Below, piece after piece: positions 1 through 64,000 of a DNA stretch of 64,000 nucleotides. Every line of letters starts with the position of its first letter. Positions within the stretch are counted from its first letter, which is position 1. Below the pieces are notes generated by a model that saw nothing but the letters and a program-made list of their open reading frames with translations, was not told the DNA's origin and ran no database searches. This stretch comes from Sphingomonas oryzagri. GTDB taxonomy: Bacteria; Pseudomonadota; Alphaproteobacteria; Sphingomonadales; Sphingomonadaceae. The stretch covers positions 737,208 to 801,207 of the forward strand of contig NZ_JARYGZ010000001.1 in the NCBI RefSeq assembly GCF_029906645.1. Direction: 5' to 3'. The position numbers were made by a program, and so were the translations under genes.

Positions 1-2306
1 AGCGTGTAATAGAGATCGAAGATCGTGTAGGCCGCGACCTCCTGCAGCGGATCCTCGGTAAGCACGCTTTGCTGCTGCCCGCGATGCCGCATCTCGAAAC
101 GCAGCTCGGATGTCAGATCCGGGCTGGGGAAGTCCGTCGTATAGTCGATATAGGCGTTGTAGGCGTTCTTCGGCGCATTGGGCAGCCGCGCGCCCTTATA
201 GTTGATCGGGTTGTTGACGCCCCGGATGACGTTGGGGATCAGCACGTCGTCGACCAGCGTGGCCTTGCCGAGATAGGTGTAGCCGCCACCGGCGCGCAGG
301 CCCTTCGCCAATGTGGCGTTGATGCCGAATTCCAGGCCGCGCGTCACCGCGGTGCCGGCATCCACCACTGCCAGCTGGAAGCGCGGATCGCGGATGATCG
401 TGCGCGCCTGGAAATCGTGATCGCGCAGATCGAAGGCGGAGAACTGGAAGTTCAGGCGATCGTGGAACAGGTTGGCGCGCAGGCCGGCTTCCCACTGGTG
501 CGGCTTTTCGGGTTTCAGCGGATCGACTGCGCGGGCGGCGGACGCGAGGCCGTAATTGTCCCACGACACGCCCTTGAAGCCCGTGCTTTCCGTTCCGTAG
601 ATCATCACCGGACCAAAATTGTACTTGAAGCCGACACGGTGCGTGATCGCGTTGCGATGGCTGCTGGCACTCACCTCGCCGAACGGATCGTCGGGGTTGA
701 AGAAATAGCTCGCGGTGGTGTCGTCGGGCAGGTGCTGCAGCGTCATGTGCTGCTGCTCCCACAGCGCACGCGCGCCGGCGAACACGGTCAGGCCGCCGAT
801 CGGATTATACTGGACGTCGCCGAAGAAGGCTTCGTTGTAGGTCTTGATCCGCGTCTGGAAGTCGTTGACCGTGTAGCGGCCGGTATAGCCACCGGTGCAC
901 TGGAAATTGTCGACCGGGCCGGTCGGATTGGGATCGGGATAGCCCGCGCCGTTATAGTAGCCGTAGACGGCGTCGTTGCAGGTGCGGTTGGTCTCGCGGT
1001 GATAATTGTCGTTGAAGTAATAGAAGGCGCCGGCGACGTAGCTGAGCCGCCCGGACGTATCTGATTCCAGCCGCAATTCCTGCTGCACGGTCCGCTCGCG
1101 CGACGGCCCGGCATAGTTCAGCGTGTTGAGCCCGGCCGGCGAATTGGTCAGCTGCGGCGCGGAGACACCCCATTCGTTGTCGTTGCTGTAGAGGTTATAG
1201 TAGCGATAGGTGCCGAGATAATGGATGGTCGCCCAATCCAGCTTCTTCTCGGCCGTCAGCGAGAAGGCGTAGCTGTTGGTCTTGCCCCAGGTGCGATCGT
1301 CGTAAAGGTAGCTCTTCGTGCCGTTGATGATCGGCGTCGAGACACCCGACGAGCTGACCAGGTTGATCCCCGAATTGGACAGCAGGTTGAAGAACTGCTG
1401 CGCCATCAGGTTGGGATCGCCGGATAATGTCGCCGATGCCTTGTGGACATCGTCCGCGCTCAGTTCCTTGAAGGCATAGGGGATGATGCCCGTCTTCTTG
1501 TAGCTGTATTCGCCCTTCAGCTTGATCGACAGCGTCGGGTCCGGTTTCCAGAGATACTGGACGCGGATGCCGGCGCCCTTCTCGGCACCGCCATTGGGCT
1601 CGCCGTCGTGGACGTTCTTTTCCCAGCCGCCCTGATAGGCGCCATACGCATTGACGTAGAGCGCCGACGTATCGCCGACCGGCACGTTCATGCTGGCCTT
1701 GAGGCGGTATTCATTGTCCTGCGCGAGATCGAGCTTGATCTCGCCGGTGGTCTTGTCGCTGAGCTTGGGGCCGCGCGTCACGATGTTGATCAGGCCGGCG
1801 ACCGCATTCTTGCCGAACAGCGTGCCCTGCGGGCCCTCGAGGATCTCGATCCGATCGATATCGACCGCATCGTAATTCATCTGCATCGTGCGGGCGAGCG
1901 TCTCGCCATCGATCACGATCGCCGCGTCCGGCTCGACGCCCGACGCGTTGCTGACCGAACTGATGCCGCGGATGGAGAGCGTGTCTGTGCGGGAATCGCC
2001 GGTCTGCTGGTAATTCACCTGCGGGGAATGTTCGAGCACGTCGCGGATCGTCGCGAGGTTCTTCTTCTCGATCGCATCGCCGGAGATGACGTTCACCGTC
2101 AGCGGCACGTCGAACAGCTTCTCCTCGCGGCGCTGCGCGGTGACGACGATGTCGGTCGGCGAGGCATCCGCCGTGCCCGGCGTGGAGGCCGATACCGGCG
2201 AGGCACTTGCGTCGCTGGTCGCGGCGGGCGTGGCAACCTGCGCCAGCGCGGGCGTGCCGGTTGCGGCGAGAACCAGGGCGGTGGAAGACAATAGACGATG
2301 ACGCAT
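1..2306 (-). CDS. TonB-dependent outer-membrane receptor, partial (C-terminus lies beyond the window start)
   Basis: Own translation of the reverse strand from ATG at 2306 gives MRHRLLSSTALVLAATGTPALAQ (signal peptide), then plug-domain motifs DIVVTAQRREEKLFDVPLTVNVISGD and IDRIEILEGPQGTLFGKNAV. No stops seen for >170 codons. Not in the supplied ORF track. Confidence 0.8.
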   Translation of the reverse strand, partial: MRHRLLSSTALVLAATGTPALAQVATPAATSDASASPVSASTPGTADASPTDIVVTAQRREEKLFDVPLTVNVISGDAIEKKNLATIRDVLEHSPQVNYQQTGDSRTDTLSIRGISSVSNASGVEPDAAIVIDGETLARTMQMNYDAVDIDRIEILEGPQGTLFGKNAVAGLINIVTRGPKLSDKTTGEIKLDLAQDNEYRLKASMNVPVGDTSALYVNAYGAYQGGWEKNVHDGEPNGGAEKGAGIRVQYLWKPDPTLSIKLKGEYSYKKTGIIPYAFKELSADDVHKASATLSGDPNLMAQQFFNLLSNSGINLVSSSGVSTPIINGTKSYLYDDRTWGKTNSYAFSLTAEKKLDWATIHYLGTYRYYNLYSNDNEWGVSAPQLTNSPAGLNTLNYAGPSRERTVQQELRLESDTSGRLSYVAGAFYYFNDNYHRETNRTCNDAVYGYYNGAGYPDPNPTGPVDNFQCTGGYTGRYTVNDFQTRIKTYNEAFFGDVQYNPIGGLTVFAGARALWEQQHMTLQHLPDDTTASYFFNPDDPFGEVSASSHRNAITHRVGFKYNFGPVMIYGTESTGFKGVSWDNYGLASAARAVDPLKPEKPHQWEAGLRANLFHDRLNFQFSAFDLRDHDFQARTIIRDPRFQLAVVDAGTAVTRGLEFGINATLAKGLRAGGGYTYLGKATLVDDVLIPNVIRGVNNPINYKGARLPNAPKNAYNAYIDYTTDFPSPDLTSELRFEMRHRGQQQSVLTEDPLQEVAAYTIFDLYYT

Positions 2307-2380
2307 GCGATTTTCCCCTTTGTCGCTCTGCAAACACAGCCGGTGCGTCAGCGCCTATTTGTCTCTATGCTGTACGCAAG

Positions 2381-2413
2381 TGGTATTGTTGACGTATTAT
2401 GACAACTTGATCA
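2381..2413. promoter_or_regulatory. Candidate operator/promoter element upstream of the TBDR gene (TGGTATT-containing, lower-GC stretch)
   Basis: tggtattgttgacgtattatgacaacttgatca lies in the 148-nt gap between the GH16 stop and the TBDR start. TGGTATT resembles half-sites reported for GntR-type NagQ regulators of nag regulons. Weak. Confidence 0.2.
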
Positions 2414-2454
2414 AGCCCTCATCTCGGAGCCTGGATCCGTGAAAAGTCGGCGGT

Positions 2455-3162
2455 TTACCGTGGGGTGAAGGTGAAATTGCGCACCACCACCTCGGACGGC
2501 ACGAAACCGATCGGTTCCTTCCCGCGGAACTGCCAGAGATTGATTCGGGTCTTCTCGTTACCCGGTGTCGGCACGCCTGCAGTCAGGTGGGTGTGGCCGA
2601 TGATGTGATTGCTGGCCTTGTCGGTGACCGTGCAGTCGAATACGCCGGGCGCCCAGCTGAACTCGATGATCCAGCCCTGCCTGCCTTCGCCCGATGCGAA
2701 GCGGCCATAATGGTCGGGCCGGTCGTCGGCCGGCTGCACCGAGCATTGGATGTTATCGGTGCGTCCGTCGCCCCAGCGCGAAAGCTCGATGTCGATCTCG
2801 CGATTGGCCTGCGCGGGGTCGAGATCGTAGGTGAACAGGCCGAACACGGCGTTGTCGGCGATTGCGTTGGCGCCGGCCGCGATGTCGAAGCGGTAGGTGC
2901 CGTAGCCGAGCGATTCCCGCGAGACGATCTCGGTCGATTCCCAGCGATAGTGGCGATAGGCGATGGTGAGGTGCAACGCGCCGTGGTCGTCGACGAAGAC
3001 GGCCTTGCGCGCATCGGTGAAGACATTGGGGCCGGGGCCGGCGGGATCCCCGTCGCTGCTCTTGATGTCCCAGATGCGGCCCGCGAAATCGAGCGAGCGT
3101 GCCCCGCCGGCGGAACTGGCGAGCAGGGCGGCGATGCAGGCCGCGGTCGCCAGCGTCTTCAT
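2455..3162 (-). CDS. Secreted glycoside hydrolase family 16-like protein
   Basis: Internal Met start MKTLATAACIAALLASSAGGA is a signal peptide. ExDxE catalytic signature REIDIELSRWG is typical of GH16 beta-glucanases/laminarinases. Start codon overlaps the nagA stop (ATGA). Confidence 0.65.
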   Translation of the reverse strand: MKTLATAACIAALLASSAGGARSLDFAGRIWDIKSSDGDPAGPGPNVFTDARKAVFVDDHGALHLTIAYRHYRWESTEIVSRESLGYGTYRFDIAAGANAIADNAVFGLFTYDLDPAQANREIDIELSRWGDGRTDNIQCSVQPADDRPDHYGRFASGEGRQGWIIEFSWAPGVFDCTVTDKASNHIIGHTHLTAGVPTPGNEKTRINLWQFRGKEPIGFVPSEVVVRNFTFTPR

Positions 3163-4298
3163 GTGCCGATCTCCCCTCCGATCCAGGTCGAGACCACGCG
3201 CCCGTCGGCGTCGAGCGCGACGAGATCGGCCAGCCGCCCCGCCTCGATCGACCCCATGCGATCGCTCACACCGAGGAAAGCGGCGGGGGTGGCCGATGCC
3301 ATCATCGCGGCCTCCTCCAGCGTGACCCCCAGCATCGCCACGGCATTGCGCACCGCCGTCGCCATATCGAGATGCGAACCCGCCAGCGTGCCGTCGGCGG
3401 TGGCGCAGACGCCGTCTCGCACCTCGACGCGGCGGCCACCGAGATCGAACCAGTCTTCGGTGCTGCCCACGGTCGGCATCGCGTCGGTCACCAGCATCAT
3501 GCGTTCGATCGGCTTGCAGCGCATCGCGAGGCGCATCGTCGTCGGCGCGACATGGCGGCCGTCGACGATCATCGGACAATAGACCGCATCGCGTTCGAGC
3601 GCGGCGCCCACCAGACCCGGTTCGCGCCCGGTCAACTGCGACATTGCGTTGAACAGATGGGTGACGCCGATGGCGCCGGCATCGAACGCCGCCGATGCGG
3701 TGGCATAAGGCGCGTCGCTATGGCCGAGCGCGACCACGGCGCCTGCTTCGCGCAACGCCCGGATCAGCGCCGGATCGGCGCGTTCGGGGGCCAGGGTGAT
3801 CAGGGTCACGCCGCCCTTCAGACTGGTCAACAGCGCGACATGCTCGGGCGCCAGCGTGCGGAAGAAGGCGGGATCGTGGACCCCCTTGCGATCGGCGCTG
3901 AGGAACGGCCCCTCGATATGGATACCGATCACGCCGGGCACACCCTCCGCAATCGCCTGCTCCACGGCAGCGATGCCGCGTGCCACCGTGTCCAGCGTGT
4001 CGCTTATCAGGGTCGGCAGGAAGGCGGTGGTGCCGAAGCGGCGGTGTGCTGCGCCGATGCGCCGGATCGCGGCGACGCTGGTGTCGGCGTTGAACAGCAC
4101 GCCGCCGCCGCCATTGACCTGGCTGTCGATGAAACCGGGGCAGAGCGTGGCGCCGCCCAGATCGTGGCGGAGGACGCCGTCGGGCACGGCATCGTCCGGC
4201 GCCAAGGCGGCGATGCGCCTGCCCTCGACGATCACCGCCTGCCCCTCGACGAAGCCGCCGGGCGTGAGCACTCGACCGTTGACCAGGGCGATCGTCAT
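3159..4298 (-). CDS. nagA: N-acetylglucosamine-6-phosphate deacetylase
   Basis: 380-aa ORF with metal-dependent amidohydrolase motifs (GFIDSQVNGGGG, HIEGPF, HLFNAM, LVTDAM). ATG at 4298 directly follows the track's GTG. Confidence 0.9.
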   Translation of the reverse strand: MTIALVNGRVLTPGGFVEGQAVIVEGRRIAALAPDDAVPDGVLRHDLGGATLCPGFIDSQVNGGGGVLFNADTSVAAIRRIGAAHRRFGTTAFLPTLISDTLDTVARGIAAVEQAIAEGVPGVIGIHIEGPFLSADRKGVHDPAFFRTLAPEHVALLTSLKGGVTLITLAPERADPALIRALREAGAVVALGHSDAPYATASAAFDAGAIGVTHLFNAMSQLTGREPGLVGAALERDAVYCPMIVDGRHVAPTTMRLAMRCKPIERMMLVTDAMPTVGSTEDWFDLGGRRVEVRDGVCATADGTLAGSHLDMATAVRNAVAMLGVTLEEAAMMASATPAAFLGVSDRMGSIEAGRLADLVALDADGRVVSTWIGGEIGT

Positions 4299-5306
4299 CA
4301 CAGCGTTTCCGTCACCTTGGCGAGGTGCGGCGGACGATCGGGATCGCGCCCGCGCGCCGGGGCCAGGATGCTCGCCGCCTTGTAGAAGCCGACGATCTGC
4401 ACGATCGGCTGGAGGAGCGGGTGGACGACCGGGCCGGGCAGCATCGTCGTGCCGTCGATGCCGGTGCCCGCCACGAACACGCGTGCGCCGCGATCGCGCA
4501 GCGTGGCGAGGGTGTCGCGGGTGGTCGCCAGCGAGGCGTCGTCCTGCGCGAAGGCGAGGATCGGATAGCCCTTGCCGGCCAGCGCCGCCGGGCCGTGCAG
4601 CACCTCGGCCGCGCTATACGCCTCGGCGTGCAGGCCGCTCGTCTCCTTGAGCTTCAGTGCCGCCTCGCGGGCGATCGCATAGCCGGCGCCGCGGCCCAGC
4701 GCGAACAGGCTGGAGGCATCGGCCAATGCCTCGACCAGCGGCGACCAGTCCGCCTGCCACGCGTCCGACAGCGCGTCGGGCAGCGCCTCGATCGCCAGAC
4801 GGAGCACCTCGTCTTCGGACCAATGTGCGACCAGCAGCGCGAAGGCTGCGACCGAAGCCACGAAGGACTTGGTCGCGGCGACGCTGCGTTCCGGCCCGGC
4901 CTCCAGCGGCACCAGGGCATCGGCGGGCGCGGCGAGCGGGGACGCGGCGTCGTTGACCAGCGCCAGCGAGCGCGCGCCGCATTGCCGCGCGAGATCGACC
5001 ATCGCGAGCAGATCCGGGCTGCGCCCCGATTGCGACACGGCGATGCAGATCGCCCCCTGCATTGCCAGCGGACGACGATAGACCGAGCCGACCGACAAAC
5101 CGGCCGCGCCTGCTACGATGCCGAGCCGCTGCTCGATCAGATATTTGCCGTAGACGCCCGCATGATCCGAGCTGCCGCGCCCGGCATGGAGCGCGAAGGC
5201 GGGCGGCGTGCGGCGAAGCTCGGCGGCGATCCCGGTGATATGGGCGCCTTGCCGCGCGATCAGACGTGTCACCGCCTCGGCCGATTCAGCCGCCTCAGCC
5301 GCCATG
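4298..5306 (-). CDS. SIS-domain sugar-phosphate isomerase/deaminase (NagB-II/AgaS-like glucosamine-6-P deaminase)
   Basis: Two SIS domains (VSQSGRSPDLL, SGLHAEAYSAAEVLHGP). Likely start is ATG at 5306 (MAAEAAESAEAV); an alternative is GTG near 5350 with a GGAAG Shine-Dalgarno. Stop overlaps the nagA start. Confidence 0.8.
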
Positions 5307-5461
5307 CTGCTCGACGGCGCGGTATCCCACGATATGATGTTGCTCACGATCACCCCGCTTCCGAACAGACAATACCGGTAAGATACCAATGATCGCTTGT
5401 AAAGCTGATTTGGTCGGATACTATGCTCATATTCCACCAGGGGGTGCGGGGCAAAAGCGAG

Positions 5462-8017
5462 ATGTCATATTCTGGTACTGGTTCTCGCGCGGATGATGTG
5501 ATCGTCACGGCGCCTTGCGCGGGCTGGGTCGGGCCGCTGGCCGATGTCCCCGATCCCGTATTTGCGGACGGCATGATGGGCGCCGGCGTGATGATCGATC
5601 CGGTTGACGGCATCATCGTCGCGCCGTGCGATGCCACGGTGATCGCGCGCGCGGCGAGCGGCCACTCTGTCACGCTCCGCCTTGCCAACGGAGCGGAGTT
5701 GCTGATCCATGTCGGCATCGACACCGTCGCGCTCGGCGGGCGGGGTTTCGCCGCGCTGGTCGAAGCCGGGGCGGGCGTGTCGAAGGGTGATCCGCTGATC
5801 GGCTGCGATCTCGATGCGATCGCGCGTGCAGGGTGCAGCCTGCGGACGCCGATCATCGTCATCAACGACGGCTTTGTCGTCGCGCCGCTGGAGACGGGCC
5901 GAATGGTCGCGGCGGGCGATCCCCTCTTCACCGTGGTGAGCGAGACCGGCGTCTCGACCGTTGCGGCGGCCGATACGGCGGCGCGGATCGCCGAAGTGGC
6001 CGTCCCGCTCGCCCACGGTCTGCACGCACGGCCGAGCGCGCGCCTCGCCGCGATCGTGCGGGGCCATGATGCGGACGCGACGGTCCTTTGCGGCCCCCGC
6101 AGCGCCAACGGCGCCAGCGTGGCGGCATTGATGGCGCTGGGTGCCAGCCTGGGCGACACCCTGCGCATCGAGGCAAGAGGGGCAGACGCGGAAGTGCTGC
6201 TCGCCGCGATGATAGCGGCGATCGAATCGGGACTCGGCGAGCAGCCGGCGGCGATCGCGGCGCCTGTGGGCGAGGAGGTGTCCGCCGCCGTGGCCGTGGC
6301 GCCGGCGCTCCTGCTCGATGGCAGCGAAGTGCTGGCGGGTGTCACCGGCGCTGCCGGGATCGTGATCGGCATGGTCCGCCAGTTGCGTGCCGCCCAAGCC
6401 GCGCTTGATCGACCGGCAGGCTCTCCCATCGACGAACGCTCGGCTCTGGATGCGGCCCGCACCGCCGCCGCCGCGCGCCTCCATGCACTCGAAGACGAGG
6501 CCAGTCTTGCGCAGCGCGACATCCTCGCCGCGCACCGCGCCCTGCTCGACGATCCCGATCTTGCCGCACGCGCAGACGGCGAGATCGCCGCCGGCGCCTC
6601 GGCCGCGCAGGCGTGGCGCGCCGCCTGTCGCGCGGCGGCGGCGGCGCTTGCCACGCTCGACAATGCACGCCTGCGCGAGCGTGGCGAGGATCTGCTCGAT
6701 GTGGAGCGGCAGGTGCTGACCATGCTGGCGGGCGGGGCAGAGGCTGGCGAACGCTATCCGGCCAACACCATCGTGGTCGCCGAAGCATTGCTGCCCACCG
6801 AATTTCTCGATTGCGCGGCGCGGGGCGCGGCGGCGATCTGCACGGTGGGCGGCGGCGCTACTTCGCACGTCTCGATCCTGGCCGGCGGCATGGGAATCCC
6901 CGCGCTCGTCGCCGCCGATCCCCGCGTTCGCCTGATCCCCGACGGCACCGCCGCGATCCTCGACGGCGATCGCGCCACGCTTCATGTCGCGCCGACCGAG
7001 ACTGCGCGACAGGACCTCGCGACGCGCATCGCCGACCGCCGCCGCTTCCATGATGAAGCGGTGGGTCGCGCCGCCGAACCGGCGGCCACCCGCGACGGCA
7101 CGCGCATCCTCGTGCTCGCCAATCTCGGCGATCCGGGGGGCACGCCCGGCGCGGTGAAGGCGGGGGCGGAAGGCTGCGGATTGCTGCGCAGCGAATTCCT
7201 GTTCCTCGATCGCGCCGCACCTCCCGACGAAGCCGAACAGCGCCGGCAGTATCAGGCGATTGCCGATGCGCTGCCGGAGGGCGCGCCGCTGGTGATCCGC
7301 ACGCTGGATATCGGCGGCGACAAGCCGGTGCCCTTTCTCGACATGCCGGCCGAAGAGAATCCGGCGCTCGGCCTGCGCGGCATGCGCCTGTCGCTGCGGC
7401 ACCCCGAATTGCTGCGCACCCAGTTGCGCGCAATCCTGGGCGTCACCGGCGCGCGCGGCGTCCAGACGATGCTGCCGATGGTGATCGATGCAGAGGAATT
7501 GCGCGCCGCCCGCATCATCTTCGAGGAGGAACGGGCGGCAGCTGGCCTTGACGACGCGCCACTCGGCGTGATGGTCGAGACGCCGGCTGCCGCCCTGCTC
7601 GCGGACACGCTGGCGCCCCATGCCGACTTCTTTTCGATCGGCACCAACGATCTGACCCAATACGCGCTCGCGATCGATCGCGGCAGCGTGCCGCTCGCAC
7701 GGCAGGTCGATGGCCTGCATCCGGCCGTGCTGCGGCTGATCAAGTCCTGCTGCTTCGCGGCGGCACGCGCGGGCAGGCCGGTGAGTGTCTGCGGATCGCT
7801 GGGCGGCGATCCGCTGGCGGTGCCGGTGCTGATCGGCCTCGGTGTCGCGCGCCTGTCCGTGTCGGCGGGGCGGATTGCGGCCACCAAGGCGGCGGTGCGC
7901 GCGCTGGTGCTGGACGATTGCCGGCAGTTTGCGCGCGAAGCCTGCGAGATGGCGAGTCCGCAGGCGGTGCGGGAGGCGGTGCGTACGCGCTGGCCCGAAC
8001 TGGAAAATTGGGGCTGA
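5462..8017 (+). CDS. PTS multiphosphoryl transfer protein, fused EIIA(Glc)-HPr-Enzyme I
   Basis: EIIA-Glc motif LLIHVGIDTVAL, HPr phosphohistidine motif AHGLHARPSA, EI motif GGGATSHVSILAGGMGIPA and a PEP-utilising C-terminus. Start taken at MSYSGT (ATG 5462). Confidence 0.9.
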   Translation: MSYSGTGSRADDVIVTAPCAGWVGPLADVPDPVFADGMMGAGVMIDPVDGIIVAPCDATVIARAASGHSVTLRLANGAELLIHVGIDTVALGGRGFAALVEAGAGVSKGDPLIGCDLDAIARAGCSLRTPIIVINDGFVVAPLETGRMVAAGDPLFTVVSETGVSTVAAADTAARIAEVAVPLAHGLHARPSARLAAIVRGHDADATVLCGPRSANGASVAALMALGASLGDTLRIEARGADAEVLLAAMIAAIESGLGEQPAAIAAPVGEEVSAAVAVAPALLLDGSEVLAGVTGAAGIVIGMVRQLRAAQAALDRPAGSPIDERSALDAARTAAAARLHALEDEASLAQRDILAAHRALLDDPDLAARADGEIAAGASAAQAWRAACRAAAAALATLDNARLRERGEDLLDVERQVLTMLAGGAEAGERYPANTIVVAEALLPTEFLDCAARGAAAICTVGGGATSHVSILAGGMGIPALVAADPRVRLIPDGTAAILDGDRATLHVAPTETARQDLATRIADRRRFHDEAVGRAAEPAATRDGTRILVLANLGDPGGTPGAVKAGAEGCGLLRSEFLFLDRAAPPDEAEQRRQYQAIADALPEGAPLVIRTLDIGGDKPVPFLDMPAEENPALGLRGMRLSLRHPELLRTQLRAILGVTGARGVQTMLPMVIDAEELRAARIIFEEERAAAGLDDAPLGVMVETPAAALLADTLAPHADFFSIGTNDLTQYALAIDRGSVPLARQVDGLHPAVLRLIKSCCFAAARAGRPVSVCGSLGGDPLAVPVLIGLGVARLSVSAGRIAATKAAVRALVLDDCRQFAREACEMASPQAVREAVRTRWPELENWG

Positions 8018-8021
8018 GGAG

Positions 8022-9731
8022 AGAGACAGGATGTTCGCGAAGCTCAATCTCTCGCTCCAGGCGCTTGGCCGGACGCTGATGCTGCCGATCGCGGTGCTGC
8101 CCGTGGCGGCGCTGATCCTGCGGCTAGGGCAGGACGATCTGCTGGGTCTGCCTTTCCTCGCGGCGGCGGGATCGGCGGTGTTCGCCAATCTGGGGCTGCT
8201 GTTCGCCGCCGGCGTCGCGGTCGGCCTCGCGCGTGAAAACCACGGTGCTGCGGGACTGGCCGGCATCGTCGCCTTCCTGATCGCCAGCAACGGCGCGCAG
8301 GCGCTGGTGGCTGTGCCGCATACGGTGGGGGCGGGGCTGGATGCGGCGAGCCAGGCCCTGGCGGTGGCGGATTTCCGAGCCAAGTCGATCGCGCGCCTCG
8401 GTGTGCCGCTCGGTATCCTGTCCGGTCTGATCGCGGGGCTGCTCTATAATCGCTATGCGACGATCCGGGTACCGGAGTTCCTGTCCTTCTTCGGCGGTCG
8501 TCGCTTCGTGCCGATCGTCTCGGGCCTTGCCGGCGTCGGCCTTGCGCTGGTGTTCGGCTATGCCTGGCCGGCGATCGGCAGCGCGATCGACGCGCTCAGC
8601 ACCGGTCTCGCACATGCCGGCTGGATCGGCATGTTCGTCTATGGCGTGCTCAACCGCCTGCTGCTGGTCACCGGTCTTCATCATATCATCAACAATGTAG
8701 TGTGGTTCATCGTCGGCAGTTACGGCGGGGCAACGGGCGACCTCAATCGCTTCTTCGCCGGCGATCCGAGCGCGGGCGGCTTCATGGCGGGGTTCTTCCC
8801 GGTGATGATGTTCGGCCTGCCTGCCGCCTGCCTCGCCATGTATCGCGCCGCACGGCCGGAGCAGCGGGCCGGCGTGGCGGGCATGTACCTGTCGCTGGCG
8901 CTGACATCCTTCCTGACCGGCGTGACCGAGCCGATCGAGTTCAGCTTCATGTTCGTGGCGCCCGTGCTCTATGCGCTCCATGCCCTGCTCACCGGCGCGG
9001 CGATGGCGCTGATGAGCCTGCTCGACGTCCATCTTGGCTTCGGATTCTCGGCGGGGCTGCTCGATTACATGCTCAACTACGGGCGCGCGACGCATCCGCT
9101 GCGGCTGATCCCGGTCGGGCTGGCTTATGCCGTCATCTATTACGGGATATTCTCGTTCGCGATCCGCCGGTTCGATCTCAAGACGCCGGGCCGCTCTCCC
9201 GAGGCGGATGGCGCCCCGATACGTGACGGCGGTATTTCCGACCGGGCGCCACTTTTCGTCACAGCGCTCGGTGGAGCAAACAACCTCAACCGGGTGGAGG
9301 CCTGCACCACCCGGCTGCGTATCCAGATCGCCGATTCGGCACTGGTCGATGAGGCGGCGCTGGGCAAGCTCGGCGCACGGGGAGTAATCCGGCCCGGACC
9401 CGGTTCGCTGCAGGTGGTGCTCGGGCCGGTGGCCGATCAGATCGCCGGCGAGATCAATGCCGTGCTGGGCGGGCGACGCGAAGCGAAACCGGCCGAGGTT
9501 CCACCGCAAGACTTGGTTCCGGACGGCCCCGCCTCAATCGACGCCAGGCTGCTCGGCATGTTGGGCGGCGCGGGGAATATCGAGGATGTCCACCGCACCC
9601 GCGATCGCACGTTGATCACCTTGCGTAGCCCGGTCGCGGTGGCTCCCCGCATCGAGGGTATCCCCGATGCGCGCGCGATCGCGATGATCGATCCGCTGCA
9701 CGCGCACCTTCTGCTGAACCCGGCCCGCTGA
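8022..9731 (+). CDS. nagE: PTS N-acetylglucosamine-specific EIICB permease
   Basis: Multi-TM EIIC region, then EIIB with CTTRLR cysteine motif (NRVEACTTRLRIQI), then a second degenerate EIIB-like copy (NIEDVHRTRDRTLITL). Shine-Dalgarno GAGGAGAGAG lies 6 nt upstream of the ATG. Confidence 0.9.
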   Translation, partial: RDRMFAKLNLSLQALGRTLMLPIAVLPVAALILRLGQDDLLGLPFLAAAGSAVFANLGLLFAAGVAVGLARENHGAAGLAGIVAFLIASNGAQALVAVPHTVGAGLDAASQALAVADFRAKSIARLGVPLGILSGLIAGLLYNRYATIRVPEFLSFFGGRRFVPIVSGLAGVGLALVFGYAWPAIGSAIDALSTGLAHAGWIGMFVYGVLNRLLLVTGLHHIINNVVWFIVGSYGGATGDLNRFFAGDPSAGGFMAGFFPVMMFGLPAACLAMYRAARPEQRAGVAGMYLSLALTSFLTGVTEPIEFSFMFVAPVLYALHALLTGAAMALMSLLDVHLGFGFSAGLLDYMLNYGRATHPLRLIPVGLAYAVIYYGIFSFAIRRFDLKTPGRSPEADGAPIRDGGISDRAPLFVTALGGANNLNRVEACTTRLRIQIADSALVDEAALGKLGARGVIRPGPGSLQVVLGPVADQIAGEINAVLGGRREAKPAEVPPQDLVPDGPASIDARLLGMLGGAGNIEDVHRTRDRTLITLRSPVAVAPRIEGIPDARAIAMIDPLHAHLLLNPAR

Positions 9732-9745
9732 CCCCTCCGTCGGCG

Positions 9746-10306
9746 TCAGGCCGGACCGCTCGGTCGGCGTCGCCCCGAGCGGAGCGTCGCCATGCTCCCG
9801 AACACGCCGTCGCGGAACACGAAGGCGTGCATCAGCGCCGCGCCGAGATGGGCGAGCACGGTGAGGAAAAGCAGGATGGCGAGGACCGTATGCGCCTCTC
9901 GCAACACCGCGTAGAGGCCGAGATCGTGCGGCACGATGGGCGGCAGGTGCAGCGCGCCGATCAGCACGATGGGATAGCCGCCCGCCGACAGCATGCTCCA
10001 CCCGACGATCGGCACGGCGAACATCAGCGCGTAGAGCAGGTAATGAGACAGGTGCGCGACGGCCTTGATCGGCACCGGCATGGCGGCCGGCAGCGGCGGG
10101 GCAGGGTTGAACAGGCGATAGACCAAGCGGATGGCTGCCAATGTCAGAATGAGAATACCGAGCGGCCGGTGGATCGCGACGAGCGCGCCGTAATGGGTGT
10201 CCGACGAGACCATGCCGATGCCGATGAACAGCATCGCGACGATCATGGCCGCCATGACCCAGTGCAGCAGCCGGGCGAAGGCGGAGAAGGGGGGCGAGCG
10301 GTCCAT
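9746..10306 (-). CDS. Cytochrome b561 family membrane protein
   Basis: MDRSPPFSAFARLLHWVMAA..., four TM helices with conserved His, typical of the b561/YceJ family. Start overlaps the upstream stop (TGATG). Confidence 0.8.
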   Translation of the reverse strand: MDRSPPFSAFARLLHWVMAAMIVAMLFIGIGMVSSDTHYGALVAIHRPLGILILTLAAIRLVYRLFNPAPPLPAAMPVPIKAVAHLSHYLLYALMFAVPIVGWSMLSAGGYPIVLIGALHLPPIVPHDLGLYAVLREAHTVLAILLFLTVLAHLGAALMHAFVFRDGVFGSMATLRSGRRRPSGPA

Positions 10307-11457
10307 CAGCGGACACTCCCGGCGCTGGAGGGGAAGCGGACGGCGCTCACGGGCGCCGGTTCGCCGGCGCGTCGCCGGAAGGATTGCGCATAGGCGGCGG
10401 ACCGCGCGCTCAGGATCGGATCGTCCGACGGCCGGATGCCGTCCGGCAGGATCAGCGGATCGAAGGTCACGTCGCGGCAGGCGCCGTCCGCCTCGTCCTC
10501 CAGCCGGTTCACCGACAGCACGCCGAGCTGGACCTGACGGCGTCCCGCGGGCCAGGCGATCGAGGGATCGTTGGTCGGATCGCCCGGCTGCCCGATCGTC
10601 GCCACGAGGCGCCAGCGGATCGGCCCCCTGTGTATCCGGTCGAGCAGGGCCGTGAACTGGGCGTTGGGATCGCCGGCCGGCTTCGCGGCCGGCTTGGTGC
10701 CCGGCGGCGGCGGGGTTGGCGCTGCCTGGAAGGGATCTTCCGCCACCATGCTCCACCGCACGGGCGTCGAGCGGCCATCGGCATTCACGAAGACGAAGGC
10801 GTCGAGGCTGTTGTAGCTGGTGTTGGCGAAGGCCGAGGCAAGCGGCGTCGCCTTGATGATGGCGATGGCGCGCGCGCTGGCCGGGTGGCTTGCGAGGAAC
10901 GCCTTCATGCGGGCGGGATCGGGCTTTCCGGTCTTGGGATCGGGCGTCGCGGCGGCGAGTTGGGCCGTGAAGTCCTGTACGTCGGGGACCGGGAAGACCG
11001 GGATGCCGTTCATGCCGGTGCGCCAGAACTGGCCGTCGGCCTGCGTGAAGTTCACCGCCATGCTGTGCACGACGGCTGGCATATCAGGGAGAGCGGGTTG
11101 TCCGTTGGCGATCGCGAAGCGGCCGAAGATCGGCGTCCGACCGGGAGCGAAGAGCTTGGCCCTGGACAGTTCCCGGCCGCTGCCATCACTCTCGAACCAG
11201 CCGCTGAAGCACACGCCCTTCGGGTGGTTGCGGCGGAAGCCGGGGTGCAGGCCGTTGGTCCGCTCGAACTGGTCCACGATCCGCGCCGGGGTCAGCCGCG
11301 ATGGCGAGAGCCAACCACCGACATAAGCGAAACCGGTCGCGGCGCCGGCGAGCAGGATGCCGATCCCCGCCACGGCCGTCAGGTTCCTCGGGGCCAGCAG
11401 ACGTTCGATCCGGTAGGTCTCCGCGTCACCGGCTGGTGCGTTCCGCTCATCCATCAA
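10306..11457 (-). CDS. Catalase-related haem peroxidase (catalase family, no C-terminal extension)
   Basis: Catalase core-like motifs (FERTNGLHPGFRRNHPKGVCFSGWFE, RFAIANG, N-terminal TM). Translationally coupled to the b561 gene. Confidence 0.75.
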   Translation of the reverse strand: MMDERNAPAGDAETYRIERLLAPRNLTAVAGIGILLAGAATGFAYVGGWLSPSRLTPARIVDQFERTNGLHPGFRRNHPKGVCFSGWFESDGSGRELSRAKLFAPGRTPIFGRFAIANGQPALPDMPAVVHSMAVNFTQADGQFWRTGMNGIPVFPVPDVQDFTAQLAAATPDPKTGKPDPARMKAFLASHPASARAIAIIKATPLASAFANTSYNSLDAFVFVNADGRSTPVRWSMVAEDPFQAAPTPPPPGTKPAAKPAGDPNAQFTALLDRIHRGPIRWRLVATIGQPGDPTNDPSIAWPAGRRQVQLGVLSVNRLEDEADGACRDVTFDPLILPDGIRPSDDPILSARSAAYAQSFRRRAGEPAPVSAVRFPSSAGSVR

Positions 11458-11721
11458 AAGCGTCTCCTCGGGTCACGGCGTGCATTCATGCCGGAAGTGC
11501 CTTGCTGTTCGCGCAACACGACGCGGCAGTTACGCCTCCACATCTCTTTTTGACGGACGCAGACCGTAATCAGCCTGGGGTGAGGCGTATCGCGGGTCGT
11601 GCCCGCCGTCCATTGCCGGGACAAGCGAGGGATGACGACGGATCGATCAGACAAACTTGTGTAAATCCAAGTGACACAATAGAATTCGCTCGGGGATACT
11701 GGGGCGGGGGCAGTCTGTAGC

Positions 11722-14700
11722 GTGCTTGCATATTTGAAACGGCCGTTGGTGCCGGCGGCTGTCATTCTGATGGCCAGCTTTCTCGCGATTCCGGGCCATA
11801 CGGCCGACAGCGGTGCCGCGACCGCGCCGGACACGAAGCTCTCGATGTCGGCGCGAACGATTCCGGCCGAGCCGGTGCCGTCATGGATACGCGAACGCAC
11901 AATCCCCGAGGCGACCAAGGCGCGGCTGGACGGCGCGCAGGACGGCATCGCCTATCTGCTGAGCGATGAGCAGTACCGGACCCGCGCCGATGGCCACGAC
12001 AGCTGGTTCCGCCTGTCGACGGAGGTGACCAACCGCAGCGGACTGGAAGCGGCCGGCCAGATCTCCATCACCTACGATCCTGGGTTCGAGAGCGTGGGTG
12101 TCAACTTCGTCCATCTGATCCGCAACGGCAAGATCATCGATCTGACCGGCAGCACGCAATTCCGCGTCGTCGAGCATGAGGAGGATCTGGACGACGGCAT
12201 CGTCAGCGGCACGCTCAAGGCCATCGCGAACCTGCCGGATGTGCGGGTGGGCGACATCATCGATTATGCGACCACCACGCATACACGCACCAGCCTGTGG
12301 CCGGGCCATGCCTTCTACCACCTGTCGCAGCGTTATTCCGATCCCTTGGCGATGCGCGCGCTGCGCTTCGTCTGGCCTGCGGGAATGGCGCCCGACGTCA
12401 AGGCGATCAACAGCGACGTCTCCGTCGCCCGGCATACCAGCGCCGACGGCACGGACTGGGAGTGGACGGCCATCGATCCGCCGGCGATGCAGGCGGAGGA
12501 CGACGTTCCCTACACGGCGTTCCAGTGGGGCCGCATCGACATATCGACGATGAAGGACTGGGCGGAACTGGCCCGGTGGGCGACAGGTCTTTATCAGGGC
12601 GACGAGAGCCTGCCCCAGGACTTCTCCGCGCGGCTGGATGCCATCGCGAAGGCCTTTCCGGCGCCCGGCGACCGGCTGACGGAAGCCGCCCGCTACGTGC
12701 AGGACAATATTCGCTACGTCGGCGAGGAGATGGGCGAAGGTTCCTATGTGCCGCGCCGCCCCAGCACGGTGCTCGCGCGGGGATATGGCGACTGCAAGGA
12801 CAAGAGCCTGCTGCTCGCCGTGGCGCTGCGCCGGCTGGGTATCGACGCGGTGCCGGCGCTGGCCGCCACCAAGACGGGCGATCGCCTGCCGGACAGGCTG
12901 CCGTCCCCGCTCGACTTCGATCATGTGGTCGTGCGCGCGGTGATCGACGGCAAGGTGATGTGGATCGATGCCACCGGGACCCATCGCGGCGGACGCGGTA
13001 CGGCGATCGTGCCGGCGGACTTCGGCTATGCCCTGCCGATCCGCGTCGGCCAGACCGGGCTGGAGCATATGGACGGCTATGCCACCCATGTCGGCGACGT
13101 CAGCATCGTCGAACAGTTCAGCGTCGATGAAACCTCCGCCACGCCGCTGACCCTGCATGTCGAGACCCGCTCGACCGGTGCGCGCGCCGACAGCAGCCGC
13201 GCGACCTGGGCGGCCAGCTCCGTGGCGAAGATCGCGGACGGCAACGTCGAATTCTACCGCCGACGTTTCCCCGGACTGGTCGAGAGCAAGCCGCTGCAGT
13301 TGAGCGACGATCGCGACGGCAACACGACGACGATGATCGAGAATTACAGCATGTCGCGGGACGCGTTCGCCAAGGCTGGCATCCTCGCGAAGATGATCAC
13401 AAGGGCCTATTTGCTGCAGGGCGTGCTGCCGGATCGGCAGCCCAATCCGCGCGTCCAGCCGCTCGGCCTGAACTATGATCTGGTGGACGAGCAGACCATC
13501 GACCTGCACGTCAAGGGCCGGGTGCTGGACCCGATGGCGGACCTCGATACCAAGGCGGGGCCGATCGCTTTTTCCCGCCACACGACGAAGCTGCCCGACG
13601 GCTTGAGGATGGTCTACCGGCTCGATACCGGCCCCCGCTATTTCGTGTCCGCGAAGGATGCCGAAGCGGTCTACGCCGTATCGGATCGGATCAAGGACGA
13701 GACCGGCATCGAATTCTATCTCGACAAGTCACCGCAGGCCGCACCCGTCCCGCAAGGTATCGACGCTGCGAGTTGGGAGCCGATCCGGCCCGACATGGCG
13801 AAGGCGGGCGACCTCATGCAGAAGACCGATCAGCCTTCCAAGTTGGCGGCGCTGTCGCTGCTGTCCGCCTTGTCGGACAAGGTGGCGCATCCTTCTGCCG
13901 TTGCCGGCCTGATCGACGGGATGAAAGGCGCGGTTCTCTCCGACCTGCAACGGCCGCAAGCCGCGCTGGCGGCGCTGCAATCCTCGGCCGCGCAATATCA
14001 GGGCAATGCCGCCATCCTTCGCCTGTGGATCGCCTACGAACTGGATCTCGGCACCGGCGAGTCCGTGGCCGCGGCGATGCAGAAAGTGGCGAAGTCGCAG
14101 CCCGATGCCCTCGCGGGGATCGATCGCCAGTGGGTGCGCATCGCGATGCAGAAGGTGCAGAAGCTGCCGTCCGCGAAGCGCGAGGCCGCGCGCGGCGACA
14201 TGTGTATGGCGCTTGCCGGCGTCGGCTGGCAGCAGCAGCCGCGCACCGATTTCGGCGATGACACACTCGGTTGCGCGATCACCGCGGAAAGTCTGCGCGG
14301 TGATCTGAGCGATGCGCGCGCGGGCCTCGCCAAGGATCCGCCGACAGACACGCTGGTGACCCTCGCGATCGACCGGCGCCACCAGGCGCTCTGGCCCGAC
14401 ATCGACCGGAACGCCGGCGACGGTTTCCGCAAGAGCCTGGAAAGCGAGGCGGACCGTGCAACCGCCGCCGCCAAGGCGTCACCCAAGGACTATGAGGTGG
14501 TGGCCCACCAGATGCAGGCACTTCGTGCGTTGGGTCGCTTCGCGGATGCGCTGCAGGCCGGAGAGGCGCTTGCCAGGGACAAGACGCAGATCGAGGTGAC
14601 GGGAAACGACGCCTTCTGGCTCGTCAACGAATATGCGTCGAACCTCCGTGCGCTCGGCCGGATGGATGAGGCCATCGCCGCTCTGGACGGCCTGCTCGCG

Positions 14701-15222
14701 CTCGGTCTCGATCGTTACCCCGAACTCGTCTCGATGGCGATCAATCGAGACGAGATGGTGATCGCGTCCGGCCGTTATCAGGCCGGCTATGACAGCCTTT
14801 CCGATCTCGAGGCCCGTCACGCCGATCAGCTTTCCTCCTACGGCAGGATGTGGGTGTGGGCGAACGAGGATTGTGCGCTGAGAGCGCTGGGGCGCAACGA
14901 CGACGCGAAGGCGACAGAAGCCAAGCTGGCGACCAAGCCCGACGATAATTGGAGCGCGGCCACCGCCGCTGCTGCGTGCCGCAACGACAGCAATGCCATC
15001 GCAGACATGCTGGTGGCGCGCTTGCGGGACGATGCTGCGCGACCCATGGCGCTCGGTCTCTTCATCACCTTCGAGGGACGGGAGGCGCACACCCCATTAG
15101 AGACCGCGATGCGCGCGGCGGTCGCCAAGGCCCGCGCGGTTCCGGAAGTTCAGGCGGAATTCCGGAAATATGGCCGCGCGATCCGCTATGCGGGGACGAC
15201 GAAAGGATGGAGCGAATTCTGA
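11722..15222 (+). CDS. Large secreted DUF3857-like / transglutaminase-like cysteine protease-fold protein with long C-terminal helical (TPR-like) extension
   Basis: Signal peptide VLAYLKRPLVPAAVILMASFLAIPGHTA. Transglutaminase-like core GYGDCKDKSLLLAVALRRLGIDA with downstream His/Asp. About 550 aa of Ala/Leu-rich helical repeats at the C-terminus. 1166 aa. Confidence 0.75.
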   Translation: MLAYLKRPLVPAAVILMASFLAIPGHTADSGAATAPDTKLSMSARTIPAEPVPSWIRERTIPEATKARLDGAQDGIAYLLSDEQYRTRADGHDSWFRLSTEVTNRSGLEAAGQISITYDPGFESVGVNFVHLIRNGKIIDLTGSTQFRVVEHEEDLDDGIVSGTLKAIANLPDVRVGDIIDYATTTHTRTSLWPGHAFYHLSQRYSDPLAMRALRFVWPAGMAPDVKAINSDVSVARHTSADGTDWEWTAIDPPAMQAEDDVPYTAFQWGRIDISTMKDWAELARWATGLYQGDESLPQDFSARLDAIAKAFPAPGDRLTEAARYVQDNIRYVGEEMGEGSYVPRRPSTVLARGYGDCKDKSLLLAVALRRLGIDAVPALAATKTGDRLPDRLPSPLDFDHVVVRAVIDGKVMWIDATGTHRGGRGTAIVPADFGYALPIRVGQTGLEHMDGYATHVGDVSIVEQFSVDETSATPLTLHVETRSTGARADSSRATWAASSVAKIADGNVEFYRRRFPGLVESKPLQLSDDRDGNTTTMIENYSMSRDAFAKAGILAKMITRAYLLQGVLPDRQPNPRVQPLGLNYDLVDEQTIDLHVKGRVLDPMADLDTKAGPIAFSRHTTKLPDGLRMVYRLDTGPRYFVSAKDAEAVYAVSDRIKDETGIEFYLDKSPQAAPVPQGIDAASWEPIRPDMAKAGDLMQKTDQPSKLAALSLLSALSDKVAHPSAVAGLIDGMKGAVLSDLQRPQAALAALQSSAAQYQGNAAILRLWIAYELDLGTGESVAAAMQKVAKSQPDALAGIDRQWVRIAMQKVQKLPSAKREAARGDMCMALAGVGWQQQPRTDFGDDTLGCAITAESLRGDLSDARAGLAKDPPTDTLVTLAIDRRHQALWPDIDRNAGDGFRKSLESEADRATAAAKASPKDYEVVAHQMQALRALGRFADALQAGEALARDKTQIEVTGNDAFWLVNEYASNLRALGRMDEAIAALDGLLALGLDRYPELVSMAINRDEMVIASGRYQAGYDSLSDLEARHADQLSSYGRMWVWANEDCALRALGRNDDAKATEAKLATKPDDNWSAATAAAACRNDSNAIADMLVARLRDDAARPMALGLFITFEGREAHTPLETAMRAAVAKARAVPEVQAEFRKYGRAIRYAGTTKGWSEF

Positions 15223-15253
15223 CGGTCAGCCGGTGGCGTGACGTTCTTCGCGC

Positions 15254-16231
15254 TCAGTGGCGATCGCGTGAAATCCATTCGAGCGCCGTGATCCCGCGCC
15301 GGCCGTTCGCACGGCCGAGCTGGACGATGACGTCGATCATCGATCGCGCATAGGCAAGCGTATCGGCACGATCGAGGCCGAGCCCCGCCTGCATCACCAT
15401 CAGCGCCAGTTGCTCCAGCGCACCTGCCGGCGAGCTTGCGTGGATGGTGGAGAAGGAGCCGGGGTGGCCGGTGTTGATCGCACGGAGGAAGCTCACCGTT
15501 TCGCGGCCGCGCAGTTCGCCGACGACGATCCGGTCGGGGCGGAGGCGCAGCGCCGCGTGCAGGAGGTCGTCGGTGCCGATGCGGGCCTCGCCCAGTTCGC
15601 CCTTCACCGCGACGAGGCCGAGGCTGTTGGCGTGGCGCAGCCGGACTTCGGGTGTGTCCTCGATCAGCACGATACGCTCGTCCGCCGGCACTTCGCGCAG
15701 CAAGGCGTTCAGGAAGGTGGTCTTGCCGCTCGACGTGCCGCCGGAGATCAGGATCGTGCGCCGGTCGCGCACCGCCCGTGCGAGGAAAGCCACGGGATCG
15801 ACCTGTGGATCGGGCATCGGCTCACGGGTGGCATCGGTCAGGAGCGGGCCGTGGTCATAGGCCGAGAGAGGGAGATCGACGAGGCGGTGGCGCCGGATCG
15901 CCAGCGCCCAATGCGCGCGCGTCGCGGAGGGCGCCACGAACTGCACGCGCGCGCCATCTGGCAGCACGGCGGAGAGCAGGGGGCGCTCGCGGTTCACGCC
16001 CTGGTGGCTGATCCGCGCCACCTGTTCGGCGAGGCGCTGGAGATGGCGGTCGTCGATTTCGGGCAGCGCGACGCGGCTCATGCCCGCGCCCGCCGCTTCG
16101 ACCCAGATCTCGCCGGGGCGGTTGACGAGGATCTCGGTCACGTCCTCTCGCGCGAGCCAGGGCTTGAGGGGGGCCAGATAGGCGTCGAGATAGACGCCGC
16201 CGCTCACCGGCAGGGCCTCGACGCTGCTCAT
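15254..16231 (-). CDS. virB11: Type IV secretion ATPase VirB11/TrbB family
   Basis: Walker A ISGGTSSGKTTFLNAL and VirB11 signature RPDRIVVGELRG. Start MSSVEALPV overlaps the virB10 stop. Confidence 0.9.
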   Translation of the reverse strand: MSSVEALPVSGGVYLDAYLAPLKPWLAREDVTEILVNRPGEIWVEAAGAGMSRVALPEIDDRHLQRLAEQVARISHQGVNRERPLLSAVLPDGARVQFVAPSATRAHWALAIRRHRLVDLPLSAYDHGPLLTDATREPMPDPQVDPVAFLARAVRDRRTILISGGTSSGKTTFLNALLREVPADERIVLIEDTPEVRLRHANSLGLVAVKGELGEARIGTDDLLHAALRLRPDRIVVGELRGRETVSFLRAINTGHPGSFSTIHASSPAGALEQLALMVMQAGLGLDRADTLAYARSMIDVIVQLGRANGRRGITALEWISRDRH

Positions 16232-17290
16232 CCGGCGTTGGAGGCGGTCGAGAAATCGAGATCGCGCGCGGTGAACACGCGGATCGGCTGACCTTGCAGC
16301 ACCTTCACCGTGGGGGCGATGTTGGTGTCGCGCTCCGCGGCGACCGAGGCCGCGCTCTGCCCGCCCGACACGATCACCGATGCGTTGCCCGCGATCGACG
16401 ACAGGCCGCCGACGACGGAGAGCAGAACGGCGGAGCTGAACCGCTTGAAGAAATGGCTGTCGACCTTGCCCGTCAGGCCGGACTCGCCGGAAAAATCCAC
16501 CGCCGGAGAGCCGAGCGCAATCGAGACGCCATCCGGCCGGATGAGGCGCGACCAGATCACGTAGGCGCGGGTCTGTCCGGAAGAGAGGCCGGACTTGTAT
16601 TGGCCGACGAGGCGCGAGGAGCGGGGGATCAGCACCTTGGTGCCGTCGAACGATTTCACGTCGCGGCTCACCACCGCGCGGACATAGCCCGGTAGATCGG
16701 TGTCGATCGCGGTTTCCAGCACAGCGGGGATCAAGGTGCCCTGCGCGATCGTGTTGGACGGCGACGTCATCGGCTCTGCGGTGGCGACGTCGGACGAGCC
16801 GCCGACGCGCAGCGCGAATTGATCGTTGTCGTCCAGCTTGTCGTTCGCCGTCTTGCCCGGTGTCGGCGCGGGGGTTGCGGCGGCAGCCGGCGTGGCCGGG
16901 GCCTGCGAATTGTCGAACACCATCGCAGGCGAGGCGGCGGCGGCGATGGCGGGGGCCGATACGGTTGGGGTGGGCATCGGCAGCGGCAAGACGGCTGCGG
17001 GACGCGGCGGCGCGACCGGCGCGGGAAGTGCCGCGACCGGGCCGGCGATCAAGGGCTGTGGGGCTGGCGCGGGCGTCCGGTGGGCGCTCATCGACCAGAA
17101 AGTGACGCCGCCGAGCAGCACGGCGATGCCGGCGCCAGCCACCAGGCCGAACGAATCCGATTTCCGGCCGCTCTGGGCGACCAGCGGATAGGCGTTGCGA
17201 CTTGCGAGCTGCAGTTCGCGCGGCTCGGTGAGGAGGCGGGGGTCGCTGTCCTCGATTGCGCGGAGCAGGATGGGCTGGCGGGTCGTGGTC
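16228..17290 (-). CDS. virB10: Type IV secretion protein VirB10/TrbI
   Basis: N-terminal TM, Pro-rich linker, C-terminal VirB10 domain (GTLIPAVLETAIDTDLPGYVRAVVSRDV...). Start MTTTRQPILL. Confidence 0.85.
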
Positions 17291-18086
17291 ATGGCCGGGC
17301 GCTCGCGGTCTGAGCGCCCGCCGGCGGTGTCGCATCGGAGGCCGGGTGCGGGGCGGGGGTGAGCGTCGCCACGAGCTTGCCCTGGCGCAGCACGAGTTGC
17401 GGCGGCACGCCGTCCACCACGACATATTCGCCCTGCACGCGGTAATTGACCGGCCCCTCCTGCCCGTCCGGCTCGCGCTGGAGGATGGCGGGCATCGAGG
17501 CATCCTTCGGCCAGGCGAGCCAGGTCGACTTGCCGTCGTCGAAGGCGCGCATCGGCAGGATCTGCTTCGATCCGCCGGTCGCCCAATCGAAATGGAGATC
17601 GGCGGGCGTCGCCTCAGGCACCTTCTCGGCAACCTGCGGCGCCGGTTCGGCGGGGGCGGGCGGCGGCGCGATTGCGATCGCCGGCTTGGGGCTTGGCGGA
17701 TAGGTGAAGCGCATGACGTAGACCGGCGTCCCCATCGGGGTCGAGACGAGATCGAACAGGTAGGTGCGGCGATCGGTCACCACCGTCATGTTGGTGCGCG
17801 CGCTCGGCATCATCGGCTTCACGAAGACGATCGAGGCATGCTTGTTGGGCGTCACCTGCCAGCTCGCGGAATCGCCGATCGCGATGTTGTCGATATGCTC
17901 GTCGTCGCCGAATTCGATTGTGGACTGGATACCGGTGTGACCGTGCACCGTCACGATATCGCTGGGATTGTAGAGGCGCGTGGCAATGCGTGGATCCTTC
18001 GCCAGCAGCGGCGTGGCGACCAGAGCGGCGTATGTGGATGCCGCGCCGAGCGCGGCGAGGGGCAGGAAGCGAATCATGACAGGCGG
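17289..18086 (-). CDS. virB9: Type IV secretion protein VirB9/TrbG/CagX
   Basis: Signal peptide MIRFLPLAALGAASTYAALVA, then the VirB9 N-domain (IATRLYNPSDIVTVHGHTGIQSTIEF). Overlaps the virB10 start and the virB6 stop. Confidence 0.85.
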   Translation of the reverse strand, partial: PPVMIRFLPLAALGAASTYAALVATPLLAKDPRIATRLYNPSDIVTVHGHTGIQSTIEFGDDEHIDNIAIGDSASWQVTPNKHASIVFVKPMMPSARTNMTVVTDRRTYLFDLVSTPMGTPVYVMRFTYPPSPKPAIAIAPPPAPAEPAPQVAEKVPEATPADLHFDWATGGSKQILPMRAFDDGKSTWLAWPKDASMPAILQREPDGQEGPVNYRVQGEYVVVDGVPPQLVLRQGKLVATLTPAPHPASDATPPAGAQTASARP

Positions 18087-19273
18087 GCCTTGACGGGAGT
18101 CTCGGGGCGGGCGCGGAAGCGGCTGCCGACGCCGTCGAGACGGCGATCGGCGCGCGGTGCGGGAAGGGCGGTGGCGGGCGCCATGCCCATCACCACGGTC
18201 TGCGTGCGGGACGGGGCGGTGCCGGGCGTGGAGGTACTGCTCTCGGACGGGGGCAGGGCCGCCAGCATTCCGCGTACCCGCTCGCTCGTCGGGCGGGCGC
18301 CGCCGTTCGTATCGGGCAGGACTGGCGGCAGGATCGTGGCGGGCGATTGCGAGGCGGCAGCGGGCGTTGCGCCCTCGGCCTGCAGGAAGGGGATGCGCCA
18401 GCCGGCGACCAGACCGCTCGCGACCCGCGCAACCATGATCATCAGCGCGGTGTAGACGCAGGCGGCGAGGAACAGGGCGGTGGCGCTCTTGCTGGCGACC
18501 TCGGTCGAATCCATCAGCGCGTCGCGGATCAGCGGGGTGATGAGGCTGATCGCCGCGCCGCCGATCAGCACGGTGAAAAGCGGTGTAAGCGCACTCGACA
18601 CCACCGCCTTCAGCCAGCCCTCGAACAGGCCGCGCGTGGCGGGGAAGATGGCGAGTACGATAAACACGGGTCCCAGCGCCAGCAGGGCCGCCAGCGCCAC
18701 CTTGGCGGTGACCAGCACGCCGACCGTGCCGACCAGCAGCATCAGACCGGAAATCCACATCATCCCCTGCGGCGACAGGATAGAGATACCGGTGGAGGAA
18801 GCACCATTGCCGGTCGCGTTGGCGGCCGCGACGGCATTCTGCGCATTTTGCTGATGGGTGCTGTCGGCGATCGCCTGGAAGACGACATCCAGCTTGTCGG
18901 CGAAGGCGGCGGTGGCCGATCCATGGGTGCCGGCGATGACGGATGCGAGTTGGTCCGGCGCGCCGACCGCCAGCATCCAGATCACGTTCTGGTAGGCGAG
19001 CCACGATGTCGCGAAGGTCAGCACCATGCCCAGCGTCAGCATACGCGGCGTGAGCGAACCGATACCGAGCCGGGTACGGCCGGTCAGCAGGCCGATCGCG
19101 AAGATCGCGACGTAGAGCGTCAGCAGGATGGTCAGCGCCGGGATCAGCGCGCCGTGATCGCCGAAGAGGCGACCGAAGGCGATCTGGGTGCCCTCGCCGG
19201 TGCGGCAGTCGATCGCGCGGAGCGCCTGCGCGAGACCGCCGGTCTCGATGTCGAGGGCAGGGCAGGCGTTCAC
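18074..19273 (-). CDS. virB6: Type IV secretion protein VirB6/TrbL (polytopic membrane)
   Basis: Six or more TM segments and a TrbL/VirB6-like core with an Ala/Pro/Ser-rich tail. Likely GTG start at 19273 overlapping the virB4 stop (GTGA), with GGAAGCGG Shine-Dalgarno. The track ORF extends further upstream. Confidence 0.75.
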   Translation of the reverse strand: MNACPALDIETGGLAQALRAIDCRTGEGTQIAFGRLFGDHGALIPALTILLTLYVAIFAIGLLTGRTRLGIGSLTPRMLTLGMVLTFATSWLAYQNVIWMLAVGAPDQLASVIAGTHGSATAAFADKLDVVFQAIADSTHQQNAQNAVAAANATGNGASSTGISILSPQGMMWISGLMLLVGTVGVLVTAKVALAALLALGPVFIVLAIFPATRGLFEGWLKAVVSSALTPLFTVLIGGAAISLITPLIRDALMDSTEVASKSATALFLAACVYTALMIMVARVASGLVAGWRIPFLQAEGATPAAASQSPATILPPVLPDTNGGARPTSERVRGMLAALPPSESSTSTPGTAPSRTQTVVMGMAPATALPAPRADRRLDGVGSRFRARPETPVKARLS

Positions 19274-21669
19274 TCGGCCGCTTCCGAATAGGCCGGTTCG
19301 TCGCCGGTGACGGGCCATGGCGTGCCCGTCAGCGCCTCGAACCAGGCGGCGGGCGCGTCGCCCAGCTCCTCCCGCAGGCGATCGAGCTTGCGCACGCTCG
19401 CCTCGCGGCCGGAGAGCACCGTCAGCAGGTCCGGTTCGCCGGCGAGATCGAGCCGCGCCACCACCGAATGGTTGGCATGGCGGACGAGGAAACAGCGGCT
19501 GTGTGCGGGCAGCTGTCGGATCAGCTCCAGCTCGTGGTCGGAAAGACCGAAGCCCTCGCAATAATCCTCCGGCCGGGCGCGCGGATTGGGCGTGAAGATC
19601 ATCGTCGCGGTCTGCTCGACGATCGCCGCCGATATGCGGCTGTCGAGCGCATCACGCGCCGATTGCGTTGCGAAGCCCACCAGCGCGTTGCGTTTGCGCA
19701 GCGTCTTCAGCCAGTCGCGGATGCGCGCGGCGAAGACCGGATCGTCGAGCGCCTTCCAGCCCTCGTCGATCAGGATCATCGTCGGCTCCCCGTCCAGCCG
19801 CTCGTCGACGCGGTGGAACAGGTAGAGCATGGTCGGCGTGCGCAGCGTCGGGCTGTCCAGCAGCGCCGTCATGTCGAAGCCGAGCGTCCGCGCGTCGAGA
19901 TCGAGCGCGTCGACCGCGTTATCGAACAGCCAGGCATGTTCGCCGCCGTTGATCCACGGATCGAGGCGCGAAGCGAGGTCGCCCGCCTCGGGCCGGCGCG
20001 ATCCGCTCAGCAGCTCGCGGAAATAGCGGAGGCGACGGAAGCCGGGATCGGCCTCCATGCAGGCATCGACCGCACCGGCGATGGCAGCCAGCTCGTCCGG
20101 TCCCTCGGCGGCGAGCATAACGCCCAACCAGTCGCGCAGGAAGGCGCGGTTGACGGGCGTGTCGGCCAGCGCCAGCGGGTTGAAGCCGGTCGGCTGGCCC
20201 GGCTGCAGCTGCGCGTAGTGGCCGCCACAGGCGCGCAGGAAGATCTCGGCGCCGCGATCCTTGTCGAACAGGATGGTACGGGGACCAAACTTCTGCGCCT
20301 GCGCGGCGAGGAAGTTGAGCACCACCGTCTTGCCCGAGCCGGACGGGCCGATGACGGTGAAGTTGCCGAGATCGCCCTCGTGGAAGTTGAAGAAATAGGG
20401 CGTCGCGCTGGTCGTCTCGAAGACGGTGGCGGCCGGCCCCCAATGGTTGCCGTCGGGCTTGCCGAAAGGCATGCCGTGGAGCGACAGGAAGCCCGCCGCA
20501 TTGGCGGTCGAGATCAGCGCGCGGCGGACGAGATAGGCCTCGTTGCCGGGGAACTGGCCCCAGAAGGCCGGCTCCATGTTGACGTCCTCGCGCGCCGCGA
20601 TCGCGCCCATGTCGGCGAGTGCCGCACCGGCAGACGCCATCGCGCCGTCGAGCGCGCCGAGGTCGTCGGCGCGGACCAGCAGCGAGAGGTGATGGTCGCC
20701 GAAGCCGGCCTGCCCTGCGCCCAGCGCGTCGCGGGCGGCGAGCATCTCGCGGCGCTCGGCCCCGGCCTCCTCGTCGGCGGAGCGGAGGCGGCGGATGGCG
20801 AGGTCGATCCGCTCGCGGGCGATTTGGCGGTCGGCAGGCGCGAAGCTCTCGGTCAGCACCAGTTCGTGCGGCAGGCGCAGGATGTTGTCGATCAGGCCGG
20901 CGCGGGTGGCGTCGGGATATTCCTTCACTGAGAGCATGCCGGAGAAAGAGCGTCCCCCGGCCTGTGCCGTCTCGATCGCGTCGAGGCCGAAGCTGACGCG
21001 CGCATAGGGGATGTGGTGGCCGAGGTCGGTGTCCTCGGGCGGCAGCAGCACAGGCCGCATCTCGCCATTGTAGATGGCGGAGAGGATCTCCAGCGGCTCG
21101 GAACACAGCCCGCCGACGCCCTGATAGGTCCCGAGCTGGCGCGCGCCATAGGCCTCCAGCGCGGCCACGAGGGCGGTCGCCGCGGCGTCGAGAGCGCGGA
21201 TGTCGGCGATTTCCGGCTCGGCATCCTTGCCGGCCATCAGGCGCTTGAGCTTGTCCGGCCAACCGGTCTTGCCGCGCGCGGGGCGGCGGACGATGCTCAG
21301 CACCTGCTCGTTGACGAAGAGGCGGCGCGCGTCGAGCCGGCGTTGCCAGCGCTCGTTGAGGAGCGCGGCGAACGGCTCCTCCGGCGCGCCGTCGAGCGTC
21401 ACGCGCACCCGGCGTCGCACGACATGGTGATAGACCACGAAACGCGCATCCAGCACCGATCGCAGCATCGTCTCGCGCACGGCGAGATGATGGTCGAGCG
21501 CGGCGTCGTCCTCGGTCTCGAAGGGGAGGCCAGGCACCTGGATCATCCGCATCACCGCGCCGTCGCGCAGGCGCAGCGTCCGGTCGTCGAGATGGCGCGC
21601 GTAAGGCAGGCGGTCGCCTGCCTTCGCCTCCCTGGCCCCCCAGGCCGCGGCTCCGGTCCAGTTCTTCAT
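19270..21669 (-). CDS. virB4: Type IV secretion ATPase VirB4/TrbE/CagE
   Basis: 799 aa with Walker A VIGPSGSGKTVVLNFL and Walker B TMILIDEGW. Confidence 0.92.
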   Translation of the reverse strand: MKNWTGAAAWGAREAKAGDRLPYARHLDDRTLRLRDGAVMRMIQVPGLPFETEDDAALDHHLAVRETMLRSVLDARFVVYHHVVRRRVRVTLDGAPEEPFAALLNERWQRRLDARRLFVNEQVLSIVRRPARGKTGWPDKLKRLMAGKDAEPEIADIRALDAAATALVAALEAYGARQLGTYQGVGGLCSEPLEILSAIYNGEMRPVLLPPEDTDLGHHIPYARVSFGLDAIETAQAGGRSFSGMLSVKEYPDATRAGLIDNILRLPHELVLTESFAPADRQIARERIDLAIRRLRSADEEAGAERREMLAARDALGAGQAGFGDHHLSLLVRADDLGALDGAMASAGAALADMGAIAAREDVNMEPAFWGQFPGNEAYLVRRALISTANAAGFLSLHGMPFGKPDGNHWGPAATVFETTSATPYFFNFHEGDLGNFTVIGPSGSGKTVVLNFLAAQAQKFGPRTILFDKDRGAEIFLRACGGHYAQLQPGQPTGFNPLALADTPVNRAFLRDWLGVMLAAEGPDELAAIAGAVDACMEADPGFRRLRYFRELLSGSRRPEAGDLASRLDPWINGGEHAWLFDNAVDALDLDARTLGFDMTALLDSPTLRTPTMLYLFHRVDERLDGEPTMILIDEGWKALDDPVFAARIRDWLKTLRKRNALVGFATQSARDALDSRISAAIVEQTATMIFTPNPRARPEDYCEGFGLSDHELELIRQLPAHSRCFLVRHANHSVVARLDLAGEPDLLTVLSGREASVRKLDRLREELGDAPAAWFEALTGTPWPVTGDEPAYSEAAE

Positions 21670-21942
21670 GGCGCGTAGCTGTTGCAGCCCCAGCGCTTGT
21701 GATTGCGCACGCGGGGGCAGCGGCTGACCTTGGTCAGCCAGAGATCGAACACCCGCGGCTCGCGCAGGCAGGCGAGATAGCCGATGCCGTGGACCAACAG
21801 CGCGACGGGCAACGCCCAGAAGCTGCGGGTGATCAGGAAGGCCTCCGTCGTCACGCCCATGTTGATCACGAAGAAGCTGTAGGTGACGCCCCCGAACATC
21901 TGCGGGCGGGTCAGCGCGCGGAAGACCGGGGCGCGCTGCATC
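21666..21942 (-). CDS. virB3: Type IV secretion protein VirB3
   Basis: MQRAPVFRALTRPQMFGGVTYSFFVINMGVTTEAFLIT..., about 92 aa with two TM helices. Overlaps the virB4 start. Confidence 0.8.
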
Positions 21943-22249
21943 AGTGCGCCACCATCGCGGTCGACTGGATGCCCGAGACGATCGCGCCCGCGCCGAACAG
22001 CACGAAGCAGCCGATGATCACGGTCGCGCCGAACCGCCAGTTCATCCGGCCGGTCAGCATCATGAAGCCGACCATCGCGACCGCGATCACCGCGACGGCG
22101 GTGGCGACATTGCCCATCAGCGTGCCCTGCAGCCAGCCGAGCGCGGCGATGATCGGGCCGGAGCCGGCGGGGTTGGCGCCGGCGGCTTGCGCGAAGGCGG
22201 AGGAGGGCAGCAGGGCGGCTGCGAGCAGGGCGGCGATACGCTTGGTCAT
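21941..22249 (-). CDS. virB2: Type IV secretion pilin VirB2/TrbC
   Basis: MTKRIAALLAAALLPSSAFAQAAG long signal peptide, then a hydrophobic pilin core (GWLQGTLMGNVATAVAVIAVAMVGFMMLTG). Stop/start share one nt with virB3 (TGATG). Confidence 0.8.
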   Translation of the reverse strand: MTKRIAALLAAALLPSSAFAQAAGANPAGSGPIIAALGWLQGTLMGNVATAVAVIAVAMVGFMMLTGRMNWRFGATVIIGCFVLFGAGAIVSGIQSTAMVAH

Positions 22250-22890
22250 GGAATGGCAAGTCCTGTCGAGATGTCCGGCGTCAGCCGGTCGATGATGGTG
22301 GAGACGTAGTTGCGCGTCTCCGCGATGCGCGGCAGGCCGCCGGCGCGGATCACCCGGCCCGGCCCGGCATTGTAGGCGGCGAGCGCACGCTCGACGTCGC
22401 CATCGAACGTATCGAGCATCTGGCGGAGGTAATGCGCGCCGCCGTCGAGATTGGCGGCGGGATCCCTCGCATCGACCGCCAGCGCGCGCGCGGTTCCGGG
22501 CATCAATTGAGTGAGGCCTACGGCCCCTTTGGTGCTGACGGCGGCGGGGTGCCAGCGGCTTTCCTGCCAGACCAGTGCGGCCAGCAGGCTCGGGCTGACG
22601 CCGTAGCGGGCTGCCGCCGTCTGCAGCGGCGCGCGCAAGGTATCCGGAACCTGCGTCGGCGCGGCGATCTGCGTGACGGCAGCGGCGGGAACGAACGGAA
22701 GCGTGTCGGGCTTCTCGGCGTCGCCGGCCTTCGCGGACACCCATTGGACTTCGGCGCCCCCGCTACGGACATGGACGTCGCCCTGGTCGTCGATCTCCAG
22801 CACATCGGCATGGGCGATCGTCCCGGCGCAGAGCGACAGGATCGAAAACGCCACCGATGCCGCCCAAAGCCGCAAACCCGCCCCACTCAT
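22246..22890 (-). CDS. virB1: VirB1-like lytic transglycosylase (SLT domain)
   Basis: Signal peptide MSGAGLRLWAASVAFSILSLCAG. SLT motifs LLAALVWQESRW, GAVGLTQLMPGTA, AYNAGPGRV. Stop overlaps the virB2 start. Confidence 0.8.
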   Translation of the reverse strand: MSGAGLRLWAASVAFSILSLCAGTIAHADVLEIDDQGDVHVRSGGAEVQWVSAKAGDAEKPDTLPFVPAAAVTQIAAPTQVPDTLRAPLQTAAARYGVSPSLLAALVWQESRWHPAAVSTKGAVGLTQLMPGTARALAVDARDPAANLDGGAHYLRQMLDTFDGDVERALAAYNAGPGRVIRAGGLPRIAETRNYVSTIIDRLTPDISTGLAIP

Positions 22891-23061
22891 ACACAGAAGG
22901 ATGAAGCGACCGTACGCCGCCCACGCCCGATCTCGGCTTTGGATGTGACGGATCGGCGTCAGTTCGGAGACGGAATGAAGATGCGACGCGGCAATGCTTT
23001 GAGAATGATTTTCAAAGGGTTCGCGCACGGCCGGATTTGCGGGCTATCGCCCGTTCGTTTC

Positions 23062-23087
23062 CCGACATTAAAAACTGTTAATGTCGG
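23062..23087. promoter_or_regulatory. Perfect 10-bp-arm palindrome CCGACATTAA-aaactg-TTAATGTCGG in the divergent virB1 / phosphoesterase promoter region
   Basis: Read directly. AT-rich, and the only strong palindrome in the 333-nt divergent intergenic region. Confidence 0.5.
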
Positions 23088-23088
23088 A

Positions 23089-23106
23089 TCGTCACGCGCC
23101 TGTCAC
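23089..23106 (+). promoter_or_regulatory. Pho-box-like direct repeats TCGTCAC-gcgc-CTGTCAC
   Basis: Two 7-bp repeats matching CTGTCAT-like PhoB half-sites with 4-bp spacing (11-bp periodicity), about 120 nt upstream of the phosphoesterase-family gene. Confidence 0.4.
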
Positions 23107-23223
23107 GTTCCGGTGGTGGGTCGACGCCGGGCACGGGGGCCGTGACCTGCAGCTTTGCTGGTATTCCTTTCCTGGGCGTGCGTCCTCCCTCGGCGCGCGT
23201 CCCGTTCGGCTGTGGAGAATTCC

Positions 23224-25026
23224 ATGATCCGCAAGCATTTGTCTTCCGCGTTAAAAATCGGCTGCATGGCGCTCCTTCTGAGCTCCTGTGGTCACTCGCG
23301 CGATAGCGGCAGCAGCACGGGCGGCGGTGGCACCACCACGCCTGTTTCTGAACAGGACGCGCTGTCGACGGCGACGCCGATCAAGCATCTCGTCGTCATC
23401 TTCGGCGAGAACGAGTCGTTCGATCACTATTTCGGCACCTACCCGCAGTCGAAGGATCCGAGCGGCGAACCGACCGAGGCATGGGTCGCCCCGTCCAACG
23501 TCGCCAACGTCAACGGCTACATCCGCAACGCCTCGCTGCTGACCGCCAACCCGAACACCACGAACGCCTCCAACCTGGCGAAGGTGTCGGATGCGAGCAT
23601 GCTCAACCCGTTCCGCCTCGACCGGTCGCAGTTCGACACGGCGAGCCAGAACCACGCCTACACGCCCGAGCAGCTGGCGACGAACAACCTGAAGATGGAC
23701 GCTTTCGTGGCGAACACCGGCAAGGGCGGCACCGGCGGCACGCCTAGCCCGAGTTCGGGCGCGGCATCCGGTGCGTTCACCACCGCCGCGCAGGTGATGG
23801 GCTATTTCGACGGCAACACCGTCACCGGCCTGTGGAACTACGCCCAGAATTTCGCGATGAGCGACAACGCCTTCACCGACAGCTTCGGCCCGTCGACACC
23901 GGGTGCGCTCAACGTGGTTTCGGGCACCACTTCGGGCGCCGACAAGCTCGTGACGGGTGACACGATCCCCGACGGCCAGGGCAAGTTCACGATGGTGAAC
24001 GATGCCGATCCGACCGGCGACATGTGCTCGAACGCGGCGATCGTCACGACCATGGCGGGCAAGAATATCGGCGACCTGCTCAACGCCGCCAAGATCACCT
24101 GGGGCGGCTTCATGGGTGGCTTCGACACGTCCGCGACCAATGCCAACGGCACCACCGGCTGCGCCCGCAGCACGGTATCGCCGAACACCAGCCGTACGGT
24201 GAAGGACTATACCCCGCACCATGCCTGGTTCCAGTATTACGCCTCGACGATGAACCCGAACCATACCCGTCCGAGCTCGACGGCGATGATTGGTCACACC
24301 GAAACCGCCGACGGCCCGGTCGATCCCAATTCGGCCACGATCTCGACCAGCAAGGCGGTCAACCACCAGTATGACTATAACGACTTCGTCGCGGCGGTGA
24401 GCGCGGGCAACTTCGCCTCTGTCAGCTACATCAAGGCGCCTGCGTTCCAGGATGCCCATCCGGGCAATTCCAACGCGCTCGACGAGCAGGCCTTCGTCGC
24501 CAAGGTGATCAACTTCCTCCAGCAGCAGCCGGACTGGAAGAACACCGCCGTGATCGTCACCTACGACGACTCGGACGGCTGGTACGATCACCAGTCCCCG
24601 AACGTGCTGCGCTCGTCCTTCGACGCGACCACGACCGCGAGCGTCAACCTGCCGAGCGGTACCGTCACAGGCGCCGACCAGATGAACTCGCAGGGCGTCT
24701 GCACCGGCCCGAACGCCAAGCAGGCGACGGACGTCAACGGCAAGAAGATCAACGGCCGCTGCGGCCCGGGCACCCGCATCCCGTTCATCCTGATCTCGCC
24801 CTACGCCAAGGTGAACTACGTCGACTCGACGCCGATTTCCCAGGCTTCGGTGATCCGCTTCATCGAGGATAACTGGCTGAACGGCCAGCGTATCGGGGGC
24901 GGCTCTGCGGATGCCGATGCGGGCAGCATCATGGGGATGTTCGACTTCTCCTCCGCCCCGCACACCACGGCCGTGTTCATCGATCCGACGACCGGCAAGA
25001 AGACGGCGACCGCCCCCACCGCCTGA
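23224..25026 (+). CDS. Phosphoesterase family lipoprotein (phospholipase C / AcpA acid-phosphatase family)
   Basis: Lipobox LLSSCG. N-terminal HLVVIFGENESFDHYFGTYP and central YTPHHAWFQYY are characteristic of the PLC/AcpA phosphoesterase family. 600 aa. Confidence 0.8.
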   Translation: MIRKHLSSALKIGCMALLLSSCGHSRDSGSSTGGGGTTTPVSEQDALSTATPIKHLVVIFGENESFDHYFGTYPQSKDPSGEPTEAWVAPSNVANVNGYIRNASLLTANPNTTNASNLAKVSDASMLNPFRLDRSQFDTASQNHAYTPEQLATNNLKMDAFVANTGKGGTGGTPSPSSGAASGAFTTAAQVMGYFDGNTVTGLWNYAQNFAMSDNAFTDSFGPSTPGALNVVSGTTSGADKLVTGDTIPDGQGKFTMVNDADPTGDMCSNAAIVTTMAGKNIGDLLNAAKITWGGFMGGFDTSATNANGTTGCARSTVSPNTSRTVKDYTPHHAWFQYYASTMNPNHTRPSSTAMIGHTETADGPVDPNSATISTSKAVNHQYDYNDFVAAVSAGNFASVSYIKAPAFQDAHPGNSNALDEQAFVAKVINFLQQQPDWKNTAVIVTYDDSDGWYDHQSPNVLRSSFDATTTASVNLPSGTVTGADQMNSQGVCTGPNAKQATDVNGKKINGRCGPGTRIPFILISPYAKVNYVDSTPISQASVIRFIEDNWLNGQRIGGGSADADAGSIMGMFDFSSAPHTTAVFIDPTTGKKTATAPTA

Positions 25027-25053
25027 GGCGTGGACGATCGCCGACGTCAAAGG

Positions 25054-25093
25054 CCCTCCTGCCGGCACGCCGGCAGGAGGGTTCTCCTTTTTC
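25054..25093 (+). terminator. Rho-independent terminator after the phosphoesterase gene
   Basis: CCCTCCTGCCGG-cacg-CCGGCAGGAGG followed by TTCTCCTTTTTCC. Confidence 0.7.
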
Positions 25094-25112
25094 CAGATTT
25101 TCGCGAAGTGTC

Positions 25113-26549
25113 ATGAACCAGCATCCCAGCACGCTTTCTTCCGACGATCCCACGGTGCCAGAAAAGATGCGGCCAAAACCATGGCGTTGGGTGGCCGGCT
25201 CGGCGGGCGGCGTGCTGCTCGCGCTGGCGGGGACGGCGGGCTTCTTCCTCGCCTATCCCGAAAAGGCACCGGCCTCGCTCGATCGGACGATCGAGGATGT
25301 GAGCGGCGAGAACCCGCATCCCGTCGCACTGATCCGGCCGCCGGTGCAGCCATTGAGTGCGCTGGCGCAGCTTGGCGAGAAGATCTTCCACGATCCGTCG
25401 CTGTCCGGCTCCGGCACCCAGTCCTGCGCGTCCTGCCACGATCCGTCGCGCTCCTACGGCCCACCCAACGATCGCGACGTGCAACTGGGAGGCGTGGACA
25501 TGAGGACGGAGGGTCTGCGGCCGCCGCCCTCGCTCGCCTATCTCTATCGGCAGGGGCCGTTCGGCATCGGACCGACCGACCAGGAGAATGACTCCCCGAT
25601 CCCGCTCGATCAACTCGCGCAGCAGGCGCAGGGTACGGCGCGCGCGACCAAGTCCGCCGGCACTGCACCCGCTGCCAACCAGATGGTGCCGAGTGGCGGC
25701 CTGTTCTGGGATGGGCGGGAAGATACGTTCATGGATCAGGCCAAGGGGCCGATGATGAACCCGGCTGAAATGGCCAACAAGAGCCTCTATGATGTCGCGG
25801 CGAAGCTGCAGCGCGCCAGGTATGTCTCAGATTTCAAGCCGATCTTTGGCAATGATATCGTCAACCAGCCCGCGATGCTGTTCACCGAGGCGATGTCGGC
25901 GCTGTCGCGGTTCCAGGTAGAATCGGCTTCCTTCCACCGTTTCGACAGCAAGTACGATCACTGGCTGGAAGGGAAGGCGCGGCTGAGCCATGCCGAGATC
26001 CGGGGAATGCGGCTGTTCAACGATCCGGACAAGGGCAATTGCGCGGCTTGCCACCTCAGCCAGCCGACCGCCGACAAGCTGCCGCCGTTGTTCACAGACA
26101 CCGAATATGAGGCGCTCGGCGTGCCGCGCAACCGCCGTCTCGCGGCCAATCGCGATCCCAGCCATTTCGACATGGGGCTATGCGGGCCGCTGCGGACTGA
26201 CCTCGCGAAGCAGACCCAGTATTGCGGCATGTTCCTGACGCCGACGCTGCGCAATTCGGCGAAGCGCGGGGTCTATTTCCACAACGGCGTCTATCACGAC
26301 CTGAAGCAGGTGGTCGATTTCTACAATCTGCGCGAGGTCCAGCCGGGCGCGATCTACCCGCACGACGCAAGCGGCAAGGTCCATAAATATGACGATCTGC
26401 CGGCCCGCTACCACGCCAATATCGACGTCGCCGACGCGCCGTTCGATCGCAAGGCGGGCGACAGGCGGCCGCTCAGCGACGCCGAGGTGCAGGACATCAT
26501 CGCCTTTCTCCGAACGCTGGACGATGGCGACAAGGCAACCGGCTACTGA
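25113..26549 (+). CDS. Di-haem cytochrome c peroxidase (CCP/MauG family)
   Basis: Two CxxCH motifs (CASCHDP, CAACHLS), an N-terminal TM anchor and a conserved GVYFHNGVYHDL region. An alternative start is at MRPKPW (about 25167). Confidence 0.85.
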   Translation: MNQHPSTLSSDDPTVPEKMRPKPWRWVAGSAGGVLLALAGTAGFFLAYPEKAPASLDRTIEDVSGENPHPVALIRPPVQPLSALAQLGEKIFHDPSLSGSGTQSCASCHDPSRSYGPPNDRDVQLGGVDMRTEGLRPPPSLAYLYRQGPFGIGPTDQENDSPIPLDQLAQQAQGTARATKSAGTAPAANQMVPSGGLFWDGREDTFMDQAKGPMMNPAEMANKSLYDVAAKLQRARYVSDFKPIFGNDIVNQPAMLFTEAMSALSRFQVESASFHRFDSKYDHWLEGKARLSHAEIRGMRLFNDPDKGNCAACHLSQPTADKLPPLFTDTEYEALGVPRNRRLAANRDPSHFDMGLCGPLRTDLAKQTQYCGMFLTPTLRNSAKRGVYFHNGVYHDLKQVVDFYNLREVQPGAIYPHDASGKVHKYDDLPARYHANIDVADAPFDRKAGDRRPLSDAEVQDIIAFLRTLDDGDKATGY

Positions 26550-26673
26550 GCCGTCACATTACGGTATGGTAACGACATTGAACTGACGCAAATCCATCGC
26601 GGATGTGAAACCGTCGCCCTGCATGGACGGCCCCGAGAGCGCGATGCGCGCCGATTTCCAAAGGGGCTGATCC

Positions 26674-29043
26674 ATGAAGATGTCGTTCCGACTGCTCGCC
26701 GGCGTTGCCTGCGCCGCGCTGATTCCCGCGATAGCAAACGCCGCGGACACGGTTGCCGCCACCGATGCGGGGGCGACCACCACGGCCGGCACGGATGGCG
26801 CTTCGGCCGATCAGCCGAAGGACATCGTCGTGCTCGGCTTCGGCAAGAGCCGCCAGGTGCAGGAGATCAACGCCGCCGACATTGCGCGCATCGTGCCGGG
26901 CGCCAGCCCGTTGAAGGCGATCGAGAAGCTGCCGGGCGTCAACTTCCAGTCGGCCGATCCCTTCGGCGCCTATGAGTGGGCGGTGCGCATCTCGCTGCGC
27001 GGCTTCAACCAGAACCAGCTCGGCTTCACCCTCGACGGCGTGCCGCTCGGCGACATGAGCTACGGCAACGTCAACGGCCTGCACATCAGCCGCGCGATCA
27101 TCTCCGAGAACGTCGCCCGTACCGAGGTGGCGCAGGGCGCCGGTGCGCTCGGCACCGCGTCGACCAGCAATCTCGGCGGCACCATCCAGTTCTACTCGGA
27201 TACGCCCAAGGAGAAGATGGGCCTCACCGTCGATGGCACCTACGGCGCCGACGACACCGAGCGCGCCTACGTTCGCGTCGACTCCGGCAACATCGGCGGC
27301 AGCGGCCTCAAGGGCTATCTGAGCTACGCCTTCAACCATGCCGACAAGTGGAAGGGCGACGGCCCACAGCGCCAGCATCAGGTCAACGCCAAGATCGTCG
27401 AGGATCTGGGCGATCTCGGCAGCATCTCCGCGTTCGTGAACTTCTCCGATCGCCGCGAGACCGACTATCAGGATCTGAGCTACGACATCATCGCGCGTCG
27501 CGGCCTGCGCGACGACAACCTGACGGGCAATTACGCGCTCGCGGTCCAGCTGGCGAAGATCTACCAGAACCAGGTTGCGACGGCGGCCGGACAGCCGCAG
27601 CCCTGGTTCGGCGCTGGCATCGTCTTCCCGTCGGGCTTCAGCACGGTGGACGACGAATATGCCGACGCCGGCGGCCTGCGCCGCGACTGGCTGGGCGGCG
27701 TCACCTTCGACGCGCACCTGACGCCCGAGATCTACTTCAAGGCGACCGGCTACTACCACAACAACAAGGGGCAGGGCAGCTGGATCACGCCCTACACGGC
27801 CACCCCGGCGGGCGCGCTGAACCAGGATGGCAGCGTCATCACTGATCCGGGGGCGCTGTCCTTCCGCACTACCGAATACAGCATCCACCGGGGTGGCCTG
27901 ATCGGTGCCGCGACCTGGGAACATGGACCCAACACCCTCGAGGTCGGCGGTTGGTTCGAGAGCAACACCTTCGATCAGGCACGCCGCTATTATGGCCTCT
28001 CTGATGGTGACGTGCAGTCTCGTCCGACGCTCGACTTCCAGAGCAATCCGTTCGCGACCTCGTGGCACGGCAAATACGACACCCAGACCTGGCAATACCA
28101 TGTCACGGACACGCTGAAGCTGTTCGACGACAAGCTGGTGCTGAACGGCGGCTGGAAGGGCGTGAACGTCATCAACACCGCCAACATGCGCGTGGACGGC
28201 GGCCTCGCCTCGGGCCAGATCGGCGCGCGCGACTGGTTCCAGCCGCAGGCGGGCGTGGTCTACCACGTGACGCCGAACGCCGAGGTGTTCGCCGACTATA
28301 CCGAGAACATGCGCGCCTTCGTCTCGTCGGCGACGACCGGGCCGTTCTCGACCACGCAGGTCGGATTCGACGCGATCTCGGGCAAGCTGAAGCCGGAGCG
28401 TTCGAAGACCGCCGAGGGCGGTCTGCGCGTCCATTACGGGCCGTTCCAGGCGTCGGCGGTCGGCTATTATGTCGACTTCACCAACCGCCTGCTGGTGATC
28501 ACCAATGGCGTCGGCATCCAGGGTCTCGCCAACACGCTCGCCAACGTCGGCTCGGTCCACACCTACGGCGCCGAGCTGACCGCGACCTACCGCATCTTCA
28601 ACCCGCTCTCGGTCTATGCGAGCTATTCGTACAACAGCTCCAAGTACGAGAACACGGTGATCGATGCGGCCGGCAAGCTGCAGGTCAACAAGGGCGACAA
28701 CGTCGTCGATACGCCCAAGAACATGGTGAAGGGCGAGGTCGTCTATGACGACGGCCAGTTCATGTTCCGCGCCGGCGCCGACTATATGTCCAAGCGCTAC
28801 GTCACCTACACCAACGACGTTTCGGTGAAGGGCCGCGTGCTGGTCGATGCCTCGGCGGGCTACACGTTCCGGAACATGGGTATGCTGGATGGCTTCAGCA
28901 TCACCGCGAACGTCACCAACCTGTTCGACAAGAAGTATATCGGCACGATCGGGTCGAACGGTTTTGTGGCGAGCGGCGACTCCCAGACGATGCTGGCCGG
29001 TGCGCCGCGGCAGTGGTTCGTGACGCTCAAGAAGGTGTTCTGA
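26674..29043 (+). CDS. TonB-dependent outer-membrane receptor
   Basis: Signal peptide MKMSFRLLAGVACAALIPAIANA, TonB box DIVVLGF, plug domain, beta-barrel, terminal aromatic ...KKVF. Confidence 0.9.
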   Translation: MKMSFRLLAGVACAALIPAIANAADTVAATDAGATTTAGTDGASADQPKDIVVLGFGKSRQVQEINAADIARIVPGASPLKAIEKLPGVNFQSADPFGAYEWAVRISLRGFNQNQLGFTLDGVPLGDMSYGNVNGLHISRAIISENVARTEVAQGAGALGTASTSNLGGTIQFYSDTPKEKMGLTVDGTYGADDTERAYVRVDSGNIGGSGLKGYLSYAFNHADKWKGDGPQRQHQVNAKIVEDLGDLGSISAFVNFSDRRETDYQDLSYDIIARRGLRDDNLTGNYALAVQLAKIYQNQVATAAGQPQPWFGAGIVFPSGFSTVDDEYADAGGLRRDWLGGVTFDAHLTPEIYFKATGYYHNNKGQGSWITPYTATPAGALNQDGSVITDPGALSFRTTEYSIHRGGLIGAATWEHGPNTLEVGGWFESNTFDQARRYYGLSDGDVQSRPTLDFQSNPFATSWHGKYDTQTWQYHVTDTLKLFDDKLVLNGGWKGVNVINTANMRVDGGLASGQIGARDWFQPQAGVVYHVTPNAEVFADYTENMRAFVSSATTGPFSTTQVGFDAISGKLKPERSKTAEGGLRVHYGPFQASAVGYYVDFTNRLLVITNGVGIQGLANTLANVGSVHTYGAELTATYRIFNPLSVYASYSYNSSKYENTVIDAAGKLQVNKGDNVVDTPKNMVKGEVVYDDGQFMFRAGADYMSKRYVTYTNDVSVKGRVLVDASAGYTFRNMGMLDGFSITANVTNLFDKKYIGTIGSNGFVASGDSQTMLAGAPRQWFVTLKKVF

Positions 29044-29127
29044 TCGGGACCGGTTCGGGGGTGGCGGAGCACAGCTCCGCCGCCGCCGGGACGGGCATAT
29101 CTTAACAGGCCCGCGAAGGGCGGCCGT

Positions 29128-30168
29128 TCAGCCGGCGACGAAGCGCCAGCCGATGCGCTCGCCGGCATGGAATGGCACGACGGCGAGCGCACCGTCGCCG
29201 ATACGATCGGGCACCGGCACCTCGGCGCGCTCCAGCGTCACGCGCGCTTCGTTGAGCGGCAGGCCGTAGAAGCGCGGGCCGTTTTCCGAAGCGAAGGCCT
29301 CCAGCCGGTCGAGCGCATCCTCCTCGTCGAACACCTGCGTATAGCTTTCCATTGCGTAGGGCGCGTTGAAGATGCCCGCGCAGCCGCACGACGTTTCCTT
29401 GCGGCCGACCGCGTGCGGCGCGCTGTCCGTGCCGAGGAAGAATTGCGGGGCGCCGGATACGGCCGCCTTGCGCACCGCCAGCCGGTGATGCTCGCGTTTG
29501 GCGATAGGCAGGCAGTAAGCGTGCGGGCGAATGCCGCCGTCGAAGATCGCGTTGCGGTTGATGATCATGTGCTGCGGCGTGATCGTCGCGCCTAGTTGCG
29601 GCCCGTTGGCCAGCACGAAATCGACGGCTTCGGCGGTCGTGATATGCTCCAGCACGATCTTGAGGCCGGGGTAATCGCGCGCCAGCGGGGTCAGGATCGT
29701 CTCGATGAACACCGCCTCGCGATCGAAGATGTCGATCGCGCGATCGGTCACCTCGCCGTGGATCAGCAGCGGCATACCGATGCGCTGCATCGTCTCCAGC
29801 ACCGGAGCCAGCTTGAAGATGTCGGTGACGCCGTGCGCACTGTTGGTGGTGGCGTGGGCTGGGTAGAGCTTGCACGCGGTGAAGGCGCCCGACGCGAAGC
29901 CGCGCTCGATTTCGGCCGGGTCGGCAGCGTCGGTCAGGTAGCAGACCATCAGTGGGGTGAAGTCCACACCCTCCGGCACCGCCGCCAGGATGCGGTCGCG
30001 ATAGGCCTCGGCCTGCGCGACCGTCGTCACCGGCGGGGTGAGGTTGGGCATCACGATGGCGCGGGCGAACTGGCGGGCGGTGAAGCCGGCCACGGCCTGC
30101 AGCATCTCGCCGTCGCGAAGGTGCACATGCCAGTCGTCGGGGCGGCGGATCGTGATGCTGTCGGTCAT
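29128..30168 (-). CDS. pyrC: Dihydroorotase (class II)
   Basis: [20 protein letters not shown] ..., motifs [25 protein letters not shown]. Confidence 0.9.
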
Positions 30169-30210
30169 GGATCGAGCGCTTAGCCTTGGTCGGCCCGACG
30201 CGCCAGACCT

Positions 30211-30924
30211 GTGGCGTGCGCCTGTTGTGCGTGGCAGGATGACGACGTGCGGAATCGTGGCGGCATCGATGACGACTCGGACGATCGGCCGATCCTGCCC
30301 TGGCGACTGGTCGCGGGCGCATTTCTCCATTTCGTGGTGCCGTTCTACCTGATCGCCATCGTGATCGACGTCCTGCTCTTCGGGCCGCGTGAGGCCGGTG
30401 CGGAGGCAATGCTCCGTCACGCGCTGGCGGCCAGCCCCGCGCTATTGGGCGGTTATGCCGGCGCGGCGTTGCTCGCGACCTTGCTGGCGGGCGGGATCGA
30501 TCCCGTGCTGCGCTGGCGGCGCGAACGGCGGTCGAGGTCGAACCCGGCGGTGATGGACAGTCGCCTTGCTGATCGGGTCGCTCGGGCGGCCGGACTGGGG
30601 AAGGGGCGCTTCGGTCCTCGTGCCGACGCGGCACTGGCCGCTTTGACGACGGCGCCATGGCAATACGGTCATCCCGGCCATCAGGCTATCGCGCGCGATC
30701 TCCTCGATACGGTAAGGGCTTCCACGGCCGCACTCGCCTCAGCCCCGCCCGAACGCCGCGCCGCGATCGCGGACATGGCGACCGCGACGATCGAGCGCCT
30801 CGCCAACGCCCGGCGCGAACTGGCCGATGAGAATGCGGCGCAAGACGAGCGCAAGGCGAGGGCTGCGGCGGGCTATGTCGAAATGCGGTACGGCCCGTCC
30901 GATTTCTCTGGCGACGGCGATTGA
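30211..30924 (+). CDS. Hypothetical membrane protein
   Basis: Protein-like composition with two predicted TM helices ([26 protein letters not shown]; [19 protein letters not shown]). Start uncertain. Confidence 0.4.
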
Positions 30925-30994
30925 ACAGGCGTAAATATTTCTGCGAACGCAAATAGAGCGCTCGTCTTTAAGGTCCAAAGGACACCTTTCCCAG

Positions 30995-33007
30995 ATGACA
31001 AATATGTATGTGCTCGGCGCCTCGGCTGTCGTGGCCCTCGTCGTCGTCTTTCTTTTCACCCTCTCGCGCATGGTCCGCTACGTCGGCAACAACCGCGTCG
31101 CCATCGTCGAGAAACTGTGGAGCCGCAACGGATCGATCTCCGGCGGCCTGATCGCCTTGTCGCGCGAGGCCGGCTACCAACCCGCCGTGCTGCGCGGCGG
31201 CTACCATTTCTTCGTGCCGTTCCAATATCGCGTCCACAGTCAGCCGCTGGTGACGATCCCGCAGGGCCAGGTCGGCTACGTGTTCGCCCGTGACGGTGCA
31301 CCGCTGGGGCCGACCCAGACGCTCGCCAGCAACGCCACCACGGCGGATTTCCTCGATGTGCGCGCGTTCCTGTCGAACGGCGGCCAGAAGGGCCCGCAGC
31401 GCACGATCCTGCGCGAGGGCACCTACGCCATCAACCTCGCCCAGTTCGTGATCATCACGCGCGAGCATATCTATGGCCTGATGCTGGAGCGCGCCGACGA
31501 GGCGCTGTTCACCCAGATGCAGGGCGTGATCGAGGGGCGCGGCGGCTTCATGGCGGTCGTGATCAAGGATTCGACCGACCAGATCGGCATCGTCACCGTG
31601 CATGACGGGCCGGCGCTCACCGCCGACCAGATCATCGCGCCGGAAGTCGGCACCGATCAGGCCGACACCGCCACCTTCCACAACAGCTTCCAGGATCCGG
31701 AGAAGTTCATCGCGGCGGGCGGCCGTCGCGGTCGCCAGCTGCAGGTGCTCGTCGAGGGCAGCTACTTCATCAACCGCCTGTTCGCGACCGTCGAGATGGT
31801 CTCCAAGACGGTGATCGAGGTTGGCCATGTCGGCGTGGTGATCAGCTATACCGGCGAGACCGGTCGCGATACGTCGGGCGAGGATTATCGCCATGGCGAG
31901 CTGGTCGCGCGCGGCCATCGCGGCGTGTGGAGCGAGCCGCTTCTGCCCGGCAAATATGCCTTCAACACCTATGCGGGCAAGATCATCGCGGTGCCGACCA
32001 CCAACTTCATCCTGAAGTGGGATCAGGACGTCACCGGCCAGCACAAGTTCGACGAGAACCTGTCCGAGGTGTCGCTGATCACCCGCGACGCGTTCGAGCC
32101 GACGCTGCCGCTGAGCGTGGTCGTCCATATCGACTATCGCAAGGCGCCTTTGGTCATCCAGCGCTTCGGCGACATCAAGAAGCTGGTCGAGCAGACGCTC
32201 GATCCGATGGTCTCGGCCTATTTCAAGAATGTCGCGCAGAAGAAGACGCTGATCGAGCTGCTGCAGGAACGCTCGGACATTCAGGAGCAGGCCGGCGAGG
32301 AAATGCGCACCAAGTTCGGCAACTACAATCTCGAGCTGCAGGAGGTGCTGATCGGCACGCCCCGCGCGGCGGCCGGCAACGACCAGATCGAGAAGGTGCT
32401 CCAGCAGCTGCGCGAGCGGCAGGTCGCCGAGGAGCGCGTCACCACCTACGAGAAGCAGCGCATCGCCGCCGAGAGCGAGAAGGCGCTGCGCGAGGCGGAG
32501 GCGCGCGCGCATCAGCAGACCTCGATCACCGAATCCGAACTCTCGATCACGGTGCAGGAGAATCAGGGCAAGGCTGCGCTCAAGCGCGCGACCCAGGATG
32601 CCGAGCAGACCCGCACGCTGGCGAAGGCGGAGGCCGATCGCACCCGCCTGCTCGGCGAGGGCGAGGCGGCGAAGGTCGTGGCGCTCGCGGGCGCCGAGGC
32701 CGAGCGGATCACCCGCACCGGCCTCGCCACCGCCGAGACGATCGAGAAGCAGGCGGCGGCGTCCGGCGGCGCGCAGTATCAGCTGACCCGGCAGGTGATC
32801 GAGCGGCTCGCCGATGCGCTGGAGAAATCGGGCGTCGACATCGTGCCGAGGGTGCAGATCAACACCGGCGGCGCGGATGGCGCTCAGGGCGCAGGCGCGT
32901 TGCAGGCGCTGATCGGGATGCTGCTGAGCGAGAAGGGCATGCACATGCTCGGCGAGCCGGCAGCCGCCAATGACGCGAAGCCCGCAACCGACATCGCAGC
33001 GGAATAG
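30995..33007 (+). CDS. SPFH/band-7 flotillin-like protein (YqiK/FloA-like)
   Basis: N-terminal TM, SPFH domain, then a long Ala/Glu/Gln-rich coiled-coil (EAEARAHQQTSITESELSITVQENQGKAALKRATQDAEQTRTLAKAEADRTRL). 670 aa. Confidence 0.85.
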   Translation: MTNMYVLGASAVVALVVVFLFTLSRMVRYVGNNRVAIVEKLWSRNGSISGGLIALSREAGYQPAVLRGGYHFFVPFQYRVHSQPLVTIPQGQVGYVFARDGAPLGPTQTLASNATTADFLDVRAFLSNGGQKGPQRTILREGTYAINLAQFVIITREHIYGLMLERADEALFTQMQGVIEGRGGFMAVVIKDSTDQIGIVTVHDGPALTADQIIAPEVGTDQADTATFHNSFQDPEKFIAAGGRRGRQLQVLVEGSYFINRLFATVEMVSKTVIEVGHVGVVISYTGETGRDTSGEDYRHGELVARGHRGVWSEPLLPGKYAFNTYAGKIIAVPTTNFILKWDQDVTGQHKFDENLSEVSLITRDAFEPTLPLSVVVHIDYRKAPLVIQRFGDIKKLVEQTLDPMVSAYFKNVAQKKTLIELLQERSDIQEQAGEEMRTKFGNYNLELQEVLIGTPRAAAGNDQIEKVLQQLRERQVAEERVTTYEKQRIAAESEKALREAEARAHQQTSITESELSITVQENQGKAALKRATQDAEQTRTLAKAEADRTRLLGEGEAAKVVALAGAEAERITRTGLATAETIEKQAAASGGAQYQLTRQVIERLADALEKSGVDIVPRVQINTGGADGAQGAGALQALIGMLLSEKGMHMLGEPAAANDAKPATDIAAE

Positions 33008-33014
33008 GCTCAGG

Positions 33015-33045
33015 GGTGACCGGCGCGTTACGCGTGCCGGTCACC
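33015..33045 (+). terminator. Stem-loop immediately after the flotillin stop
   Basis: GGTGACCGGCGCG-tta-CGCGTGCCGGTCACC (imperfect, no T-run). Confidence 0.35.
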
Positions 33046-33061
33046 TACCCTGCAACGAAAA

Positions 33062-33088
33062 AGCCGGGCCAAAACTGGCCCGGCTTTC
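33062..33088 (-). terminator. Bidirectional hairpin between flotillin and tRNA-Arg; best as the tRNA terminator on the minus strand
   Basis: AGCCGGGCC-aaaact-GGCCCGGCT; on the minus strand it is followed by TTTTTCG. Confidence 0.55.
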
Positions 33089-33113
33089 ACCTGCGATCAC
33101 GCAGAAATGTCGT

Positions 33114-33190
33114 TGGCGCGCCCGGAACGATTCGAACGTCCGACCCTCAGATTCGTAGTCTGATGCTCTATCCAGCTGAGCTACGGGCGC
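33114..33190 (-). tRNA. tRNA-Arg (anticodon ACG)
   Basis: Reverse complement reads GCGCCCGTAGCTCAGCTGGATAGAGCATCAGACTACGAATCTGAGGGTCGGACGTTCGAATCGTTCCGGGCGCGCCA. D-loop AGCTCAGCTGGATAGAGC, anticodon loop CT-ACG-AA, T-loop GTTCGAATC, encoded CCA. Confidence 0.9.
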
Positions 33191-33271
33191 GTTGTGGAGG
33201 CGCTGTTAGAAGGAGTTTTGCGGGAGCGCAACCCCATTGCTACGATAAAAACACAACTCTAGACGGAAGCC

Positions 33272-33784
33272 ATGCCAGCCCGCTTTCCTGAGCCCGTCCG
33301 TGCGATCCTCGCCTCTGCGCTCGTCATCGCGACGGCGGGGTGTGCCGGATCGTCCGATCCCTATCCTTCGCTCGCGCCGCGCCCGATCGAACAGATCTCC
33401 ATGGCTGAGCCGAACCGGCCCGAGGCGCCGGCCGCCGTCGCCGATCCGGCGGCGGTGCAGCGTTATGCCCCGCTGATCGCGCAGGCGCAGGCGGCCGATG
33501 CGGATTTCCGGCGCGTGCTGGAGGAGGAGCGCCCGGCGCTCGTCAGAGGGCGAGGCGCCGGCGAGGGGAGCGACGCATGGCTTGCGGCGCAGGTGTCGCT
33601 CTCGCGGATCGAAACGGCGCGCGGACCGGTGGCGAAGGCGCTCGCGAGCCTCGATGCGGCGCGCAGCGGGCTGGATCCGCAGACTGATACGGGCGCGATG
33701 GTCGCGATCGGGCAGGCGTTCGATGCGGTCCAGCGGATATCCGATCGCGAGGGCGCCTCGCTGGCGCAGGCGGCCGGTCGCTAG
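33272..33784 (+). CDS. Hypothetical lipoprotein
   Basis: MPARFPEPVRAILASALVIATAGC lipobox, Ala/Arg-rich mature protein. 170 aa. Confidence 0.55.
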   Translation: MPARFPEPVRAILASALVIATAGCAGSSDPYPSLAPRPIEQISMAEPNRPEAPAAVADPAAVQRYAPLIAQAQAADADFRRVLEEERPALVRGRGAGEGSDAWLAAQVSLSRIETARGPVAKALASLDAARSGLDPQTDTGAMVAIGQAFDAVQRISDREGASLAQAAGR

Positions 33785-34413
33785 GCGGCCTCGTCGCTTT
33801 CCACGGACGTTATTCCGGCAAGCAGGCACAGCCGCATCAAGGCGGGCAGGCTGTCGGCATCCAGCTTCCGCATCACGTTGGCCCGGTGCATCTCGACCGT
33901 GCGGACGCCGATGCCCAGCGCATCGCCGATTTCGCGATTGGCGCGCCCCGCCAACATGCCGTCCAGGACGTCGCGCTCGCGCGGGGTCAGGCGGCCGCCT
34001 TTCACCATGGCGTCGCGAACCTTCAGGGCATGGCGCACGCGCTGCGGCAGATGAGCGAAGGCCTGCTCGAGCATCGCCAGCAACGCGACATCGGCGAGCG
34101 GCTGTGCGATGAAATCGAATGCGCCGGCGCGGATCGCGCGCACCGCGGCCGGCACATCCGCATCCGCCGCCATGATGATCACCGGCAGATCGGGACGGAT
34201 CTCGCCAAGTTGGCGCAGAAGATCGATGCTGTCCCCGTCCGGCAGGTCGGTATCGAGCAGGACGCAGCCGGGTTCGATATAGGCGGTCGCGTCGATCAGA
34301 TCGGCAGCGGTGGCGAAGGCATGGGTGCGAAAGCCGGTGACGCGGAGGATACGGGCGAGCGAACGGCGCGTTTGAGGACTTCCGCCGACGAGGTAGACAA
34401 TCCGCGTCGTCAT
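33781..34413 (-). CDS. Two-component response regulator, FixJ/LuxR family (REC + HTH_LuxR)
   Basis: MTTRIVYLVGGSPQT... receiver domain with phospho-acceptor Asp (VLLDTDLPDGD). C-terminal LTPRERDVLDGMLAGRANREIGDALGIGVRTVEMHRANVMRKL. Confidence 0.85.
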   Translation of the reverse strand: MTTRIVYLVGGSPQTRRSLARILRVTGFRTHAFATAADLIDATAYIEPGCVLLDTDLPDGDSIDLLRQLGEIRPDLPVIIMAADADVPAAVRAIRAGAFDFIAQPLADVALLAMLEQAFAHLPQRVRHALKVRDAMVKGGRLTPRERDVLDGMLAGRANREIGDALGIGVRTVEMHRANVMRKLDADSLPALMRLCLLAGITSVESDEAA

Positions 34414-34689
34414 CAGGCTTTCCATTCTCGCAGGTGCTCGCGGGTTCGATACCCGGCCGTGGCGGGATCATGGCGTATCGAGATGATCTTGTCCTCCCAT
34501 TTCCAGTCGCGGGCGGCGATGCCGGTCGGCTCTGCTGCCTAGAGCCGCATAACTGCGTGGGTGTTGGAGGACGCTACCGTGTTTTTCCGGGGGATGGGCA
34601 CTCCCGCGCGACCGTCTGTGGCGTTCGAGGGATCAGTCGAAGTGGGCGATATCTCCGGAGAAATCGGCGTTAACCATACTTGCGGCCTC

Positions 34690-35139
34690 ATGGCAGCGCA
34701 TTATCAAGGCGGAGTGCCTGATATCGAAGACCCATCCGCCTGCCATCGCTGGTTCTATGTGAGCCGGTGTCTCCTTCCCGCGAATTGGGTCGATGCGGCG
34801 GTGGCCGACATCGTTAAGGTCTCGCGCATCCGTAATGATTCACTCAGGCTGACCGGAGCGTTGCTCTTCACCGGGCGGCGCTTCGCGCAATATATCGAGG
34901 GAGCGGCCGAGCACGTCGCGGCGGTTCAGGAGAGCATCAAGCGTGACGCGCGGCATGGCGAGGTGCAAACCATCCTCGCCGGCGCCGGGGAGGGGCGACT
35001 GTTCGACGACTGGTCGCTCGCTTATGCGGGGCCGTCGCTTTTCCTGTCGGCGCAGGTGGAGTCGGTGCTCGACGAGGCGCCTCATTCGGCGGCGCGCCTG
35101 ATCGGCATTCTCCGCGAATTCGCGACGCAGGAGAGCTGA
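34690..35139 (+). CDS. BLUF-domain blue-light photoreceptor (short, stand-alone)
   Basis: HRWFYVSRCL ... RNDSLRLTGALLFTGRRFAQYIEGAAEHVAAVQESIKRDARHGEV matches the BLUF consensus (Y-x-S, ITG-LL, F-Q-LEG, D-RH). About 150 aa from ATG 34690; the track ORF starts upstream at 34561. Confidence 0.8.
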   Translation: MAAHYQGGVPDIEDPSACHRWFYVSRCLLPANWVDAAVADIVKVSRIRNDSLRLTGALLFTGRRFAQYIEGAAEHVAAVQESIKRDARHGEVQTILAGAGEGRLFDDWSLAYAGPSLFLSAQVESVLDEAPHSAARLIGILREFATQES

Positions 35140-35140
35140 T

Positions 35141-35338
35141 CTAGCTACGCGCCAGCAAATCGGGCAGCAGCTTGATCGCGATCCGATAGACTTGTCGCCG
35201 TGTCCGGCTTTCCGTTCGGCGTATCCTCTCGCGCAATTCCTGTTCCGCGTCCGCGCCCTTCACGCGGATGGCGTTGACAGCTTCCTCCCGGGCCGCGCGA
35301 CGAGTGGCTGCGGGAGCGAAATAATCCAGCAGATACAT
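35141..35338 (-). CDS. Small hypothetical protein (65 aa), convergent and abutting the BLUF gene
   Basis: MYLLDYFAPAATRRAAREEAVNAIRVKGADAEQELRERIRRTESRTRRQVYRIAIKLLPDLLARS has protein-like composition. No recognised family. Confidence 0.3.
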   Translation of the reverse strand: MYLLDYFAPAATRRAAREEAVNAIRVKGADAEQELRERIRRTESRTRRQVYRIAIKLLPDLLARS

Positions 35339-35492
35339 GATTCCCTACCGATCCATGTGCTTCGGATCCGCTCCCAGCTCATTTTTTCGCAAAATTAGGT
35401 GGGGAATCATTAACGCAGCATCAACCACGTTTTCCGTGTTTGCCGCAAACCGGCCCGCCCGGCGATACGTTCACCAGGCGGGCCCCGTCCAT

Positions 35493-37627
35493 TCATTGGC
35501 CGGTCGGCGTCAGGCCGTGCTCTTCCAGCATCGGGCCGACATCCGGATCCTTGCCATAGAAGGCCTTGAACATCGGGCCGTAATCCTCGGTATGGCCCTT
35601 GCTCAGGATCATGTCGCGGAAGCGCTGGCCGTTCTCGCGGGTCAGCCCGCCATGATCGACGAACCAGTGATAGGCGTCATGCTCCAGCATCTGCGTCCAC
35701 AGATAGGCGTAGTAGCCCGCCGAATAGCCGTTCGCCCAGATGTGGAGGAAGTAGCTGCTGCGATAGCGCGGCGGCACGTCGGTCGTGTCGAGACCCGTCT
35801 TGGCAAGCGCCGCTGCTTCGAACTGATCGACGTCCTGCTTGCCTGCCGAAGCCGGCAGCGAATGCCAGTCCATGTCGAGCATCGCCGCCGCGATCACCTC
35901 GCCCAGCGCATAGCCCTGGTTGAACTTGGCGGCCTTCTTGATCTTGTCGACCAACGCCTGCGGGATCGGTGCGCCGGTTTTGTAGTTCTTGGCATAGTGC
36001 GCCAGCACCTTGGGGTCGAACGCCCAATGCTCGTTGAACTGGGAAGGGAATTCCACCCAGTCGCGCGCGGTATTGGTGCCCGAGACGGTTGGATAGACCT
36101 GGTTCGCGAACAGGCCGTGCAGCGCGTGGCCGAATTCGTGGAACATCGTCGTCACGTCGTCGGAACTGATCAGCGCCGGCTGGCCGGCGGCGGGCTTCTG
36201 GAAATTGGCGACGTTGTAGATCACCGGCTTGGTGCCGAGCAGCTTGGACTGGCCGACGAAGTTCGACATCCAGGCGCCGCCCGATTTGTTGTCGCGCTTG
36301 AAATAGTCGAAATACATCAGGCCCAGTTCGGAGCCGTCCTTGTCGTAGACCGTGTAGACCATCACGTCCGGCTGATAGACGGGCAAGTCGGTGCGCTTCT
36401 TGAAGGTCAGGCCATAGAGCTGGTTGGCCGCGTAGAAGACGCCGTCTTCCAGCACGGTGTGCAGCTCGAAATAGGGCTTCACCTCATTCTGGTCGAGGTC
36501 ATACTTCGCCTTGCGGACTTCGGCGGCATAATGATCCCAGTCCCAGGGCTTCAGCTGGAACTTGTCGCCATCCTTGTCGATCTGCGCCTGCAATTCGGCG
36601 GCCTCGCGCTTCTGCTCGGGCGCGGTGGCGGTGCCGAGCTGTTCCATGAAGGATTCGGCAGCCTCGGGCGTCTTCGCCATCTGGTCGTAGAGCGTGTAGG
36701 CCGCCCAGTTCGGATAGCCGAGCAACTGCGCCTTTTGCGCGCGCAGCATCGCCAGCTGCTGGATCACCGGGCGAGTGTCGTTGGCATCGCCTTTCTCGGC
36801 GCGCGTCCAGCTGCTCTGGAACAGCGCCTCGCGCGTCGCGCGGTCGGTCATGTCCTCCAGGCTCGGCTGCTGGGTGGTGTTCTGCAGCGGGATCACGAAC
36901 TTGCCGTCGAGTCCGCGGCCCTTGGCATCCTGTGCGGCCGCCGCGATCTTGCCATCGTCCAGCCCGGCGAGCTTCGCCTTGTCATCGACCACCAGCGCGC
37001 CGGCCTTGGCGGCGGCGAGCAGCTTCTGCTGGAAGCTCGTTTCCAGGCTGGCGAGCTGGGTGTTGAGCACCTTCAGCTTGGTCTGGTCGGCGGCGGAGAG
37101 CTGCGCGCCGGCGTGGACGAAGCCGTCATAATAGATCTTGAGGACCTGCGTCTGCTCGGGAGTGAGGTTCAGCGAGGCGCGCTTGTCCCACAGCGTCTTC
37201 ACGCGGGCGAAGAGCTTCGGATCGAGGTTGATCGCGTCCGAATGCTGCGAGAGCTTGGGGGCCTCGACCTCCTGTACCTTGTCCAGCGTGTTGTTGGTGT
37301 TGGCCTGCACCACCCCAAAAAAGGCGAGGCTCACGCGATCGAGCATCCGGCCCGATTTCTCCAGCGCGCCGATCGTGTTGTCGAAGGTCGGTGCCGCCGG
37401 ATTGTTGGCGATCTTCTGCACCTCTGCGAGATGCTGCGCCATCGCCGTCTCGAACGCCGGTTGATAGTCGTCGTCCTTGATCAGGTCGAAGCGCGGCGCC
37501 TGGAAGGGCAGGGTGCTCGGCACGGCGAACGGGTTGGCGCGCGCCGGTGCGGCGGCATGGGCAACCTGGGCGCCGAGTGAGGCGGAGGCGACGAGCAGGA
37601 CGGCGGAACGGAAGAAACGACTGGCCA
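35493..37627 (-). CDS. dcp: Peptidyl-dipeptidase Dcp / oligopeptidase A (M3 family), secreted
   Basis: Signal peptide MASRFFRSAVLLVASASLGAQVAHAA. Zinc motif TMFHEFGHALHG and M3 C-terminus. The track ORF extends further upstream in frame. Confidence 0.9.
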
Positions 37628-37763
37628 TGGATGAACACCCCTTGGGAATCGATCGAGCTCTGCGGCTCATGCGCGAGGGGGTGGGCCTTTGAGGCGGCCG
37701 GGGCAAGCCCAATGATACGTCCGGGCAGGAGCCGCCATGTCGTTCATCGAAAAGTCGGTCATC

Positions 37764-37796
37764 GAAAAAGGCCGCCCGCATCGCTGCGGACGGCCT
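37764..37796 (-). terminator. Rho-independent terminator of the rpsF-rpsR-rplI operon
   Basis: Minus strand AGGCCGTCCGC-agcgat-GCGGGCGGCCT followed by TTTTTC. Confidence 0.6.
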
Positions 37797-37824
37797 CATT
37801 CTCATCGGTCCCGGTGGGAAGCGA

Positions 37825-38421
37825 TCAGGCCTCGGCCTGCTCGTCTTCCTGCGCGGGGGCCTCGGCGGTGGCGCCCGGCTCGGCGTTGGGATCGTAATCC
37901 TCGGTGAAGCCGGCCTCGTCACGCTCGAACATCTCAGCCATGACATCGACGCCCTGCGCCTGCAGGTCCGCCTCTTCCGGCGAGCGGGCGACGTTGACCT
38001 TCACGGTCACCGACACCTCGGGGTGCAGGGTCACGCGGACCTCGTGCACGCCGATCGCCTTGATCGGCTTGTCGAGTACGATCTGCGACTTGGTGACGTG
38101 CGCGCCGTCGGCGTGCAGCAGCTCGGCGAGGTCGCGGGCCGAAACCGAACCATAGAGCTGGCCGGTGTTCGACGCCTGACGGATCAGGGTCACCGACTTG
38201 CCGTCGATGTCCTTCGATTCCGACACGGCCACATCGCGCTTCTTGGCGTTTTCCGCCTCGAGATGGGCGCGGTTCGCCTCGAAGACCTTCTTGTTGGCTT
38301 CGTTGGCGCGCAGCGCCTTCTTGTTCGGCAGCAGGAAGTTACGGGCATAGCCGTTCTTCACGGTGACGATGTCGCCGATGGCGCCGAGCTTCTCGACGCG
38401 CTCCAGCAGAATGACTTCCAT
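37825..38421 (-). CDS. rplI: 50S ribosomal protein L9
   Basis: MEVILLERVEKLGAIGDIVTVKNGYARNFLLP... with an acidic C-terminal tail. Confidence 0.95.
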   Translation of the reverse strand: MEVILLERVEKLGAIGDIVTVKNGYARNFLLPNKKALRANEANKKVFEANRAHLEAENAKKRDVAVSESKDIDGKSVTLIRQASNTGQLYGSVSARDLAELLHADGAHVTKSQIVLDKPIKAIGVHEVRVTLHPEVSVTVKVNVARSPEEADLQAQGVDVMAEMFERDEAGFTEDYDPNAEPGATAEAPAQEDEQAEA

Positions 38422-38433
38422 GGGGGCGTCTCC

Positions 38434-38658
38434 TTACTTCACGACGTAGGGAAGCAGGCCGAGGTGACGGGCGCGCTTGATCTCGCGAGCCAGCTCACGC
38501 TGCTTCTTGGCGGACACCGCGGTGATGCGGCTGGGGACGATCTTGCCGCGCTCGGACACGAAGCCCTGGAGCAGACGGACATCCTTGTAATCGATCCGGG
38601 GAGCGTCCTTCGCGGAGAAGGGGCAGCTCTTGCGGCGGCGGAAGAATGGGCGTGCCAT
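38434..38658 (-). CDS. rpsR: 30S ribosomal protein S18
   Basis: [71 protein letters not shown]. Confidence 0.95.
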
Positions 38659-38687
38659 TTCTTGTGTTTCCTATCTCTCTGGAGGGC

Positions 38688-39116
38688 TCAGGCGGCGTCG
38701 CGCGGCGCTTCGTCGCGGTCGCGACGGGGGCCACGGTCACCACGGTCGCCGCGATCGCCACCACGACCGCCACGATCACCACCGCGATCGCGCTCGTTGC
38801 GGCGCATCATCGCCGACGGGCCGGCCTCATGCTCGTCCACGCGGACGGTCATGTAGCGGATGATGTCCTCGTTGATCGCCAGCTGGCGCTCGAGCTCCTG
38901 GATCGTCGCGGCCGGGCCGTCGATCTCGAGCATCACGTAGTGCGCCTTGCGGTTCTTCGCGATACGATAGGCGAGGCTGCGCAGACCCCAGGTCTCGGTC
39001 TTGACGATCTTGCCGCCGAGTCCCTCGACGATCTGGGTGGCGTTTTCCGCCAGCGCATCAACCTGCGCCTGGGCGAGGTCCTGACGCGCGAGAAACACAT
39101 GCTCGTACAGAGCCAT
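38688..39116 (-). CDS. rpsF: 30S ribosomal protein S6
   Basis: [52 protein letters not shown]... with an RGG/RGD-rich tail. The track ORF starts 24 codons upstream. Confidence 0.9.
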
Positions 39117-39278
39117 GTGGCCGTCCTTCCAATGTTGGCCGATCGCTGGCGGCCACCCCGTGTGGACGCCCCTCCGGCTGTCTTTCAAATAGTGAACGGG
39201 GCGCTGAGCCTGTGCTCGGCACCCCGGACGCGCGGGCCTATGAGCGAAATCGGCGGGAAATGCAAGCCGGGGAACGGC

Positions 39279-39914
39279 TCAGGCGCGCGACTTGTAGAAA
39301 ATGTGCGCACCGATTTGGCGTACGCGCACGAAACGGCGCGACCAGTCCGGCGAGACGGCGATGGTATGGTAGAAGGTGGCGGATCCGACCGGATCGTAGG
39401 TCTCGCCGCCGAGCGCGCGGCGCGCGATGCGCAGCGCGGCGGCCCAGGCGCCGGTCTCGCGACGGCCGCGTTGGGCGCCGTCGCAGACGAAATCGAACTG
39501 GCAACCGCCGCTCGCGGCCGATCGCTGGTGGATCACGCCGCACACGCTGCCCGCGAAGGACGGCTTGCCGACGCGGTTGAGCACCACCTGCGCGACGGCG
39601 CGCTGACCTTCCTCGGATTCCGAGCGGGCTTCGTAATAGACGGCAGCGGTGAGGCAGTTGAGCGTCGCCTCGTCGTCGGCGTTGACGGAGCGGGAATGGC
39701 GGCTGAGCGGCGACCAGGACAGCATCTCGTTGAACATGTTCGCTACCCGATACGTCAGACGCGGCGGCCCGGCCGGCAGCGGATCGTCCAGCGCAACAGT
39801 TAATCCAGATTCGGTCGCCCGTTGCGAAGATGGCGGGCGCAGCCCGATCGACGGCGCGGTGCACGATGCGCACAGCAGCAGGATCAGGAGGCCGGCGCCC
39901 CGACGATCTCGCAT
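39279..39914 (-). CDS. Cell wall hydrolase SleB-like (Hydrolase_2 family), secreted
   Basis: Signal/lipobox LLILLLCASC, core NCLTAAVYYEARSESEEGQRAVAQVVLNRV and CQFDFVCDG. Confidence 0.75.
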   Translation of the reverse strand: MRDRRGAGLLILLLCASCTAPSIGLRPPSSQRATESGLTVALDDPLPAGPPRLTYRVANMFNEMLSWSPLSRHSRSVNADDEATLNCLTAAVYYEARSESEEGQRAVAQVVLNRVGKPSFAGSVCGVIHQRSAASGGCQFDFVCDGAQRGRRETGAWAAALRIARRALGGETYDPVGSATFYHTIAVSPDWSRRFVRVRQIGAHIFYKSRA

Positions 39915-40017
39915 CTCTCCCGTCGCCCCGTCTTGTTTAAAGTGGAGCGTTATTTAATCCGGACGAGTCTTTTTAAGGTTAAGATCGATTTTTCGACTTT
40001 GGTCTACCGTGTCGGAT

Positions 40018-40794
40018 CTACAACAAGCGCTGTGCGACCAGTTTGGCTTCCACGTCGCATCCTGTCGGCCTGGGCGTCGCTGGATCGGCGGTGAGGCGCC
40101 GCAGTTCGGCACGGGCGGCCGCGGCATCCGCCTGATAGGCCGGAGTCTGACGCACCACCTGCATCGTCGATCCGGCCGAGAGCTTCCCGGCCTCGACCGC
40201 GCTCTCGTTATGCGCGCCGCAGATGAAGCGGCTGTCGCCATAGGCCCGTCCACGCGCGAGGATGGCGGTGGCGCGTTCCGGCAGCAGATCGGAGAGGGCG
40301 AGCGCCCATGTCCAGCCGAGCGTGGTGTGGCCGGATGGGTAATCGTAGCTGTCAGCCAGTTCTGCCTCGGGCTGGCAGATCTTGCCGTGATCGATCAGGA
40401 ATGGGCGCCGCCGCTTGTAGAAATCCTTGGCGATATTGGTCTGGCGGCTGGTGTCGGCACGCGCCCGCGCGACGAGGGCCTCGGTGCGCGGCGCGTCTTC
40501 CGGCGTCAGCGCCACGCCGACCGCGCAGGAGAAATCCGCCATCAGCGATCGCTGATCGGTCTTCACGTCGCTGGTGGCGAGCTGCCAGCGCGGCGTGCCG
40601 ATCAGCTTGCGGGTCTTTTTGAAGATCGTCCGGTCCGCCTTGTAGCGCGCGTCTCCGGCGATCGGGGCGGGCGGCAGTACCTGCATCAGATCGAAGGCAC
40701 CTTCGGCGAGATAGCCCTGCGGCTTGGCGGCGCCGAGCGTGGTGGCAAGCGTTGCGGAGAGGATGGCGACGGCGGACAGGGCTTTGATACGCAT
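40018..40794 (-). CDS. Class A acid phosphatase (PAP2 superfamily), secreted
   Basis: Signal peptide MRIKALSAVAILSATLATTLGAA. PAP2 motifs KDFYKRRRP, YPSGHT, SRFICGAHNESAV. Confidence 0.85.
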   Translation of the reverse strand: MRIKALSAVAILSATLATTLGAAKPQGYLAEGAFDLMQVLPPAPIAGDARYKADRTIFKKTRKLIGTPRWQLATSDVKTDQRSLMADFSCAVGVALTPEDAPRTEALVARARADTSRQTNIAKDFYKRRRPFLIDHGKICQPEAELADSYDYPSGHTTLGWTWALALSDLLPERATAILARGRAYGDSRFICGAHNESAVEAGKLSAGSTMQVVRQTPAYQADAAAARAELRRLTADPATPRPTGCDVEAKLVAQRLL

Positions 40795-40868
40795 GGGGCG
40801 GGGCGTGCCACGGCTTGCGCTTCGGCGTCCAGCTTTCTATCGCGCCCCCTTCATCCAAGGAGAGGATC

Positions 40869-41804
40869 ATGCGCGCGTTCATCTTTCCCGGCCAGGGCAG
40901 TCAGGCCGTCGGCATGGGTCATGCGCTTGCGCAGGCCAGCGGTGTCGCGCGCGAAGTGTTTCAGGAAGTCGACGATGCGCTGGGGCAGAAGCTCGCGGCG
41001 TTGATGGCGGAAGGCCCGGCCGACGCGCTGATGCTCACCGAGAACGCGCAGCCGGCGATCATGGCGAACGCCATCGCGACGCTGCGGGTGCTGGAGAAGG
41101 ATGGCGGCATCCGCCTTGCCGACAAGGCCGAGTTCGTAGCCGGGCACTCACTCGGCGAATATACGGCTTTGTGCGCGGCCGAGGCGCTCGCGCTGGCCGA
41201 GACGGCGAAGCTGCTGCGTATCCGCGGGCAGGCGATGCAGGCGGCGGTGCCGGTGGGCGAGGGCGCGATGGCCGCCCTGCTCGGCCTTGATTTCGCCGCT
41301 GCGCGCCAGATCGCTGCCGACGCCGCCGAGAACGAAGTGTGCGAGGCGGCCAACGACAACGCGCCGGGGCAGGTGGTCGTCTCCGGCACCAGGGCCGCTG
41401 TCGAGCGCGCGGTCGAGCTTGCCAAGGTGCGCGGCGGCAAGCGCGCGATGCTGCTGCCGGTGTCCGCGCCCTTCCACTGCTCGCTGATGGAGCCGGCCGC
41501 CCGTGCGATGGAGAAGGCGCTGGCCGGCGCCGACCTGCGCGCGCCACTGGTGCCGGTCTATGCCAACGTGACGGCCGCCCCGGTCGCCGATCCGACGAGC
41601 ATCCGCACGTTGCTGGTCGAGCAGGTGACGGGCACGGTGCGTTGGCGCGAGAGCGTCGAGGCGATGGTCGCAGCCGGCGTGACCGAGTTCGTGGAGTTCG
41701 GCGGCAAGGTGCTCGGCCCGATGATCAAGCGCATCGCGCCCGACGCCACCGCGACGTCGGTGATCACGATGGACGATATCGAAGCGCTGGCGAAAACGCT
41801 CTGA
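40869..41804 (+). CDS. fabD: Malonyl CoA-ACP transacylase
   Basis: MRAFIFPGQGSQAVGMG, active-site GHSLGEY. Confidence 0.95.
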   Translation: MRAFIFPGQGSQAVGMGHALAQASGVAREVFQEVDDALGQKLAALMAEGPADALMLTENAQPAIMANAIATLRVLEKDGGIRLADKAEFVAGHSLGEYTALCAAEALALAETAKLLRIRGQAMQAAVPVGEGAMAALLGLDFAAARQIAADAAENEVCEAANDNAPGQVVVSGTRAAVERAVELAKVRGGKRAMLLPVSAPFHCSLMEPAARAMEKALAGADLRAPLVPVYANVTAAPVADPTSIRTLLVEQVTGTVRWRESVEAMVAAGVTEFVEFGGKVLGPMIKRIAPDATATSVITMDDIEALAKTL

Positions 41805-41818
41805 GAGAGGACGGAAGC

Positions 41819-42559
41819 ATGTTCGATCTGACGGGAATGACCGCGCTGGTGACCGGCGCATCCGGCGGCCTCGGCTCGGCGACGGCCAAGGCGCTGGCGG
41901 CGCAGGGCGCGAAGGTCGCGCTCTCCGGCACGCGCGGGGCGGTGCTGGCCGAGGTGGCCTCCGGGCTGCCCAACGATCCGGTGACGCTGACCTGCAACCT
42001 CTCTGACTCGGCGGAGGTCGATGGCCTGATCCCGCGCGCGGTCGAGGCGCTGGGCGGCAAGCTCGACATCCTCGTCAACAATGCCGGCATCACCCGCGAC
42101 AACCTCGTCATGCGGATGAAGGACGAGGAATGGGATCAGGTGATCTCGGTCAACCTCGAGGCCGCCTTCCGCCTGATCCGCGCCGCCGCCAAGCCGATGA
42201 TGAAGGCGCGCTTCGGACGGATCATCTCCATCACCTCGGTGGTGGGCGTCACGGGCAATCCGGGGCAGGCCAATTACGCGGCCTCCAAGGCCGGGCTGAT
42301 CGGCATGTCCAAGAGCCTCGCGCAGGAACTGGCGAGCCGCAACATCACGGTGAACTGCGTGGCGCCGGGCTTCATCCGATCGGCGATGACCGACGCGCTG
42401 AACGATGCGCAGAAATCCGCGATCCTGACGAAGATCCCGGCCGGCGACCTCGGCGACGGCGGCGATATCGGCGCGGCGGTCGCCTATCTGGCGAGCCGCG
42501 AGGCTGGGTACGTCACCGGCCAGACGCTGCACGTCAACGGCGGCATGGCGATGATCTGA
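41819..42559 (+). CDS. fabG: 3-oxoacyl-ACP reductase
   Basis: TGASGGLGSATAK Rossmann motif, catalytic NYAASKAG, SDR family. Confidence 0.95.
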   Translation: MFDLTGMTALVTGASGGLGSATAKALAAQGAKVALSGTRGAVLAEVASGLPNDPVTLTCNLSDSAEVDGLIPRAVEALGGKLDILVNNAGITRDNLVMRMKDEEWDQVISVNLEAAFRLIRAAAKPMMKARFGRIISITSVVGVTGNPGQANYAASKAGLIGMSKSLAQELASRNITVNCVAPGFIRSAMTDALNDAQKSAILTKIPAGDLGDGGDIGAAVAYLASREAGYVTGQTLHVNGGMAMI

Positions 42560-42566
42560 TCTTATT

Positions 42567-42590
42567 CCTCCCCGAGCTTTCTCGGGGAGG
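42567..42590. repeat. Palindrome CCTCCCCGAG-cttt-CTCGGGGAGG (fabG terminator-like; member of a CCTCCCC palindrome pair)
   Basis: Perfect 10-bp stem read directly; lies 8 nt after the fabG stop. Confidence 0.6.
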
Positions 42591-42630
42591 GGGATCATCC
42601 GCAGGATGGGGGAGGGGAGATGCGCCGCGC

Positions 42631-43875
42631 CTACCCCTCCACCACTCGCCTTCGGCGGGCAGTCCCCCTCCCCAAGACAAGCTTGGGGAGGAATTTGAAG
42701 TCCAGCACCCACGCCCGCCTCAGCGTGATCGCGAAGACCGCGACCAGGGTGATCCAGTCTAGAGGCACGAGCGTCAGCGCCGCGATCTGGCGGCCGACGA
42801 ACGGCACGAGATAGGCGATCGCGAGAATGCTTTTCTCATGTCCCAGCCAGCCCCGCTCGCGCGCGTCCGCGACGAGGAAGCAGAGCGCGCCGCCGAGGAT
42901 CACGAGGTCGTAGTCCATCGCATAGGGCGTCGAGAGCAGGGCCGCGCAGCATACCGTCGCGCCGCGCAGCGCCGGGCTCGCCCAGCGCGCGGCGAGCGCG
43001 GCGCCGGCGATGGCGAGCGCGGTCGAGATCGCCTGAAAGCCGTAAGCGAGCGGGATCGGCGCACCCAGTGCCCGCGCGGTCGCGAAGCTGGTGACGATCT
43101 TCTCCCAGCCGGTCTCGCCGGTCTCGATCACGCGGGTGCGGGTGAGGATCAGCGAATCGTGGAAGGCCTGCCACACCGGCCAGCCCCAGATGGCGAGCGT
43201 GATCGCGACCAGCCCGAGCGACGAGATCGCGGCTCCGGCAAAGGCGCGCCGGTTGCCCGCCGCGATCAGCACCACCGGCAGCAGCACCGCGAATTGCGGC
43301 TTGTAGACGAGGCAGCCGAGCAGCAGCCCGGCCGTCCACGGCCTGCGATCGAGCAGCGCCAGCCCGCCCGCGAGCAGGCTCGCGGTTAGGAAGGCGTTCT
43401 GGCCATGCCCGATACAGACGAAGCTCGCCGGCGCCGCCAGCACCGCCAGCGTCGTGCCGGGGCCGGGCACGATCTTCCGCGCCACCATGACCGCACCCGC
43501 CAGTGTCGTGCCGAGCCACAGCGCCAATGCGGCCAGATACGGCATCGTCGCCAGCAGGCTCGCGAGCAGCAGGAAGGGCGGCGGATAATGCCAGCCGTAG
43601 AAGGGCACCGCCTTGGAATGATGCAGCGCCTGCTGGACCTTATAATGTTCGGGCCAGACCCAGGCGGCGGCGGCGCGACCGTGATCGGCCATCCAGCCGG
43701 CGGCATAGACGTCCGAGAAATCGGTGCCGATCGGCCGGCCCTGCGCGTCCAGCGTACCGTGCGACATCGACAGCAGGAATCCGTATCCAAGGATCGTCGC
43801 CGCCAGCAGGAAGGCACAGACCAGCCGCACCCGCCGCGCGTCCACCCAGTCGCCGCTTTTCCACGCCTCGCCCAT
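42631..43875 (-). CDS. Polytopic membrane glycosyltransferase-like protein (GT87/DUF2029 family)
   Basis: 414 aa with at least 10 TM helices and an N-terminal periplasmic-loop motif typical of DUF2029 mannosyltransferase-like proteins (FSDVYAAGWMADHG). Confidence 0.7.
   Translation of the reverse strand: MGEAWKSGDWVDARRVRLVCAFLLAATILGYGFLLSMSHGTLDAQGRPIGTDFSDVYAAGWMADHGRAAAAWVWPEHYKVQQALHHSKAVPFYGWHYPPPFLLLASLLATMPYLAALALWLGTTLAGAVMVARKIVPGPGTTLAVLAAPASFVCIGHGQNAFLTASLLAGGLALLDRRPWTAGLLLGCLVYKPQFAVLLPVVLIAAGNRRAFAGAAISSLGLVAITLAIWGWPVWQAFHDSLILTRTRVIETGETGWEKIVTSFATARALGAPIPLAYGFQAISTALAIAGAALAARWASPALRGATVCCAALLSTPYAMDYDLVILGGALCFLVADARERGWLGHEKSILAIAYLVPFVGRQIAALTLVPLDWITLVAVFAITLRRAWVLDFKFLPKLVLGRGTARRRRVVEG
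42667..42691. repeat. Second palindrome CCTCCCCAAG-acaag-CTTGGGGAGG, exactly 100 nt from the first and inside the 3' end of the GT87-like CDS
   Basis: Perfect 10-bp stem; same CCTCCCC core; GGGGGAGGGGAG lies between the two. Confidence 0.55.
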
Positions 43876-44007
43876 CGGGCACGCCCTAGCACCGTTCCGG
43901 CTGCGAAAGTCCTAACGCTGTCGCCGGCCCCTCTTGCCAGCCTTCGCCGCCCCGTCTAGGGCGTTTTCCCAACCCACAATCCCTTCGATCAACATGGGAA
44001 GAGAGAC

Positions 44008-44244
44008 ATGAGCGAGACCGCCGAGCGCGTGAAGAAGATCGTCGTCGAGCATCTCGGCGTCGAGGCCGAGAAGGTCACCGAGGACGCGTCCTTCATCGAC
44101 GATCTCGGTGCCGACAGCCTCGACATCGTCGAGCTGGTTATGGCGTTCGAGGAAGAATTCGGTGTCGAGATCCCCGACGACGCCGCCGAGAAGATCACGA
44201 CCGTGAAGGACGCGATCGCCTATATCGACAGCCACAAGGGCTGA
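44008..44244 (+). CDS. acpP: Acyl carrier protein
   Basis: [25 protein letters not shown] phosphopantetheine-attachment motif. Confidence 0.97.
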
Positions 44245-44380
44245 CGAGAGGCTTCGCGTCGGGCCTCCTTCGGGGGCCGACGAGATTGACGGCCCTCCGA
44301 CCCGGATCAACGGGGCCGGGGGGCCGTTTCGTTATGAGGCGCGTTAAACGAAGCGCCGAGATGAGAGGAAGGAGGCGCCG

Positions 44381-45637
44381 ATGCGCCGTGTAGTCGTCAC
44401 CGGTCTGGGCCTCGTCACGCCGTTGGGCGGGGATGTCGAGACGAGCTGGGCCAACCTGATCGCCGGCAAGTCCGGCGCCGGGCAGATCACCCGCTTCGAT
44501 ACCGCCGACCAGAAGTGCACGATCGCCTGCGAGGTGAAGCCCAAGGACCATCCCTGGGGCTTCGATGCGGGCAAGCGCGTCGATCACAAGGTGCAGCGCC
44601 AGGTCGATCCCTTCATCGTCTACGGTATCGACGCCGCCGGCCAGGCGCTGGAAGATGCCGGCCTCACCGATATGTCGGTGGAGGAAAGCTGGCGCGCGGG
44701 CGTTTCGATCGGTTCGGGCATCGGTGGCCTGCCGGGCATCGAAAGCGAGTCGATCGTGCTGCACGAGAAAGGCCCCGGCCGCGTCTCGCCCCACTTCGTC
44801 CACGGCCGCCTGATCAACCTGATCTCTGGCCAGGTATCGATCAAATACGGCCTGCGCGGACCGAACCACGCCGTCGTCACGGCCTGCTCGACTGGCGCGC
44901 ACTCGATCGGCGACGCCGCGCGGATGATCGCCATGGACGATGCCGATGTGATGCTGGCCGGCGGTGCCGAGAGCACCGTCTGCCCGATCGGCATCGCCGG
45001 CTTCGCCCAGGCGCGCGCGCTGGCGACCACCTTCAACGATCGTCCCGAACAGGCATCGCGCCCCTATGACAAGGATCGCGACGGCTTCGTGATGGGCGAG
45101 GGCGCCGGTGTCGTGGTGCTCGAGGAATATGAGCACGCCAAGGCGCGCGGCGCGAAGATCTATGCCGAGGTGATCGGCTACGGCCTGTCGGGCGACGCCT
45201 ACCACGTCACCGCTCCGCACCCGGACGGCGACGGCGCTTATCGTTCGATGGAGATGGCGATCCGCAAGTCCGGCCTGAAGCCGGAGGACATCGACTACAT
45301 CAACGCCCACGGCACCTCGACCATGGCGGATCTGATCGAGCTGGGCGCGACCCAGCGCCTGTTCGGCAAGGATCTCGGCGGCACCTCGATGAGCTCGACC
45401 AAGTCGGCGATCGGCCACCTGCTCGGCGGTGCGGGCGCGGTGGAATCGATCTTCTGCATCCTCGCGATCCGTGACCAGATCGTCCCGCCGACGCTCAACC
45501 TCGACAATCCCGACGAGGGCACCGAGGGCGTCGATCTCGTGCCGCACAAGGCGAAGAAGCGCGAAGTGCGCGCGGTGCTCAACAACAGCTTCGGGTTCGG
45601 CGGCACCAACGCCAGCCTGGTGATGCGCAAGATCTGA
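44381..45637 (+). CDS. fabF: 3-oxoacyl-ACP synthase II
   Basis: MRRVVVTGLGLVTPLG..., active-site Cys ACSTGAHSIG, HGTSTMADLIE, GHLLGGAG. Confidence 0.95.
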   Translation: MRRVVVTGLGLVTPLGGDVETSWANLIAGKSGAGQITRFDTADQKCTIACEVKPKDHPWGFDAGKRVDHKVQRQVDPFIVYGIDAAGQALEDAGLTDMSVEESWRAGVSIGSGIGGLPGIESESIVLHEKGPGRVSPHFVHGRLINLISGQVSIKYGLRGPNHAVVTACSTGAHSIGDAARMIAMDDADVMLAGGAESTVCPIGIAGFAQARALATTFNDRPEQASRPYDKDRDGFVMGEGAGVVVLEEYEHAKARGAKIYAEVIGYGLSGDAYHVTAPHPDGDGAYRSMEMAIRKSGLKPEDIDYINAHGTSTMADLIELGATQRLFGKDLGGTSMSSTKSAIGHLLGGAGAVESIFCILAIRDQIVPPTLNLDNPDEGTEGVDLVPHKAKKREVRAVLNNSFGFGGTNASLVMRKI

Positions 45638-45647
45638 GGCTGCGGGC

Positions 45648-46607
45648 GTGCGCCGGCTCCTCATCCTGGTGCTGGCGCTCGGCGCGCTGGCGATCGGTGT
45701 GCCGATGTGGATGTGGCGCGGCCCCGGCCCGTTGCCCAAGCCCACGATCGTCCAGATTCCGGAAGGGGCGACCATCGCCAGCGCCGCCAAGGCGCTGGAG
45801 GAAGCGCACGCCATCCGCAGCGCGACCTGGTTCCGGGGCCTTGCCGGCAAGCTCGGCTCCCGCGATCCGATTCGCGCGGGCGAGTTCCGGATCCCCGCGC
45901 ACGCCAGTGCGGCGACGATCCTCGATACGCTACAGCACGGCCGCCCGGCGCTGAAGCTGGTGACGATTCCGGAAGGCACGCCTTCGGTGATCGTGCAGGA
46001 CAAGCTGATGGCGACCAAGGCGCTGACCGGCAGTGTTCCGGTGCCGCCGGAAGGATCGGTGCTACCGGACAGCTACGCCTATCAGGCGGGCGATAGCCGG
46101 CTGATGATTGTCCAGCGGATGCAGAAGGCGATGGACAAGGCGCTGGCCGCCGAATGGACCGCGCGCGCACCCAATCTGGTGGTGACCACGCCCCGGCAGG
46201 CGCTGATCCTCGCCTCGATCGTCGAGAAGGAAACGGGTGTTGCCTCGGAACAGGCAATGGTCGCGGGCGTCTACAGCAACCGGCTCAAGCTCGGCATGGC
46301 CCTGCAGGCCGATCCGACCGTGATCTACCCGGTGACCAAGGGCCGCCCGCTCGGCCGGCGCATCCTTGAATCCGAATTGCACGCGAAGAACGGCTACAAC
46401 ACCTACGCCGAACCGGGGCTGCCGGAGGGGCCGATCTGCAATCCCGGTCGCGCATCGATCAACGCGGTGCTGCATCCGGCGGTGACGCAGGCGCTCTATT
46501 TCGTGGCGAACGGGCAGGGCGGCCATGTGTTCGCGGACACGCTGGCCCAGCACAATGCCAACGTGAAGAAATGGTACGCGATCCGCCACGCGCGCGGAGA
46601 GATGTAA
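45648..46607 (+). CDS. mltG: Endolytic murein transglycosylase MltG (YceG-like)
   Basis: N-terminal TM, then the YceG domain (LASIVEKETGVASEQAMVAGVYSNRLKLGMALQADPTVIYP). GTG start adjacent to the fabF stop. Confidence 0.85.
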   Translation: MRRLLILVLALGALAIGVPMWMWRGPGPLPKPTIVQIPEGATIASAAKALEEAHAIRSATWFRGLAGKLGSRDPIRAGEFRIPAHASAATILDTLQHGRPALKLVTIPEGTPSVIVQDKLMATKALTGSVPVPPEGSVLPDSYAYQAGDSRLMIVQRMQKAMDKALAAEWTARAPNLVVTTPRQALILASIVEKETGVASEQAMVAGVYSNRLKLGMALQADPTVIYPVTKGRPLGRRILESELHAKNGYNTYAEPGLPEGPICNPGRASINAVLHPAVTQALYFVANGQGGHVFADTLAQHNANVKKWYAIRHARGEM

Positions 46608-46727
46608 GCCCCGCATTAACCACGCTGAACGGCGGCTGCACGGGCTATTCCCAGACGGTTCAGGACGAATCGCCGATATCCTCCTTCGACACCCGGTTGG
46701 GGCCGGGAAGCACAAGGAGGGACGTCA

Positions 46728-47065
46728 TGCGCAAACCCATTCTGGCGGTGGTCACCGCCGCCACGCTCGCCGCTGGCACGATCGGAATGGCCGCTCCGGC
46801 CGAAGCGCGGGTCAGCACCGGAACGGCTGTTGCCGCCGGTATTCTCGGTCTTGGCGTCGGTGCGGCGATCGCGTCGGATCATCCGCGCCGGGCTTATTAT
46901 GATGACGGCTATTATGCGCCGCCGCCCCCGCCGCCTGCGCCGGTCTATTATGCGCCGCCGCCGCCGCCGCCGGCCTATTCCTACGAATATGTGCAGCGCT
47001 GCCGTGTCGTGGAACACTGGAGCCCCTATTACGGGCGCTACGTGCGCGATCGTCGCTGCTATTGA
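46728..47065 (+). CDS. Small secreted Pro/Tyr-rich protein
   Basis: Signal peptide MRKPILAVVTAATLAAGTIGMAAPAEA. Repeat YYAPPPPPPAPVYYAPPPPPPAYSY and two Cys near the C-terminus. Confidence 0.5.
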
Positions 47066-47105
47066 GGCGGAAGGCCGTCGTCCCTCGGGGGCGGCGGCCC
47101 TTTCG

Positions 47106-48044
47106 TCAGAGCCTCAGCCCCTCGGTTTCCGGCAATCCTGCCATCAGGTTGAGATTCTGCACCGCTGCGCCACTCGCGCCCTTGCCAAGATTGTCGAGCG
47201 TGGCGGCAAGGCGCAGGTGGCCGGTCCGCGCATTGGCGAAGACGTAGAGCTTCAGCCGATCGGTGCCGGCGACATCCTCGATGGTGAGCGCCTTGAGTGC
47301 GGCACTTTCCTCCAGCGAGGCGACCTCGACCAGCGGCGAGGCCGCATAGGCGTCGGCCAGCGCGGCGTGGACATGCTCGACGGCGCGATCGGGCAGCTGC
47401 GAGAGGTGGAGCGGCACTTCCACCAGCATCCCGCGATAGGTATTCGCCACCGCCGGCGCAAAGATCGGCGGCACGGAGAGGCCGGCGTGGGCCATCATCT
47501 CCGGCACATGCTTGTGCTCCAGGGTCAGGCCGTAACCACGGAAGGCGGTCGGTGCCGCGCCATTCTCGAATTCCGCGACCATCGCCTTGCCGCCGCCCGA
47601 ATAGCCGGACGTGGCGTTGGTCACGAGCGGGGTAGTGGCCGGCAACAGGCCCTCTCGTACCAGCGGACGGACGAGAGCCAGGAAGCCGGTCGGGTAGCAG
47701 CCCGGATTGGAAACGAAGCGGGCGGAGGCCAGTTCGGCGCGCCGGCCAGGCTCGATCTCCGCGAAACCGTAGGCCCAACCCCCCGCCGTGCGATGCGCGG
47801 TGGAGGCATCGATAAAGCGCGTCGGCAGATCCTCGGCGAGCGCCACCGCCTCGCGCGCCGCGTCGTCGGGAAGACAGAGGATGGCGATATCGGCGGCCGC
47901 CAGCGCATCGGCGCGCGCGGCGGCATCCTTCCGGCGTTCGTCCGGCAGCAGGGTGAGCGCGACATCGGCGCGGTTCGAGAGGCGATCGACGATCTCGATG
48001 CCGGTGGTGCCGGCACCGCCGTCGACGAACACGTTCACAGTCAT
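47106..48044 (-). CDS. argC: N-acetyl-gamma-glutamyl-phosphate reductase (short type)
   Basis: MTVNVFVDGGAGTTGIEI..., catalytic Cys region SNPGCYPTG. Confidence 0.9.
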   Translation of the reverse strand: MTVNVFVDGGAGTTGIEIVDRLSNRADVALTLLPDERRKDAAARADALAAADIAILCLPDDAAREAVALAEDLPTRFIDASTAHRTAGGWAYGFAEIEPGRRAELASARFVSNPGCYPTGFLALVRPLVREGLLPATTPLVTNATSGYSGGGKAMVAEFENGAAPTAFRGYGLTLEHKHVPEMMAHAGLSVPPIFAPAVANTYRGMLVEVPLHLSQLPDRAVEHVHAALADAYAASPLVEVASLEESAALKALTIEDVAGTDRLKLYVFANARTGHLRLAATLDNLGKGASGAAVQNLNLMAGLPETEGLRL

Positions 48045-48900
48045 CACAATCTCCGCAGCGCTGCGATGCCCTGGCCTTCGGGCTGGCGCGCGACCACGTC
48101 CGCGAGCGGCTCGGTCACGACCTGCATCCAGAAGGCATTGGCGTGCAGCAAATGGGTATCGTCGGCCATGATCCCAACATGGCCGGGGAGGAAGACGAGA
48201 TCGCCCCGTCGGAGTTCGTCCCGCGCGACGGCCGCGCCGAGTTCCTGCTGCTGATCGCTGTCGCGCGGTGCCGCGATGCCGGCGAAGGAAAGCGCCAACT
48301 GGACGAGGCCCGAGCAATCGATCCCGTCGCCCGATCGCCCGCCCCAGCGATAGGGCACGCCGGTCAGGCGCGCGGCGATGGAAACATGGTCGGCATCGGG
48401 CACTGCCAACGGCGCGAGATGACGATGATGGATGAAGCCGCCGTCGATCTGATGGAAATCACCCTCGGTCGATCTGACGGCCAGGCGCGCGCCCATCGGC
48501 AGGCGCTCCACCACCGGCGCCTTGATGCTGCTTGTCGCGAATACCAACGCAGCCGGAGACGCGACGATATGCGTCGGCTCGACCAGCGAGCCGATCGCAT
48601 CCACCGGCACGTAGCCTACATAGTTGTCGTGCGTGGAATATCCCCATGCCCAGTCACCGCTGGCATCCACGACCGCAAAGGATTCGCCGCGCAGCAATTC
48701 GGAGACGGCGGTTGCATCGTATGAGGGCGTCGCGCGCATCGGAACGGCAGTGCCAAGGCATCCGTGCAGCAGCGGCTTCGCATAATGCGGCGCGAACACG
48801 CGGTCGGCCAGCGCGATGTCCGCGATGTCCTTCCGGACGGCATAGATGCGGGGATCGAGCTTGGCCGATGCGCCGGCGAGGCGGAATCGGTCAGGCGTGC
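48044..48900 (-). CDS. NlpC/P60 family peptidase with N-terminal SH3-like region
   Basis: LDPRIYAVRKDIADIALADRVFAPHY N-terminal region. C40 catalytic region GVPYRWGGRSGDGIDCSGLVQLAL ... HVGIM. True start uncertain: the track ORF (to 48982) overlaps marR by about 90 nt. Confidence 0.7.
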
Positions 48901-49250
48901 GCGATCTGGGCGACGGCCTGGGGTCGGCGGCGCTCCTTGCCGGCGATGAGGCTTCGGAAGCCTTCAAGAAATTCTGCTCCACGGCTGGTGCGCGTCACGA
49001 AGATGTTGCGGCGATCCCGCTCGTCCCGTTCGCGGCGCAGATAGCCGAGGCGGCCCAGCGTATTCAAGGCGCGAGTGACGACCGGCTTCGATACGCCAAG
49101 GATGCCGGCCAGCCCGCGGACGGTGTGCGGCCCGTTGGTCCGGTAGACCAGCAGCAGCAATGCCATCTGTCGGTTGGTGAGATCCGGCTGGCCCGAGCGG
49201 ACGTAGGCCACGAGAGCTTCCATCCAGGTGCTGAGCATATCGTTCTTCAC
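48891..49250 (-). CDS. MarR family transcriptional regulator
   Basis: Winged HTH (TNRQMALLLLVYRTNGPHTVRGLAGILGVSKPVVTRALNTLGRLGYLRRERDERDRR). Confidence 0.8.
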   Translation of the reverse strand: MKNDMLSTWMEALVAYVRSGQPDLTNRQMALLLLVYRTNGPHTVRGLAGILGVSKPVVTRALNTLGRLGYLRRERDERDRRNIFVTRTSRGAEFLEGFRSLIAGKERRRPQAVAQIAHA

Positions 49251-49348
49251 GCGAGCATCCTACGAATTGCGCCGCGACCATTGTCGCTGGACACAGAGGA
49301 AAACACGCGAAGAGGCCGATCGTTTCCTTCCCGTTCAAATGAACGGCG

Positions 49349-50734
49349 TCAGTTCGACGCGTAGCGCTTGCGGAGCATCGCCCAGACCGCGCGGAGGCCC
49401 AGTGCCTCGCCACCCTTCGGACGGCCCGGCTTGGCAGCCGGATTCCAGGCGAAGGTGTCGAGATGCGCCCAGGGCTGATCGTCGGGCACGAACTTTTCGA
49501 GGAACAGGCCGGCGGTGATGGTGCCGGCGAAGCCGCCGTCGGGCGCATTGTTGAGATCCGCGACGTCGGATTTCAGCATCTCGCGATAACCGGGCCAGAG
49601 CGGCAGGCGCCAGAGCGGGTCACCCGTTTCCTCGCCGGCGGCGAGCAGATCGGCGCACAGCGCTTCGTCATTCGCCATCAGCGCCGGCAGGTCCGGCCCC
49701 AGCGCCACGCGGGCGGCGCCGGTGAGCGTGGCGAAATCGATCACCAGTTCGGGCTTGCCCTCCGACGCCAGCGTGAGCGCGTCGCCGAGGATCAGTCGGC
49801 CTTCGGCATCGGTGTTGGCGATTTCGACGGTCAGCCCCTTGCGGGAAGGCAGGATGTCGCCGGGCCGCATCGCATCGCCGGCGATGGCATTTTCCACGGC
49901 GGGGATCAGCATGTGCAGCCGCACCGGCAGCTTCGATGCCATGATCAGATCGGCGAGCGCCAAAGCGTGCGCGGCCCCGCCCATATCCTTCTTCATCAGC
50001 CGCATTCCGGACGCGGGCTTGATGTCGAGACCGCCCGAATCGAAGCACACGCCCTTGCCGACGATGGCTATGCGCGGATGTGAGGCGTCGCCCCATTCCA
50101 GCTCGACGAGGCGCGGCGCGCGGGCCGGGACAGCGGCGCGCCCGACGGCGGCGACCATCGGGAATCCCTGCTCCAGCCCGTCTCCGCGCGTGGTCTTTGT
50201 GCTGGCACCGTGGCGGTTGGCGACGTCCTCGATCGCGCCCTGCAGTTCGGCCGGCCCCATGTCGTTGGCCGGCGTATCGACGAGATCGCGAACCAGTGCG
50301 ACGGCGCGGGCGAGCGCGATCGTTTCCTCGATGCGGGCGGGATCGTTGGTGAGCAGCACGCGCTGCGGCGCCGGATCGCCCTTCTTGTAGCGATCGAAAC
50401 GATGTTGGGCGAGCAGCCAGCCGAGCGCGCCGGGCCCAGGCTGGCCGTCGGGCAGGCGATAATTCCCCTCGGGCAGCTTCGTGGCGGCGGGGGCGAGATC
50501 CCATGGCCCCGACGTCTCTCCGATGCCGAGCGCACACGACCATTCGTCCGCCTTGTTGCCGGGGATCAGCGCGAACTCGCCGGCCTTCGCCTTGAACTGC
50601 GCCGCCGCGATACCGGCGCGCACGCGCTCGGGCTGGGCGGCGAGCCATTCGTCGAAGCCTTCGGCACGGACGACGTGGATGACATGCGCGGGCTGGCCGC
50701 GATCGGGGACGAGCAGCGAAGCGAAATCGGTCAT
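49349..50734 (-). CDS. pepA: Leucyl aminopeptidase (M17)
   Basis: M17 signature NTDAEGRLILGDALT, VGKGVCFDSGGLDIK. Confidence 0.9.
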   Translation of the reverse strand: MTDFASLLVPDRGQPAHVIHVVRAEGFDEWLAAQPERVRAGIAAAQFKAKAGEFALIPGNKADEWSCALGIGETSGPWDLAPAATKLPEGNYRLPDGQPGPGALGWLLAQHRFDRYKKGDPAPQRVLLTNDPARIEETIALARAVALVRDLVDTPANDMGPAELQGAIEDVANRHGASTKTTRGDGLEQGFPMVAAVGRAAVPARAPRLVELEWGDASHPRIAIVGKGVCFDSGGLDIKPASGMRLMKKDMGGAAHALALADLIMASKLPVRLHMLIPAVENAIAGDAMRPGDILPSRKGLTVEIANTDAEGRLILGDALTLASEGKPELVIDFATLTGAARVALGPDLPALMANDEALCADLLAAGEETGDPLWRLPLWPGYREMLKSDVADLNNAPDGGFAGTITAGLFLEKFVPDDQPWAHLDTFAWNPAAKPGRPKGGEALGLRAVWAMLRKRYASN

Positions 50735-50752
50735 GGGACCGTGTTAACGCCT

Positions 50753-52087
50753 TCAGGCCGGCAATGGCACCCCGAACAGATCATGGTCGTCGGCGTCCTC
50801 GATCTCGACGCGCACGATGTCGCCCGCGGTTAGGTGCCCCGCGTCGCGCAGATGCACCTCGCCGTCGATCTCTGGCGCGTCGGCCTTGGAGCGACCCGAG
50901 GCGCCTTCGCCGTCCACCGCGTCGATGATCACGTCCAGCGTGCGACCCACCTTCGCCTGGAGCTTGGCTGCCGAGATCGCGGCGGTCTTCTCCATGATGC
51001 GCTGATAGCGTTCTTCCTTGACCTCTTCGGGCACGGGATCGGACAGCGCATTGGCCGCAGCCCCCTCGACCGGCTCGAACCGAAAAGCACCGACTCGATC
51101 GAGCTGGGCCTCGTCCAGCCAGTCGAGCAGATACTGGAAATCTTCTTCGGTTTCGCCGGGGAAGCCGACCACAAAGGTCGATCGGATCGCGATGTCCGGC
51201 GCAATCGCGCGCCAGCCCTTGATCCGCTCCAGCACCTTCGCCTCATTGGCGGGGCGCTTCATCCGCTTCAGCACCGCCGGGGAGGCGTGCTGGAAGGGAA
51301 TGTCGAGATAGGGGAGCACCAGCCCCTCCGCCATCAGCGGGATCACGTGATCCACGTGCGGATAGGGATAGACGTAGTGCAGCCGTACCCACGCACCGAG
51401 CTTGCCGAGCTCACGCGACAGATCAGTCATGTGCGCCCGCACCTCGCCGCCGCCCTTCAGCGGGTAGGAGGCATGGCGCAGGTCCACGCCGTAGGCCGAA
51501 GTGTCCTGGCTGATGACCAGCAGTTCCTTTGTGCCCGCGGCGACCAGCTTCTCGGCTTCGCGCAGGATCGCATCCGGCCGGCGGCTGACGAGATCGCCGC
51601 GCAGGCTCGGGATGATGCAGAAGGAGCAGCGGTGGTTGCAGCCCTCCGAAATCTTCAGATAGCTGTAATGGCGCGGCGTGAGCTTGAGATCGCGCTCCGG
51701 CACCAGATCGAGATAGGCGGACGGCGTCACCGGTGCCGCATCGTGCACCGCGCCCACGACCTGCTCGTATTGATGCGCGCCCGTGACGGCGAGCACATCC
51801 GGAAAACGCTCGCGGATCAGCTCGGCTTCCTTGCCCATGCAGCCGGTGACGATGACGCGGCCATTCTCCGCGATCGCCTCGCCGATTGCCTCCAGGCTCT
51901 CTTCCTTGGCGGAATCGAGGAAGCCGCAGGTGTTGACCAGCACGATGTCGGCGCCGGCATAATCGGCGGACATGGCATAGCCGTCCGAGCGGAGCTTGGT
52001 GAGGATACGTTCGCTGTCGACGAGATTCTTCGGACAGCCGAGCGAAACCATGCCGACCTTCGGCGGGGAGGGGAGTTGTGTTGCCAT
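50753..52087 (-). CDS. rimO: Ribosomal protein S12 methylthiotransferase (radical SAM, MiaB-like)
   Basis: Radical SAM motif [11 protein letters not shown]0004 N-domain [13 protein letters not shown]-terminus. Confidence 0.9.
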
Positions 52088-52135
52088 GGGGACGCGCGCA
52101 CATAGGCGAAGACGCGGCGTTTTTCCAGTAGGCGC

Positions 52136-53299
52136 TCAATCCGCCAATGTGATGCGGTTCCGCCCCTCTAGCTTCGAGCAATAGAGCGCCTTGTCGGCGC
52201 GATCCATCGCTTCGGCCAGCATCTGCTCGGGCGACGATCCGCCGAGGACCACCGATGCGACCCCGAAACTGGCGGTGACGGGCGCCGGTGCGTCATTGTC
52301 CTTACCGCTGGCGGCGATGTCGATGCGGATCCGCTCCATCGCTTCCGCCGCCTGCCGGGCGGAACTGTTGACCAGAAGCAGCGCGAATTCCTCGCCACCG
52401 ATCCGCCCGACCAGATCTCCGCCGCGCAGCCCGTGGGTCAGGCGCCCGCACACGAAACCCAGCGTCCGGTCGCCGGCGGTGTGGCCGTGGCGATCGTTGA
52501 TGCTCTTGAAATGATCGATATCGGCGATGGCGACGGCGATCGCTTGGCGCTGGCGACGGCCGTTGGCGACGGCACGGAGCGCGGCCTCATGGAAACCGCG
52601 TCGATTGAGCACGCCGGTCAGCGGATCGTTGGCGGCGAGCGCACGCAATTGCGCGGCGACGTCGGAGGCAAGCAACAGGATCGCGCCGATACCGTTGGCG
52701 ACGAACACCGGTGTCAGGCCAACCAGATAGAGCGTGACGAACAACTCGCGCCCTTCGCGATGGCCGGGGCCATGCGAGGCGAGATCGGTGATGACGAGGA
52801 GGAGCTCGAAAAGGACGAAGACGGAGATCGCGCCGATCACCGCCCATTCCGCCGGCTCAACCTTGCGGGTTCGCGGCATGATCGCGGATGCCGCGATCAG
52901 CAGCATGACGATCGTGAACAGACCCGAAGTCGCCGAAGTCCAACCGAACCGGCCGGGCAAGAGATAGGGAAGATCGCCGATGATCATCGCGGCGAGCGTG
53001 ATTCCCACGAAGAGCATGTAGCGCGGGTACAGGGCAGCGCGCTGGCGCGCGCCGATCGCTACCAGCGCAGCCGGCGCCAGCACGAACAACAGCTCGAAAG
53101 GCCCCAGAATGTCCGCGAGGGAAGGCCGGAGCGCCTCCAGCACCTGCGCCAGGATCTCGGCGCCGTAGCAGAGGTAAGCGATCGACCAGCTCAGTGCGTG
53201 AGACTGTCGCCCGAGCGACAGCCACGCGATCGCCATCGCGCCCGACAAGATCAGGCTGATGACCAGCATCGTCCCGGAAATGATCGCATAAGCCTGCAC
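52136..53299 (-). CDS. Membrane-anchored GGDEF diguanylate cyclase
   Basis: Six-TM N-terminal domain, then GGDEF (RIGGEEFALLL, DIDHFKSINDRHGHTAGD). Probable GTG start with GGGGGCGAG Shine-Dalgarno. Confidence 0.85.
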   Translation of the reverse strand: MQAYAIISGTMLVISLILSGAMAIAWLSLGRQSHALSWSIAYLCYGAEILAQVLEALRPSLADILGPFELLFVLAPAALVAIGARQRAALYPRYMLFVGITLAAMIIGDLPYLLPGRFGWTSATSGLFTIVMLLIAASAIMPRTRKVEPAEWAVIGAISVFVLFELLLVITDLASHGPGHREGRELFVTLYLVGLTPVFVANGIGAILLLASDVAAQLRALAANDPLTGVLNRRGFHEAALRAVANGRRQRQAIAVAIADIDHFKSINDRHGHTAGDRTLGFVCGRLTHGLRGGDLVGRIGGEEFALLLVNSSARQAAEAMERIRIDIAASGKDNDAPAPVTASFGVASVVLGGSSPEQMLAEAMDRADKALYCSKLEGRNRITLAD

Positions 53300-53321
53300 T
53301 GACTCGCCCCCGTTCCGTCGG

Positions 53322-54420
53322 CTAGTTCTGTGAGGGCGGCAGGTAGCGCAGCGGATCGACCGGCGTGCGCTTGTTGCGAATCTCGAAATGCAGCTGCGGC
53401 TTGTTGACCGATCCGGTGGCGCCGGCGCGTGCGATAACGTCGCCGCGATGGACGGTCTGGCCGCGGGTGACGAGAATCTGTTCGGCATGGCCGTAGGCGG
53501 TGATCCAGCCGTCGCCATGCTTGATCAGGATCAGCCCGCCGTAGACGGCGATGGCCGAGCCGGCATAGGCCACCACACCATCTGCAGCCGCGCGGATTTC
53601 CTCGCCCTTTTCGGCGGCGATGTTGATACCGTCGTTGCGGCGGCCGTCGCCGGCCGGGCCGAACCTACCGATGATCGCGCCGGACAACGGCCACTGGAAT
53701 CGTCCGGTGAAGTTGCTCGGCGTCGCGACCGCCTCGTCCTTGGGCAGCGGCTTCTTCGGCGTCGCGGTCGGTGCCTTGGGCGTGGCGTTGGAACTGAGCG
53801 CCGGTTCCGATCCGGTGGCGAGATCGTCGATGTCGAGGCTGAAAGCCTGCGCGCGCTGCTCGGGCGTCATGCGCGCGACTTCCGTGTCGCTCGGCAGCAG
53901 CAGGCGCTGCCCGGTACGCAGCGTATAGGGCGGCTGCAGGTCGTTCAGATCGGCGATGCGCGACCATTCGACGCCGTAAGCGCGCGCGATGGCGATGCCG
54001 CTCTGGCCCGAACGGACGAGATGGTAGCGACCGCCCGGAACCTTCAGCCGTTCGCCGGTGCGCACGACGAAGGGGGCGGGAATATTGTTGGCCTTGGCGA
54101 TCGCCTCCGAACCCGCTCCGGTCCTGTTGCCGATCGAGCGGATCGTGTCGCCGTCCTTCACCACGTAGGTTGAATCCGGAATCGTCACCGCATCGGCGGC
54201 AACCGGCTTCGCCAACCACGAGGGCGTCGGCTGCTTCACCGAGCTGGGGATTTCGGTGGTGCGTATCGTGTCGTCGGCTGGATACGGTGTGCCGGCGGTC
54301 TGCCTCGGCGGGCGTGGCGCGGCGGGCTCGCCATAACCGGCGGGCGGCGTGCCGTGCGGAATGCAGCCGGCTACACCGATGCACGCCGATACTATCATCC
54401 ATCGCCCGAAACGCGACGCC
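53322..54420 (-). CDS. LysM-domain M23 peptidase lipoprotein (NlpD-like)
   Basis: Lipobox MASRFGRWMIVSACIGVAGC; two LysM-like segments (YVVKDGDTIRSIG, HLVRSGQSGIAIARAYGV); M23 core HFEIR. Confidence 0.85.
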
Positions 54421-54500
54421 ATGCCGATCCCCGCACTAATCCCCTGCGGGTCCATTAACCTTGATGGTGAACCCTGCCAAGCGCGATAAGCGCTTCCCGA

Positions 54501-55259
54501 TCAATAGCTTGCCGCCAGTTGCGCCAGTGCATCACGATAGGTGAGATCAAGATGAAGCGGGGTAACCGTGACGTATCCGGAACGGATTGCGGCAAAATCC
54601 GTGTCATCGCCGCCGGTCTCCACGACGCCGTTGAACGACAGCCAGTAATAAGGGAAGCCGCGCGGATCGGTGTGCTTGATCATCTTGGCGCGACCATAGT
54701 CACGCATCCCTTGCGCGACGACGCGGATGCCTTCGACTTGCTCGGGTGGCAATGCGGGGAAGTTGATGCTGGCCAACATTCCCGGCGCGAACGGCGTGTC
54801 GAGCAGCGGCCGGATGGCGCGCTCGCCCCAGGCCTCGGCCGCCGCGAAGGGCACGTCCTCGCCGGCACCTTCCTTCGCATAGACCTGGCTCAGTGCGATC
54901 GAGCGGACGCCCGCGAGCGCGCCCTCCATCGCCGCCGAGATCGTGCCCGAATAGGTCGCGTCCTCGCCGAGATTGGCACCCCGATTCACGCCGGAGAGGA
55001 TCAGGTCGGGCTTGCCGTCCATCACCTCCAGCAGCGCCATCATCACCGTGTCGGTGGGCGTGCCGGAGACCGAGAAGCGGCGCTCGGCATGCTTGCGCAG
55101 CCGCAGCGGGCGGGTGAGCGTGAGCGAGTGGCCTGCGCCGGACTGCTCCTCCATCGGCGCCACAACCCAGACGTCGTCCGACAGCGTGCGGGCAATCGCC
55201 TCAGCGACCTTCAGGCCGCGCGCGTGGATGCCGTCGTCATTGGTGACCAGGATGCGCAT
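54501..55259 (-). CDS. surE: 5'/3'-nucleotidase SurE
   Basis: [16 protein letters not shown] ... SGVNRGANLGEDATYSGT. Confidence 0.95.
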   Translation of the reverse strand: MRILVTNDDGIHARGLKVAEAIARTLSDDVWVVAPMEEQSGAGHSLTLTRPLRLRKHAERRFSVSGTPTDTVMMALLEVMDGKPDLILSGVNRGANLGEDATYSGTISAAMEGALAGVRSIALSQVYAKEGAGEDVPFAAAEAWGERAIRPLLDTPFAPGMLASINFPALPPEQVEGIRVVAQGMRDYGRAKMIKHTDPRGFPYYWLSFNGVVETGGDDTDFAAIRSGYVTVTPLHLDLTYRDALAQLAASY

Positions 55260-56539
55260 CAGGCAGGCTCGACCGCTTCGATGCCATTCATGTAGGGCCG
55301 CAATGCGTCCGGTACGCGAATGGCGCCGTCCATCGTCTGGTAATTCTCCATCACCGCGACCAGCGTGCGACCGACCGCGAGGCCCGAGCCGTTGAGCGTG
55401 TGGACGAAGCGCGTTCCCTTGGTTTCACCCGCCGGGCGATAGCGCGCGTTCATGCGGCGTGCCTGGAAATCGCCGCAGGTCGAGCAGCTGCTGATCTCGC
55501 GATAGCGCTGCTGGCCGGGCAGCCACACTTCCAGATCGAAGGTGCGCTTCGCCGTGAAGCCCATGTCGCCGGTGCAGAGCAGCATTCGGCGATAGGGCAG
55601 GCCCAGCGCCTCCAGCACGCTCTCGGCAGCGAGCGTCATGCGCTCATGCTCGTCCTCGGATTGCTCTGGCGCGACGATCGAGACGAGCTCGACCTTCTCG
55701 AACTGGTGCTGGCGGATGATGCCGCGCGTATCGCGACCGGCGGCACCCGCCTCGGCGCGGAAGCAGTTGGTGAGCGCGGTGAAGCGGATCGGCAGCTCCG
55801 TTTCCGCCAGGATCTGGCCCTGCACATAATTGGTCAGGCTCACCTCGGCGGTGGGGATCAGCCAGCGGCCATCGGTGGTCTGGAACAGATCCTCGGCGAA
55901 CTTGGGGAGCTGCCCGGTGCCGAACATCGCCGCGTCGCGCACCAGCACCGGCGGCACGACCTCGGTATAGCCATGTGTGCCGGTCTGCATGTCGAGCATG
56001 AACTGGCTCAGCGCGCGGTTGAGCCTGGCAAGGCCGCCCTTCAAATAGACGAAGCGCGCGCCCGAGACAGTGCCCGCCGCATCGAAATCCATGCCGAGCG
56101 CCTTGCCCAGCTCGTCATGCTCCTTCGCGGCGAAATCGAACGCCGCCGGTTCGCCCCACGTCTTGACCACGACGTTGCCGTCCTCGTCGGCCCCTTCCGG
56201 CACCTCGGGATAAGGAAGGTTGGGGAGCCCGGCGAGCTGCGCGTCGAGCGCGGTGCCGACTTCGGCAGCCTCGGCCTCGATCTTCGGCATCGATGTCTTG
56301 AGCGCAGCGACCTCCGCCTTCTGGGCCTCGGCCTCGTCCTTCTTGCCCTGGCCGATCAGCGCACCGATCGCCTTGGCGGCGGCATTGGCGCTCGCCTGTG
56401 CGACCTGCAGATCGGTCAGCAACTGGCGCCGCCGCTCGTCGAGAGCGAGCAGATCGGCCGATTGCGGCGCGACACCGCGCTTGGCGAGGCCGGCGTCGAA
56501 GGCGGCGGGGTCGTCTCGGATCAGGCGAATATCGTGCAT
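55259..56539 (-). CDS. serS: Seryl-tRNA synthetase
   Basis: [23 protein letters not shown]-terminal coiled-coil; class II motifs ([24 protein letters not shown]). The track ORF extends upstream of the real start. Confidence 0.95.
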
Positions 56540-56625
56540 GGAGGGCAGGCTATGGCGACGGCTCGCGGCTTTCGCAACCGTCTCGCCCCGCTGACGTTGG
56601 TCGGGAAACAGCCGAAGGAGAAAAG

Positions 56626-57067
56626 TATGCGTATTCCCCGCAACGCGATGGTTCTCGTCACCGACGGGCGCAAGCGGCTGTTCTTCCGCAACGAGGGTGA
56701 GGCGATGGCGCCCAATCTCGTGGTGGTGTCCGCCGTCGAGCAGAACAATCCCAAGACGGGCGAACAGGTGACGGACTCGCAGGGGCGGGCCTCGTCCCCG
56801 GTGACGGGAGGCGGGGCGATCCCGTCGGCCGACGCGCACGACATCGAGGAGCAGCGCTTCGCCGCCGAGACCGCGCAGGAGCTGAGCCGCGCCGCGCTGG
56901 CCGGCGAATTCGAGAATTTGATCCTCGTCGCACCGCCCCGGACGCTGGGGCAATTACGCAAGACGCTGCATCAGGAAGTGGAAAAGCGGACGCTGCGGGA
57001 GGTCGCAAAGGATGTCACCGGACACCCCGTTGGTGAAATCGAGAAGCTGCTCGTGAACCTCGATTGA
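56626..57067 (+). CDS. Host-attachment-protein family protein (baeRF12-like)
   Basis: [38 protein letters not shown]... 147 aa; AAGGAGA Shine-Dalgarno 6 nt upstream. Confidence 0.7.
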
Positions 57068-57182
57068 TGGGTTGGATCGTTTCACCGTCCCAACGGTTCG
57101 ACTCATCTATCCGCGCTTCGCTTTCCGCGTTGCCGCGCGTTTCTGATCTGTGTTCCAGCGTATTTCGGATGGAGGGTTCCAC

Positions 57183-57806
57183 ATGAAGTTGATCAAGACG
57201 GGGCTATTCGTGGGGGCGAGCGCGTTGATTCCGGCGGTGGCGCTGGCGCAGGCGGCACCGACGAGCGCACCGCCTGCGGCTGGTGCCGCCACGACAGCGC
57301 CGGCCGCTGCGCCGGCTGCCACCGCCCCGACGGCCCTCGCGGCCGGCGCGAAGGTTGTCGATACGTCGGGTGGACCGGTCGGCACGATCGACAGCATCGA
57401 TGGCGACTATGCGGTGCTGGCCACCACCAAGAGCAAGGTACGACTGCCCAAGACAAGCTTCGCCATGGGGCCGAACGGCCCGGTGATCGCGATGACGGCG
57501 GACCAGATCGACGCCGCCGCTGCCCAGGCTGCCCCGGCGCAGACAGCGGCTGCCACAGCAAAGCCCACGGTCGCGCAGGGTGCTGCCGTGGCTGATATGC
57601 AGGGCGGGTCGGTCGGTACCGTTGCAGCGGTCGACGGTGAGTTTGCGACCGTGCAGCTCGCGTCGGGCACCAAGGTGCGTCTGCCGGTTTCGTCTTTCGC
57701 GGCCGGTGACAATGGCGGCCTCAAGATCGCGATGACCGCGCAGCAGCTCGGAGCCGCGGCAGGTGCCAGCAAGCCGGCGGGCGGAGCCGGCGGCGCCGGC
57801 AAATAA
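57183..57806 (+). CDS. Secreted protein with two tandem PRC-barrel-like repeats
   Basis: Signal peptide MKLIKTGLFVGASALIPAVALAQA. Repeats VVDTSGGPVGTIDSIDGDYAVLATTKSKVRLPKTSFAMGPNGPVIAMTADQIDAAAAQA and VADMQGGSVGTVAAVDGEFATVQLASGTKVRLPVSSFAAGDNGGLKIAMTAQQLGAAAGA. GGAGGG Shine-Dalgarno. Confidence 0.75.
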   Translation: MKLIKTGLFVGASALIPAVALAQAAPTSAPPAAGAATTAPAAAPAATAPTALAAGAKVVDTSGGPVGTIDSIDGDYAVLATTKSKVRLPKTSFAMGPNGPVIAMTADQIDAAAAQAAPAQTAAATAKPTVAQGAAVADMQGGSVGTVAAVDGEFATVQLASGTKVRLPVSSFAAGDNGGLKIAMTAQQLGAAAGASKPAGGAGGAGK

Positions 57807-57878
57807 GGCGCTTCGCCAAAAAAGAAGAGGGCCGCGACGCACCCGCGTCGCGGCCCTTTCTGTATTAATCGGAGTGGC

Positions 57879-58613
57879 TCAGGCCGCGGTTGCGACCTTG
57901 GCCAGTTTACGCCGCGCGACGAGCGCCGCAGCCGCGCCACCGAACAGAAGCAGCATCGGCGGGGCCGGCACATCATGATGGGGCGGCGGGGGCGGTGGCG
58001 GCGGAGGATTATGGCCACCGCCGCTGCTCGTACTGGTGCTCGACGAGGTGGACGAGCTGGTGGAGGAACTCGTGCTCGACGACGAGCTGGTACTCGAAGA
58101 GGTCGAGGTGGATGTCGACGAGCCGCCGGTGGATGTCGAGGTGGACGAACCGCCGGTCGATGTCGAAGTCGATGAGCCACCGCTCGATGTCGAGGAGGTG
58201 ACGCTGCCGCTGGTCGAGCTCGACGAGGTGGACGAGATGAACCAGCCACCCGATCCACCGCCGCCGCCGCCCCAGAAGCCGCCGCCGAAGAAGCCGCCGC
58301 CACCGAAGCCGCCGCCGCCGATGATCGCGGGAGCGACCGCGCCACCACCGTAGGACGGCGCCTCGAACGGGGCCGGTGCCGGCGCCGCCTGAGCGATGCT
58401 CACCGACGCGGGCGTGCAGGTGGTAGTGGTGGTGACGGTGCGGCGCGCCTGGCGGACGGCGACGCGGCGAACCGCGGGCCGATGAACCACCGCCTTCTTC
58501 GTCAGCACGCGCTGGGCGGGCGGGCGCTCCGCATAGTGCACGGCACCGCCGCCGATGACGGCGCCGCCGCAGGCGCAGGCGCACAATTTCGCGATGGCCA
58601 TCCGTACTGACAT
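57879..58613 (-). CDS. Low-complexity Gly/Ser/Thr/Pro-rich secreted protein with PEP-CTERM-like C-terminal sorting signal
   Basis: Hydrophobic N-terminus; GGGF/GGGG block; (STSTGGSST)n repeats; PPPPPPPPP; C-terminus VPAPP-MLLLFGGAAAALVA-RRKLAK (Pro motif + TM + basic cluster). Confidence 0.55.
   Translation of the reverse strand: MSVRMAIAKLCACACGGAVIGGGAVHYAERPPAQRVLTKKAVVHRPAVRRVAVRQARRTVTTTTTCTPASVSIAQAAPAPAPFEAPSYGGGAVAPAIIGGGGFGGGGFFGGGFWGGGGGGSGGWFISSTSSSSTSGSVTSSTSSGGSSTSTSTGGSSTSTSTGGSSTSTSTSSSTSSSSSTSSSTSSSTSSSTSTSSGGGHNPPPPPPPPPHHDVPAPPMLLLFGGAAAALVARRKLAKVATAA
58108..58200. repeat. Tandem 27-nt coding repeats (about 3.5 copies) inside the low-complexity gene
   Basis: gtggatgtcgaggtggacgaaccgccg / gtcgatgtcgaagtcgatgagccaccg ... 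read directly. Confidence 0.7.
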
Positions 58614-59022
58614 CGCCTTGTCCCTTGCCCCTCGATCCTGGGGTGCGCTCCCTGCACCCGTCTATTGCCACAGCCGAGCCTGCGATGTCGCTTCGACTAA
58701 TCGCGAACCAATGCGAAACCGTTAATCGCAAACTCAGGCATCCTCTCTCGCCTGTCCCGACGCCGTTGAAAAGAGAGGGTTTCGCGGGCGTACCCCGTAT
58801 TTGTCCCGTTTTGTGCCACTGGAAATCGAGCCGTGGCGATAACTGCGATGTGTCCGCGATGCAGCAGCGGGCAACATTCCGGTTTCGTTGGGGAACATAT
58901 GTGCGACGGGGCCGCTTGTGCGGCATTAACCCGCCGAGTATAGGCCCGCTCCGGGGACAGGAGCATCGCGGTGCAGGCGTCCGGCGGCCTGGTTGCGGCT
59001 CCATCGTGGAGCGGAGAGTTGC

Positions 59023-59481
59023 ATGGCTACGGCGGTGGACACGCTGGGTGGGGAAATGGCGTCAGGTGCGGCGTCGCTTCCGGACGATTATCGACCTTCG
59101 GCGGACGAGCCCTTCATGGGGCCGAGGCAGCAGGCTTATTTTCGGCGCAAGCTGCTGCAATGGAAGGATTCCATTCTGGAAGAGGCCAAGGGTACCCTGG
59201 CCCAGCTCCAGACCGATTCGCTGCGTGAGCCGGATATCACCGACCGCGCGTCGAGCGAGACCGACTGGTCGATCGAACTGCGAACCCGCGATCGTCAGCG
59301 CAAGCTGATCTCGAAAATCGACGCGGCTCTTCGCAGGATCGAGGAGGGCGAGTATGGCTATTGCGAGGTGACCGGCGAGCCGATCTCGCTGGCCCGGCTC
59401 GAAGCCCGTCCGATCGCGACCATGACCGTCGAGGCTCAGGAGCGGCACGAGCGCAACGAGAAGATCTCGCGCGACGATTAA
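59023..59481 (+). CDS. dksA: DksA/TraR-family RNA polymerase-binding regulator (single-Cys, zinc-finger-less variant)
   Basis: Coiled-coil with acidic tip; C-terminal GYCEVTGEPISLARLEARPIATMTVEAQERHE carries one of the usual four Cys. GGAGAG Shine-Dalgarno. Confidence 0.7.
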   Translation: MATAVDTLGGEMASGAASLPDDYRPSADEPFMGPRQQAYFRRKLLQWKDSILEEAKGTLAQLQTDSLREPDITDRASSETDWSIELRTRDRQRKLISKIDAALRRIEEGEYGYCEVTGEPISLARLEARPIATMTVEAQERHERNEKISRDD

Positions 59482-59561
59482 GGCTTTGGCGACCGTTGCG
59501 CGGCTAATGTAAGCGTTCGGGGAACCGGGGGCTTCGGCGTACAACATCGCGGAACTGGGAC

Positions 59562-59969
59562 GTGCAAGTGGAAGAAACTCCGATCGGTAACCATTCGTCC
59601 GAAGGGGGCGCGGATTCGCAGCGTCGCGATCCGCGCGACAGTCTGTTCGTACTCGCGCGCATCAAGCCGGAGGGCGAGGCCGGCGATGGGGTTTCGGTAC
59701 GGGTCCGCAACGTGTCCGCCGGTGGCCTGATGGCGGACGCCCCGGACGACTATCGCCCCGGTATGCGCCTCGAAATCTCGCTGGACGGCGTGGGCGAGGT
59801 TGCCGGCTCGGTTGCATGGGCGGAGGCCGGGCGCATCGGCGTGGCCTTCGATCACCCGATCGACAAGGCGCGTGCCCGCAAGACCAAATCGGGGAAGTCG
59901 GACGAACTGTTCCGCCCGACCGCGCAGAATTATCGTCGCCCCGGATTGAAGCCCGACACGCGCGGTTGA
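59562..59969 (+). CDS. PilZ-domain protein (c-di-GMP receptor candidate)
   Basis: RRDPRDSLFVLARI ... VRVRNVSAGGLMADAP ... GSVAWAEAGRIGVAFD fit the PilZ RxxxR / DxSxxG pattern. Confidence 0.7.
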   Translation: MQVEETPIGNHSSEGGADSQRRDPRDSLFVLARIKPEGEAGDGVSVRVRNVSAGGLMADAPDDYRPGMRLEISLDGVGEVAGSVAWAEAGRIGVAFDHPIDKARARKTKSGKSDELFRPTAQNYRRPGLKPDTRG

Positions 59970-60028
59970 TCCGACGATGGAGGGAGCGGCCCGCCGCGCC
60001 GCCATGGCGCGAGCGGACCGCGACGGCG

Positions 60029-60181
60029 TCAGAGCCTCGCCAGGGCTTCCTTGATCTTCAGCTTCTGTTTCTTGAGGCTGGCGATGACGATCCGATCCGG
60101 CGAAGGCCGGCGCGTCTCGTCGGCGATGCGGGCGTCCAGACCCGCGTGACGAGCAACCAAAGCGCTGGAATGATTGTCCAT
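60029..60181 (-). CDS. DUF465 (YdcH-like) small protein
   Basis: MDNHSSALVARHAGLDARIADETRRPSPDRIVIASLKKQKLKIKEALARL. Confidence 0.65.
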   Translation of the reverse strand: MDNHSSALVARHAGLDARIADETRRPSPDRIVIASLKKQKLKIKEALARL

Positions 60182-60409
60182 AGGATAGGTCCTCCTTGGT
60201 TTGGTCAGCACATTCCAGTAGATCACGATTCCCCGGACTTGTCGCGTGAACAAAGCACGAAAACGGTCGGCCGCCTGATGAAATGCGACAGTCCGTTTTC
60301 ATGCGTATGACAGTTGCGAATCGGGACTTGCACCAGGCGCTGTCGCGGGGCATCGAAGGTTAACACCGTAGGGTCGTTCCGATCCTCGACGGGCAGGGGA
60401 CAGGCTGGC

Positions 60410-60607
60410 ATGGACGCCGATGACATCGGCCGCAGGCTCGCGCATCTGCGCACCGAGCACCGCGATCTCGACGCGGCAATCGTCGCGCTCGCCTCCATGC
60501 CGCAGACCGATCAGTTGCAGGTCGCCCGGCTGAAGCGCCGCAAGCTCGCGATCAAGGACGAGATCGCGATGCTGGGCGATCAGCTCATCCCCGACATCAT
60601 CGCCTGA
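60410..60607 (+). CDS. DUF465 (YdcH-like) small protein, second divergent copy
   Basis: MDADDIGRRLAHLRTEHRDLDAAIVALASMPQTDQLQVARLKRRKLAIKDEIAMLGDQL. Confidence 0.65.
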   Translation: MDADDIGRRLAHLRTEHRDLDAAIVALASMPQTDQLQVARLKRRKLAIKDEIAMLGDQLIPDIIA

Positions 60608-60668
60608 CACGAAAAGGCCGGCCCGGCGAACCGGACCGGCCTCCCGACTGGATCGCAGTCGTGCAGGT

Positions 60669-61142
60669 TTACGCGGCGGCGAGCACCTGCGCCTCGCCCC
60701 CGATCGTCTGGCTCTCGGCAACGCCATCGATCGCGATGCGGCGCGGCTTCTTGTGCTCGGGCACTTCGCGCTTCAGCTCGATGTTGAGCAGTCCGTCGGC
60801 ATAGCCCGCGCCGGTCACCTTGATGGTGTCGGCCAGCTGGAAGCGGCGCTCGAAGGCGCGCTTGGCGATGCCGCGATGGAGGAACTGGCGCTCGGCATCC
60901 TCGGCCTTCTGCTCGGCCTTGCCGATCACGATCAGCACATTGTCCTGCACGGTGAGCTCGAGCTCGTCACGACTGAAGCCGGCGACGGCCATGGAGATGC
61001 AGTAGGCATCCTCGGCGAGCTTCTCGATATTGTAGGGGGGATAGGCATCGCCCTCGCCGCGGGTGGCGAAATCGACGAGCCGATTGAGATTCTCGAAGCC
61101 GATGGACGAACGCAGCAGCGGCGCGAAATCCAGGGTACGCAT
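60669..61142 (-). CDS. Small heat-shock protein (Hsp20/IbpA family)
   Basis: Alpha-crystallin domain (AYPPYNIEKLAEDAYCISMAVAGFSRDELELTVQDNVLIVIGK ... GLLNIELKREVPE). Confidence 0.9.
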   Translation of the reverse strand: MRTLDFAPLLRSSIGFENLNRLVDFATRGEGDAYPPYNIEKLAEDAYCISMAVAGFSRDELELTVQDNVLIVIGKAEQKAEDAERQFLHRGIAKRAFERRFQLADTIKVTGAGYADGLLNIELKREVPEHKKPRRIAIDGVAESQTIGGEAQVLAAA

Positions 61143-61339
61143 GGGTCTTTCCTTTCAAAGCGAATGACCGTTGGTGGAAGGCCCGCGGGCAACCCGCCAG
61201 ACCCGTCTTCCGCGCCCCCGACCGGGCGACGCGTCGACCAGCCTCAGATGGGGGAGGCCGATCCGCTTTCAAGGGCTGTTCAGGGATGGGACGGTGGTCG
61301 CAACGACGCGGTTCAGCGTCCCCTTCGGGCGTGGCAGCA

Positions 61340-61802
61340 TATGCCCATGATCACCGCCCCCCTCGTGCTGAACCGCAAGCTGGTCGATGCCCTGTATGTC
61401 GAGGCGATGCTCCTCGCAGACGAGGCGCGCAGCTATTTCGATCTCAACGGGCGCGAGGAGCGCGACGCGCTGCCGCCGCTCCACCGCGTCGGCTTCTCCT
61501 GCGAATCGCTGCGGGTGACGACACGGCTGATGCACGTCATTGCCTGGCTGCTGACCCGTCGCGCGGTGGATGCGGGCGAGATCAGCGAGGCGCAGGCCTC
61601 GGCGCCGGAGCGCCGGCTGGGCCGCGCGCAGGGTCATGATCCGGAGACGGTCGCCGCGCTGCCGGAGACCGCCCGCCAGATCATTGCCGCGACCAGCGAC
61701 CTCTACGCCCGCGTCGCCCGGATGGATCGCGACATGGCGCGTCCGCCGGTGCCGTTCAGCCCCGCGCAGGGGCTGATGCAGCTTCTGCAGGCGGCCTTCT
61801 AG
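61340..61802 (+). CDS. DUF1465 family protein (RcdA-like protease-adaptor family)
   Basis: [34 protein letters not shown] ...; family assignment is from memory. Confidence 0.55.
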
Positions 61803-62086
61803 GCCAGTTTCTCGATCGCGCGCGCCAGTTCGATGTCGCGCATCGAGAGACCGTCGGCATCGTGCGTGGTCAGCAGGATGTCCACCTTGTTGTAGACGTT
61901 GGACCATTCCGGATGATGGTCCGCCTTCTCGGCCAGCAGGGCCACGCGGGTCATGAAGCCGAAGGCGCCGACGAAATCGTCGAAGGTGAAGCGCTTGGCG
62001 ATGCCGTCGCGCGCCGCGTCATGTTTCCAGCCGTCGAGCGTCGGCAGCAACTCCGCCCGCTCGGCCTCGGTCAGCTTCGCCGTCAC
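61799..62086 (-). CDS. Pterin-4-alpha-carbinolamine dehydratase
   Basis: [16 protein letters not shown] ... [20 protein letters not shown]. Confidence 0.85.
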
Positions 62087-63120
62087 GCGCCGACCTCCTG
62101 TTCGATGGCACCGAAGATCGAGTGGCCATGCGCATCCTTCATCTCGATGCGCACGACGTCGCCCGCCCTCAGGAAGGGCGTGGAGGGCTGGCCGTCGCGG
62201 ATCGTCTCGATCATCCGGACTTCAGCGATGCAACTGTAGCCGAGGCCACCGTCCTTTACCGGCTTGCCGGGGCCGCCGTCCGCATCGCGGTTGGAGACCG
62301 TGCCCGATCCGACGATCGTTCCTGCCGACAGCGCGCGTGTCTTGGCCGCATGGGCAACGAGCGTGCCGAAATCAAAGGTCATATCGACGCCGGCGTCCGC
62401 CTTGCCGAACTCCTCGCCATTGAGGTGGACCAGCAGGGGCACATGGAGCTTGCCGTCCTTCCACGCGTCGCCCAGCGCGTCGGGCGTCACCGTGACCGGC
62501 GACAGCGCCGAGGCGGGCTTGGACTGGAAGAAACCGAAGCCCTTGGCCAATTCGGCCGGGATCAGGTTGCGCAGCGACACGTCGTTGACGAGGCACACCA
62601 GCCGGATCGCTGCCAGCGCCTCCTCGCGGCTGGCGCCCTGCGGGACGTCGCCGACGATCACCGCGACCTCGCCCTCCATATCGCAACCCCAGGCTTCGTC
62701 GGCGAGCGGGATCGGGTCGCGCGGCGCTATGAAGCCGTCGGAGCCGCCCTGGTACATCAGCGGATCGCTCCAGAAGCTCTCGGGCAGTTCGGCGCCGCGC
62801 GCGCGGCGAACCAGCTCGACATGGTTCACATAGGCCGATCCGTCCGCCCACTGGTAGGCGCGGGGCAGGGGGGAGGCGGCGTTGTGTTCGCGGAAGCGCA
62901 GCATCGGGATGACCTCGTGCTGCAGGTCAGTCGCGAGATTGCGCAGCTCCGGCTCGGCATGCTCCCAATCGTCGAGCGCGGCCTGGAGCGTGGGTGCGAT
63001 GTGCGTCGCGTCCGCGCAAAAGTGGAGATCGTCCGACACGACGACGAGGCGACCGTCGCGGCCACCCTTGAGCGATGCGAGCTTCAATGAACTCTCCCAA
63101 CTGATATCAATTGTTACCAC
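62083..63120 (-). CDS. Fumarylacetoacetate hydrolase (FAH) family protein
   Basis: FAH-family C-terminal domain ([37 protein letters not shown]). Confidence 0.8.
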
Positions 63121-63155
63121 CTAACCCCTGGCGAGGCCTGGCGGCAACCCTTGTA

Positions 63156-64000
63156 TCAGGCGGACGCGAGTCGGCGAGCCTCGCTCCAGTGCGTACCGAC
63201 CAATTCGGTGGCACGCTCGAACGGAACCGGGCGACCGAACAGGTAACCCTGCATCTGGTGGCAGCCGAGATCCGCCATGCGGCGCCAGTCGTCCTGCGTT
63301 TCGACGCCCTCGGCCGTGATCGTCATGCCGAAGCAATTGGCGAGCGTGACGATCGCCTGGATGATCGAAACAGTCTCCGAGCGGGTGGCGGCGCCGCGCA
63401 CGAAGCTGCCGTCGATCTTCAGCTTGTTGAAGATCGTGCGGTTCAGATAGCCGAGCGACGAATAGCCGGTGCCGAAATCGTCGAGCGCGATGCGGACGCC
63501 GAGCGCTCGCAGGCGGCGCAGGACGTCGAGCGAGCCTTCCGAATCCTGCAGGAAGACGCTCTCCGTGACTTCCAGCTCCAGCCGGTTGGCGGCGAGCTTG
63601 GCGCGGGACAGCGCGTCGGAGATCATCGCGGGCAAGCCCGGCGATCCGAGCTGGATCGGCGAGAGGTTGACGGCCACGCTGATCGGCGAGGGCCATTGCG
63701 CGCAGTCGCGGATCGCGGTGCGGGCGACCCACTCGCCCATCTCGTGGATCAGGCCGATCTCCTCGGCCAGCGGCACGAATTCGGCGGGGCTGACGAAGCC
63801 GCGCACCGGGTGCTGCCAGCGGATCAGCGCCTCGAAGCCCTTCACCTCCTGGGTCTGGGCGTCGATCAGCGGCTGGTAGAACAGGCGGAACTGGTTGAGC
63901 TGGAGCGCGAGGCGCAGGTCATGCTCCAGGCGCAGCCGATTCTCGGCCTCGGTCTGCATGCTGCGCTCGAACTGGCGATAGGTGCCGCGCCCGGCCGCCT
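63156..64000 (-). CDS. EAL-domain c-di-GMP phosphodiesterase, partial (N-terminus beyond window end)
   Basis: QYQPLIDAQT...EALIRWQHP, ELEVTESV, DDFGTGYSSLGYL, KIDGSFV. Confidence 0.85.
   Translation of the reverse strand, partial: AAGRGTYRQFERSMQTEAENRLRLEHDLRLALQLNQFRLFYQPLIDAQTQEVKGFEALIRWQHPVRGFVSPAEFVPLAEEIGLIHEMGEWVARTAIRDCAQWPSPISVAVNLSPIQLGSPGLPAMISDALSRAKLAANRLELEVTESVFLQDSEGSLDVLRRLRALGVRIALDDFGTGYSSLGYLNRTIFNKLKIDGSFVRGAATRSETVSIIQAIVTLANCFGMTITAEGVETQDDWRRMADLGCHQMQGYLFGRPVPFERATELVGTHWSEARRLASA

What the first reader, a model, noticed from the sequence alone, without database searches (positions are those of the whole stretch)
15254..22890. Compact VirB-like type IV secretion cluster with only eight genes (virB1-B2-B3-B4-B6-B9-B10-B11), no virB5/B7/B8 and no coupling protein or relaxase
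Eight tightly coupled minus-strand genes encode a lytic transglycosylase, pilin, VirB3, VirB4 ATPase, VirB6, VirB9, VirB10 and VirB11. Consecutive genes overlap by ATGA/GTGA/TGATG junctions, so no unannotated ORF fits between them: virB4 runs straight into virB6, and virB6 into virB9. Canonical MPF-T systems require VirB8 (inner-membrane core), VirB7 (lipoprotein partner of VirB9) and VirB5 (minor pilin), and conjugative or effector systems add VirD4. None is present, and no relaxase, oriT-like repeat, integrase or tRNA boundary flanks the cluster. GC content matches the surrounding chromosome. This is either a reduced T4SS architecture or one whose missing parts are diverged beyond recognition or encoded elsewhere. 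In both cases it is an unusual machine sitting between secreted-enzyme genes.
Basis: partly seen in the sequence, partly recalled or inferred. Interest (0 to 1): 0.8.

Follow-up and report, generated by a model that had tools for sequence, protein, structure and literature searches.

The report
Stripped-down type IV secretion gene cluster
This Sphingomonas chromosome carries an intact eight-gene type IV secretion machine that lacks several parts thought indispensable; the same reduced set is conserved across many related bacteria, so it probably works as it is, but what it transports is unknown.

Summary
Eight translationally coupled minus-strand genes (15254-22890) encode VirB1-like transglycosylase, VirB2, VirB3, VirB4, VirB6, VirB9, VirB10 and VirB11. 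No VirB5, VirB7, VirB8, VirD4, relaxase or integrase was found in other frames, in the 64-kb window (Sphingomonas oryzagri chromosome), or within 10 kb of 80 related loci.

The same gene order occurs in 68 of 80 related genomes, mostly Sphingomonadales, among housekeeping genes and never on a PLSDB plasmid. All eight genes are under purifying selection (dN/dS 0.02-0.19). The nearest relatives that keep virB8 have a small gene plus virB8 exactly between virB6 and virB9, so one deletion explains the loss. The VirB6 tail is disordered and is not a hidden VirB8.

The reduced set is not new. It was noted for Erythrobacter (2009) and Citromicrobium (2012, 2016) and never characterised.

One new lead: 45 of 78 relatives have a canonical Pho box at the operon promoter, often beside ppk/ppx. 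In this window the strong Pho box faces the neighbouring phosphoesterase gene. Only a degenerate copy faces the operon.

Most likely this is a working, coupling-protein-independent machine for periplasm-exterior transport or a short pilus. Whole-genome absence of VirB8 is untested.

The parts
22246..22890 (-). virB1-like lytic transglycosylase (214 aa from ATG 22890; alternative GTG start at 22854). Signal peptide, a poorly conserved ~85-aa N-terminal region, and an SLT domain at residues 90-194.
   Evidence: Pfam SLT 3.5e-29. Starts. Present in 54 of 68 complete relatives. Conservation profile.
21941..22249 (-). virB2 pilin (102 aa). It is the most conserved small component: 95% column identity over residues 61-80.
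   Evidence: Pfam TrbC/VirB2 2.3e-17. Conservation. dN/dS 0.08 against L001.
21666..21941 (-). virB3 (91 aa)
   Evidence: Pfam VirB3 2.2e-28. NCBIfam NF010474 74.4 bits against a cut-off of 74. dN/dS 0.02.
19270..21669 (-). virB4 ATPase (799 aa). Walker A GPSGSGKT at residue 441 and Walker B MILIDE at residue 631 are intact.
   Evidence: TIGR00929 705 bits, above its cut-off of 643. Closest solved chain is R388 TrwK, 1.3e-132. Motifs.
18074..19273 (-). virB6 (399 aa). A helical membrane bundle spans residues 1-295. It is followed by a ~100-aa Arg-rich, Pro/Ala/Ser/Thr-rich disordered tail, probably cytoplasmic, that holds two short conserved motifs (DxRVRxxVAAL at ~330-340 and GVGSRFR at ~381-387).
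   Evidence: Pfam TrbL 1e-35. AlphaFold2 with 63 sequences gives pLDDT 80-94 for the bundle and 43-57 for the tail. Foldseek best matches are R388 TrwI/VirB6 chains 8rtd_L and 8rt9_F, target-normalised TM-score 0.72. Motifs. Composition.
17289..18077 (-). virB9 (262 aa). Signal peptide, no cysteine, and N- and C-terminal domains joined by a Pro-rich linker.
   Evidence: Pfam CagX 2.6e-53. TIGR02781 192 bits, below its cut-off of 217.7. Closest solved chain is TrwF, 6.3e-19. Cysteine count.
16228..17292 (-). virB10 (354 aa). Short cytoplasmic N-terminus, one transmembrane helix (~47-69), a Pro/Ala-rich linker (73-170) and a conserved TrbI C-terminal domain.
   Evidence: Pfam TrbI 2.3e-50. Closest solved chains are TrwE 6.9e-30 and TraF 1.1e-26. 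Composition. The AlphaFold2 model was of low confidence and is not used.
15254..16231 (-). virB11 ATPase (325 aa). The Walker A motif GGTSSGKT and the stretches I read as the Asp, Walker B and His boxes are intact.
   Evidence: TIGR02788 302.8 bits, above its cut-off of 249.95. Motifs.
22945..22973 (-). Degenerate three-unit direct repeat with an 11-nt period (CCGTCTC-cgaa-CTGACGC-cgat-CCGTCAC), 55-83 nt upstream of the virB1 ATG. It may be a decayed Pho box for the operon. It scores only 5.3 bits against the family matrix.
   Evidence: Conserved block in the alignment with L001, L003 and L002. Position. Scores.
23062..23087 (.). Perfect 10-bp inverted repeat CCGACATTAA-N6-TTAATGTCGG in the divergent intergenic region. 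It is a candidate operator of unknown regulator.
   Evidence: Its TTAA-N6-TTAA core recurs only in L001 and L003.
23089..23106 (+). Strong Pho box TCGTCACGCGCCTGTCAC. It is oriented towards the divergent phosphoesterase lipoprotein gene (23212-25026, + strand), not towards the secretion operon.
   Evidence: It is the only matrix hit above 10 bits in the whole 64-kb window, at 20.6 bits. It is conserved in L001-L003. The neighbour is Pfam PF04185 with a lipobox.

Best explanation
What is shown:
- The eight genes form an intact, translationally coupled operon for a stripped-down VirB-type (MPF-T) type IV secretion apparatus: VirB1-like transglycosylase, VirB2 pilin, VirB3, VirB4 ATPase, VirB6, VirB9, VirB10 and VirB11 ATPase.
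- The operon belongs to a chromosomal lineage with this same gene order in at least 68 species-level genomes. Most are Sphingomonadales, with sporadic copies in Niveispirillum, Polaromonas and Asticcacaulis.
- The lineage is under purifying selection, is flanked by housekeeping genes, and is absent from known plasmids.
- At the locus there is no virB5, virB7, virB8, coupling protein or relaxase.

What is inferred:
- The loss arose by deletion of the segment between virB6 and virB9. In the nearest relatives that segment holds a small secreted-protein gene and virB8.
- The remaining machine works as it stands. Without a coupling protein and relaxase it cannot conjugate or recruit cytoplasmic effectors in the usual way.
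- The most likely mechanism is a coupling-protein-independent, envelope-spanning device. A VirB9/VirB10 channel would span the outer membrane, a VirB3/VirB4/VirB6 platform would sit in the inner membrane, and VirB2 would form a short pilus or piston. VirB1 would open the peptidoglycan, and VirB4 and VirB11 would supply the energy.
- Such a device would move material between periplasm and exterior, either DNA inwards as in ComB or periplasmic cargo outwards as in Ptl. Alternatively it may only display a filament. Direction and cargo are unknown.
- In most of the lineage the operon carries a canonical Pho box at its promoter and sits beside ppk/ppx, so it is probably induced by phosphate starvation there.
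- In this window that link is weak. The strong Pho box faces the neighbouring phosphoesterase gene, and only a degenerate repeat faces the operon.
For: Identity and integrity:
- Pfam and NCBIfam assignments; intact ATPase motifs; 4-nt overlaps between genes; the VirB6 model matches R388 TrwI.

Conservation:
- 80 related loci were retrieved, and 68 hold the full B2-B11 set. The gap is at most 71 nt between B4 and B6 and at most 200 nt between B6 and B9.
- dN/dS is 0.02-0.19 against the closest relative.

Chromosomal and non-mobile:
- The flanks differ between lineages and are housekeeping genes such as ppk, ppx, a TonB-dependent receptor and glycogen phosphorylase.
- No plasmid in PLSDB carries a VirB4 at 60% identity or more.
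- There are no tRNA or repeat boundaries.
- Zheng 2016 reports that this copy co-evolves with Erythrobacter genomes.

Absence of parts:
-.
- Persson 2009 flags Erythrobacter genomes as lacking VirB8 after a genome-wide Pfam screen.

Deletion model:
- The sister systems L081 and L083 read B2-B3-B4-B6-small gene-B8-B9-B10-B11.

Pho box:
- A GTCAY-N6-GTCAY motif lies on the coding strand 72-124 nt upstream of the first gene in 45 of 78 loci. Only 94 such matches occur in 3.08 Mb.
- All 45 sites are distinct sequences, with 1.4-2.5 bits per half-site position and about 0.1-0.2 bits in the spacers.
- The motif fits the published definition of a Pho box.
Against: - VirB8 is held to be essential and to have recognisable homologues in all diderm type IV systems (Guglielmini 2014). 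A working machine without it is therefore unproven.
- I could not scan a whole genome. Sphingomonads commonly carry other type IV systems with VirB8, so supply in trans is possible.
- No expression or phenotype data exist in the searched literature.
- The VirB10 structure prediction failed (mean pLDDT 42.8). A small cryptic element in its N-terminal part is therefore excluded only by composition, conservation and the lack of a Pfam hit.
- The Pho box is absent from all Sphingomonas and Sphingomicrobium loci. The element facing the operon in this window scores only 5.3 bits.
Confidence: 0.6

Rival explanations
1. Split system. VirB8, a VirB7-like lipoprotein and perhaps VirB5 or VirD4 are encoded elsewhere in the genome, as in Rickettsiales, or are borrowed from a second type IV system. 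The assembled machine would then be conventional.
For: VirB8 genes are abundant in sphingomonads: 3944 hits to the S. aerolata plasmid VirB8. Some Erythrobacter strains carry a second type IV system. Whole genomes could not be scanned here.
Against: Nothing was found in the 64-kb window or within 10 kb of 80 loci. Persson 2009 found no PF04335 hit in two Erythrobacter genomes that carry the cluster. The second system occurs in only 4 of 14 Erythrobacter genomes, whereas the reduced copy is in all 14. The sister lineage keeps virB8 inside the operon, which points to deletion rather than relocation.
Confidence: 0.2
2. DNA-uptake machine resembling ComB. The reduced system would import external DNA across the outer membrane, for transformation or as a phosphorus source.
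For: There is no coupling protein, relaxase or VirB5, as in ComB (my own knowledge of ComB). Zheng 2012 proposed DNA import for the Citromicrobium copy. The Pho box and ppk/ppx neighbourhood in most lineages fit phosphorus scavenging.
Against: VirB11 and VirB1 are present here, whereas ComB, as I recall it, lacks both. VirB10 scores 199 bits against the VirB10 model and 84 bits against ComB10. ComB needs ComB8 and ComB7 (my own knowledge). There is no experimental support.
Confidence: 0.25
3. Two-step exporter resembling Ptl. Proteins exported to the periplasm by Sec or Tat would be pushed out through the VirB9/VirB10 channel.
For: The component set is closest to Ptl in lacking a coupling protein and VirB5 while keeping VirB11 (my own knowledge of Ptl). 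Exported proteins flank the operon in this window. In some relatives Tat-signal ferritin-like or DUF1996 proteins lie directly upstream on the same strand.
Against: No candidate cargo gene is conserved next to the operon across lineages. Ptl itself has VirB7 and VirB8 homologues (my own knowledge).
Confidence: 0.2
4. Part of an integrative conjugative element. A 2025 preprint assumes this for the Erythrobacter copy next to the photosynthesis gene cluster.
For: The preprint describes the same gene set as the secretion system of an element inserted near a tRNA-Arg. A tRNA-Arg lies about 10 kb away in this window.
Against: No relaxase, coupling protein, integrase or repeat boundaries were found in the window or in the flanks of the 80 loci. 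The cluster sits in conserved synteny with ppk/ppx and a TonB-dependent receptor. It is never on plasmids. Its virB4 phylogeny follows the genomes.
Confidence: 0.04
5. Decaying remnant of a once-complete system, with no present function.
For: Three or four canonical parts are missing. One truncated B2-B3-B4 copy exists in a metagenome-assembled genome (L013).
Against: The open reading frames are intact and coupled in 68 genomes. dN/dS is 0.02-0.19. The ATPase motifs are intact. A promoter motif is conserved.
Confidence: 0.03

Closest known systems
Incomplete virB operon of Citromicrobium and Erythrobacter (Persson 2009 PMC2702493; Zheng 2012 PMC3338782; Zheng 2016 PMC4919336)
   Same: The gene set and order are the same (virB2-B3-B4-B6-B9-B10-B11, with a transglycosylase upstream). 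It is chromosomal, present in all Erythrobacter genomes compared, and reported as lacking VirB8. Erythrobacter and Citromicrobium loci are among the 80 relatives, at 66-69% VirB4 identity.
   Different: This copy is in Sphingomonas oryzagri and in a different neighbourhood: a phosphoesterase gene and a DUF3857 gene rather than the small TPR gene and ppk. It lacks the strong operon-facing Pho box of the Erythrobacteraceae copies.
Bordetella pertussis Ptl system (from my own knowledge)
   Same: No coupling protein, relaxase or VirB5. VirB2, B3, B4, B6, B9, B10 and B11 are present. Ptl is the precedent for type IV transport that starts from the periplasm.
   Different: Ptl has VirB7 (PtlI) and VirB8 (PtlE) homologues and no VirB1, and its cargo genes (ptx) lie directly upstream. 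Here B7 and B8 are absent, B1 is present, and no cargo is evident.
Helicobacter pylori ComB DNA-uptake system (from my own knowledge)
   Same: A type IV system without coupling protein, relaxase or VirB5 that works inwards.
   Different: ComB has ComB7 and ComB8 and lacks VirB11 and VirB1. The VirB10 here scores far better against the VirB10 model than against ComB10 (199 against 84 bits).
Canonical MPF-T systems (R388 Trw, pKM101 Tra, Agrobacterium VirB/D4)
   Same: They are the closest solved homologues for VirB4, B6, B9 and B10: TrwK 1.3e-132, TrwF 6.3e-19, TrwE 6.9e-30, and TrwI by fold.
   Different: Those systems have VirB5, B7, B8 and a coupling protein. As I recall the R388 structure (Macé et al. 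2022), VirB8 forms the arches and part of the inner-membrane complex, and VirB5 caps the stalk.
Sister sphingomonad systems that keep virB8 (S. aerolata plasmid NZ_CP098765; S. phyllosphaerae chromosome)
   Same: They are the nearest relatives outside the family: VirB4 and VirB11 55%, VirB3 62%, VirB2 64% identity. They also lack VirB5, and no VirD4 is nearby. Their VirB6 carries the same kind of long tail.
   Different: They keep a small secreted-protein gene plus virB8 between virB6 and virB9. They have a second virB2 and no virB1, and they lie next to Rhs/YD-repeat toxin genes. They have no Pho box.

Membership tests
MPF-T (VirB-type) type IV secretion system | VirB4-family ATPase | tested here: met
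   TIGR00929 705 bits, above its cut-off of 643; Walker A and B motifs intact.
MPF-T (VirB-type) type IV secretion system | Outer-membrane core proteins VirB9 and VirB10 | tested here: met
   Pfam CagX 2.6e-53 and TrbI 2.3e-50; closest solved chains are TrwF and TrwE.
MPF-T (VirB-type) type IV secretion system | Inner-membrane components VirB3 and VirB6 | tested here: met
   Pfam VirB3 2.2e-28 and TrbL 1e-35; the VirB6 model matches R388 TrwI with a target-normalised TM-score of 0.72.
MPF-T (VirB-type) type IV secretion system | VirB8 (bitopic protein with an NTF2-like periplasmic domain), said to be recognisable in all diderm systems (PMC4027160) | tested here: not met
   No PF04335 hit in the three minus-strand frames of the locus or in any window gene. 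tblastn with the sister VirB8 finds nothing at E<1 in the window or the 80 loci. No space between B6 and B9. The VirB6 tail is disordered. The rest of the genome was not tested.
MPF-T (VirB-type) type IV secretion system | VirB2 pilin, VirB5 minor pilin and VirB7 lipoprotein | tested here: inconclusive
   VirB2 is present (Pfam 2.3e-17). No VirB5 family hit and no small lipoprotein ORF were found in or beside the operon. VirB9 has no cysteine for a disulphide partner. Small, fast-evolving VirB7-like genes elsewhere cannot be excluded.
Conjugative or effector-translocating type IV system | Coupling protein (VirD4/TraG) and, for conjugation, a relaxase and oriT | tested here: not met
   No such family in any gene of the 64-kb window or among recurrent flank families of the 80 loci. 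No plasmid-borne copy.
Ptl-type exporter | No coupling protein and no VirB5, but with VirB7 and VirB8 homologues and cargo genes co-transcribed upstream | tested here: not met
   The first two features hold. VirB7 and VirB8 are absent, and no conserved cargo gene lies upstream. It may work like Ptl, but it is not a member.
ComB-type DNA-uptake system | comB2-4 and comB6-10 gene set without VirB11 or VirB1 | tested here: not met
   VirB11 and VirB1 are present and B7 and B8 are absent. ComB10 model 84 bits against VirB10 model 199 bits. DNA uptake itself is not testable with these tools.
Reduced virB operon of Erythrobacteraceae and Citromicrobium (literature) | Chromosomal virB2-B3-B4-B6-B9-B10-B11 in that order with nothing between B4/B6 and B6/B9 | tested here: met
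   The order is the same in the window and in the Erythrobacter, Citromicrobium, Porphyrobacter and Qipengyuania loci. Described.
Pho regulon member | An 18-nt Pho box (two 7-nt direct repeats, 4-nt spacer) at the promoter, oriented with the gene (PMC4415409) | tested here: inconclusive
   Met in 45 of 78 relatives. In this window the operon-facing element is degenerate at 5.3 bits, and the strong box (20.6 bits) faces the other way. Induction by phosphate starvation is not testable here.

The most novel reading that the evidence does not exclude
A type IV secretion machine that truly works without VirB8, VirB5, VirB7 and a coupling protein, so lacking the arches and the stalk cap. It would be switched on by PhoB under phosphate starvation in most Sphingomonadales, and it would serve phosphorus scavenging, for example by importing extracellular DNA into the periplasm. 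This would define a smaller minimal architecture for diderm type IV systems and a new physiological role for them.
Probability: 0.15. Interest if true: 0.85.

Novelty: new member of a known kind. Interest (0 to 1): 0.5.

Why it matters
Structural models of diderm type IV systems treat VirB8 as a universal, essential part: the arches, plus part of the inner-membrane complex. A lineage that has kept the other components under purifying selection in dozens of genera without virB8 at the locus is a natural experiment on what the minimal machine is.

The lineage is also a core feature of abundant marine and soil bacteria (Erythrobacteraceae, Novosphingobium, Sphingomonas), and its role there is unknown. 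The Pho-box link gives a concrete condition, phosphate starvation, under which to look for expression, structure and phenotype.

For this window alone the cluster is one more copy of something already noted in comparative-genomics papers.

Tried and rejected
Hidden or fused VirB8:
- Hidden genes in other frames: rejected (Pfam on three frames; tblastn in six frames).
- Cryptic VirB8 fold in the VirB6 tail: rejected. The tail is disordered, and it is also present in the sister system that keeps VirB8.
- Cryptic fold in the VirB10 N-terminus: the AlphaFold2 model was unusable (mean pLDDT 42.8, even for the conserved C-terminal domain). The idea is rejected only on composition (64% Pro/Ala/Ser/Thr/Gly), weak conservation and the absence of a Pfam hit.

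Mobility and regulation:
- Genomic island boundaries: none found.
- CtrA-type TTAA-N7-TTAA regulation: only a lineage-specific TTAA-N6-TTAA palindrome was found.
- Sigma-70 promoter and terminator scans gave nothing above chance.

Neighbouring genes as substitutes or cargo:
- The small secreted TPR protein next to the operon in Erythrobacteraceae as a VirB7 substitute: it has no homologue in this window.
- Conserved cargo gene: none recurs across lineages.

Dead ends:
- An exact-match look-up of VirB4 failed. VirB6 identified the source genome instead.
- A search for an S. oryzagri VirB8 among the top 120 VirB8 hits found none, which is inconclusive.
- Literature searches for phosphate-regulated type IV systems in sphingomonads found nothing relevant.

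Full report
**1. Observation**

The region 15254-22890 holds eight minus-strand genes. Seven junctions were checked: six are 4-nt ATGA or GTGA overlaps and one (B2/B3) is a 1-nt TGATG overlap. Public gene calls for the same DNA give the same coordinates for the genes on the retrieved contig, virB6 to virB11.

Pfam assigns the genes, in order, to SLT (a VirB1-like transglycosylase), TrbC/VirB2, VirB3, CagE_TrbE_VirB (VirB4), TrbL/VirB6, CagX/VirB9, TrbI/VirB10 and T2SSE (VirB11). All are far above threshold. NCBIfam agrees: the VirB4 and VirB11 models are above their curated cut-offs, and VirB3 just reaches its cut-off. The VirB4 and VirB11 nucleotide-binding motifs are intact.

**2. Are the missing parts hidden?**

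- Pfam on all three minus-strand frames of 15100-23300 returns only the eight expected families.
- The VirB8 proteins of the nearest VirB8-containing relatives, used as tblastn queries, hit nothing at E<1 (S. aerolata plasmid query) or E<0.05 (S. phyllosphaerae query) in any frame of the window or of the 80 related loci, about 1.5 Mb in all.
- No small lipoprotein ORF lies in or beside the operon. VirB9 has no cysteine.
- Only one protein is longer than its canonical counterpart: VirB6, with a 100-residue tail.
 - With a 63-sequence alignment, AlphaFold2 models residues 1-295 confidently as a helical bundle. Its best PDB matches are the TrwI/VirB6 chains of R388, with a target-normalised TM-score of 0.72.
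 - The tail has pLDDT of about 43-57, with one short conserved helix.
 - It is 60% Pro/Ala/Ser/Thr/Gly and 11% Arg.
 - The same kind of tail exists in the sister system that still has VirB8. It is therefore not a VirB8 substitute.
- The VirB10 prediction was of too low confidence to use. Its N-terminal linker is 64% Pro/Ala/Ser/Thr/Gly and poorly conserved.

**3. Surroundings**

The window is Sphingomonas oryzagri chromosome. VirB6 is 100% identical to the NCBI protein from a 2.9-Mb contig.

Every other called gene was scanned. The window holds:

- an N-acetylglucosamine PTS cluster and TonB-dependent receptors;
- ribosomal protein genes and fatty-acid synthesis genes;
- serS, surE, rimO, dksA and similar housekeeping genes.

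There is no coupling protein, relaxase, integrase or further type IV component. One tRNA-Arg lies about 10 kb away, and no repeats bracket the cluster.

The immediate neighbours are:

- a convergent 1162-aa DUF3857/transglutaminase-like protein;
- a divergent PF04185 phosphoesterase that carries a lipobox.

**4. Relatives**

A scan of one genome per species with VirB4 returned more than 566 matches, and the best 80 were kept. All are at 66% VirB4 identity or more.

- Taxa: Sphingomonas, Sphingomicrobium, Novosphingobium, Erythrobacter, Porphyrobacter, Qipengyuania, Citromicrobium, Tsuneonella and others. There are also two Niveispirillum, one Polaromonas and one Asticcacaulis.
- Gene content: 68 loci contain the whole B2-B11 set, and 54 of those have B1. 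Most of the remaining loci are cut by contig ends; one (L013) is a truncated B2-B3-B4 copy.
- Spacing: the distance from the B4 stop to the first aligned residue of B6 never exceeds 71 nt. From B6 to B9 it never exceeds 200 nt. No locus has room for a VirB8 gene.
- Selection: dN/dS against the closest relative is 0.02-0.19 for all eight genes.
- Flanks: they are not shared with the window beyond the three closest loci. They are housekeeping genes and fall into a few lineage-specific contexts.
- Plasmids: no plasmid in PLSDB carries a VirB4 at 60% identity or more.

This is a chromosomal lineage, largely vertically inherited, and functional. It is neither an island nor a relic.

**5. How virB8 was lost**

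The best plasmid hit (S. aerolata, VirB4 55%) and a chromosomal relative (S. phyllosphaerae) share one arrangement. It reads virB2-B3-B4-B6-(small secreted protein)-virB8-B9-B10-B11-virB2'. They too lack VirB5, and no coupling protein is nearby. Removing the two genes between virB6 and virB9 yields the present order, so a single deletion is the simplest history. This is an inference.

**6. A regulatory lead**

In 45 of 78 relatives a direct repeat with consensus CTGTCAC-N4-yTGTCAT lies on the coding strand, 72-124 nt upstream of the first gene. It is followed by a Shine-Dalgarno sequence and the start codon.

- Only 94 such matches exist in 3.08 Mb of locus sequence counted on both strands.
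- All 45 sites are distinct sequences. Half-site positions carry 1.4-2.5 bits, and spacers carry about 0.1-0.2 bits.
- This is the published form of a PhoB box: two 7-nt repeats separated by 4 nt, CTGTCAT in E. coli.
- In the same loci, further matches precede ppk, ppx and a divergent lipoprotein/TonB-receptor pair. The operon sits next to ppk/ppx in about 40 loci.
- The motif is confined to Erythrobacteraceae and Novosphingobium. No Sphingomonas or Sphingomicrobium locus has it, and neither do the sister systems.

In this window the only strong match in 64 kb (20.6 bits, 23089-23106) faces the phosphoesterase gene. A degenerate three-unit repeat faces the operon at 22945-22973. It is conserved in the three closest relatives but scores only 5.3 bits. 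Phosphate control is therefore likely for much of the family and doubtful here.

**7. Mechanism**

Shown: an intact set of VirB1, B2, B3, B4, B6, B9, B10 and B11, with no coupling protein and no relaxase.

Inferred: the machine cannot conjugate or recruit cytoplasmic effectors conventionally. The known precedents for coupling-protein-independent type IV systems are Ptl (export of a periplasmic toxin), ComB (DNA import) and Bartonella Trw (adhesion). This comparison rests on my own knowledge.

I commit to an envelope-spanning VirB9/VirB10 channel on a VirB3/B4/B6 platform, with a short VirB2 filament or piston, powered by VirB4 and VirB11. It would act between periplasm and exterior. My rough split among possible roles is:

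- DNA import, possibly for phosphorus: 0.25
- export of periplasmic cargo: 0.2
- a surface filament only: less than either.

By sequence, VirB10 is nearer to the VirB10 model (199 bits) than to ComB10 (84 bits), and the closest solved homologues of VirB4, B9 and B10 are the R388 Trw chains.

**8. What is known**

- Persson 2009 marked two Erythrobacter genomes 'lacks VirB8' after a Pfam screen.
- Zheng 2012 listed virB2B3B4-virB6-virB9B10B11 in Citromicrobium and suggested DNA import.
- Zheng 2016 found this copy in all 14 Erythrobacter genomes, co-evolving with them.
- A 2025 preprint lists the same genes, with the transglycosylase, the TPR gene and an OmpR/PhoB-family regulator, but reads them as part of an integrative conjugative element. 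My data do not support that reading.
- Guglielmini 2014 states that VirB8 has recognisable homologues in all diderm systems.

In the searched library I found no functional or structural study of this lineage and no mention of the Pho box.

**9. Verdict**

The cluster is a new member of an already noted but uncharacterised kind.

The main open point is whether VirB8-like and VirB7-like proteins are supplied from elsewhere in the genome, which these tools could not test. The Pho-box association is the new, testable element. Interest is moderate.

Noticed in passing
L018-L078 (45 loci), 72-124 nt upstream of the first type IV gene, e.g. L039 around 8680 and L036 around 8630: A canonical Pho box (CTGTCAC-N4-yTGTCAT) sits at the promoter of the reduced virB operon in Erythrobacteraceae and Novosphingobium. 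Further boxes lie near ppk, ppx and a divergent lipoprotein/TonB-receptor pair. I found no report of this in the literature searched.
   Followed up: yes
window 23062-23087: A perfect 10-bp inverted repeat CCGACATTAA-N6-TTAATGTCGG lies directly beside the Pho box, between the phosphoesterase gene and virB1. Its TTAA-N6-TTAA core recurs only in the two closest relatives (L001, L003). The regulator is unknown.
   Followed up: partly
L013:9337-13119: A truncated copy (virB2-B3-B4 only, at 75-87% identity) is followed by an outer-membrane beta-barrel gene. It is in the same metagenome-assembled genome that also has a complete copy (L014).
   Followed up: partly
L083:5481-19467 and L081:3348-17329: The sister type IV systems that keep virB8 lie next to Rhs/YD-repeat toxin genes. 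L083 also encodes several small secreted paralogues of about 110-130 aa and a second virB2, with no VirD4 nearby. This may be a type IV system linked to Rhs toxins.
   Followed up: partly
L023:6258-6674, L039:8119-8559 and 19 other loci: A small secreted TPR protein (about 100-146 aa) is encoded directly upstream of the operon, on the same strand but ahead of the Pho box, in Erythrobacteraceae and Novosphingobium. It has no homologue in the window.
   Followed up: partly
L006, L015, L020, L021, L024, L025: In this group, which includes the copies outside Sphingomonadales (Niveispirillum, Polaromonas), a divergent OmpR-family response regulator lies immediately upstream. In most of them a histidine kinase lies within about 2.7 kb. 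This suggests a dedicated two-component regulator in those lineages.
   Followed up: partly
L007, L012, L013, L026 downstream; L004, L012, L013, L026, L029 upstream: In some Sphingomonas and Sphingomicrobium loci the operon is preceded on the same strand by one or two Tat-signal ferritin-like genes, in L004 and L026 with an Nramp transporter gene next to the operon. In four loci it is followed by a small outer-membrane beta-barrel gene.
   Followed up: no
window 16228-17292 (VirB10): AlphaFold2 with a 61-sequence alignment gave mean pLDDT 42.8. Confidence was low even for the strongly conserved TrbI domain, which has solved homologues. This is unexplained, and the model was not used.
   Followed up: no
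window 3159-9731: An N-acetylglucosamine utilisation cluster: nagA, a SIS-domain protein, a fused PTS EIIA-HPr-EI and a PTS EIICB. A TonB-dependent receptor gene is nearby.
   Followed up: no
window 57879-58613 (-) and 58036-58353 (+): A Gly/Ser/Thr-rich 244-aa ORF has a C-terminus that looks to me like a PEP-CTERM sorting signal (untested). It overlaps a spurious-looking acidic/proline-rich ORF on the other strand. My simple gene caller handled the region 56.6-59 kb poorly.
   Followed up: no
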